Of a stretch of 52,896 nucleotides of DNA, positions 1-52,896 are shown one piece after another (the first letter of the stretch is position 1; every line of letters starts with the position of its first letter). The DNA comes from Folioceros fuciformis (lineage: Eukaryota). The position numbers and the translations under genes were made by a program. The DNA is taken from contig JBNGIO010005683.1 of the NCBI GenBank assembly GCA_049999805.1, positions 41,285 through 94,180 of the forward strand. Reading direction: 5' to 3'. Under the pieces are notes generated by a model, which saw only the letters and a program-made list of their open reading frames with translations, did no database searches and was not told the origin of the DNA.

Positions 1-1233
1 GAGTATCATTGCAGTGAGGATGCATGGAGCGGCCCTGGACCGGCAGGCCTGCTCGCTCTTCGTCACTTCGTTCCTGGCTGCTCTCAATGCTGCGATTGGC
101 ATGCCGACCGCATCTTTCGCGGAGGCTGTGAACGCTGACAAGATTGTGAGCGCTATCGAGGACCTGATTCCCGCAAAATACAAGGGTTCGTCGTGGCTGG
201 CTGCAGGCTCCATGATCGGAAAATCTCTCAGCAGCTCCCTTCTGCCCTTCCAAGCGGGCTTCGCCGACAGGAAGGAGAGCCTTCGATCGGGAATTGTGAG
301 CCACAGCCTCGGAAAGCCAGGTAGGTCTGATCGTCATTCGTCCCTGACGATGTCCTGTGACCCTTGTGTAACTTCTCGTGACATTTCCCGCAGGAACCAA
401 GTCTTTGCTGGCTCTGCTGAATACCTGCAAGGAGGTTCCGCTCTATGCTATCGTAGCCTCTGCCTACCTGAAGGCGTCATACACGTTTTGGAGGCAGCAA
501 CCGGGCAACACCTCCAGTCCGGAATTTGGCTTCACAAGGTGCACCGCCCTCAGGTTCAAGATTTTAACAAGTGTTGTCATGGCATTTTCTAGTCAGACTG
601 TTGACTCCTCAATTTGTCCACTGCAGCATAGTAGACTGCCGGCCTCTTCTTCCAAGTGCGCTCCCTAAATCAGCTGTCGGAGCCTTGTCTCTGGGTATAC
701 CCCTCCAAAAGAAGGTGACAAGCAATGACGACCTCTGGAGCCTAGCGCGCAGCATCTCGTCCACCGTCGACAAATCTCTGAAGGCTGATAAGCAGTTCAG
801 TCTCCTGGCAACCATGAACGGGCTGTTCTCCAAGGTATGGAAGGTCAAAGTTACCTTAGTTAGTACCAAATCAACAATTCTTTGCCACCAACTAGCTATC
901 TACCATATGCAATCCTAGCAGGTGCTGAAACATCAGAGCATGACGACGGGCCCGTCAAGGCGAACGTCTCTCTTCTCCATCTTCATAGACACACTTCACT
1001 GCGATTGGGGGAACACAGAGCACATCAACCTGGCAGGCACGTATGGGCCGTTTTCCTCCATGCACGGTCCAGGACCGTGCTTCTGCATTGGTGAGACAAT
1101 GCTAAGTGCAGGGCCAGAGCTTTGCCTCTCGCTCGTCTACCCAGAGCCAGTTTACTCACGGAACCAGATGGAAGCAGTGGCAACAGGTGCAATACACCTC
1201 CTGCGGGATCTGAGTGCTGGGAATCCGAACTGA
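1..1233 (+). CDS. 3' part of a CoA-dependent acyltransferase / condensation-domain-fold protein (5' end outside window); exons <1-320, 394-538, 627-834, 922-1233
   Basis: Three GT-AG introns (321-393, 539-626, 835-921) join four ORF-track frames in consistent phase. HxxxD-like motif RMHGAALDR, a VDCRPLL motif and C-terminal LSLVYPEPVYSR resemble plant condensation/acyltransferase-fold proteins. TGA at 1231-1233. Confidence 0.75.
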
Positions 1234-3303
1234 CAACCGTATCTGACAACCGTATGTGTCTACAGCAGTCGAAACATATTCGAAATATATGTTGCGACTG
1301 CTTTTAACGAGTTTCAAGCCCTCTTATGATGGGCCATCAAGTTGAGAAGAGCCTGGAGCAGTCAAAATACTGCTTAGTTAGAACTGTTTTTTTGGATAAG
1401 TTCCATGTTTTGGGTCTTATTATACATAAGGAGTTTATAGTGAAATTGAATTGGACTATGTAAATCTTGTATATAAAGTATAAGTAATATATAGTCAGTT
1501 TTTTAATAAAATATCAGATCAATTTTAATATGTATATTATGATAAGTTAATTCTTATTGATATATATGACCATTCCTTGTCTTGTGAAAAGATGACCATG
1601 GGTATGGAATATGGATACTATCATATGGTCTGTTACCATTAACAATCCTTGCCCGCATGAAAAATTTTGCTCGTTTTTGTTAGACAGCTACTTTTCAAAC
1701 GTAGTGCGAAGGATTCTTTCGCATCCAGTTGCACGATTGGGCAAGCAAGGCCGGAAAATAGAGAACCAAACAAAAAGCTAATGATGAAGACCTGCCCGGA
1801 GAATGGAGAACGAAACAAAAAGATTTTGATGAAGACATGCCTGAACTAGACCTCACGTCACTGGCAATCGGGAACGGGAGCTCCCATTGCCATTGACGTG
1901 TTAACCGTAATCCAATCTTAATACACTCTATCCAATGGGGATGAATCTTAAAAAGACACTCTGTATGAATCGAAATGAAGAAAAACGTTGTATCCCCTTC
2001 GGTCCACAAAGAGGTTAGAGGTAGAGAAAAGAAAATTACTATACGGGTAGAGTAAGGAAATATTCCTTAGATGCCATGAAATATTTATGTATAAAATACG
2101 TATTCAAATAAAAAGAACATGAAGTCTAATCCTGTCTGCATTGGTATTCTATACATGGGCCAATCGCTTATTATCAAAAGTTAATGTTATTTACTTAGTT
2201 GGTTTTCTCCAAGCGCTTTGAATAAGCTGTACTTCAGTGCATGATAAACATTCTTGTTTTCTTTTTTTTTACTTCTAAAACTAGGCAGGAGAGCTTGGAG
2301 AAGAGTGAAAGAGACACTTGTTGGTCTCATTGATACTACTTGGTGTGCGCTACGTTCTCCACACTGGTTCTTGAGTCATAACATGTTTATACTTACTATT
2401 TTTTGAAAATTTGGAGTGTGCAAATTAGTATTTGCGTGTTCTCACGATCCGCAAGGCAAAAGCGCATCCTAAACGCAGGAGTGGAACCGATGCCTCGTAC
2501 TGATCAGAGCTCTCGGTTCTCTGACTCGCAGACCCTACTACCCAAGTTGACCGTCGAGGGATGTGGCCTGCAAAGGATGTCAGCGAGCTGCAGTGTTGCA
2601 TGCTAACCTTAAGGATTGCAACGGGCTGTAGGCTCAACACAATGCGCCTGCAGCACGGCAAAGCGGGGCAGTCTAGAGTTCTAACCCTAGACGCCCTGCG
2701 AAGCCGCGCTACAAGGAGGCAATGCAAGGGAAGCCGCTGTGCGGTGCGCACGTTGCAATCTGACTTGAGGCTGAACTGTGGTGCACCGGAACAGCGCCAT
2801 CCTTCACCTGTAAGTTGTAGAGGCAAATGTTGCATCTAGGGAGGGACTAAACCAGGCACCCAGATGGGGGCTGCTACCTCAGTTGATCAGGGCCACAGTG
2901 GGAGGCGCGATGCAGGATGCAAAAGTGCGTAGCAGGCTTCAATACGCCTTCGCACGCTGTACCTCCAAGCCATGACTAACCTACCTCGCTCGCCTCCCTC
3001 ATGTTCGGCCCTCCCTCCCCCACGTTTGGAAGGGATCAGCGAACCGGAGGGAGGGAGCGGCGAGGGGTTGGAGGGGGTAGGGCAGGCGAGGAATTGGAGG
3101 GGGGAAGGCATTAGCGGGAGTGGCTTGTTTTTGCTGGTTGGTCCACTCAGGGAAGGCGCTTTGCTTCGCTAGGGCAACCGACCGGACTGAAGGGCGTGTC
3201 GTGTGAAAAGACGAGGAAGCGACCCTCTGCGTTTTCTCATACCGTACTCTTCTGTCTGAAGCCAAGATTGCGAAGACTCTCTTTCTAAAGCATGCAAATC
3301 TCC

Positions 3304-6123
3304 TTATCGTCTCTTCCCGAATCTGCCAGACGGACCCAGACTTTGCCTCAGGTCTGCATTCACGGCGTCCAGCAGCGCGTACAGCTGAGCCTTCTGCTCA
3401 TGCCTCCGGTCTCCGACCAGGAAGGTGTGCACCTCACAGTTGTGCTCGATCCAACTCTGGCCAGGCTCCTTCCATGCGACTCTTGTCCGCCTCACTTCAT
3501 CGACCTCGTTTGCATAATCGAGCAAACCGGCATCGGCGTACAGGTTAGACATGAGCACGTACGCGGCACCGTGCAGAGGCTCTAGGTTCACAGCTTGGTC
3601 GAAGGCACGTTCCGCCAGCACCACGTTACGATGCTTCCGGCACGCGCCAAGAACGCACAACCACACCGGCAGATCAGGCTCCATAGGCATTCCCGCCAGT
3701 AGCACTTCTATTTTCCGAAACAGTCCTGCACGGCCGACAAGATCGATCACGCAAGCGTAGTGCTCTAACCCTGCCGACAGGCCGTAGTCGCGCCCCATGC
3801 TCTCAAAGTACTCCAGTCCCTTTTCCACATCACCGGCGTTCGTGCACGCTGATAGGAGCATTAGGAATGTGACAGCGTCTGGTTCCAAACCTGTTCGGCA
3901 CATGGCCTGGTAACACAGCGCGCTGGCCTCGGCATCTCCGACTCGGGCATGCCCGGCAATCAGGGCAGTATATGATTTAACATTTGGCCGGGACAACGAG
4001 TTGAACACCTGCTGTGCGTCCGACATACTTCCGCATTTGCCGTACGCGCGGATGAGACTGGTCGCGATGCAGAGATTAGAGTGGAGTCCACATTCCAGTA
4101 CACTCTGGTGGACACCTCGACACATTTCCAAGGCTCCCGTATTGCTGCATGCTTCCAGCACAGCTACGAACGTACCTTCCCGTGGTTTCACTCCTCCTGC
4201 TCGCATCCGGGCGTAGAGTTGTAGAGCCTTGTCACCTTGCTCGTGCTGCGAGTATGCTGCAATCATGGCATTCCAAGACACCACGTCTCGCTGGGACAAT
4301 CCGTCAAACACATTTGTTGCATCTTTGATGCTCCCGCATTTGGCGTACATGCTGACTAAACTGTTGGCAACATGTGTGTCTGACTCCAACCCTAACTCAG
4401 TGGCTCGAGCGTGGATTTCCCTTCCCTTCTGCAGGGACTCCAGCTTCACGTTCTGCCCATCCATAACAGCACATTGCTCTCTTTCTGCAAGACTGCCGCA
4501 TGCTTGAAGAGTGCTTGCAAACGTTCTTGCATTTGGCCTGAATCCTGCCTCTTGCATTCGTGCATACATCTGTAAGGCCTTTTCCGCTAGTTCCCGCTGG
4601 GAATATGCTGCAATCATGGCACTCCAACACACCACATTACGATTGGACAATCTTTGGAACACCTGTTCTGCATCCTCGATGCTCCCACACTTCGCATAAA
4701 CACCGACCAAACTGCTGCCAACAAAAACATTCAACTCCAATCCCCTGTCTCTTACTGCAGCATGTAATTTCTTTGCCATGCGTAGGGACTCAAACTTAAA
4801 ATGCTTCCCCTCCGCCCGCTTGGCTACCTCGCTTTCGGCTAGGCTGCTACATGCTTGCAGGGCACAGACAAAAGTCCGGGCATCTGGCACGACATCTTGC
4901 TCTTGCATCTGTTCAAATATTTGCAGGGCCTTGGCTCCCTGGTCCTGCTGGAAATGTGCTGCCATCATGGCATTCCATGAAACCATATTGGGATTGTATA
5001 GACCATCGAAGATGACTTGGGCATCCTTAAGGCTCCCACATTTGGCATACATGCTCACCAAAGCATTGCCTACAAAGCTGTTTGATTCCAAACCGCTCTG
5101 GACAGCGGCGGCATGGACTATCCTGCCTTTCTGGAGAGCATGCATCTTAACCCTTTGCCCTTCCTCAACTGTCCCTTCCTCCCTTTCCGCGAGACTGCCA
5201 CAAGCTTGGAGCACGCAGACAAAGGTCCGTGAATCTGGTTTGAACCCTTCGTTTTGCATTCGCCAAAAAATCTGTAAAGCATTATCTCCTTGGTCCTTTT
5301 GAGCGTACGCAGCAACCATGGCTGTCCACGACACCACATTCCGCTGAGACATTCCATCAAACACATGTTGTGCATCCATCATGCTACCACACTTTGCATA
5401 CATACTGATCAAGGTGCTGGCAACGAACATGTCTGATTCCAACCCACGACATACAATTGCAGCGTGAATGCGCTTGCCCTCTTCCAAGTCCTCCAACTTG
5501 CTGCATGCTTTAAGCACGCTGACAAATGTATAACTGTCCGGCCAGACACCTTCCTGTTGCATCTGCTTATAGCATAGGACAGCCTCCCTACAGTGCCCTG
5601 CATTGATATACCCCGAGATGACGGCTGTCCAAGAGAAAACAGTTCGCCGGGGCAGCCGTTCAAACAACTCAAGCCCCTCAGCGAGGCTGCCACAGTTCAG
5701 CAGCGTGGTGACAACCAGGTCGAGGAGCATTATGTTGGACTCCAACCCATGCTTTGCCAAATGGGCATGTACCAGCTTGGCCTCTTGAAGGGAATTCTTC
5801 TTCGTGCAGGCCTGCAACAGATTCTTGTACATCTGCACGGAAGGCGCGAGTCCCCGCTGATCCATGCAGAGCAGCACGCCCAGTCCTTTGTCCAGACATC
5901 CTTGCGTGCCCACCGTTTCCAGTTCATGAACGTCCTCTGATGTGCATGCAGTCCTGCAAAGGGTGCAAGCCGACGCACTGCTCGGTCTATGAGAGTCCGA
6001 GACAAGTATCCGCCTCTTGGTATAGCAATATCGAGAAGGAGAGGACTTTTCCACTATGCTGCAAAGGATGCCTGACTGCCTTATGCTGCCTACAGTGGAG
6101 GCTGCCTTTCCACGGTGGTGCAT
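3304..6123 (-). CDS. PLS-class pentatricopeptide repeat protein with E domains and E+/PG-box tail, no DYW deaminase (organellar RNA-editing specificity factor)
   Basis: Intronless 939-aa ORF with repeated P-L-S triplets (VVSWNAMIAAY..., TFVCVLQAC..., LVSMYAKCGS...AQ.VFD), E-type motifs (EHYACVIDLVGRAG, AYVLMSNLYADAG) and EPGQSWIE...HTFLVGD. The ORF stops before any HxE/CxxC/DYW. Confidence 0.95.
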   Translation of the reverse strand: MHHRGKAASTVGSIRQSGILCSIVEKSSPSRYCYTKRRILVSDSHRPSSASACTLCRTACTSEDVHELETVGTQGCLDKGLGVLLCMDQRGLAPSVQMYKNLLQACTKKNSLQEAKLVHAHLAKHGLESNIMLLDLVVTTLLNCGSLAEGLELFERLPRRTVFSWTAVISGYINAGHCREAVLCYKQMQQEGVWPDSYTFVSVLKACSKLEDLEEGKRIHAAIVCRGLESDMFVASTLISMYAKCGSMMDAQHVFDGMSQRNVVSWTAMVAAYAQKDQGDNALQIFWRMQNEGFKPDSRTFVCVLQACGSLAEREEGTVEEGQRVKMHALQKGRIVHAAAVQSGLESNSFVGNALVSMYAKCGSLKDAQVIFDGLYNPNMVSWNAMMAAHFQQDQGAKALQIFEQMQEQDVVPDARTFVCALQACSSLAESEVAKRAEGKHFKFESLRMAKKLHAAVRDRGLELNVFVGSSLVGVYAKCGSIEDAEQVFQRLSNRNVVCWSAMIAAYSQRELAEKALQMYARMQEAGFRPNARTFASTLQACGSLAEREQCAVMDGQNVKLESLQKGREIHARATELGLESDTHVANSLVSMYAKCGSIKDATNVFDGLSQRDVVSWNAMIAAYSQHEQGDKALQLYARMRAGGVKPREGTFVAVLEACSNTGALEMCRGVHQSVLECGLHSNLCIATSLIRAYGKCGSMSDAQQVFNSLSRPNVKSYTALIAGHARVGDAEASALCYQAMCRTGLEPDAVTFLMLLSACTNAGDVEKGLEYFESMGRDYGLSAGLEHYACVIDLVGRAGLFRKIEVLLAGMPMEPDLPVWLCVLGACRKHRNVVLAERAFDQAVNLEPLHGAAYVLMSNLYADAGLLDYANEVDEVRRTRVAWKEPGQSWIEHNCEVHTFLVGDRRHEQKAQLYALLDAVNADLRQSLGPSGRFGKRR

Positions 6124-6530
6124 CCTGCATAACTGCCTGGAAATCCACCCAAGCAGGTCTGTATAGGTTGCTCACCAGCAGTGCGTCCTTCGACATTCAC
6201 TGCCCCGAAGTCAACAGACCGAGGTCCTTTCTCAGGCGGGATGAGCACCACCTAAGCTAGCTTCCCAACAACAGGACGACGTCAGGCGATAGAACCCCTA
6301 CCTAAGGGGTTTAGGATTCCGTGATCACTTGGCACCTCCATCAGGACCATTAGGGCTGCCCAGTCTTGGAGAACGAGATCAGGCAACACGTTCTTGGCGC
6401 CAAATGAGCAACACGCCCAGCAGTTCGAGTGCAAACCATCTCCATAATTTTCCCACTGCAAAAATCTAAAAATCCGGGACGGTGCAGGATTTCACTAGTT
6501 CAGAAGTGCTTTGTGTTTCATCTTTGAAAG

Positions 6531-6655
6531 TTAGCTAGTCCATAGCCTCAAGGGCCAAGAAGAGTTACTCCATAGCCTCAAGGGCGAAGAAGAGTTAGTC
6601 CATAGCCTCAAGGGCGAAGAAGAGTTAGTCCATAGCCTCAAGGGCCAAGAAGAAC
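6531..6655. repeat. 30-bp minisatellite, ~4 copies
   Basis: catagcctcaaggg(c/g)..aagaagagtta(g/c)tc at 6541, 6571, 6601, 6631. Only one diverged unit at the paralogous site (~11150). Confidence 0.9.
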
Positions 6656-6825
6656 CGTCGACAGTGGGTGGTTGGACTCCGTCAAGCAGGCAGCGAGGTG
6701 CTACTTGTCTAGCTGTTAGGCATCTAGTACAGGCATCCTGAAGGACCCGTGGCGCATGCACAATGAGTCCTGGGAACTGAAAAATTGCTACATGACAAAT
6801 TCGATGTATTTTGTTTTGCAGCCCA

Positions 6826-8844
6826 TCACCAGTGCTTAAAAAAGTCCATGACCACGGAATTCGCAAATTCTCGCATGGTGATAGGTAATTTGTCGACTTT
6901 TCTCCAACAGCTTGGCTTCTCGTTCAGCAAATAATGGCTGACCAAGGGATGCAACGAGTAGTAGTACACCTGCAAATCACCAAACGCCTCGACAGTGGGG
7001 TTACTTACAATCGCATATATGTATAGCACAGGACCACTAACACGACATTCAGGTATACTTGATCCAAAGCAGTAGAGGTTTGCGTGCTTTACTTACTCTG
7101 GTTCCTTCTGCATCTTGACCTGCCGTAACAAGGTTGAAATCAACAAGAGTGTCCATGGCAATCTGGGTCAACTTAGCACTGGGATGTACTAGTTTCCATG
7201 CGTCTTCTATCACATCTTTAGGAATAGCCTGCCCAGCTTCGAATAGTCCTAGGAACTCCAGCAATTGACGGTCACCTGCATTGAGTGCCTTAACAGAGAA
7301 ATCCAGTTCAGATCCCAGTACGAGGGCTTGTTCTTTCCAGATGCCAAGGCTATTACCGTTTGAACTCTGCACAATTTCGCCCATAATCTTTTCAGTCAAG
7401 CCATTTCCAATTCTGTAGACAAGCGCCAGGCAACCACCACAGCCCCTCAAAATCCTGCCCTGCAAGACATCAGGAACCACAAGGACAAGGTCAAGTATTC
7501 AGACAAGACTTTCCACCAGCGGGTGATATTGGCATTCTACTAAGAAACGACTCAAAAAGGAGCGGTGTGTAGCAACATCCCAACCTTGATACCTGGACTT
7601 TCTTACGTACATCCATAAAGCCCACAGAAGCCACAAGTAGGTGCTCAAGTACGTTACCTGGACTTCCGTAGGCAGATCCTTAATGCCCCTAGAAGCAGCT
7701 ATAGCCACAAGTAAGTGCTCATCCAATTTTTTAGCCGCAATGTCCGATGCATCAACATGAAACACCTTCGCATCCGCCCACAATGCCTTTCGACGACTTG
7801 TGACCAGAATTTTGCCACCATGTCCACGAAATCGAAAGTGAAGTATGCTGTCCGGGTTCCAAACATTGTCTAACACGATGAGACAACTTTTCTTCATTGC
7901 TGCGTCCGTCAAAGCCTGCCTTACGTCTGTTTTGTCGGCCACACGCATCCTATCAGCTAATTCACTCAGCTTCTTGACTACATCGCTCTCTAAAGAAGAC
8001 CCTTCACTTACGTTCCTGTCAAACTTCAGGAAGTGAGCTCCACCGGGAAACCTGGAATCTGTGGAAACAAGTACCAAACCCTCCAGAAATCAAGACTGAA
8101 CAGAGCCAAAGCAGTCAGCCACAAAGCAAGGATCTGAAAGTGCAGGCTGCACCTATTTGAAAAAATTTTGCGATGTCAAGAGCCATCTCCGTCTTACCCA
8201 TCCCAAACAGACCTGACAGAATGACGACATCCTTGTCTCCTGTACGTAGATACTCTACCACGTCATGAAAGATAGATTCATGACGTCTGTAATGATGGTC
8301 GTTGACGAGCATACCGTCATCATATCGATCCAGCCGCAAGTTCCAATCGTCCCGGAACTCTTTCAAGCTTTGCGCAAGGTGACATCCACCCCGCAAATAG
8401 AAAATGCTCCGGAATGCCTTAGATCTGAAAAATTTCCACCGCGCCTCCTGCTCTAGTTTGATTTTCGTGTATTCAGCTTGGAATCCTGCTGACACGCAAT
8501 GGCGTTGGGATGTCCATACTCTAGGTGAATGCAAGACTATCCTCAATCTATTCAGGAGATTGAGAGTCTGGTTCGCCTCATTCGCCCGTTTGCCTCCACC
8601 ATGTATCGAACGTTCCAGATCCCCTTGAACGATCAAAAGAGGATCCCTCTCCATGCTGGAACGAGGATCGACGGCATGCACCAACGCTATTTAGAGAACA
8701 TAAGGACCCAACATCAAAAGCCACAAGACCTAGCACATGCCCTCAGTGGCCAACACCATAGCAAAGCAGCGCACGTTGCAGCTCTAAGTAGCGCTCCAGC
8801 AGGTAGAAATTCTCCATGAGCGCTCTACCCAGATTCCGGTACAT
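6826..8844 (-). CDS. NB-ARC (STAND NTPase) protein, RLS1/NB-ARM-like, with helical N-terminus and no C-terminal repeat domain; exons 8844-8775, 8686-8153, 8058-7658, 7459-7097, 6969-6826 (~500 aa; true start may be further upstream)
   Basis: P-loop SGLFGMGKT, kinase-2 CLIVLDNVW, RNBS-B KILVTSR, degenerate GLPL (CGGCLAL) and degenerate MHD (YSLHPLV). All four GT-AG introns join in phase with no internal stop. TGA at 6826-6828. Confidence 0.8.
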
Positions 8845-8986
8845 CTTGGCTCCAACTGGAACAACACAACCTGGAAACACGATTATAGAGGTCCGCAGAC
8901 ACTGCATACATCACACGAAGACTGGTTTCCCAATTCCCGCCGAAGAGAGGGCAACGAAATGACCCATGAGCCTAGAAGCTTCAGCC

Positions 8987-9288
8987 AGAGCAGACGTCGG
9001 TAAAGCCTCTTTACGCCAAAAGGCCTAGTGCTGTGTCTGACTCTTGTTTTTTATTCTAACTGCGTGGTTCTGCCCCTCCCCGCTGAAGGGGGTGGTACTG
9101 GCACACGGGAACCTTGAGCGTGTTACTGGCACACGGGAACCTTGAGCGTGTTACTGGCACACGGGAATTAGGCCTCCAAGTTCAAACTAAAAGGATCTAT
9201 TTGACAGTTTACTAAAGTATAAATTATCTTGAGGAATTAAAGAAAAAATAACTTTAAGCCTCTAGGTAAAACTTATTTGCCCAAGCCT
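8987..9288. mobile_element. ~300-bp insertion flanked by 9-bp direct repeat GCTTCAGCC, with an internal 28-bp tandem repeat
   Basis: GCTTCAGCC at 8978-8986 and 9289-9297. The paralogous site (~13340) has a single GCTTCGGCC and no insert. tactggcacacgggaaccttgagcgtgt x2.6 at 9096-9167. Confidence 0.65.
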
Positions 9289-9754
9289 GCTTCAGCCGCA
9301 CTACAACCGGATGCACTTCTCGACACCAGCACTGGCGCCGTCGCCCGTAAGCAATCAAAACTTCGCCATTCCGCGTTACGTACGTACGGTATCCTCCACC
9401 ACCAGGTAACGACGACGCAGACCTCTTGCTCACCACGTGCAGCAGGACATATGCGCAGTCCTGAACCTCAGGACGAGCGAGTACGCAGGCAGCAACCTAC
9501 TGTCCATAGAATCTGGCCACGTGGAGTAAGAACACCTTGATTATTACTTCTTCTAACGATGGCAACTGACGGGCACGGCGAAGGACTGGCGACAGGCTCT
9601 GACATGCAAGACGAACACTGAAGGATATACATATGTCCTGCTCATACGATCCAGTACCTACGTGATCAGCAAAACTAAGGGTTCCTGCAGGCACGTCATA
9701 CACTGTGTACCCTACTCCCTGTGAGCTGCCCGGCTATGTGTACCGGATTACTAT

Positions 9755-10773
9755 CGGTACACCATCTCCCAGTTTTGGTAGAGCAGGTGCTTCTTCCTCA
9801 GAGGAATTAAAAGTGCCTCATGTGATTCCTACAAAATACATATGAGATGGAATGGTGATGATATTCAGATATCCTTTCCCGGATGACAGTAAGGGCTCGA
9901 AGAGTTGCGTACAAGGTGTACCTCTAGCACGCGCGCCTACTCTTCCAAGGCACCAGCAGGTAGCAAGATTTCAATCATCCATGCTGCACGACCGAACCTG
10001 TGGTCACTCACTTTTAAAGTGCACGACATTATCACATTGCCTGCCTACTGATCTTCACTTCTAGCTCAAGGTTGCGCTCGTTTCCTCAGCGAGGGATCGC
10101 ATCGGAGCTTGACGTGCCTGTTCAGCCGCTAGAACCTTGCTCCTCAGCTCCTCCACTCGGGACTGTTAACTCCAACTGCAAAAGGCAGAAGCTCGTTATG
10201 AAAGATGAAAGACGTATGGCCAGCTTAAAGTTCGAAACCTCATCTTACTCACCCTCTTTCTGGAGCAATCGGGCAGTGGTAACACTGACCTCATCTTTCT
10301 CTTGCAACTTGCGAAGGCTTCCACGGGGTATAGCACGTCTCCTCGAGTCGTGCCCCGCTCTCATATCAGAAGCTTTACTGGACCTGTCTGCCCCACTCCG
10401 TACACTTAAAAGAGTGCCCTTCGGCCTTGCTGCAATCGATCGTCTTTCCTTGCTCCCAACTTGTGGATTCGACAGTTGTTGACTCGCTGATACCTCTCAT
10501 CTGTCACTCTGCATGCCAGTCAGGTCCCCAGCACCTGTGACAGCTGAGACATTGCCCGACTCTGCAAACCGAGACTCTCCACCCGCTCCACCCCACAGTC
10601 CTGTCCACGAGGTCGGCTTGATGCCAGGAACCAGACCTGACGGTTCCAGGTCTACGAAGGTCAGCAGGTTCTAACGTGGACTCGAGCTTTCTCAGTTCGC
10701 CCTGCCCTTCGTCCAAGTGCCCTTGAGCACCAAGAAATGCTCTACCACCTTAAAAATCTGACCTTGATGCTGG
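9755..10773 (-). pseudogene. 5'-truncated, decayed duplicate of the 3' exons of the membrane/coiled-coil gene at 13780-16100
   Basis: Homologous to 13780-14871 but lacks the 5' exons and carries deletions in the last two exons and a stop (TAA at 10750-10752). Confidence 0.8.
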
Positions 10774-13700
10774 CAACATCGAGAAGGAGATGACTTTTAC
10801 ACTGGGCTGCCAAGGACGTGTCACTGCCTTACACTGTCGACAGTGGAGGCTGCTTTCCCACGGTGGTGCATTCCTGAATAACTACCTGAACATCCAACCA
10901 AGCACGTCTGTATAGGTTGCTAACCAGCAGTACGTCCCTCGACATTCACTGCCCCGAAGGCAACCGACCGAAGTCCTTTCTCTGGCGGAATGAGCACCAC
11001 CCAGGCCAGCCTCCCAACAACAACACGACGTCAGCTAATAGAACCCCTACATAAGGGGTGTAGGAATTCCGTTTTCATTTAGCAGCTCCATCAGGGCCCT
11101 TAGGGTTGCCCAGTCTTGGAGAACGCAGTGCCTTGTATTCCATCTTCAAGAGTTAGTCCATAACTTCATTTGGGAGGGCCAGGACGAACCGTGACAGTCG
11201 GTGGTTGGACTCCGTCAAGCAGCCAGGCAGGTGGAACTTATAATCCTTTTGTCACGTAATACAGACGTCGTAAATGACCAGTGGCGGATCCACAACGACT
11301 CCTAATGAGAACTGACAACTTCGTTGTGTTTTCTTTTGCAGCTCATGACCAGTGCTCAAATAATTCCATAACTACGGAATTCGCATATTCTCGCAAGGTG
11401 ATAGGTAATTTGTCGACTTTTCTCCAACCGCGTGGCTTCTTGTTCAGCAAATAATGGCCGACGAAGGGATGCAACGAGTAGTACACCTGCAAATCACCAA
11501 ACGCCCCGACAGTAGGGTTACTTCCAATCGCACATATGTATAGCACAGGAACACTAACACGACATTCAAGTATACTTGACCCAAAGCAGTAGAGGTGTGC
11601 ATGCTTTACTTACTCTGGTTCCTTCTGCATCTTTATCTCCCGTGACAGAGTTGAAATCGTCGATAGTGTCCAGGGCAATCTGGGTCAACTCAGCACTGGG
11701 ATGTACTAATTTCCATGCGTCGTCTATCACATCTTTAGGAATAGCCTGCCCTGCTTTGAATAGCCTAAGAACTTCAGCAATTGACAGGCACCTGCATTGA
11801 GTGCCTTAACAGAGAAATCCAATTCCAATTCCAGTGCAGGGGTTCGTTCTTTCAGGATGCCAAGGCTATTATAGTTTGACCTCTGACCAATTTCGGCCAC
11901 AATCTTTTCAGTCAAGCGTTGTCCAATTCTGTAGACAAGAGCCAGGAAACCACCACAGTCCCTCAAAATCCTGTCCAGCAAGACATTAGCAGCCACAAGG
12001 ACAAGGTCAAGTATTCATACAATCCTTTCCACCAGCGGTTAATATTGGTATTCTACGAAGAAACGACTCAAAAAGGAGCGGTGTGTAGAAAACATCTCGA
12101 CCTTGTTACCTGGACTTCCTTNNNNNNNNNNNNNNNNNNNNNNNNNNNNNNNNNNNNNNNNNNNNNNNNNNNNNNNNNNNNNNNNNNNNNNNNNNNNNNN
12201 NNNNNNNNNNNNNNNNNNNNNCTGCGTCAGTCAAAGCCTGCCTTGCGTCTGTTTCGTTGCCCACATGCATGCTTTCAGTTAATCGCCTCAGCTGCTCATT
12301 TACCTCCCTCTCTAAAAAAGACCCTTCACTCACGTTCCTGTCAAACTTCAGAATGTGAGCTCCACCGGGAAACCTGGGATCTGTGGAAACAAGTTGCAAA
12401 ACCTCCAAAAATCAAGAGTGGACAGAACCAAAGCATTCAGCCACAAAGCACGGATCTGACATTGCAGGCTGTACCTAGGTGAAAAAGTTGAGAAGTTAAG
12501 AGCCATCTCCATCTTACCTATCCCAAACACACTGACAGAATCACAACATCCTTGTCTCCTGTACGTAGGTACTCTACCACATCGTTAGAGATGGATTCAT
12601 GACGTCTGTAATGAAGCTTGTTGACGAACTCCTTGTCATCACATCGATCCAGCCGCGAGTCCCAATTTCACGGAACTCTTTCAAGCTGTGCACGTCATCA
12701 CATCCTCCCCGCAAAGAGAGAAGCAAGCTCTGCAGGGATGCCGCAGATCCTAAAATTCGAAAATTTGGCTAGACGCTTTGTGCTCTAGAGGACTGATTTT
12801 CATGTACAGAGCTCGGAATCCAGCTGTCACGCGGAGGCGTTGCGATGCCGATACTCTAGGTGGAACCAAGTGCCTGCCCAATCTATCCACGAGTTCGAGC
12901 GTCTGCTTCGCCTCTGTAGCCATTTTGCTTACGTGGTGTGCCCAACGTTCCAGCTCCCTCCTCACGAGGGAAGCTGGTTCGACATCTCCGTCTTCATTCA
13001 TCATAATCATGTTAGGGATTAGGCAAACCTTACAGGCAGGAAGTTCATGATTCATCCTTCAGAACCGAGTACCGAACCCACAAGACCTAGCACATCCCCT
13101 CAGCGGAAAAAACCAAAGCAAAGCGGCGCACGTTGTGGCTCTTAGTAGCACTCCAGTAGGTAGAAATTCTACTGAAGCGCTCTACCCAAAGTCCTGTACT
13201 TCTTGGCTCCAACTGAACCCGTGCCCTCTGAAAACAAGACTGTGTAAGTCCTCAGACACTCCAGACATCACACACAAACAGCTTCTCCAGCTCCCGCCCA
13301 AGCGACCTTCAGAGAACGGAAGGACCCGTGAGTTACAAGGCTTCGGCCGCACTGCAACCAGATACATTTTCCGACTCGCGCCGTAGGCAGGCAAAACATC
13401 GCCACTTCGCGGTACATAATAGCACTTCCCTGCTACGACACACTTCGCTGACTTGCTGCGTAAAGACGAGACAAACCTTCGCCCACCACGTGCGGTACGC
13501 GCAGTACGAACGAGCGAGTGTGAATTAAGAAACCTACATAAAATCGGGCCAAGCGGAACAAGAAAACCTCTTGTCACAAGCTTTACCGATAGGCAGACGA
13601 CGGGCTCGGCGAAGGACTGGCCACAGGCTCTAACACGCAAGACGAACACTGAACAATCTGTCTACTGCTAATATGATACACTGCTTAGGTGTTTTGCAAA

Positions 13701-14871
13701 AATAAGGGTTCCTACAGACACGTAATATAATGTGGACATGCTACCTGTGAGGCACCACGCGATGCTCCGCGTACTACTATTAGTACACCATCTCCCGAAC
13801 ACTGTCGTCACCAGCGGAGTCCCAGTTTTGGTAGAGCAAGGCAGCGGCGGCGCGTGCTGCCACAGAAGAACTGTACTTTTTCCTCAGAGAAGTTAAAAGT
13901 GCCTCATGTGATTCCTACAAAATACACATAAGGAATGATAATATTCAGAAATCCTTTCCCGGATGACAGTAAGGGCTCGAAGAATTGCGCACAAGGTGTA
14001 CCTTTAGCACGCGCACCTCCTCTTCCAAGGCAGCAGCACATTCTTTCTGCACAGGATGGCAAGATTTCATTCACCCATGCTGCACAACCGAACCTATTCT
14101 CACTCACATCTGAAGAGCACGACGTAATCACATTACCTGCCTACTGATCTTCACTTCTAGCTCAAGGCTGCGCCTCTTTTCCTCAGCTAGGGATCGCATC
14201 GCAGCTTGACGTGTCTGTTCAGCCGCTAGAACCTTGCTCCTCAGCTCCTCCACTCGGGACTTCAACTCCAACTGTCAAAGACAGAAAGTTGTTGTGTAAG
14301 ATGAAAGACGCATGGCCAGCTTAAAGTTCGAAACCTCATCTTCGTCATCCGCTGTCTGGAGAAAGCGGGCAGTGGTAACACGGACCTCATCTTTCTCTTG
14401 CCACTTGCGAAGGCTTCCACGGGGTACAGAACGTCTCTTCGAGTCGTGCCCCTCTCTCATATCAGAAGCTTTACTGGACCTGTCTGCCCCACTCCGTCCA
14501 CTTAAAAGAGAGCCCTCGGGCCTTGCTGCAATCGATCGTCTTTCCTTGCTCCCAACTTGTGGATTCCACAGCTGTTGACTCGCCGATACCTCTAATCTGT
14601 CAGTCTGCATGCTAGGCAGGTCCCCAGCACCTGTGACAGCTGAGCCATTGCCCGACTCTGCAAACAGAGACTCGCCACCTGCTCCACCCCATACACTCCT
14701 GTCCACAAGGTCTGCTTGATGCCAGGAACCAGACCTAACTGCTCGAGGTCTAAGAAGGTCATCAGCTTCTGCCGTGGACTCGGGCTTTCTTAGTTCACCA
14801 TATCCTTCGTCCAAGTGCCCTTGAGCACCGAAAGATGCTCTCCCACCCGAAAAATCTGACCTTGGTGCTGG
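10773..14871. repeat. Tandem segmental duplication, copy 2 (contains N-gap 12122-12221)
   Basis: Colinear homology to 6025-10773 with many substitutions and indels. Ends at ...aaaatctgaccttggtgctgg (14871). Confidence 0.9.
11343..13215 (-). pseudogene. Pseudogenised duplicate of the NB-ARC gene
   Basis: Same exon layout as 6826-8844 but with in-frame stops in the first exon (RALQ*NFYLLECY*), an indel at the P-loop with GKT changed to GKM (~12510-12535), and a frameshift near 11765. Partly in an N-gap. Confidence 0.8.
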
Positions 14872-16100
14872 TTCCTGATAAGTGACCCTGAACCCCAAGT
14901 CCTTCTCACCTAATCTCCGCCTCATGCGCTCCCTAAAGTCTCCATGACGTTGAGCACGAATGACTCTTCTCTTCACTGACTGGCCAACGGTGATCCCAAC
15001 CATTGAGTATCCTAGATTGAAGAGGCCAACCAGAAGGATGCAACCAACGGCAAAAAGCCCCAACTTTCCAAGCAAAGTATCAGACTGGAATGAAAAAGCT
15101 CCTAGTGAAGCCACTCCTGCCACAAAAGAGTTGCAAAATGTCAGCCTGTAACGCCATGGGCCAAGAACCAAACTAAGGACATCCGTGAACAGATTCTCTG
15201 GCAGCTGGTTGACCTGAAATCTTCAGCTTGGGAGCCTCCAAGCAGTCCAGCTCCGTTGTGGCACCGTGACCTTCTGCAGACCTGTCCGTTTTCTGAGTAA
15301 ACAAGGTGAAATGATAGTTTTGAGAAGCTTTGCCATTTTGCTTGAAGGAGAGACACTTCGTCAATCCAAACCAGCTCCTTTCCTTTGAGACAGAGGAGTT
15401 CGAAGATGTCCGGGACTGGAGATTGAGATTATCGAACACAAGGAGAGCCAATTAATAAGGAGATGAAAGACACGTACTTGCCACCACCGATCGGGCAAAG
15501 CGGATGCAGCAAGGGTACAAGCGAAGGCAAAGAGGCCAAGGACGGTGCATTCGGGCGAGGCGGACGAGAGAAGCAAAGCTGCAAACAGCCCTCCCTGCAG
15601 GCACACGACACAGACCAAAGTTGATCCCACTTGGCCTGCTTCCAACCTTTTCGCATCACACGTACAGCTGGGAGCAACGAAAGCACCTGCTTGACGCGAT
15701 CATCCGCCGGATTGAAGACTGAGGCTGCAGCAAGGACGCAGCGAGCTGGTGAACTCAGCCGGAGACACCGAGGCACTGGCTGCACCTGGAGAATGTTCCG
15801 TCCTCCGCTCCAACCGAGCCGCTTGTTCCTTTCAAGCCTCCCGCCATCGCCGCAGGCGCAGATCATAACCAGCATTCTGCTACTCTCCACGCCATCCCCG
15901 TCCCCGTGGATGCTTCCACGACAGCAGCCCGAGCCCGCGCCGGAGCTCCATCCAGCCCGGGAACGCGACCAGCCGTTGCCTAGCACGATAACAGACAGAT
16001 CCTTGCATGCCGTTCCAGCAGCTGAGGGTCCCAGGCGCCCGACCTGCACCATGGAGGACGGGGTATCCAGGAAAACACAGCTTGGAGCCGCAGCGTGCAT
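13780..16100 (-). CDS. Uncharacterised, probably plastid-targeted membrane protein with C-terminal coiled coil; exons 16100-15687, 15594-15478, 15292-15282, 15145-14386, 14271-14137, 14046-14002, 13914-13780
   Basis: Phase-consistent GT-AG splicing. Ser/Arg/Gly-rich N-terminus, ~4 hydrophobic helices (GGLFAALLL..., LGLFAVGCILLVGLF), heptad region LELKSRVEELRSKVLAAEQTRQAAMRSLAEEKRRSLELEVKISRQKECAAALEEEVRVLK. TAA at 13780-13782. Confidence 0.7.
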
Positions 16101-17499
16101 TGGAAGCTGCGATCACCGTGACCTCAGCGGCATTCCAAAACCCTGATCGAGCACCTGCAAAAGCCACAATTGGTGCAAACGTTGCAACGGAGCAAGAAAT
16201 CAAGCCGCTCGGCTCGTCCCCGGGCAGAGGCGGAACTGGCTCGCAAACTCGCAGCACAGATGCAATCCGGTTCGAGGTGGAATCAAGGACAGGTGAAACT
16301 CAGTCCATCGGGCAAGGCCAGATCGGAAATCGATTCCGTGCAGGTGGAACGAATTACAATGAGTAGTCTAGCGGCTCAAAGAGTCATATTCTTCATCAGA
16401 AGAGAGAAGTTGCCGCGGCCGTCGCACTGCTGAGCGCTTGAGCATGGTGTCAGGGCAATTCAAATGAAGGAAGGGTGTGTGCAGATTTCACAGCGGTGGA
16501 AGAGGCGGGAATTTCCAACTTCGAGCAGCAGGTGGAAGCGACAGCCGCATAGCGCGGGAGAAGGGCGGCAAGAAGGCGGACCGGTGACACCTGGAACTTA
16601 CCCTTCCCACGTTAGACGCTCCATACTGTATTTTGGTGACTTTTCCCGACCGATCTCCGCGAGTTCAGACCAGCCCTGGCTGCCTTGGGTTGCCTCCAAG
16701 TGCCTGTCCGCGCATTGCACGGATGCAAGATTCCTTTCTTCTACTCTACTATTAAGTTAATCTCGGTACAGTATTAATTTTCGAATATGAATAAAACTCC
16801 AGTTCCGAGTTCTCGGTTTCGTCAATTTGGCACCTTGTTAGCTTGCAGGGAGCTTTTGTTTCTAATCCGTTAAAATTATGTTAACGCTCTCACGTCCATA
16901 GACCTTTCAATGCAAGGGAGCCCTTGAAAGTTTTAGGCAATTCTCTCTTCATGCCTACTGGCCCTAGCACTTCCTAGGGCCAGAAAGCATAAAGCACTTT
17001 TTGGCCCTAGCACTTTCAAATGCGATGCTAGCGATTTTGCATGGCACATTCTCTTCAAGAGCACAAGTCTGTAGCGACTAAGTTTTTGGCACCAACAGTT
17101 TTCCTTGAAAGCTCAGTCTCTTGTCTCTCATCCCTGCTACACAATTCCTTTTCTCACATTTTGAAATCTTTCGACGTTGAGGTTCCTGAGGGTGTCTTCC
17201 CCTACAAGTGTTCTTTTAGGTCTACCTGGACCCTCTTCTGACTAAGGCAAGGATTGTCATGTCTCATTTTAATCACTTCCTCTTAATGAACAAACTGTAG
17301 CTAGAAATGGAGGTCTGGAGTCAACATTGAAGACCAACTCACAAGAAAAGGTGCTACAAGTGACGAAGAAAAGTTAGAGCAACAAACGTTCAGCTACGAA
17401 AAAGGAATCAAGAATAACACTCTGCAAAAAGTGAAAGAGCAAGACTACCCCTAAGCTACACCTACACCAAGTTACAGACTATTAGTAATTAATGAACTA

Positions 17500-18100
17500 T
17501 TCTAGCTTTGAGCACTGTTGGAAATCTGCTGTACACCAGCAGCGAATGTGTGCCTCTCATGTACAGATTTAGACAAAGCTTTCGTAAGTAGATCTGCTAC
17601 ATTCTCACCTGTAGGTATATACTCTACCAATACCATCTTATTGTCAACCGCTTGTCATATGAAATGGTAAGATATTTCTATATGCGTACATCTCGCGTGA
17701 AAAACGGGATTGCAAGAACGATCAATTGTTGACTAATTGTCGCAAAATAATCGAGTTGGACCTGCTGGGAGTTTGCCTAAACCTCTGAGAAAAGTTCGAA
17801 TCCATAAGATCTCCTGAGCTACTTGTGTCATAGCACCATACTTTGCTTCAGTGTTGGAAAGGCATATGGTGGGCATGTTCTTGCTTGACCATGACACCAC
17901 AAAAGCATCCAGAAAACAGAAAACAGCAATAGGCTACAACACTTTTGCGAGTATCGGGAACTCATGCCCAATTTGCATCATACAAAATAGAAAGCCCAAG
18001 TCCATCTAGCTACCTAGCATACCTAAGACCTCTTATAGGTGTGCCCTTCAAGGAAGGGAATATTCTCTTCACAGTTGTCTAGTGTTCCATTCCTAGGTCC
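17500..18100 (-). mobile_element. Ty1/copia RNase H and end of RT, degenerate (element A, 3' piece)
   Basis: Minus strand reads PVFHARCTHIEISYHFI*...ENVADLLTKAL and CLSNTEAKYGAM, with stops. Confidence 0.85.
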
Positions 18101-19180
18101 TATGATATTTTATGCATGTAATATGAGTGCCGTTAAAACCTTGGTTCTAGCCTTTCATGTATCTTGTATTCTTTTATATAGCTCATAACTACATAACTAT
18201 TGAGTTAGGAAACATTCACACAGTTCAACTTATAAAATACTAGTGGTTGCTACAATTTCATCCTTCTTAAGAGTTTTTACATGGAACATATGTGAAAGCA
18301 TGTACACTTGCATGCCTCACACTACTTCAATCTACGCCATAATGAACAAGTATTTTATAATAATTAATTACATTAATATAGAGATCTTAGGTTCTCTTGA
18401 GAAGATTAAGAATAATATAGCTATAGAGATGAACAAGTATTTTATTATAATAAATTACATTAATGTAGTAGACTTAGATCTTCTCTAGAAGACTTTTAAT
18501 AAAGTTAGTTGCTAGAGGGAAAATTTCACGTCCAGCAATCGAGCTCAACGCTCCTGCAAGTTGCAATTAAAAGGATGTAAGTACACAAAGATAAAGTCCA
18601 TATGAGGCAAGGCAATATAAGTTAACTAGTTTCAATAGCTAAACAAACAAAAGGGAACAAACCCTAAACGCTAAACCCTAAACCGTTGAGCTAGGCCTTT
18701 ATGCTTACTGCTACATGAGCCTTACCTTACTGCAATCACGTCTTCACATCTAGTTGGCTTTACATTATATTATATTTGTGTAATTATCTTAATTAATATT
18801 TTATTAAGTATCACTCATTCTTCTTATTATTATAACTTAATATTAACTAATTATTTTTTGCATTCAAGTAAGAGACAACACATGATCATGCTTTACACAC
18901 ATTTTCATTAAGACAGATGCATCTTAGGTTTAGTGTGGACCCATTTACTTCAAGGTAAAATACATCTAGGTTTATCGTAGACCCATTTTATGCAAACTCA
19001 TGATTTTTCAAGAACATGGATGGTTAAACCATATTATGGTCTAATGGTTGATGTAGTTTTGCTTAAACAATAAAGGATAGGGTGGATAGGATATTCATCC
19101 TATCTATATTATGATATTGTAAACCCTAAATATTCATCCTATCTATTTTATGATATTTTATGCATGTAATATGGGTGCCT
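18101..19180. other. AT-rich segment bounded by ~31-bp direct repeats, in place of the copia RT core
   Basis: tatgatattttatgcatgtaatatg(a/g)gtgcc at 18101 and 19149. Internal duplications at 18341/18429 and 19093/19131. Short AAACCCT-type motifs at ~18659-18685. Confidence 0.6.
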
Positions 19181-19950
19181 CTTAATAGGTAGTAGGTTCA
19201 CTAAGAGAAGCATCTACATTGAGAGCAAAGTTTGAGGAAGAGGGTTCTGTAGGGACCATACAGATAACATAGACTGGCCTCCATGCATCTATTGGATGAC
19301 GAGCTTTTGTTGAGCGACATAAAGGAGGGTCGATGGGTTCATCTTCTGCAACGGCAAGACTAACAACAATGGGTAAGAGCATATGTTCAACAACTTCATG
19401 ATTAGCAAATGCAAGAACTTTCATGGGATGAGTAGCTTCTAGAACAACTGAATCTTTAGATGGGTGGTTGTGCAAACTATGCTGGTGCTGGCTCGGGCTG
19501 CTAGATGGAGCCCCTCCTTGAACGTAAAGGCTTCTTATCGTTGTCGTAGGTGGTCACGAAAAGAGAATCAAGGGGCTCATCAATTTGAACACCATAAATC
19601 GAGGAAGAAACCTCACTAGCTGTGTGCACGAGTTGTAGGTGATGTTGGAAAAGGGCATTCTTGGTAAAAACTACACTTCGTGAAATAGTCAATGAGCGAG
19701 AATCAGGATTTAAAAGCTTATAGCCCTTTACATAATCGGAATAGCGAACAAAGATACGTCGATGTGCCTTGGGATCTAGCTTGGTACACAACTTAGAGGG
19801 AATAAAAGCATATGTAGGTGAGCCAAACACACGCATGTGAGAAATACGAGGTTTCTTGCTTGTCCATCTTTCATATGGTGTGATTGATCCCAACTCCTTC
19901 GAAGGCAGCTAATTCTGGATGTAGTTAGTAGCCATGAGAGCCTTCACCCA
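19180..19950 (-). mobile_element. Ty1/copia integrase C-terminus/SH3 and linker (element A, middle piece)
   Basis: TPYERWTSKKPRISHMRVFGSPTY...KLDPKA...GYKLLNP...SRSVVF, then EPTTY*EA at the RT start. Confidence 0.9.
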
Positions 19951-22585
19951 TGTGGAGTCCACATGACGAATGGATCCCCTAGAAAAATGATAGTATTTTT
20001 TTTGAGTTTTTTATTGAATTCCTTGGGAAAATAGTTAGGAAATTGGGCTAGGTAGGTCGATCAGGAGCTAGGTAGTGGTTGTGTTCGAAAGGTGAACAGC
20101 CGATCCGCTAACGTATGGAAAGAGCGAACCTATGGAAAGAGCCAAGTAGCGGGCGGGGTTTTTTTTGGGGTCAGGGATATTGAGGAGCCTGGAACCCTAG
20201 GGCAGGGCGACGTGAGAAGGTGAGGGATGTTTTGGGGAATTCTGGGCCTTGGGAGGCAAGCTGTTGAATGCCTCGTGTTCATCAGCCTCTTGGCAAAGAA
20301 GTAGGCGGAGCATAGGAGTCCTCCTTGTATCTTGAAATGAGATTGAACGGGGGCAAGCAGTCCGGCAAGCAGGCGGTTGCGCAGGCCAGGGACCCGACAG
20401 GCAGTGGGGCTGGCGGCCGGCTGCAACTAGAGGTAGGGTTCAAGCTAGATGCCTGGGACTCAGCAAGGAGCAAGGGACAGGCACGCGGCCTGGCCGAAGG
20501 CGAGTGGGGGATCTTGGTCAGCGGCTTAGCCAACTAGCTGCAAGAGGATCCAAGCGGCTGAGTGGATCTGGCCAGACAGGCCAGGAGTAGCTCATGGCGG
20601 GACCATGGGAGCCAAGTCGGGGCGGATCGGTGGCTAGACAACCAGCAGACAGGTGCACAGCCGGTCCTCAAGCGACCTGGCCGGATTAGCAGATCGGCGG
20701 GATTCGGGGTGGTGGGCAGGATCTGGTCGGATCTGGGGCCGACATTGCCCGGGCTCTAGCTGGCGGATCTGGCCAGGGGCGGATCCGGGAGGCGAGCTTG
20801 GACAGGTTGCCAAGCGAGGTGGTGTGGTTGTCCGATCCCAACCAGCTGGAGGCCAGGCAACTCGGGGCAGACCGGAGGCTGGCTGGATTGCGGGATGGAT
20901 CCAGTTAGGCGGGTCAGTCGTGGCTAATGGCCGGGCAGGCTGGCTGGGCGGTGGGTACGCTGGCTGGGCAGCGGCTGTCAGGTGGGCTGGTCGGCAGGCT
21001 GGCCAGTAAGGCGGTCGGTAGGCTGGNNNNNNNNNNAGGTGGGCTGGTCGGCAGGCTGGCCAGTAAGGCGGTCGGTAGGCTGGTTGGGCCGCGGCCAAGC
21101 AGCAGGCAGGGCGGGCCAACCCGTTGGCTCGGGTTGGCTGGATGGTTGCCTTGCCCAGGCAGCAGCCGGGTGGTGGACCCAGCAAGCAGGGCGGTGCAGG
21201 ATCCAGGTAGCCATGGCCGGCTGGCCTGGATCACATGTGATAGGCGGCTGGCTAGTGGGCTTCAAACGACCGGGGCCGGATCCGGAAGCTAGGCAGCGGC
21301 CTGGCTGCAGGATCCCAAGTAGCGGCTGGCTAGGTGGGATCCTAGCAGGCGGGCCTCAACGGATTGCCAGGCAGGCCGCTAGTCGGCGATGGGCTGGCTG
21401 GGCAGGCGGCTTGGCTGGTCAGTGGGCAAGCCGGCTGATGGTGAAGGGAAAGCCAGGAGCACGCCAGAGGCTGGCAGAATCCAGGACAAGACCGGCGGGG
21501 TCAAGCTGGAAGACGGATCCAGCCAGGCGGGTTGGCGGATCCAAGTGTTGGCAGGATCACGGCTAGCAGACCAGTCAGACGCTACTCTTGCGACTTTGGC
21601 CGAATCGTGGGCTGGATCGAGGCTGAACAGCAGCCGGGTCGCATCAAGGAAGGCGGGCTGGCCGGATTGGCAAGGGCCAGGCACCGGATTCGGCTAGCCA
21701 GGTAGGATGGTCGGGTTGGGTGGTGGGCTGGAAACTGATCAGCATGGCCAGAGCTGGCACCTTCTCAGGATTCGAGGTTGGATTGCGGCTAGATAGCTCT
21801 GGGCTCTGGACGACGGCTGGTAGGCAGGGGCTAGATCCAAGCGGCTAGTAGGTTGGCGTTTCTCAACGAGCTGAGCAAAGCAGGGGGCTATTGGGGGAAG
21901 GTTCATGAGAAACAACAATGCTTTTGTGGGACTCGGAACAGTCAACCTGGGCAGCTCCGAATGCATTCGTGAGCCATACATTACTACCCCTGCAACTGGA
22001 TGTGTGCTGGCCACTAACCACGAGTCGCCTTTTATCGATGGGCTAGTGTCGGGGTGGAGGAATCCGAGCACGGCGCTCAGCGAACAGCTGTATGCACTGG
22101 AATGCAACTTAGCATTACGACAGGTTGAGGAACTTGCGGAGTAAGTCGGTGGACAGTAAGGTCCATTTGGGGAATTCTCGCCTTTGAATGTTGCTGCATT
22201 AATGCCGCTTTGGGAGAAGTCGCACATTATTTGCAACAACATGAGCATTACCTTGGTGAACGTGGCGTGGGGATTGCTGAAGATGTGGTAGGGTGGTTCT
22301 ACTACCATGAACCGGCTGCCCCAGCCAGGGCGGGACAGCTCTAGTAGACCACGGGAGCTCCATGGCCAGCAAGATGGAGGTGGGAGGATTTGTGGGGGCC
22401 TCAAGGAAGGTACAAGATGATTTGAGGGAGGTTTGAGGGAGGTGTGGGAAGTGGTGGAGATGCATACAGGATGATGCATACAGGATGAGGGAGGTGTGGG
22501 ATTTGAGGGAGGTGTGGGAAGTGGTGGAGATGCATTCATGGTTTTGGTAGGAGGTGACATTAAGTAACCTTTCATAGGGCGAAAT

Positions 22586-22678
22586 TAAGGTTAGGTTTAG
22601 GTTGGAGTTAGGTTAAGGTCAGAGTTAGGGTTAGGTCGGAGTTAGGGTTAGGTTTAGGTCGTAGTTAGGTTTAGGTGG
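22586..22678 (+). repeat. Degenerate 6-bp telomere-like array (TTAGGG/TTAGGT variants)
   Basis: ggttaggtttaggttggagttaggttaaggtcagagttagggttaggtcggagttagggttaggtttagg... Confidence 0.7.
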
Positions 22679-23194
22679 GAGAGAAGGATTGCCGGGGGTG
22701 TGATTGATGCTAACTCTGTTAGTCAGTGATGCGGGGTTCTTGGCCAAGACAGTATAAGAGGTTAGGCCCCTCATTGAGGAGGGAGTGTAAGAGGTTAGGC
22801 CTATCAATGAGGAGGGAGTGGTCTTTTGGTGTGATTCCCTTTCTCCCTTGTGTGCAGGTTGTCGGATTAGGAAGCTGATCCGGTGAGAGTGCACCTTGGG
22901 CCTGATCCCCTGCCACTAGGCGACATGGTGGATCTTTAGGCTGCCAAGACCTGTACGGCCAGATCTGCAATGGTTGATCTTCTTTGTATGCTGGTGGGTT
23001 TTCAAAGTAAGAGTTGCAGGGTCGTGAGCCAAGGAGGCTATGTAGCCCAAGACTTCACATCTCTGCCTTAAAGGCTGCAAATGAGGAGGTTGTTGTGTTC
23101 CTAATTCCAGGAGTTGACTCGTAGATTTCAGGGTTCTGAAGTGAGGAGCTTAAGTGTTAAAAAAGTGAGGAGCTTAAGTGTTAAAGAGGGGGGG

Positions 23195-23515
23195 GGTTGG
23201 CGTTGGTGTTGAAGCTTCCTTTCAGCTGCTAAGATGGTTGGTGCTTGGAGCCGAGAGTGGTGGTTGGAGTTGGTGTTGAAGCTTTCCTTCAACTGTTGAG
23301 ATGGCTGGTGCTTTCAGCTGTGAGTGGGGCTTGGAGTTGGTGCTGAAGCTTCCTTTCAGCTGTTGAGATGGCTGGTGCTTGGAGCTGAGAGTGGAGATTG
23401 GAGTTGGTGTTGAAGCCTCCTCTAAGCAACTGAGATGGCTGTTGCTTTCAGCTAAGAGTGGGGGCTGGAGTTGGTGTTGGAGCTTTTTTCTAGCTGCTGA
23501 GGTGGCTGGTGCTAG
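23195..23515. repeat. 67-bp minisatellite, ~5 copies
   Basis: The anchor gttggtg(t/c)t recurs at 23202, 23269, 23336, 23403, 23470 (exact 67-bp period). Confidence 0.9.
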
Positions 23516-23735
23516 GTATGGAGTCTGACCTAACCGCTGTAGCCACAGTTAAGGTTAGGTAGGTACTAACAGGTAGGATCATGTCAGTATGTTAGGGAAG
23601 AATAAGTAGACTGCCTTGACTTGGGATCACTCTTTNNNNNNNNNNNNNNNNNNNNNNNNNNNNNNNNNNNNNNNNNNNNNNNNNNNNNNNNNNNNNNNNN
23701 NNNNNNNNNNNNNNNNNNNNNNNNNNNNNNNNNNN

Positions 23736-26312
23736 CTGCAATGTTATATTCTTCCTCTCAGCAAAGGAGTTTTATGCTGGAGTGTAGGGCAAAGTGAATT
23801 GATGATGAATCTCTTCATCTTCGCAAAAATCTTGGAAAGCTAAGTTGGTATACTCACCATCGTTATTTGTACGGAGAATCTTCACACAGGCACCAATCTG
23901 CCTTTGTACATGCCTCACAAAAGATTGGAAGCACTCAAGGGCTTCACTCTTGTTCTTGAGAAAATATACTGTGCAATATTGGCTCCACTTGTCTACAAAT
24001 GTGATAAAATATGGTGCACCTCCAAAAGAAGCCGTCGATATGGTGCAGTAGATGTCATTGTGAATTGTTTCAAGGACTGCCTTTGCACAGGTAAGGTGCT
24101 TGTCCCAGTAAGGCAAGGAATGTGCCTTGCTCATTGCACATGAGTCACAGAAAGGGCTGAACTTTGGGATGAAGTTGATGGTATCTCTAAAACTACCACT
24201 ATGAGCTAGAGACGACAACTTCTAAAAATTAACATGGCCAAGGCGATAGCACCAAAGATGTATGGTGAGTTTCATCTAGAGAGCATGGTAGATGGAATGG
24301 TAGGAGGCTCCAAAGTTAAGACATCAAGCATGTACAAGTCATTATATGGGTGGCCAGAAAACAACTTGTGATTGGAGTTGGGGCTAAATATATGACAACT
24401 TGTGTGGTCAAAGCAGACTTGACACAAGTGTTCTTGTGTGAGTTTGTAAACAAACATGAGGTTCATCATAGCCGAGACATAACGTACTCTTGATAGGGTG
24501 AGACTCCTATGCCCAAGTAGTTGTATCATGACATAACTTCTGCCCTTTATTGATAAACCATTATCATCACCTGACAACACAAACTGCTTATCATTCTTAG
24601 AGGGAACAAAAGATGAGAAGGCACGCCTGTCTAAACATATGTGACTTGTAGCACCTGAATCTATAAACCACTTATCTTGTTGGACAGTGACATAATTCAC
24701 ACAATAACAACTATTGAAGGCAACTTGGCTCTGCCCATAGCTACATTAGACCCTGGAAGAGCTGAGTTCACCATTGCTCTTCTTTTTGTAGACACTCTTA
24801 TAATGCCCTGGTATTGTACACCAGTTGCATGTAAAAGGTTTCTTCTGCAAGTTGGGCAGCCTTGATGAAGGTGGATTGAATGAGCCTCTTCCACAACCTC
24901 GTCCATGATATCCTCCATGCCCACGTGAGGCATACAACACTCGATTGCTGTTGTTGATTGTAGAGCCTCTATTCTTATGAAGAGTCCTTGACCTTTCTTC
25001 CGCTAAGAGTGCTCCAAGGACTTCCTCCAAGATAACATTAGGTGTGGTCCCAGCTGTTGCTACTTGAACTGCTGCTCGAATAGTTGCATTTTGTGAACTC
25101 ACCAACTGTCAGTAGATGTTTGGCAGAGAAGCAAGAAGGTTTACAGCAACCTGAACTTCTGTTAAAACAATGCCACCGCAAGCCAAGTTAGCCCTCAAGG
25201 TTCTAAACTTGTGTATACAGCCCTCGACGGGCTCAAAGTCCTTCATCCACAAGATAAAAAATTCACAGTATGCATGCACCATCGATGCTAAGCTTTTGTT
25301 TTCATAAATGAGTTTGAAAGCCTTCCACACAACATTAGAGGTGGTTGCACCTATTGTATGAGGCATCATAGTTCTATTCAGGGAGGCAATAAGTATTGAT
25401 CGAGCCCTCCTATCCTTTTGCTGACAAGGTAGGAAATTTTCTAGCGGGGATGCAAGACAAGCATCAAAGCCGTCTACAATGCCCATCAACTCATTCTCAT
25501 CAAAGATCTGCGTTAGCCTCATGAACCAGATAGCATAATCGATCCCATCAAACTTGTCTTTGTCCCTGAACTCTATTTTGAGAGGAACGATGCAAGGAGT
25601 TTGCTGTGAGGATAGGGGCAAGAGTGCTACCTGACATATTTGCTAAGACAGTGTTACTCACCAACTTGAACTGCGACCTATGCTCAAGAAGCAACCTAGG
25701 CTGCATTGCTTGAGGAGAGAAATCAAAAGGTGAGTAATCCACAAACTCGATGTCAAAATCATGAAAAAGAAAAGGCAAATTAGTAGTTGTCCTCCTCAGT
25801 TTGCATACGACATGGATTTTGAGAATATTGAAGAACAATGCCCATACATTGAGACTTGTTTATCAAGATTCAAAGCAGAAAGATGATCTTGACAAATCTC
25901 ATGAAGAATCTGGATAGATTCAGAAAGGCAATCAATCAACTCCTTTTGAGTGTGAAGGAGTTACAAATTGGTGATAGGGAGGTGGACCAAAGATTTGGTG
26001 GTGACGCTGGTTGAAGATAGTGTTCTTTGTGTTCTCGTAAAGGGGCTAGCAACAGGTTGAATCTCAAACGGTTGTGTGCTCATAGAACAATTAGCTCTTA
26101 GGCCATGGCGCTGAACAATGGAAGGCGATGTTGGGCATGTTGTGAATCTTTCCTCCTCTCTGCATTGGGGGCAAAGCAGGCCGGAAACTTATAAGTGTGC
26201 AAGCTTATCGGCACTTAGGGCACACTTATCATCGGCCTTTGTGTAACGCTTTGGCATCTTGAAGATTGGTTGGTTGATCGCTCATATATAGAGAATCATG
26301 GGTTTGATACCA
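23736..26312 (-). mobile_element. Ty1/copia gag-protease-GAG-pre-integrase-integrase core, degenerate (element A, 5' piece) with PBS-like site
   Basis: gag (KFDGIDYAIW, LLASLP, LLAEE), CCHC-like CNWCTIPGH, protease WFIDSGATSHI, integrase IHNDI...YFITFVD...LRTNNDGEY...PYTP. TGGTATCA (tRNA-iMet-like PBS) on minus at 26312-26305. Many stops and frameshifts. Confidence 0.9.
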
Positions 26313-26674
26313 TAAAGTATTCCTAACCTTATTTGCTGGAAGCAACATGAAGTAAGCAAGCGAACAATCGTGAGAAGCCAAAATGTATTAAGAGAGAGAG
26401 AGCGATTGATGCACAAAGATGTTTTTAAGTACAGATGGATGAAGACGGTTTTCATAACTGCTATCACTACACGGGCAACTACACTAACTGTAAGGTAAGT
26501 CTTATGCTTCTTTTTATCTACCATTAAAGAACACATCTAGATCATTGCACTTGGCTTGCTCTCTCCTAACTTGTAGCTATGAGAGCCTCTTGAAAACTCA
26601 AGAACACATCTAGTGCGTTACATAGTGGAGGATAACATATTGCTACAAATGACACAATGCGTGAAATAATTCTT

Positions 26675-26838
26675 TTTCTTCGGCCAAGGGGATAGCTCCT
26701 CATCCTATAGAGAGTACCCCTATTTCTTCCTCAATGAAATGTTAACCATTTGATCTTTCTTTGGCCAAGGGGGATAGCTTCTCATGCTATAAGGAGTACC
26801 CCTATTTCTTCCTCAATGAAATGTTAACCCTTTGATCA
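26675..26838. repeat. ~80-bp tandem duplication
   Basis: ggccaagggg(g)atagct...gagtacccctatttcttcctcaatgaaatgttaacc occurs twice. Confidence 0.85.
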
Positions 26839-27227
26839 ACCCTTTTTCGTTATCCAAGAGGACTAGGCCTAGTCCTCTTGCCTGGTCTTGTATTGCTTGG
26901 TCCTATGTTGCTCAATCCTTGCCACCAAAACCTAGGTTTTGGTGTCTTGATGTGCTTGTCAAGCATCCCACATGGGACTTTTCTTATGAGTATGTCAACC
27001 CTCAACCTTTGAGGTTGAGCACTGCAAGGTGCACATTGGCTAAGACCCATAAACACGTCCCATGTAGGATAAGCATAGCTTAGTCCCCTTGCCATTGAGA
27101 CATACAAGACCATATACAAGGCATTCTCTAAGTTTCTTAAAACATGTGCCAAGGCATATCATAATAAGAAGAGCAAAGTTGGTACCGTACATTGTGGATT
27201 TCGGTTGATAGCAAGAGTCCATCACCG

Positions 27228-27485
27228 TACTAAGGGTATTGGAATATTTTGTGTATAAAATTATAACAAGTGTAGCAAGTGTCCATCAACCTACTAAGAG
27301 CATTAGACATCAACCTACTAAGAGCATTAGAATATGTTGTTTACAAAATTATAACGAGCGTAGAAGTGTCTATCAGCCTACCAAGGGCATCAGAATGTGT
27401 TGTTTACAAAATTATAACGAGTGTAGCATGTGTCCATCAGCCTACCAAGGGCATTAGAATATGTTGTTTACAAAATTATAACGAG
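27228..27485. repeat. 63-64-bp minisatellite, ~4 copies
   Basis: ccta(c/t)aag(a/g)gcattagaatatgttgtttacaaaattataacgag... at ~27228, 27314, 27377, 27441. Confidence 0.9.
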
Positions 27486-30400
27486 TGGAGTGGAGATGGC
27501 TTCAACAGCTCTAGTGGCATGTAGAGCCTTCCACCTTCATAACCACCATGCATTAGGTGCAATTGGGTAGTTTAAAACCAATAAGTAGGCCTGGGGACTA
27601 GTTCTCTTTGGCTTGAACAACTTTTTATTGGCAATTTCCCTTCTTTCATGGGTATCTAGTTTTATCTGTCTCATTTTCTAACAAAGTTTCCATATTCCTT
27701 TTAATTCTTCGTAAAGATAAAGACCTCTAAGTGAAAAGTATATTCTTGTTCATGGTAAACAAATTTTTCTAAAGGTTATATATATATTTTCATAATTCTC
27801 TCTCTATATATTATAAGTTGAATAGTTACTTGTATTTAAAGAACTTGATTTGATGTAAGCACAACGTTATTCATAATTTTTGGCTAACATATGGATGATA
27901 TGAGGAAACATATACGAGGTATCACTTGAATTATGCAATAATGAATCTAGATAATGTTAACATGATATCGCATATTTTTAAAACATGTGAAATACACACA
28001 AGTAAGTCCAACATTGAGATTGCCCAAGTTATGTAACTTGATATATTTGTTTCTTACATTCACTCTTTCTTTTCTTGTTAAATTGTTGTTAAAATTTTCA
28101 TCAATTTTGATTAATTAAAAAAATAATTGTTCATCCATTCTCTTAAATATGACAATAAATTTGTGGTTTAATTTTTTTTAGGGTTTAGTGTTTATCTTTT
28201 CAAGTTCATTATACTTAGCTTTGAAAGGGGAAGATCTAATGTTGTGAAAGGAGAACAAGTATATTGTCCACATGGTTATGATTCAATAAAATTGAATGTT
28301 CGAATCGCAACTTCTTTGAGACTTTGTAGTCGAACACCAATTAGTTACACGATTCAATTTGTTGCATAAAGTGCAACAATTGCTACTTTAAATAAGGGTA
28401 GCCGTGTGAATATGTTTGTCAAAGTTAGTTGTTTGCCACAATTCAAGTACAATCAAAATTACCTTGCTTCTTTGAACTGTATTACAAAGAAAAGTTTCAA
28501 AAAGTGTAACAATGCACATGGTGCATTGTATTAGACAATTAGTTGTTTTGTGCAGTGTGAGATATTCCAATTTTATTATGAGCACTAATAGAAAAATAAA
28601 TTTGATAAAATACCATAAAATAAAATAACATAATTCTAATATGTTTTGATCACAATCTCTAATGAAATGAAATAAGCATATTTTATTCACTAAGCAGCAT
28701 GCTTTAATGCAGCAACAATATTATCAATAACAAATTCAAAATTTTACTTGTAAAACTTTATAATATCAACATTGGCTAGGGAGAAAGAGGTTTCTCCATT
28801 CAAAAGGGGTTTTAGCTAAAATCCCAACAATTTTCTACAAGTTTGGATTTATTTATTTTTTACATCTTTTGTAGATCCTTAATAACCTCTTTTATGGTGT
28901 TGAGAGAGAAATTTCACTTCAATGTCAATATTACAATTTGCACGCACTTCACATGATATAAAAATTAAGAATTAGTAAGGATGAATACATGTTGAGCTTT
29001 CAATTTACAATAATTGAAATATGTTATGTTTTTAGAAAAAATCTAAGTTTTATAAAATTTAGAGTAGCCTTCATTGTACGATGCATACAAATTCGCATCA
29101 CTTCAAAATTAACCTCCAAGTGCAAAGAGGGGTTTCTGGAGAAACCCTTTCTTCCTCTCTTAAACTCGCCTTGACATGATAAAACTTGATTCTAGCTAGA
29201 TTTGAATTGCTAACCTTTAGAGCACCTGGAATCGACTTGTAGCTTGATTGCAACGAAGAAAAAGTCTACTAGCTATGCTTTCCATGTTCATAGATCTACA
29301 TATCGCTTCAAAGGACTTGGCCCAATGCCATTAGTGGCAAAGTGTTGGTGGCTTGGCCTGGAAGACCGTCTATTTTTCTAAATGGCACAATGTGGCGTGG
29401 AATGCACCAAAGATGAAGAGATGATGTTGCAATGGAGCAAAGAAACATAAGTGGAGTTCGTTCTCGAGAGCCTGCTCCATTTGTCAGCAAATGATTTGAG
29501 GGGCTCTTTTCTCGATCCGCTTCCGGAGGCCAAGGGCTCCACCAATGCCCATTTGCTAGCTTAAAGTTCGCAACAACAGCGAGAGTACCTACTGCAGAAT
29601 AATGGAGTACTGCAGTACATCACTGGGTCCATGAGATCTTCGGATGCCCTCCTCGTAAAACTCGCAAATCGCCTTGCACCAACTAATCTGCACCAGCGTC
29701 GTTGCCATCTCGCAAATGTTGAATCCAATGCTTCCATGGGACAAGTTGGTGATCGCGTTCTTGTGTAGCTACATCATAAGTGTAGAGTGGCATTCGGAAA
29801 AAGGCTCCGTGTGAGTGTGATGACACCGAACCCGTGTTATGCCATGGACTTCGCATTCAAAGGAGACCTCGTACTAGCACAAGAGTATGCGTCAGACTCT
29901 CCACAATCTTCAGCAAGGGAGACGTGTGGCGGTAGAATGGAGCTTGCTGTGCCAGCAGAGCACAAAATCTGGTGATACTGGAAAGGTTGAGCTGGCTGGT
30001 CCAGTCGAGGGAGCTTGTTTAGAAGGTGGTCGTACAGCTGGAGCCCAGGCACCTTCACACTTTCGAGAGGCCTGGTACCTGAGGCAATGAGGGAAATTGA
30101 CTGGCTTGTACCGTACGGCGCGGCAGGCATGAAGCCAAAGGATATTTTAGCTGTAAGGAAACGCCCAGCTTGGGTGGTGCTCAATGTGATGGTTCCGTTC
30201 TACGACTTCGTCTCCAACAGATTGAAAGCCTTAGAGCAGCCTACAGTTGGGCACTTTGGAAGCACTGACCCACATGTGGACAAGCCCAGGACCTCCCATC
30301 TCTGTTCAAACACTTCATGAACTCCGTGAGGCTTTTGCCCCATTATCTCAGTGATGTTTGCACGGAAGCCTTCACATTCGTCGCCTCTGAGAGACAAAAG

Positions 30401-30963
30401 TAATATGACCAGGCCCCCGATGATGAACATGCACAGTGGGATCGCGCATCACCTAACGTTGGCCAGGAAGACTGTACTGACAAGTTAGGTGATGCCCTTG
30501 ATCAATTCCTCGTTCAAGTGACGCCGAAGTCGGTAAGATGGTGTCAAAGGTGATGGGACCCGGTATGACAAGACTAGTTCACGTGCAGTACCCAGTGTGC
30601 AAGATTACCATAACCACTTTAGTCTCATGGTACTGCGATCCTCATCCTGCTGCACTGTCGTCCACACAGATGCAAATCAAGGTCGCTATTGCAGAGTGAG
30701 CTGTGCAGATGAAGCCAAGCTTGAAGTGCGCGGCGCATGTTGGTTTATGGCTTGCACTCTGTCGTTTGTCGCTTGTCTCTTTGCAAGGTTGAGTCTGGAG
30801 GTAATTCTTCGCTCTTCGATGGGCTTGTGGGGCTGGACCAGGCATTCTGGACCCCCCTCCGTATTAAGAGACGAGTCTGAAGAGCATGCAAACCTCGCTG
30901 ACATAGGATAGTGTCCCTTGTCCCTGCCTATCACGCCCCCCAAGAAGAGCATGAGCGAGAGCT

Positions 30964-32366
30964 TCAAATATCTGAGGTTAAAGAAGAGGAGATGCAGGAA
31001 CCAGTATCATTGCTACCGTCGTCCCTGGTCTCCCGACGATCGTCGCGGAAATCTGCCCTGACGTAGGCAAGGAGGCTCTTGTTGAGGGGCTGCCGCGATT
31101 TGAACAAGGCGAGGTACTCTGCGTAGGTGAAGGGCCTGTAAACGGGAGGGTGGTTTGAGTCGAGCAGCTGGGGCAAGGGCGCTACGGTGGCGTCCTTGCG
31201 GGGGGAGTAGAACAAGGCCATAGACAGCCTGGGCGTGTCGGGATGCACCTGCGCTCGATGCATCACGCTGGGATACACGTCATTGCTCACAGCCTGCAAC
31301 CCAGCAGCACCAAATTGAACACACGCACGTCCACCGGAATTAATTGACAGGCATTTTGCTGTTAGGACGTCGCTAAGCGAGAGACGGTAGTCACCTGGAG
31401 AATGTCCCCAACATTGACGACGAAGGCCCCAGGATGCGGCTTCACGAAAACCCAACGCCCGTCCTTGAGGATCTCAAGCCCACCCACGTCGTCCTGATGG
31501 AGCACGGTGAGCACGGATGGGTCGGAATGCGGCACAACGCCGATGCTCTTGGATGGCTCCGGGCAGTTGGGGTAGAAATTGAGACGGTGCGTGGTGAAAC
31601 TGTCTGCGCCGCCACAGTAGCGCGTGATGCAATCCTGCTCTAGCCCGGGCCCAAGGGCCTCCGTCAGCAGCTCCACCATCTGCTTCGCCACGTTCTCCAC
31701 CGCCATCACGTACTCCCCCAGCCCGGCACTGTGTTCCAGGCAACAATCGCTCAGCAAGAGCATTGCCAAGTCCTGGGATGAATTTTTACGAGGGAATCAC
31801 ATCGCACGACGCGCTTGCAGCGAGATATGTACGTACCTGAATTCCTGGGCTTGAGCCGGGTCGGGCCAGATTCTATCGGAGTAGTGCTGGATGATCCCGG
31901 GGTCGTTGAAGACGGTGAAGTTCTGCTGCCACAGGAAGAGGTTGCAGGCGCTCCTGCGCAGGACGGGACCACGCGGCAGGGGCTCGGGGACGCCCCCGAC
32001 CCGGTATCCCACGGAGGATCCATCCGACGGGCCTGGGCAGCACCCCGCCAGCTTCCGCTCGAAGGGCAGCGCGAACAGGGATCGCGCTAGGCCCTGCACG
32101 TGCTCTACGAGCTCCAACGACACGCCGTGGTTCACGATCTGGAAGAAGCCCCATTCACGAGCCGCCTGCCCCACCTCCCGCGCCAGCCTCGCCCTGCAGG
32201 CTGCGCCCCCGTCCGCCAGAACAGACAGGTCGAAGAGCGGCACATCCTGCTCCGGCTGCTGCGGTTCCTCTTTCGCATCGATTTCCTTCAGAATCGCCGG
32301 GGGAGGCGGCCACAGGAAGGCCGGCGCCAGCCCGTCCATGGCGCCCGGCATCGCCACCGTCGCCAT
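30964..32366 (-). CDS. 2-oxoglutarate/Fe(II)-dependent dioxygenase (DOXC type, GA-oxidase-like); exons 32366-31837, 31728-31395, 31293-30964
   Basis: DIOX_N (VPLFDLS, AAREWGFFQIVNHGV), RLNFYPNCP, HSD...H facial triad (PHSDP, VMHRA) and RLS 2OG-binding motif. Two phase-consistent GT-AG introns. Confidence 0.92.
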
Positions 32367-33753
32367 GACGACTCGCCCCGAACTACCAGCTCAAATGACC
32401 CCCAGTGCCCCGCATTGCGGAAGACGGAATCTCCATGCCATCCGCTGACACGCACGGATCTCTTGCCCAGTCCGCGGCTTCCCAGACCTTCAGGAGACGA
32501 GACGGCGTTATCTATCTACATGTACCGCGCGTAAGATTTGTACCAATTACAGTAAGATTGACGGAGTCGCGATTTGTGATTGTTTCACGACCCGCGTTTT
32601 CCGTCCTGGCGTTGCCTTTGCTTTGCTTTGCTTTGTTCCGGCTTCTTCTTCCCCCGCGGCCGACTTTGGCTTCACAGAGCCGCGTTGGCCGCTGTGGCGG
32701 CTCCTGGGTCACAGGATTTCGATAACGATTCTTTCCCGCTTCTTTTAGGGCCGTGCGGGGCCCCCGGGTCTCGGTTGAGTTCTGTTGCACGTCACTCTTT
32801 CGCTTTTGGAAAACCGGGCCGGGACCAGCCCGGATGCCTGGACGCCAGAGCAGTCCCTGCTCGCCGGCCAATGGCGCTCCCGCTGGCAGGTTTGCATGAA
32901 ATATCTGCAATCGGGGCCGGGGCGATATTTTGGTGTGCGGTGCGGCAGCTCTTTTGGTCGGATTCGACATTGTAATCGGGGCTGATGAAGCTCCTAATGC
33001 AGATTCTAAACAGGATCTGAGCACGGGGATGAGCACACAACGACATCGGGCCCGCCTCCGGCACGACCAACCTCTGACTACCTTCCCCGTAGTCCATGCG
33101 CATGGCCTCCGCACCGGGTTAGCACTGCAAGCGCGGAATTGTGAGTCACGCTCCAGTTGGTTGGTTGCACCTGGCACTTCAGCACAGGGTGGGGAGCGGG
33201 AGCTGCGGCCCGGCGAAGGAAGCGTCACGCTGTCACCACGCCTGGCGCAACTGCCTCATTGACGCAGATTGCCTCTTTCGGAAGGTGCATCCAGAAGGTG
33301 AAGTTGACGGTGAAGGCGAGGATGAACCCTGGTCGTTTCGTGTGTTGCGCAAAAATTTCGTGTCCCCTCCCAAAAGGCTCCGGGGTCGGAGAATTCACGC
33401 TAATGGTGCGCCTTGGGTTTCAGCGTGCGCGGCTTCCCGAGCACTCAGACGGTCTGTGATTTTTGCAGGAGGGGATCAGTTCAAGTGGGAGGAGAGGAGC
33501 CGGGAAGAGTGAATCCTCAATTTTTTTCCTTATCCACTCCTTGAGAAGATGATACCGAGAGGACAATCCTTACCGCCGCACAGAAACGGCCATCGTTGCG
33601 GTCGCTTCGTCTCCCCTGGCTCCTTGTTGTGACGGTGAGGAGCAGGAAGCTAGACGATTGGGGGAAGGGGAGGCGTGCGCGTGGGCGTGGGCGTCGGGCG
33701 AGGCTCGGAGGTTCGGTTTTACTGCCTACCAGCCTAGCTTGAAGCTTCTGGCT

Positions 33754-35904
33754 ATGGAGGCGGTGACACATGCCAACAAGCTATGGCTCACAGTCGTGTC
33801 GGACGCTTTCTCTCCCCGGCCTGGCTTCCGGATCAAGGAGCAGCAGTTGTGGGGGCACAACCGGGTTCTCAATTTGATGCAGGGGCTGGGTAGAGGAGGA
33901 GCAGGAGGAGGAGGAGGAGCTGTGGCTAGGGCCGGAGCCGAAGCCGGGGCCTCTTGTCTTCTCACTGTTACTTTTTCCTTCCCCGCATCTTCCACAGGCG
34001 GTGCCAGCGCTGCTGCACCTTGTGCCAGTCCCGCCAAGGTGGCGTTGGGAATGCGCTACTCTCCAGCGGGATTGAGCCAGTCCCGCATGATGCGCCACTC
34101 GCTCTCCAACTCAGGCTCCGATTTTTCGTCTGTCACCGATGAGGCAAGTTCCCCGTATCTCAGTGCTTCTCCGTCCCCTCTCTCGGTTCCTGGTACTACT
34201 CCTGGTGCAGCAGGATCTCCCATCAACGTTGCTCCCGCCGGAGGCCTGCTTCATGTCGCTCCGGACGTGGAGGGCAGCTCAGGGCCGCAATTGCTTTCCG
34301 GGGAGCTGCCTTCTGCTTCCGGGAGCATCAAATTCAGCCTGGATTCTGCCTTGCAGCAGTCTCAGGACAACGCCGGCCAGCTGGATGTGGATTTGCAGGG
34401 CATTCTCTCCAACATCCACACCATTCAGATCCAAAACGAGGTAATGAGCAAGCAAATGAAGGACTTCCAGGAGCTGCTGCTGGAGACCACCAAGTCTCTC
34501 AACTCCAAAGCGCAGGAGGCCAGGATAGAGGCGGTGAAGCTGAAAAAGCTGGCCATCATGCAAAAGATGGAGGAGGTGAAGAGGTCTGAGGGTCAAGTCC
34601 GTAAGTCTAGCAGTGATCTGATTCAGGAGCTGCATCGCACCACCGACTCAAGCTCCGGATCTGAGGATGACGCTGCCTGCGAAGTGGAGGACCAGGCGAG
34701 CGGTGAGATTGCGGACATCGCCAATTACCTCAAGGAGAGCCGCAGCTCGGATGACGGCTGGAACACGAATTCCAACGCGTTGCAGGAGTCGAGCTCGGAG
34801 TCGGATCAGTCGGAGAGGAGTGAGACCTCCGAGCAGGCCACGGACGACGAGATGGATGTGAGCTCCATGACCAACCTCTCGGAGAGCATGGAATGCGTGG
34901 TGGCGCATCCGGGCGCGCTCTCCTGCACCAAGACCGTGATCAAGAAAGATGACTCGAGGAAAACGGCGGTGGTAACCATGGAGACCTCGGTGCGGTGCAC
35001 TGGCGATGGCTGCCTCATCACCGGCCTGGACAGCGACGACTATGTGGCTCTGGCGATGCAGACTCTGGTGGAGACGGCGCAGGCGGCGCGGCACTCTCGC
35101 ATCCAGCAATCCCGGCTTTCTGCAGACCCTGTGTGCGCGGAGAGGCACGCCCGCATCGTCGACATCCTTGCGCACGGCAAGATCGTGGGATCCCGGCCCA
35201 TGGAGCCGCCGAGCAAGTTCGGCCACGAGAGCTTCATCGTGCAGCTGCAGGAGGAGCGGACGGGGGAGAAGATGGAGGCGCTGTTCAAGCCGCGGGCGTA
35301 CGGGGACGCCGAGGGCTGGCATCGGGCGCCCGTGGAGTGGGTGGCGTACGAGCTCAACCTGCTACTGGGCATGGACTACGTTCCGCCGGTGGCTTACCGC
35401 CGAGGCCGCATCGAGCTCAAGTGCGCCAAGCACTTCCAGGAGGGCGCCTTCGTCTACTACGTCCGCAACAGTAAGGAGCTGAAACGGGTACCCGCGACTC
35501 ACTGGGGCGTACCGGTCGCCCGCCTCCTCAGCGACACCCGCATCCTGGACTGCCTGCTCAACAACAGCGACCGTCACCACGGCCACTTTCTCTTTGGCGA
35601 GCACTGGGCCGACCGCTTCAAGTCCCTCCCGGTGCTCATCGACCACGCGGCTGGATTCCGCAAAGAGGCCGTAGTGTCCCTCACGGACGAGAACGCCTTC
35701 CAGACCGGCCCCGTTCGCTGCGTCTCCGCCAAAACGTATCTCCGTCTACGCTTCCTGGAGAAGCAGGAGGTTGCGGAAAAGTTCAAGGGCTTCCTCTCGC
35801 AGGACGAGGTCGAGCAGCTCATGAAGCGGCGAGACGGGATTCTGGCGTATTTGGACCGGCTGGTGGCGGAAAGAGGGTACCAGAGGACTGTCATCGAGAT
35901 GTAA
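33754..35904 (+). CDS. Atypical PI3/PI4-kinase-like protein with long Ser-rich/coiled-coil N-terminus (start uncertain: ATG 33754 or 34051)
   Basis: Long open frame with GC3-rich codons. C-terminal ~250 aa has ALFKP, EWVAYELNLLLGMDYVPP, LLNNSDRHHGHFL and LIDHAAGF motifs of the PI4K-II/AFK/HipA-like kinase superfamily. A polypyrimidine tract plus CAG at ~33997 suggests a 5' intron. Confidence 0.75.
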   Translation: MEAVTHANKLWLTVVSDAFSPRPGFRIKEQQLWGHNRVLNLMQGLGRGGAGGGGGAVARAGAEAGASCLLTVTFSFPASSTGGASAAAPCASPAKVALGMRYSPAGLSQSRMMRHSLSNSGSDFSSVTDEASSPYLSASPSPLSVPGTTPGAAGSPINVAPAGGLLHVAPDVEGSSGPQLLSGELPSASGSIKFSLDSALQQSQDNAGQLDVDLQGILSNIHTIQIQNEVMSKQMKDFQELLLETTKSLNSKAQEARIEAVKLKKLAIMQKMEEVKRSEGQVRKSSSDLIQELHRTTDSSSGSEDDAACEVEDQASGEIADIANYLKESRSSDDGWNTNSNALQESSSESDQSERSETSEQATDDEMDVSSMTNLSESMECVVAHPGALSCTKTVIKKDDSRKTAVVTMETSVRCTGDGCLITGLDSDDYVALAMQTLVETAQAARHSRIQQSRLSADPVCAERHARIVDILAHGKIVGSRPMEPPSKFGHESFIVQLQEERTGEKMEALFKPRAYGDAEGWHRAPVEWVAYELNLLLGMDYVPPVAYRRGRIELKCAKHFQEGAFVYYVRNSKELKRVPATHWGVPVARLLSDTRILDCLLNNSDRHHGHFLFGEHWADRFKSLPVLIDHAAGFRKEAVVSLTDENAFQTGPVRCVSAKTYLRLRFLEKQEVAEKFKGFLSQDEVEQLMKRRDGILAYLDRLVAERGYQRTVIEM

Positions 35905-36241
35905 TAATGTAGTGGGTATGGCCTGGTCTGTACATTATGTAACCAACCGTTGATTGATTGTTAAAATTTGGAGGAGGTAAGTCCATCTACTCCTCCACAT
36001 CGAACGAAGCTAAGGTATGATGGAAGGCGTACACAGGTACGACGATGGATGATAGGACGGTGGGGAACGCAACGCAGTAGCAATCAGTGCTGTGCAGATT
36101 GTCATCGAACCATTCTAGCGCTGGGAGATGGTTGTGAAGATAAAGGGCAGAAAAATCGGAAAGAATTGAATAAGTCTGTGCTGTTGTAGACAATCTCTGA
36201 TCTGGTTGCAATCTCTGTACACACCCTATCTGCTGAGTGCG

Positions 36242-38072
36242 CTACCCTGCGAGTCTATACCTGTTGAGAGTTGTCTTTCCCAAGTACTTAAACACGGGTG
36301 ACAACACCTTGTTGCACATCCGGGTGCTGTACTCTGCATAGGTGAAAGGCTTGTAAAGCTGGGGATGTTCAGAAGTGACCAGCTCCGGTGGAGGGGTAAC
36401 TCTCGTCTCGTCTGATGGGGTCAAGTAGTAACCCATCGTCAGCCATGTTGTGCTTTCGTTCACGACGGCTCGATGCTCCACGCTCACGTATCTATCATTG
36501 CTGAACACCTGGCACCGCAGGAGGCAAGCGAGGGCATATCAAGCTTGTCATCTACTCTGCCCTAACGAACCACCTTAAGAGCACAGACTTTCAACACTGG
36601 CAGGTGGCTACATGGCATCATGTGAAGCGTAGAGTGTTAACACTTCAGGTGCTGATGGCTAAAAAGATCCCACCAGCACCTGCTTGTAGACAGGTAGAGG
36701 ACTAAAAAGCTATGCATACCACTGTGACAGCTGGCAGACTTGCAAACTGGCCAACCACAACCATGGAGAGACCAAGGAGCAGTGACCAAACGCAGAGACT
36801 CTACATACCTGTAGAGCATCACCAATGTTGACAACAAACGAATCGGCCCGTGAGTGCACCGGGATCCATTTACCATCTTTCTTCACTTGCAAGCCTGCCA
36901 CTTCATCAGGATGCACAATCGCAAGAACTTGGATATCTGTTAGCGGACTGGAACCATAGGTGGCGGAGGGCTGTGGGCATGGCAGGTAGTAATTGAACCT
37001 AACGGTGGAAGATCCAGGAACAAAGACCTTGTCCAAAAAGTGAGGATCCCTCGCTCCCAAAGCGGCTGTGAGAATCTCCAGAAGCTGCATGGCAAGCGTA
37101 GAGACCGACTTGACGTAGGCTCCCACGACACTACTGTTGCCAAGGCACAAACAAGCAGTGAGAGACTGTAGGGAGCGCAAGTGCGCAACAAGGGTACATC
37201 CAATACTTTACCCCCATGGATGGTCCATGAGGTGGCAGGGATTTGATGTGACAAGCTTTAGCCAGCTTTTCAAACCCGGAGCCTATGAAGCTTGAAACGG
37301 CGTGTGGTGGTCCTGGGCGTTAGACAATCTAAGGCGAATCATGTACGGCATGTCTCACGACAGTGTCTGACATTTTTTCCCTTTCCATACTCACCCATTC
37401 TTCCACCTTGTAATAGAAGGGAAATAGGTCCTATTTACCCAGGAAACCTACTCCAGAGGTGCATCAGCAGGCAGCGAGCAAGGGGCAGTAGTGCGATAAC
37501 TTGGGTGGGGTGCAGGTATACCTGAATTCATCGTTCCCTTCAGGCCACACCTTCCGTGCACTATCCACCAAGCTCTCCTCCGTAGCACTGATCGCCAGCC
37601 CTTCCTGCCACAGGAAACCAGACGTACGATTTCCTCCGCACGCGTAACCCATCAGGCTGTTGGGAGGCGAGAAAATCCGGGCCTTTTGGGAGAAGGGCAG
37701 GGAGAAGAACCGGAAAACCTGCTGCCGGGCTCCTTGGACGAGCTCTGCGGGAATTCCGTGATTGATAACCTGGAAGCAACCCCACTCCTTGCTCGATCTG
37801 ACGATGTCGGCAACCAGCCTGTCGCGCTGAGGCGTGCCTGCCTCCATCCCAAGAGGAGCGAGATCAAAAATGGGCACACTCGGGTGCTCCTCTCCAGGTC
37901 CAGGTTCATCCGATTGGCCTCGCTCTCTCAGCACAAACACATCAGGCACCGTGTCCGAGTCATCACGCAGCAGCGAGGCCACCAGATTCCCCGTGGCCAC
38001 CTTCATGTAGCTGGGGGCATCCTCCTGCGACCCCCGATCCGAGCCCCATCTCACACCCTCCTGCGAGCTCAT
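36242..38072 (-). CDS. 2OG/Fe(II) dioxygenase paralog with substituted catalytic residues; exons 38072-37522, 37133-36809, 36508-36242
   Basis: Same domain and intron positions as 30964-32366, and the spliced frame is open. HxD is LTD (CTA at 36943-36941) and RxS is WLT (TGG at 36445-36443). Confidence 0.85.
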
Positions 38073-39925
38073 GCCTGAAGCTAGCCAGCTAGCACCAGAA
38101 ATTGCCCTCGCTGACCCGCCTCGCCAAAGCTCAGTGCACCGCCATGGCGACCCGAACCCAAATACCCGCCCTCTCTTGGGAGCACCCTCAAGTCAAAGCT
38201 CACCCCCGGCCCACAGACCCCGCGGCCAGGCAATGCCCGCAACCCTGCGCAGCAGGCGGCTGCGGCGAAGATGCTCAGCTGGCGGCTTGCGGGCAGTGGG
38301 AGCCGGCGTACCCTACCCGGGCCACATCCAGGACGCAGTAGCGATCAAATCCGAGTGGCACGGATGAATGGCGCAGCGGCTCAGCTCTTCGTCCCCCATG
38401 TTGGCCAACTTGGGCGGCACGCACTCACCCTCGACGTCGCATTCGCATGGCAGAGAGGCCGCGCCAGCGGAAGCTCGGCCTTCCCAAGGGCGATCGGATC
38501 GCCAGCCGGCACTGAGGTCCCTTCAAGCCAGGATACGGTAAAGGATCGTTCCTTCCACTCCCATCCGAGGGAGGGAGGCAGGACTAGAGTCCTGACCAAG
38601 ACTGCCCACTTGACCCATGTGCAGGAGCCTAGAGCTGGAGCTGTGTCACTTTTGGAGCTCGTCAGTGGCGGGTCTCCAAGGTGCTTCTGGAATCCAGCAG
38701 GCCGCATCCATTCCATGCCCGCCTCTTCACACCCTTATCATTACGCACACCTGTACATACTTGTTTTTATTTCACTCGTCGAGAGGGTTCGCCTGAGCAC
38801 GCAAGATACGAGCTGGACACGCGTCCTCGTGGACCTGCAAACGCGCTGTCGTAGTGGGCTGCACCGACCGCGTGTCCACCATACCTCTCCGGCTCCGGAT
38901 TCTTTTGGGTCTGTCCGCTGCGTCGGGTTTCAGCGCTTGCGCCGGGCCCCTGCTGCTGCTGCTGGTGCCGCGTCACATTGGCCGCCGCCGATGGCCTGCA
39001 CGTCTCGTTATGATCCATTTCGTGGCATGGAAAATCTGGGTTGCAGGCGCGGGAAACACAACACAAGTTTCATCCATTAGGATTTCATTTGTTCAAGTCC
39101 AAGCAAGGGGTTGTTCATGCATTAGGGCCATAGTTTCGCTCCATCCCTCTCCTCATCGGGGATGGAGCGAAACTAAACTTGGCATGACAAGAGGAAGTGA
39201 TGCTCATCGTATACTTCTTTGAGAGGGGAGCGCTGATGTAATCGTTGTGCTACAAGGCAAATGTCCCCTACCCAATGTGCGTAAAAGCTTGTATTCCCGA
39301 AGCCTACATTTGGCTAGCTCTAAGACTTGCACACGGCGGGAGGTTGCACCGCAGGTGGCATGGCCTCTTGTAAGTCTCTCCTTTGTCGCTCACCATACTT
39401 GGAGTAAAAGCTCATGTATATATTAAGGGCTTCTTATTCTCTAGCCACCTTTAAAGATTAAGATGCTAACTTTTGTCATGGAGGATATTGGAATTCCGTT
39501 CTTTTTTTTTCATGAAACAGTATATTGGTTTCCTTTTATAGCTTGGACACTCTTTCGTCTTGGTAGCCTCTTATTATCCATGCCTAGGATTCTTGAGCAG
39601 AAGTTTGAGTATGGTGTAGTGCATGGAGCTCAAAAGGGGATACTCCAACTTTAGCTAGTATATTAGCTCAGCAACATTGAAATGATGCTAAGGTGCTCTA
39701 CAAGGAAATCTTCTTGGATTTTTTTTTTTCATGAGAAAGCTGGATTAGAATTTCAAGCAAAAGCTCTAAGTAGAAGTTTTGCATTCAGCAATTGTCTTTA
39801 CTCAATATTGATCACTCTCATATGCATAATTTGTGTTTCCACCTAGGTCCTATATGATAGGTCTTGCTCATAGAAGATAACATTGTAGCTCTTTAATTTG
39901 GTCAATAGGGCAATTGACAGCATAT

Positions 39926-40252
39926 TGTAGGATCACTAGAGGAGCATGGTGGAGGAGAGGAGAAGAGGAGGCAAAGAGGAGAGGAGAAAAAGAAGTCACA
40001 TTGAGAGTAGTTGGCAAGGGAGCTCAAGGGGGTATTTATACCCTCTAGAAGAGCTCCCTAGGAAGCTTCACAAGAAGCTCACAGGAAGCTGCACAAGAAG
40101 CTTCCTACAGATTAGCTTAAGCTAATCTAAACTAATGATACTTAACTAGACACTAATCTTAGACTAAACACATTAGTCTAAGCACATTAACTAGACACTA
40201 ATCTTAGACTAAACACATTAGCCTAAGCACATTGGGCTTTAATAAACCTACA
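39926..40252 (-). mobile_element. 3' LTR of a Ty1/copia element (element B)
   Basis: TGTAGG...CCTACA inverted termini. Adjacent polypurine tract (AAGTGGGAGGT on minus) between RNase H and LTR. Internal 45-bp duplication. Confidence 0.85.
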
Positions 40253-40294
40253 ACCTCCCACTTAAAGGTCAATTTACCTTCATAAGAGAGTGGT

Positions 40295-40836
40295 CTAGCT
40301 CATGCCCGGAAGTGTCCAAGCTTGTGCGAATTGCTCCGTAGAGAGCCCCTTGGTAAGAACATCTGCAGGGTTCTGACTGGTGTGAACTTTGACAAGCTGT
40401 ACCCTCTTGTCTTCCAACACCTCTCGAATGAAGTGATACTTCACTTCCACATGTTTGGTCTTCACATGAAACACTGGATTCTTCGCCAACTGGATAGCAC
40501 TCTGGCTATCACAATGCAATACTGGCAGCTCACCCTTGATCCCCAAATCTTCCACTAAACGAGCAAGCCACATGGCTTCCTTGCAAGCCTTAGTCGCTGC
40601 AACATACTCGGCCTCTGTGGTAGATAGCGTTATGCACGATTGCAAACGAGATCGCCATGAGACTGCCCCTCCAGTGCACATGAAGACATAACCTGATGTG
40701 GACCTCCTTTTGTCCATATCCCCTGCATAATCAGCATTCGTATATCCCACTACAGATGCATCTTCACTACCAAAGCATAAGCACAAAGCCTTTGTACTAT
40801 TCAAATACCTCATAACTCCTTTCACTACCTCCCAAT
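40295..40836 (-). mobile_element. Copia element B RNase H, near intact
   Basis: GYTNADYAGD...RRSTSGY...SWRSRLQ...LSTTEAEY...CDSQSAI...NPVFH.KTKH...NPADVLTK. Cut by N-gap 40837-40846. Confidence 0.92.
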
Positions 40837-40846
40837 NNNNNNNNNN

Positions 40847-40900
40847 TAATCTTAGACTAAACACATTAGCCTAAGCACATTGGGCTTTAATAACCCTACA
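40847..40900 (-). mobile_element. Terminal 54 bp of a second element-B LTR
   Basis: Near-identical to 40199-40252, ending CCTACA. Confidence 0.85.
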
Positions 40901-43900
40901 CGTGAAACATAGGATTTTTCGACAAGTCAATGGCAAATAAATTATCGCACCATAGTTGAGTTGGTCTTGGTTGTACTTGCTACAGTCTTGTCAAAAAACT
41001 CCGTACCCATAAGATCTCCTTGGCAGCATGAGTCATGGCCCCATACTCAGCCTTAGTCGAAGATAAACAAATGGTGTTCAACTTCTTAGAAGACCAAGAT
41101 ATAAGAGATACTCTGAGAAACATACAATAACTTGCCACACTTTTTCTGGTGTTTGGGTCACTAGCCCAGTCTGCATCACAGTATGCTAAGAGCTGAAGTC
41201 CATCCTTATGCTTATCAAAACGTAGTCCCTTCCTTGGAGTACCGTTCAAGTATTGAAAAATCCTCTTGACTGCCATCCAATGAACCAAACCTGGGTTTTA
41301 TAAGAACTAACTGACAGTGCCTACAACTCTTGTAATATCTGGTCTGGTCCAATTTGACAAATAAACCAGTGACCCCACAGCCTGCTTATATGGCTTAATA
41401 GCCATTTCCAGCTTTTGTGCTTCTAAAGTGGGACACTGCTGAAGGGATAGTTTCTCTCCTACGCTCATGGGGGTAGCAATTGGACGTGCATCTGCCATAT
41501 TGAATCTTCATAAAAGCTGGTGCAAAAAATGTTCCTCGTGCACATTAATATTGCTATCTTTCCCGTTGAAGTGGAACTGAACTCCTAGGGAAAAGCTAAG
41601 TTGTCCTAAATCACTCATTTCGAATCTAGATAGTAACACTTGCTTAACCTTATTCATCAAGCTAGTAGATGTGCTGAAAAGGATATTATCATCAACATAG
41701 ATAGCCGAAATAAGAAAATCAGCTTCATCACACAGCATGTAAACGCTATTGTAAGCATCCAAACATGTAAAGCCAAGCTCCATAAGTAGTTCATGAAAAA
41801 CTGCATTCCAAGCACAAGAGGATTGCTTGAGGCCATATAATGTTTTTAGTAATTTGCATACTTTGTTACCGTCCACCTCATATCCTTCAGGTTGGAACAT
41901 AAAAATATCTTCTTCTAAGAGACCATTCAAAAAAGTAGTTTTTACATCAAGTTGGTGCACTAATATGTTGTAATTGGTAGCAAGAGCTAGGAGGATTCTA
42001 ATAGAGGTGGATTTGACAACAGGCGAGAAGGTTTCGTTGTAATCCAGACCAAGTACTTGATTGTAACCTTTCGCCACAAGGCAAGCTTTATATCTCCCTA
42101 CAGTCCCGTCTGTGTTAAGTTTTTTCTTGAAAACTCACTTGCAAGCTATGGGTTTCCTTCCAAGAGGAAGAGGCACCAGCTCCCAAGTATGATTTTGAAT
42201 TAAGGATTTATATTCAGATTTTATGGCTTGTTTCCACTGGGAAGATTTAGGACCTTCAACATCTTCTTTGTATGTGGTAAAATCTCCCAAAGAAGTAGCG
42301 ACACTTAGGGCTATGTCCTGAGAAGTAAGAGCAACAAACTCACCTTTCCACTTCCACACGTCAATAGGTTTTCTTACCCATTCTCAATGACAGACTGGTG
42401 AATCTTCTATGGGTTCTGTTATGGGATCAGTTTTTGTGACTAAAGGCTTTGGAGGCTCCAGCTACTCAGGAGGGACAGCTGTATTACTGTCATGCTAGTC
42501 AACAATATCAAAGGAATTAGTAGAAGGCTCTTTTATAGGAGGTAAGGAAGTAACAGCAGCAGGTAAGCTATTCCCTTGCGATCCCATTGGAGAATCATCC
42601 TCAAAAAGAGTATCACCTGAAGTATGAGTATCAGGAACACCATAAAGTGAAGGAGAAGTAGGTGGAGCAATGGGCAACAAATTTGCAGCATGGCATCGAA
42701 GTAGTATAGATTCATTGAAAACAACACTACGACCTATAATGAGTTGCCGTGTAGAGGGATCATAAAGTTTGTACTCTTTTACATCTTCTAAATAGCCCAC
42801 AAAGATATATCGTGTTGCTTTGGAGTTAAGCTTGGTCCTTAAAGTTGATGGCACAAGTGCATATGCTGGAGAGCCAAAGATTCGTAAATGCTTCACTCAA
42901 GGCTTTTTACCTATCCATCTGTCGTATGGAGTGATTTGACCAAGCTCCTTGGAAGGCAAATGATTTTGCACGTAATTGGCTGCCATGAGGGCCTCGGCCC
43001 AATATCCTCGAGTTAGTACAGCAAAATTCAAGGAGGCCAAAGTGGCTTTACTGAAGCAAAAGCTTTACTGGTATATTCGCCTCCATTGTGAATGTGAAGA
43101 GTTCGAACCTAGGGTCCAATCTGTCTTTGAGCATAAGTAACATAATGTTTAAAGTTGTCAAGTGTTTCACTCTTATTACGAAGAAGGAAAACTATGCAAA
43201 ATCTGATCCATTTATCTATGAACATTAGAAAATAAGAGGCACCACCAAAGGAGATCGTCGACGTGGGTCCACAAATATTATTGTGGATAGTATGTAAGAG
43301 CGCATCTACTCTTGTAGGAAAGTGGTCCTTAAAGGAAGGGTTTAGGGTTTACTAAGTTTGCATGCTTTGCAGAAGACAGCCCCCTCAAAGTGGAAATCAA
43401 GTGGTTCATGGAAAACTCTCACTTTTGTTTAGTGTAGACAGACGCTGGAAGTTTATGTGATCAAGTCTACAATGCCAAAGTTGGGTGTTTGAATTTGATT
43501 GTGTGTACACACTAAGAGCTAGTGTAGATATGACATTTAGTAAATACAACTCGTTAAAGAGAGTTCCAATGAACATGGTTTTACTAGTCCTCACATAAGA
43601 AATGACACAACCTTTAATGTCGAAACATACTTGGCAATGATGTTCTTGGGTTAACTTCATGATTGACATAAGATTTTTTTTTTCATGGTTGGCACAAACA
43701 AAACATTGGATAATGTAAGGCTGCCTAGGGTTAGTAAATGTAAAGTGATTATACCTAAACCCTTAATAGAAAGGCCGTTGTCATCTCCTAAAAGCACAAA
43801 TTGCTTATCATCATCAGCTGGAGTGAAGTGATTGAAAGACTTCCTATGAAAGCAAATATGACTGGTTGCCCCAGAGTCTAGGAACCAGTATCAAAGGAGG

Positions 43901-44905
43901 ACTGAACTGAAGAAAGACAAACTGCTAATATGGTGGGCTGCCTGGCTTTAATAGACAGGTTACTCTCAACTGGAAGAATATCCTTGCGAGGTTCTCTAGC
44001 TTTTTTCTTTCTGCAATCTCCTTCGAGGTGTCCCAGTATCTTACACCAGTTGCATGTAAAAGACTTATTTTGAGTGTTGGGGAACCTTTGTTGTTATCCT
44101 GAAGATGAGTAGCCTCAACCTCTGCCTCGACCACGAAAACCACCTCTACCTCTCGAGGGAGGAAAAAAGCACTCTTGTGTTGTTGGTAGTAGCTCCACAT
44201 GTCTTGTGTGCAATTCAAAGAGAAGTGCACCTAAAACTTCTTCGAGAGAGATATCAGGTGTCTTGGATGCACCCGCTGCTTGGACTGCCATGTGAATGGT
44301 TGCATTTTGGCTTCCAACAAAATTCTGGTAGCTTTCTAGAAGCGAGGCTAACAAGCTGACATCAGCTTGTACCCTAGGGAGGATGTTTTCATAGTATGCC
44401 AAATTGGCTCTACAAGTCCGAAACTTGTTAATATAAGCTTCGACAAGCTCTTCTTCCTTCATCCTTAAGTTGAAAAATTCCCTATACACCTATACTAGGG
44501 ATGCTGAGCTTTTATCCTAGTAGATCTTGCTTAAACAGTTTCCACACATCAGCAGCATTAACAGCATTAACAGCACCTGTGGTGTGAGGAATCATGTTTC
44601 TATTTAGGACAGCGATAAGAATAGACCTAGCACGTCTATCTTTACGTTCCCACTCAAGCTACTCATCAATAGTTCTAGGGGGAACTTTCATCTTTGAGTC
44701 TGACCCATATGCTTTCTGCATAAGCTCATTCTCTTCTAGGATCTGGTTTAGTATTAATGCCTAGATATTATAATGCACACCATTAAATCTATCTTCGTCT
44801 CTAAATTCTATTTTGAGAGAAGGCAAAGAGGTTGGATTCGACATAGTTACAGGAGTTACAAGGTTAGTGACCAACTGTCTAGCTCTATACAAGAGGACTG
44901 CAGGT
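40901..44905 (-). mobile_element. Degenerate Ty1/copia gag-pol (element C; same family as element A)
   Basis: gag (LKIEFRDEDRFNG, SQNATI shared with element A), protease (WFLDSGATSHI), integrase remnants, RT (QLDVKTTFLNG, LYGLKQ, YVDD) and RNase H (AYCDADWA). Many stops and frameshifts. Confidence 0.92.
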
Positions 44906-47900
44906 GAAAAATCCCACAAAAAAAAAAAAACGCAAGTGTGTAAACCCAGCGATGGAGGGGGCACCAGTAAGGGGTTAGTTCGGTGGCTCAATGGAGGCGT
45001 TGAGCCCCCCGCCTCCATTGAGCCCCCCACGGGGGGCTCAGCAGGTGGCACATGGGCAGCAGTGGTCTGTTTGTGTTCTAATGAACAGAAGGTGTGGGGT
45101 AAAATGCAGTGTTGACGGAATCTAATCTTCCTGATGCTAGCCGGACAAAGGCAGCGACAGAGGAAGACTTGCAGTTACGGATACCTGAGGTGGACTTTGA
45201 TAAGGACACGTTCGGGTGGACACCACTCAGGATTATTCCTCGGGATCAGCAAAAGAAGGCTCAGGTTTGCAACTTGGTCCTTGGCGGACGTTCTCACTGA
45301 AGCGAGATATTTCCAAAAAGAGGAGGACGATCTCGCGGCTAGTTCGGTTGTAGGGAGGCTGATATCTGGAGGTCCTCCTACCGTGGGGGAATTGGAGGAG
45401 TGGGTGGTACAAGTAACGGGCTGTCCCCAACGTATGTCTTCTTGAAGGCAGATGGTTCTTTTCAGATTAAGTGCGACGAGGCAGCAGGAGCCCAGACCCT
45501 CTTGCAAACAACGGTGCCATTTCGAGGATCTGTCCCGGTGTTGGTGGAGGCTTGGACTCCTGGGAATACGATCATGCGATCTACAATCAAGCGGCATTTT
45601 TTATGGGTGAGTCTCCCGACCTTGCCTGTACAACTCGTCCCAATGATCCGCCAGATGTTGGGAGTTATTGGCAGGGTGGTGGAAGTGCCTAAGGTGGATT
45701 CTCACTTCTTCAATAGCAGTGAGCCGCCACGCTTTGGCTAGTCTTCTCGCCTTGCCGGAAGGGGTTGTCGTTCGGGATCCGGAGGATCCTGCCAAATGTT
45801 TCACTCAACTTTTGGATTACCCCGATTTGCCTATCAGGTGCGGAGTGTGTGGTGTGCACAACCATCTTAAGCAGAGTTGTCCGATTCGGGGTGGAAAGGG
45901 ATGTGGGAGTGACAATGCTGAGACAGTGCCCTCAGGCCCACTGCTGGGTTTTAAAGGTGCTCCTAAGAGGTCTTGGAGGACTAATCCTGGAGTGCAGCAA
46001 TAGGCAAGTAAAGTACAGCAAGATTTCTTTTCGGGGAGCGATGGTGTTAGCAGCACGCAGATCAAATTGTGCGTGCTCCTGAGGAAGAAGGTGGACAAAG
46101 CTTCTTTCTACTGGATGCCGAAGGTGGGGGAGCTGAGGGCCTTGCCTACACGCTCCTTCTAGATAGGGACATGGTCTGGGGATCAGTTTCCTGCGCTGTG
46201 GAATTCCGTTAAGTTGAAAGTAAGGGGCATGCTACAGGCGGGCATGGGATTTGAGGAGCAGGCGGGCATGGGATTTGAGGAGCAAGTTGCGAGAAGGGCT
46301 CTTATAGAAGCACGGCACAGTATGGTGTGTCACAGGCTGGAGGATAGCTCCTCTATCTTATATATCAACACACAGATTGAGTTGAGTGAGGAGTATCTCC
46401 ACGATGTTAGTGTGGCGCAGTGGTTGGGGGAGCCTCAGGTTCTGGCTTGTATTAAGGATGCAAAGTTTGGCAAAGGGAGAGTTACTCTCGCATCCAGGGT
46501 GGTATTTAAGGCACACCTTGGTTTTTTGGGTCTTCTCAAGGCCCCGATCTCGATCAAACTCCCAGGCACCTTGGAACTAAGATGGGGAGAAGACTTTGTG
46601 GTGGAAGGTGCTGTACCTATGGAGGAGGACCCTAGCAACGTGCAGCCCAATCAGATGGTAAGCTCTTCCCCAGCAAGAGAGCTCAGTGTTCCTGCTAAGG
46701 AGATCAGCGATGCAAGCGGGGAACCTGCTCAAAGGAGGGACGATAAGGTGGCAACCCAGCAAAGGTTGAGCCAGTCCCGCACACCTGTGAACCAGAGACC
46801 GGAGCAGAACTCAAGGCTGGACACTCACGGGGGAAGTCTGAGGGAGTACCAAACCCCCAAGGCTGGGGAACGCACAAGACTTAGAGCTAGGCTGGAGTTT
46901 GATGAGCGGGTGCCACATCAGAAGGGTGTTGAGGACGGCGTGAGTATCCCAGACTGTATGCAGGCGTTTGGAGCAGAGATTAGTCAGGAATATTTTGAAG
47001 GAACAGAGGCAAAGGGTGCTCCTACGGCTCAACGAGGTGATGAGGATTATCCAAGGGACGAGTTACATGAAAGGGGCAGGGTGGCTCAGGAAGGAGACAC
47101 CGGGGTATCACCGGGTGTGTGGAAAAGCATAGGGAAGCCGGCTCAGGATGGAGCAGGGCCTAGAAAGTCGCGGGAGAAGTACTCCGTCGGTGTGGAAAAG
47201 GGTGGACAGGCGGGTGATCCTTCAGATCTGGCGGCAACAGCAGGCCTCGCAGGAGGGGTCGGGTATCAGTCCTAACTTGGAACGATCAGTCCGTCTTGCT
47301 TCCGAGACTGAAGAGGAGTGGAACGGGGAGGTTGAGTCGGAGATCCAACTTGCTGGAGGAACCGGAGCCTTGGACCAGACAAAGCGAAGCCGGTCAGGGC
47401 TCAACTGGGTGTAGGATTACGTGACCCATTACTGAGGATCGACGGGGTTTCTCGGTTTGAAGCTGGCCCACAATCTGGGCAGAATGTTGATATGGACCCC
47501 CCAGGGGTATGCTCACAGTACGAAGCCTCCCCGTCCCTGGAGGCGGGACGGGAGCGGGGTGGAGGCTGCCTGGGCTCAGGGGACAAGTTCTGCGAAGGCG
47601 CCCAAGGTGCTTTGGGCTTGGCTTCTACAGCTGGGATGAAGAGGACCTACATGTGGAGTCTGCTGCAGGGGGTGGAAGGTATGGATGGGAGTTTCAGGGC
47701 GATCAGTCGGTATCCAGAGCCAGCGAGGCCCAGGTCGAGTCCTTCTACGGAGGGGCGGCGTCTTCGCCTGATAGCGTCCCAGCCAACCTCAGTGTGCCTG
47801 AGGGGAGGAAAGTTAAGGAGATGGAGGCGCTGGACACAGTTGGGCAGGTCGTGGAGGCCCAGACATAGCAATTCCTGGCAGCGTTCATGGCTCCGATGGA

Positions 47901-48119
47901 TGAAGAATCACGCGACTTTTCTCTGCTGAACATCACGGGTGCGGGTGGGGAAGGTAGTACACAATCAAAGCTGGATGTTGCTAAGGATCCCTCAGGGGTT
48001 TTCTTGCAGGGCGCTTCCTCCCCGTTCCTGGAGGCGAGGCGGGAGCGGGTTGGAGTCTGTCATGAAGCTTGTGGCAGGCTTTGCGAGAGTAGCCAAGGTG
48101 CCGCAGGTTTGGATGTTTC

Positions 48120-49965
48120 AGCTGGGGGAGAAGAGATCTCGCATATAGAGCCTGGGGTAGAGATTCACCGATCAGGAAGGAGGCTCCAGGACGAGCAGCT
48201 AGGCCCCAGCGCCAACGGGGTCCATGTCGGGGCCTTTCAAGGTGAAGTGACGGATTCGACAGGACGCTCCACCGTCAAGCACCTGGCGAATGAGGTGATG
48301 GACATTCATGCGACGGAAGTGCTGGCCACAGGTGGGCAGGACGCGGTCGGGAGGCTGAAAGATCTCGCATCCAGTTTTGAGGAGGAAAAAGGTGCGCTTT
48401 TAGGCGGTGCCTCGGTCGCTGGCGCCGCCACGAGAGCACCCCCAAGGGTGAACTTGCATGGAGATTCTTCCTTGTCCATGGCGGCTTCTGGGACAATTCT
48501 AGGAGCTGCAAAGGCGGGAGACCAGGTGGAGGAAGAGGTCTGTGGACAGGGAGCGATTTCTGAAGAGCAGGACGAGTTGTGCATAGGTGGACGGGAAGTT
48601 GGAGAGGCAAAACCTCCCCCAGGCGCCAGGAACGAGGTGGGGAATTGGACTTATAAAGGCGATGTGACTGAGGCGGTTGCTGGCACAGGAGCAGTGTTGA
48701 GTCCCTCTGCTGAGGAGCCCAGGTTTCAAGGCTGGGAGATGAAGCTTCCTCCGGTCTCCAGCATGGAGCCGGGGTCTGGAACGCTGGTAAGGGTGGTGGG
48801 GGAAGCGAATGAAAAGGTCTCAAAGGTTGGACGCCAGCAGATTCTCAAGGGCCGGGAAATTCAGGCTAGACTTGGGGTAGCTCACAGGAATGGACTAAAA
48901 GCGTCCCCTGTCTCCAGGTTTGTAAAGGAAGGAAGGGCGTTCACTAGGAGGGGTGCAAATTCGGACACCGAAATTGGAACAGCAGCAGGCGCACCTGCTC
49001 AAGGGGTATGGGTGTACGGCTCGGAGTCGCTGCTGCCGCCGGATTCAGATGGGGGTGAAGAGGCCTCGCCTATCGAGTCGGGTGCAGGGAATTTTCGATC
49101 TGGACGGGGGCTCCAGGATGAGCAGCTAGATCTCGGCGAAAGCGGGGTCCAAGTTGGGGCTATTCAGGGTGATGTGATGGATCCGAAAAGAAGCTCCACC
49201 GTCAAGCACCTGGCAAACGAGGAGATGGATGCTGATGCTAAGGAAGCGTTGGTCTCAGGTGGACAGGAAGCGGAAGGGATGTTGACAAACCTTGCATCCC
49301 GGTCTGAGGGGGAGAATGGTGCGTTTCTAGGCGGTGCCTCGGTCGCTGACACCGATGCTAGAGCATCCCCGAGGGTGAGCCTACATGGCGCTTCCCTCTT
49401 GTTGAGGGCTGCTTCTGGGGCAATTCTAGGAGCTGTCATGGTTGGAGACCAGGTGGACGAAGAGGTTTGTGGCCAGGGGTTAGTCTCTGCTGTGCAGGAG
49501 GAGCTGTGCAAAGGTGGACAGGAGATTGGAGAGGCCAAACATCCCCCAGACGTCAGGAATGAGGTGGGGCATTGGGCGTTCCAAGGCGTTCAGAAAGAGG
49601 AGGTCACCGGCAAAGAAACACCAGCCGGTCCCTATGCTCAGGAGTCCAGGCCTCAAGGTTGGGAGACGCAGCTGCATTCAATCTGCAGCATGGAGCCGGG
49701 GTCTGGAACGCTGGTAAGGGTGGTGGGTGAAGCAGCTGATAAATCTTCCGAGGATGGCCGCCAGCAAATTCTCAGGGGCCGAGAGGTTCAGGCTAGCCTT
49801 GGGGTCGCCCACAGGAGTGGGTTAAAAGGGTCCCCTGTCTCCAGGAGTGTGGAGGAAGAGAGGGTGCTCACTAGGAAAGTAACAAATCCCGATACCGAGA
49901 CTGGAGCAACAACGGTTGCGTCTCCTCAGGGAGTATGGGTGCATGACTCGGAGTTGGTGTCGCTG
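48120..49965 (+). repeat. 927-bp in-frame tandem duplication inside the LINE-associated 709-aa ORF
   Basis: ctccagga(c/t)gagcagct at 48184 and 49111. Protein repeats RSGR.LQDEQL...STVKHLANE...SMEPGSGTLVRVVGEA...QGVWV. Confidence 0.9.
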
Positions 49966-51076
49966 CGGGGCTTGAGCCGGGGGCCAGGGCCAGGCTCTTG
50001 CAGAGGCAGGAAGTGAGGGCGTGGGGAAGGTTTCTGTCTCGAAGTCCCAAGGGCAAAGGCGACTCGGCTCCTCGGTGTTGGATTCAACATTCGTCAGTGA
50101 TTTGGCGCTGGTCTCACAATCACCGGAACAACGGTGGGAACCTGGCTCCGCTGGAGAGCTGGATCCGGCCATGAGATCGGTTCTAGCTTCCCAACCGAGC
50201 TAATGGAGCCAGTGTCTGGTTGGCTACCAGCCAGATCAAAAAACGCGGAGGCTTTTGTGGGGAAAAGGACCAGGACCTCGGAAGATCCATTAGCAAGGTG
50301 TAAGCGGCAGGATCAGATTGCTGTGGCCAAAGCAAGGAAAGCCCTGAACAATGTGGTTCAGCGGATGGCCATGGACATAACGTCCCCGGAAGGAAAAAAG
50401 GTCAAAGTGGTGGAAGAGCAGAGGGGTGGATACCGGATGCAAAGGAAGGGCTCTAGCGGTGAGATGATGGCTCCCTTGGTAGGGGGTGGGAATCGCAGTA
50501 CTGAGGAGAGAAAGAGCGCCAGGGAGGTAGAAAATGGTTCAGTCAGTCTGACAAAAGAGTTGTCTGATGGCAGAAGCCCCATCATGCGTGAGAACACAGT
50601 TTATGCTTCTGAGAACGACCTGTTCTCAACTCCATGCGCAGACGATGATGAAGAGGGTGAACCTGTCTGGCATGAGGTCCAGGCTGTTTTTTCAGGGGAT
50701 GAAGGATGTGTTTCTCCAAGTCGCTCATGGGAGAAGAGCCGGGATCAGGATATGAAGGTGAAACAAGGGTGCTACGCGTATGGGCAGGAGAATCCTAGAG
50801 TGACGAGTGGGCAGGGAAGTAGGACGCCAGAAAATGTAACTAAGCGGAAAGGCAAACCTTGCTCGGTTCACCTTACGGTGACTGAGGAAGATTCAGGACA
50901 CTTACTCGTACTTGGTTAAGTTAGGAGACGAGGGAGAGCTGCTTCCTATCCTCATTCCAGTGCAGCACCTTCACTTAGGGCAGGAAAGGATTTTTGCAGC
51001 ATTGTCATCCGGAGGTGTTCTTGCGAACAAGGAAGGCAAGGAGGTGGAGTTCTTCAGTGGGGGTATATTAGACGGG

Positions 51077-51285
51077 GAGCATTACTTTGCTGATATCCAT
51101 CTAAAAACCGAGTGGAGGTGTTTAGGGTGGAGGTGGTCCCTAGACGTGCCGTGGGAGAAAAATGGTACTTGGATCCCACGGGTGAGCATTACTTTGCTGA
51201 TATCCGTCTAAAAACCGAGTGGAGGTGTTTAGGGTGGAGGTGGTCCTTAGACGTGCCGTGGGAGAAAAATGGTACTTGGATCCCA
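51077..51285. repeat. 107-bp near-perfect tandem duplication
   Basis: gagcattactttgctgatatcc...ggtacttggatccca at 51077 and 51184. Confidence 0.9.
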
Positions 51286-52733
51286 ATGATAGCAGTGGGA
51301 GATCCTGATAGGTTCATAAGAGATGGGGGCAGAAAGAGTTCTCCTGTCATAAAAAAAATTTGAACAACTTCAAAGAATATCCCTTGACCTTAAAGCTAAT
51401 AACCAGCTGCCTCGGTCTAGGCTCAAGTCTGGGGTTAGGGAGCAGAAGCTTTTCCTTCCAGGTAGAATAGAATGGGTAGCAGCCAGAGTAGAAGCTTTTC
51501 CTTCCACGTAGAACAGAATGGGTGGCAGCCAGAGCAGAAGTTGTAAACAATGGAGGACAATCAACTCAGTGAGTATCAGTAACCTGAGGAGGTGTGTCCA
51601 TTACTGTTCACCTGGAACACACTCACAATATCTTGGAGACGGGCCATGATGAAGGTGGAAGGTTTGTGTGGCTGGTGATGCAAACACCCCAAGGCTCACT
51701 TGGCATATGTAACATCTATGCCCCCAATGCTGCCACCGAAAGGAGCAATCTCTGGTGCAGGTTGGGGGAACATGTGGATGAGCAAATCCCTTGGATGCTG
51801 GCTGGGGATTTCATTTTTGTTGAAAGACGGAAAGATATCCAAGGGGAGAGCCCTGTAGATATTCGGTATATTTGGCAAGAACTAAGAGATACTGTCTTGG
51901 CTGTTCAGGACCCATGGTTAGCCCTCCCATTGCATCATCACAATCCTTGAAGTCCAACTAGACTGACCAACAATAGCAGAATTTGGGAGCGCGCAGACTT
52001 AGACAGGTTCTATGTTCCTTCTGGGTGGATGGCTTGTGTGCAGGCATACAGTATTCTCGTTGGTACAATCCTATCTAACCATCATCCAATTAGCCTGCAC
52101 TTGAGGCTTGCACCGGACTCATGGTGGCAAAGTAGACAGATGCAAAACTTTCGGATGAACACATCCTTGCTCAAGGAGAAGGGGGTGTTTGAGGAGGTCA
52201 AAAACATCTGGTAGGGAATAGAACAGGGGGAAGAGCCTACTGTCTCCAGGTTGATCTGGGCTAACAGCGAAGCAACTAGATACTTAGGAGGCGGGGGGTC
52301 CAACGGGTGAAGGAGTTGCGTCAACAGGAATGCTTTTGGAGAGAGGAACTAAGCTAGTTGCAAAGGAAAGGGGAGAAGCGAGACTTCACAATCGAGGAAG
52401 CAACCCGGAAAACGGAGGTAGAATGCGTGTTGGCCAAGTTGAAAGAAGACAGAGCCAGAGGCTGGTTTAAAAAGGCTAAGGTCAAATGGGTGAGGGAAGG
52501 GGATGGCCCGTCTAAGTTCTTCTTCCATAAGGAGGCTGCTAACCTACATAGGTTGAGAATTCCTGCTCTTCCATACGCCCAAGGAGTGATGCAAGAGTCA
52601 CTGGAAGGTTTAAAAAGCTCATTACCCTCTTCTTTGTGGGTATTTTTTCGAGTGTAGAGGAATACCTAACATGCTAGGGTTAGCTATTAAATAGCCAGGC
52701 ATTTATTTTAAATTGTTAAGTAAGCGAACGGTT

Positions 52734-52793
52734 GTAGGTAGGAAACACCATAGCGTTTCATACGTAGGTAGGAAACACCATAGCGTTTCATAC
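52734..52793. repeat. 30-bp perfect tandem duplication
   Basis: gtaggtaggaaacaccatagcgtttcatac x2. Confidence 0.9.
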
Positions 52794-52896
52794 AGTCATG
52801 GCCAATGACGATTAGGTTCACGCCTTCGTGAACAACTGCAACACTTCATGCGCGCGACCCAAAAGGGTCTCACGGCCACAAATTTAATTCATTCTT

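Follow-up and report, generated by a model that had tools for sequence, protein, structure and literature searches.

The locus examined here raises the question of whether an NB-ARC-like gene of Folioceros fuciformis, one of a tandem pair whose other member has decayed, encodes a switch protein that lacks a C-terminal repeat sensor and still matters to its bearer. All positions refer to the window (i.e. the whole stretch of 52,896 nt that was analysed). A first-pass annotation made from the letters alone had predicted five phase-consistent exons and a protein of ~500 aa. The rebuilt gene model had the same coordinates, with five exons on the minus strand from 8844 to 6826 giving a coding sequence of 1530 nt (88+534+401+363+144), which encodes 509 aa followed by TGA. 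All four predicted introns were GT..AG and the phases agreed across all joins (Table 1). The coding frame of the spliced 1530 nt contained no stops, against counts of 28 and 32 for the alternative frames, and none of 2000 shuffles of the 509-codon frame was stop-free, so the open frame of the main copy is not due to chance. Upstream ATGs were present in the 5' leader at 8967, 8911 and 8907, of which that at 8907 is in frame with the ATG at 8844 and could extend the protein by 21 residues (open frame 8743–8910).

Table 1. Features of the main copy and its twin (positions of the window; X3 is an RNA-like sequencing run)
Feature	Position	Strand	Details and basis
5' leader, minimum	8845..9033	-	X3 contig 7797–9033
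Exon 1, predicted	8757..8844	-	29 codons + 1 nt; X3 contig reads on into intron 1
Intron 1, predicted	8687..8756	-	70 nt, weak donor GTGTTG; seen retained only
Exon 2	8153..8686	-	177 aa: N-terminal region of ~165 aa, then P-loop GLFGMGKT
Intron 2, predicted	8059..8152	-	94 nt, weak donor GTGCAG; in the main copy seen retained only
Exon 3	7658..8058	-	Walker B/kinase 2 CLIVLDNVW and RNBS-B-like GGKILVTSRR
Intron 3	7460..7657	-	198 nt, GTAACG..AG, RNA-confirmed
Exon 4	7097..7459	-	GLPL-position CGGCLAL and presumed helical/winged-helix part
Intron 4	6970..7096	-	127 nt, GTAAGT..AG, RNA-confirmed
Exon 5	6826..6969	-	MHD-position LHP, 39 more residues, TGA at 6828–6826
3' UTR, minimum	6616..6825	-	X3 contig 6616–6906; enters a 30-bp x 3.9 tandem repeat
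Twin, transcribed pseudogene	11349..13198	-	tblastn and blastn; lesions; X3 joints
Tandem units, two, ~4.75 kb	6025..14871		self-BLAST, five colinear blocks, 78–86% identity

Transcription was assessed with eight sequencing runs, three of which contained the stretch (X1 and X2, DNA; X3, RNA-like). The RNA label of X3 is a guess, as none of the eight runs is on record as RNA; an RNA origin was accepted for this run, since GT..AG joints (minus strand) occurred in no other. Runs X4–X8, some of them from two further organisms of the study behind X3, contained next to no words of the stretch, which is not evidence of absence. The intron 3 joint (7458/7657, cut +1) was detected in X3 only, at a depth of 102.5, and was absent in X1 and X2, while the intron 4 joint (6967/7095, cut +2) was found in X3 only at a depth of 101.3. 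Binned X3 depths of 37.9 and 71.0 fit zero cover within introns 3 and 4. Transcripts of the main gene, whose absence had been named in the first-pass annotation as evidence against its reading, were present in X3 and spliced at introns 3 and 4 (i.e. two of the four predicted introns, in one RNA-like run). The 5' half was covered by a single X3 contig (7797–9033, 1237 nt, depth 60.5) that was colinear with the genome, so introns 1 and 2 were seen only in the retained form. Their donors (GTGTTG and GTGCAG, respectively) are weaker than those of introns 3 and 4 (GTAACG and GTAAGT), and removal of both is needed for the long 509-aa frame. Retention of intron 1 limits the frame from the ATG at 8844 to 33 codons; if intron 2 is kept, the longest frame in the RNA form seen is one of 179 aa from the ATG at 8654. 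A fully spliced minority mRNA may exist, because contigs drop minor forms.

The predicted protein contains a series of motifs whose order and spacing correspond to those of an NB-ARC domain (i.e. P-loop, kinase 2, RNBS-B, GLPL and MHD). The P-loop, GLFGMGKT (residues 188–195), fits Walker A (GxxxxGK[ST]) at the domain start and aligns to the Pfam NB-ARC profile, in agreement with the first-pass description of this motif as intact. The kinase 2 motif, CLIVLDNVW (residues 266–274), has DN where DD is usual, with the first Asp kept and the second acid changed to Asn; the RNBS-B-like GGKILVTSRR follows at residues 288–297. The first-pass annotation had also described GLPL as replaced by GCLA, MHD as replaced by LHP, and a stop ~40 aa later, all of which were present in the rebuilt translation. 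The GLPL position reads CGGCLAL (residues 348–354), which is not canonical, and the MHD position reads LHP (residues 468–470), with the His kept and the Asp lost, 39 residues before the last residue, W509. Motifs in exons 4 and 5 were placed by eye, because those exons match no profile.

Profile searches were scored per exon and not for the joined 509-aa protein. Exon 3 matched the Pfam NB-ARC family (PF00931) at positions 64–140 with an E-value of 5.4e-5 and 23.0 bits (cut-off, 23.5 bits), and the 33 residues at the end of exon 2 matched positions 7–40 of the same profile with 11.6 bits. A stronger match of exon 3, and the best score for this nucleotide-binding exon, was to the AP-ATPase part of the NCBIfam model FxSxx_TPR (E-value 1.6e-8, 33.5 bits, positions 65–151); the end of exon 2 aligned to positions 16–49, and these matches together span only positions 16–151 of the 830 in the profile. 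In both models, the two exons aligned colinearly. The join between exons 2 and 3 is independently supported, because the 23 unmatched residues equal the 23 unmatched Pfam positions (i.e. 41–63). FxSxx systems include AP-ATPase+TPR proteins (PMC7159879) and the FxSxx_TPR model also labels ordinary potato NLRs (PMC13765792); the match thus points to the class of AP-ATPase/NB-ARC proteins and not to the AP-ATPase+TPR lineage. A bacterial origin of the gene via this match was rejected, as the model labels plant NLRs and the gene has spliceosomal introns. The first-pass proposal of an NB-ARC-type (AP-ATPase) STAND NTPase is upheld by the matches of exons 2 and 3 to both models, which support the prediction of a very divergent member of this class.

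The remainder of the protein gave few leads. Exon 2 produced only P-loop-level matches in Pfam (i.e. TsaE, NB-ARC and nSTAND3), all below cut-off, and for the N-terminal ~165 aa neither a CC (Rx_N), TIR or RPW8 domain nor any further Pfam family was detected at E ≤ 1. Pfam likewise gave no match for the 55-aa frame of exon 1, and exons 4 and 5 matched nothing in Pfam or NCBIfam. A PADLOC scan of four exons gave one weak P-loop match, with none for exon 4 or 5. Searches of PDB sequences returned one chance-level match for exon 2, six for exon 3 at E ≤ 1 (best, an AAA ATPase at E 0.04; none named NB-ARC) and none for exon 4 at E ≤ 10. Language-model comparisons suggested STAND winged-helix domains for exon 4 (i.e. 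WHD_MalT, WHD_NWD1 and DUF7779) with scores of 0.84–0.87, under the 0.9 line, and the language-model atlas gave sub-threshold or unnamed leads only. For exons 2 and 4, AlphaFold2 run without an alignment yielded pLDDT values of 34.7 and 42.7, respectively, which are too poor for fold assignment; the helical N-terminus of the first-pass annotation is thus putative.

The proposed lack of a C-terminal repeat sensor was borne out by several observations. No Pfam repeat family (ARM, LRR or TPR) was detected in exons 4–5 or in four minus-strand frames past the stop; these searches included LRR families at E ≤ 1, and no TIR or TPR family was found by Pfam in any exon. The scan of five frames (four downstream and the exon 1 frame) gave a single chance-level match (E 0.12). 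Secondly, the X3 contig 6616–6906 passes the stop unspliced, so that the transcript has at least 210 nt of untranslated sequence; splicing onwards into ARM, LRR or TPR exons, which the first-pass annotation had listed as contrary evidence, was not seen in this RNA. Thirdly, the next gene is a PPR gene on the same strand (955 aa, with an E motif) that begins by ~6171. The tandem repeat entered by the 3' UTR was located by TRF at 6536–6653.

The first-pass annotation had assigned the gene to the RLS1 (NB-ARM) type. Rice RLS1, a CC-NB-ARC-ARM protein of 1040 aa, has been described as R-protein-like in its GLPL and MHDV motifs (PMC10030324), and CC-NB-ARMs are reported to be conserved across plant genomes including ferns (PMC12512272). 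A member of this lineage truncated by loss of the ARM repeats would share with RLS1 an NB-ARC protein without LRRs, and the wide conservation of CC-NB-ARMs would accommodate it; from the gene itself, the support consists of a likeness of short segments proposed in the first-pass annotation. Exon 2 (177 aa), which holds most of those segments, had no matches at E ≤ 0.001 in a phmmer search of 1.84 billion representative proteins. In the 'longer' length class of the word index, exons 2, 3 and 4 drew 764, 419 and 330 candidates, respectively, none significant, a result that the search tool grades as weak evidence. The present protein is half as long as RLS1, has no detected ARM or other repeat, carries GCLA and LHP in place of the motifs described for RLS1, and showed no detectable sequence similarity to it in the three exons searched. 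RLS1 membership is thus not demonstrable and not supported, no kinship being detected at the sequence level in these searches, and descent from this lineage with loss of the ARM repeats appears extremely improbable. The RLS1 link, the source of much of the appeal of the finding, does not stand.

Other known systems were compared. The TIR-NBS proteins CHS1 and TN2 are truncated plant NLRs without LRRs (cited in PMC10030324). The present gene resembles them in having an NB-ARC-type module without C-terminal repeats and in lying in a duplicated cluster beside a decayed paralogue, but differs in that no Pfam family, whether TIR, Rx_N, RPW8 or another, was matched at E ≤ 1 by its N-terminal region and in that NB-ARC was detected by profile models alone, in exon 3 and the P-loop only. 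Canonical NLRs (CNL, TNL and RNL) are set apart by the lack here of an LRR match and of a recognisable CC, TIR or RPW8 domain. The AP-ATPase+TPR proteins (i.e. bacterial FxSxx-COOH systems and plant TIR-NB-TPR proteins, TNP) share the nucleotide-binding part that gave the best score, whereas the present protein has neither TIR nor TPR. In the passages of PMC11218826 consulted, NB-ARC genes without repeats or with an orphan domain are not mentioned. As to how such a protein could work, the nearest model is CED-4. This animal CARD protein is a natural sensor-less NB-ARC protein in which an N-terminal domain recruits the effector, repeats are lacking and the protein is held by a separate partner. 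An N-terminal domain followed by NB-ARC without repeats is common to CED-4 and the present protein; the CARD is not, and the PDB searches of exons 2, 3 and 4 gave no named NB-ARC protein.

The main copy lies in the first of two tandem units (6025–10772, with the second from 10773 on), each of which comprises the 5' fragment of a PPR gene, an NB-ARC-like gene and, upstream, a further unnamed gene. The NB-ARC-like gene of the second unit (i.e. the twin) is a transcribed pseudogene. Its start codon is changed (ATG>AAG), it has at least three clear stops (aligned codons 11, 20 and 119) and it carries six frameshifting indels (+8, +14, -1, -1, -2 and -1), with five frameshifts and a stop in exon 2 alone. 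A 100-N assembly gap (12122–12221) hides most of exon 3 of the twin. Exon 1 is 83.0% identical between the copies. The first-pass statement that the twin stops at the same place was essentially right, the twin stopping one codon later (TGG TCA TGA as compared to TGG TGA). Joints of the twin were present in X3 at 11484/11612 and 12380/12518: the counterpart of intron 4 is removed, as is an intron whose acceptor corresponds to that of intron 2 but whose GTAAGA donor lies further upstream, within the codons of the P-loop.

Selection was assessed from the divergence of the two copies. The dN/dS of the main copy versus the twin was 0.91 over 415 codons (Nei-Gojobori), with values of 0.83 for exons 1–2, 1.08 for exons 3–5 and 0.92 for residues 1–165. 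Neutral dN/dS had been set beforehand in the first-pass annotation as contrary evidence; the observed ratio is near neutral and counts against that reading. A pairwise dN/dS of 0.6 (i.e. a main copy with an omega of 0.2 and a neutral twin) was rejected (P = 0.0025), whereas 0.75 was not. Exons 3–5 differed between the copies by 12.4% as compared to 10.1% for introns 2–4; in the older-looking 5' part, exons were 25.7% diverged versus 33.9% for non-coding sequence, this being the only part in which exons were less diverged. On this comparison of the two sequences, the signs of selection on the main copy are weak. Disabling lesions were distributed differently, with 7–10 in the twin (six frameshifts, one to three stops and the start loss) and none in the main copy. 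Under equal neutral decay, the probability of all lesions falling on one copy by chance is 0.016 for seven and 0.002 for ten. Taken together, the lesion bias and the dN/dS fit a frame that was long kept open while its residues were barely constrained. The pattern also fits a fast-evolving main copy that may be weakly constrained or recently relaxed.

These data bear on the main rival explanation, that the gene is a transcribed relic in the course of becoming a pseudogene, with a frame still open by chance and a protein that no longer matters, i.e. like its twin, a side product of birth and death of the NLR type. The near-neutral dN/dS and exons conserved no better than introns are as a relic would have them. 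The degenerate GLPL, MHD and Walker B motifs point the same way, as do the absence of relatives in the searches of exon 2 (phmmer) and of exons 2, 3 and 4 (word index), and the fact that the dead twin is likewise transcribed and spliced. Retention of introns 1 and 2, with their weak donors, in the sole RNA evidence leads to early stops. The confinement of all 7–10 lesions to the twin argues against decay of both copies at an equal neutral rate; most of these lesions sit in exons 1–2, where divergence peaks (about 26%). The codon-position composition of the frame is also still coding-like, with a G-rich codon position 1 in the main copy as in the adjoining PPR gene. A relic is a possibility to be taken seriously, if a doubtful one.

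A further explanation is that the product that matters is a short protein of ~179 aa from the ATG at 8654, comprising the N-terminal region and P-loop and ending in the retained intron 2, the NB-ARC exons being an untranslated tail. The sole RNA contig in this region keeps intron 2 and so contains this frame, and the signal for maintenance of an open frame comes mainly from exon 2, in which the twin has most of its frameshifts. The dN/dS for residues 1–165, however, is as close to neutral as that of the whole gene, and a frame ending just past the P-loop is structural nonsense for an NTPase fold. Exons 3–5 moreover stay free of stops over 302 codons and keep the order of the NB-ARC motifs, and contigs report the dominant form only, such that a spliced minority could be present. 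A short product of this kind is considered unlikely.

The best explanation, which we hold to be evenly balanced between right and wrong, is that the main copy is a lineage-restricted, fast-evolving and weakly constrained gene for a truncated NB-ARC-type STAND switch, i.e. the intact member of a tandem pair with an ordinary birth-and-death origin. As predicted from sequence, an N-terminal region of ~165 aa without detectable relatives would precede an NB-ARC-type module, with no C-terminal repeat sensor. The near-neutral dN/dS, the retention of introns 1 and 2, the lack of relatives and the exon 3 score just under the Pfam cut-off stand against it. Degenerate GLPL, MHD and Walker B positions are also to be expected of a decaying gene and limit what can be read from them.

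In line with what is known of the family, the fully spliced 509-aa product of such a truncated switch gene would act as a nucleotide-dependent switch. Nucleotide would be bound by Lys194 of the P-loop, Asp271 of Walker B, Arg296 and His469. Asn for the second Walker B acid and Pro for the MHD Asp would be expected to weaken hydrolysis and the ADP-locked off state. Lacking a built-in sensor, the protein would have to be controlled via a partner protein or by dosage. The mRNA seen contains upstream ATGs as well as introns 1 and 2, whose retention cuts the frame short; the yield of full-length protein would thus be low unless these weak-donor introns are removed.

A bolder form of this proposal is that the 509-aa protein functions, without a sensor, as an NB-ARC module for cell death or as a helper, and that its N-terminal region is a new output domain of orphan type. 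Such a protein would be activation-prone owing to weak off-state motifs, and its restraint would come not from repeats but from the RNA, by way of upstream ATGs and the controlled splicing of introns 1 and 2. We consider this very unlikely. If a full-length protein were made and active, an N-terminal domain without known relatives would join the output domains of NLRs, and the gene would be a plant case of a repeat-less NB-ARC switch under splicing control. On present evidence, the locus reflects ordinary NLR-type birth and death, in which one intact-looking, weakly constrained copy lies beside a dead one.

Rfam gave no matches anywhere in the window. The neighbourhood of the gene contains copia fragments as well as the PPR gene with its E motif, which mark no more than a land-plant nuclear region.

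The tandem duplication (two units of ~4.75 kb, 6025-10772 and from 10773 on) extends beyond the NB-ARC-like gene on both sides. A PPR gene lies directly 3' of the main copy on the same strand (-). The 5' end of this PPR gene, together with the sequence upstream of it (6025-6375), has a second copy at 10773-11125 with 85.6% identity, which belongs to the duplication. On the other side, the duplication also took in an unnamed upstream gene. Its distal copy retains a 315-aa open frame (14275-15222, -), in which no Pfam family was found, whereas the proximal copy contains short frames only; the two units have therefore decayed reciprocally. The proximal copy is nevertheless transcribed and spliced, as indicated by a joint at 10175/10290 in X3, the run treated as RNA-derived.

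Features of the window
Feature	Position	Strand	Remarks
PPR gene with E motif	3304-6171	-	955 aa, intronless; PPR_2 E 4.9e-88, E_motif E 1.1e-08
Upstream gene, proximal copy	9406-10773	-	
Upstream gene, distal copy	13460-15222	-	
Tandem repeat	9092-9167		28 bp x 2.7; within main-copy extra sequence
Assembly gaps (runs of N)	12122-12221, 23636-23735, 21027-21036, 40837-40846		
Copia-type retrotransposon fragments	24272-25642, 41508-42134	-	gag (Retrotran_gag_2), Pol_BBD, RVT_2 (E 7.7e-58)
2OG-Fe(II) dioxygenase genes (n=2, neighbouring)	30964-32390, 36710-38192	-	DIOX_N and 2OG-FeII_Oxy pieces in each
Open frame, 715 aa	47869-50016	+	

Between gene and upstream neighbour (about 8950-9400), the main copy carries ~300 bp in excess of the twin, the transcribed pseudogene copy. 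DNA depth over this region was 27-54 as compared to about 8 nearby and contig breaks occur within it, suggesting that a dispersed repeat was inserted in the 5' region. Within the main copy, contigs from both DNA runs (X1 and X2) match the window up to 7990, 8037 and 8290 and then differ for 27-159 letters; such contigs could stem from a different allele of the NB-ARC-like gene or from an additional paralogue in the genome. The first of the tabulated gaps sits within the twin. Contigs from X1, X2 and X3 reach 61 letters into this gap, and 44 of these letters match the main copy at about 7797-7840.

Elsewhere in the window, the two dioxygenase genes are probably a tandem pair. No Pfam family was found in the 715-aa frame, which contains an internal direct repeat of ~910 bp (48117-49027 versus 49044-49954, 76.6% identity).
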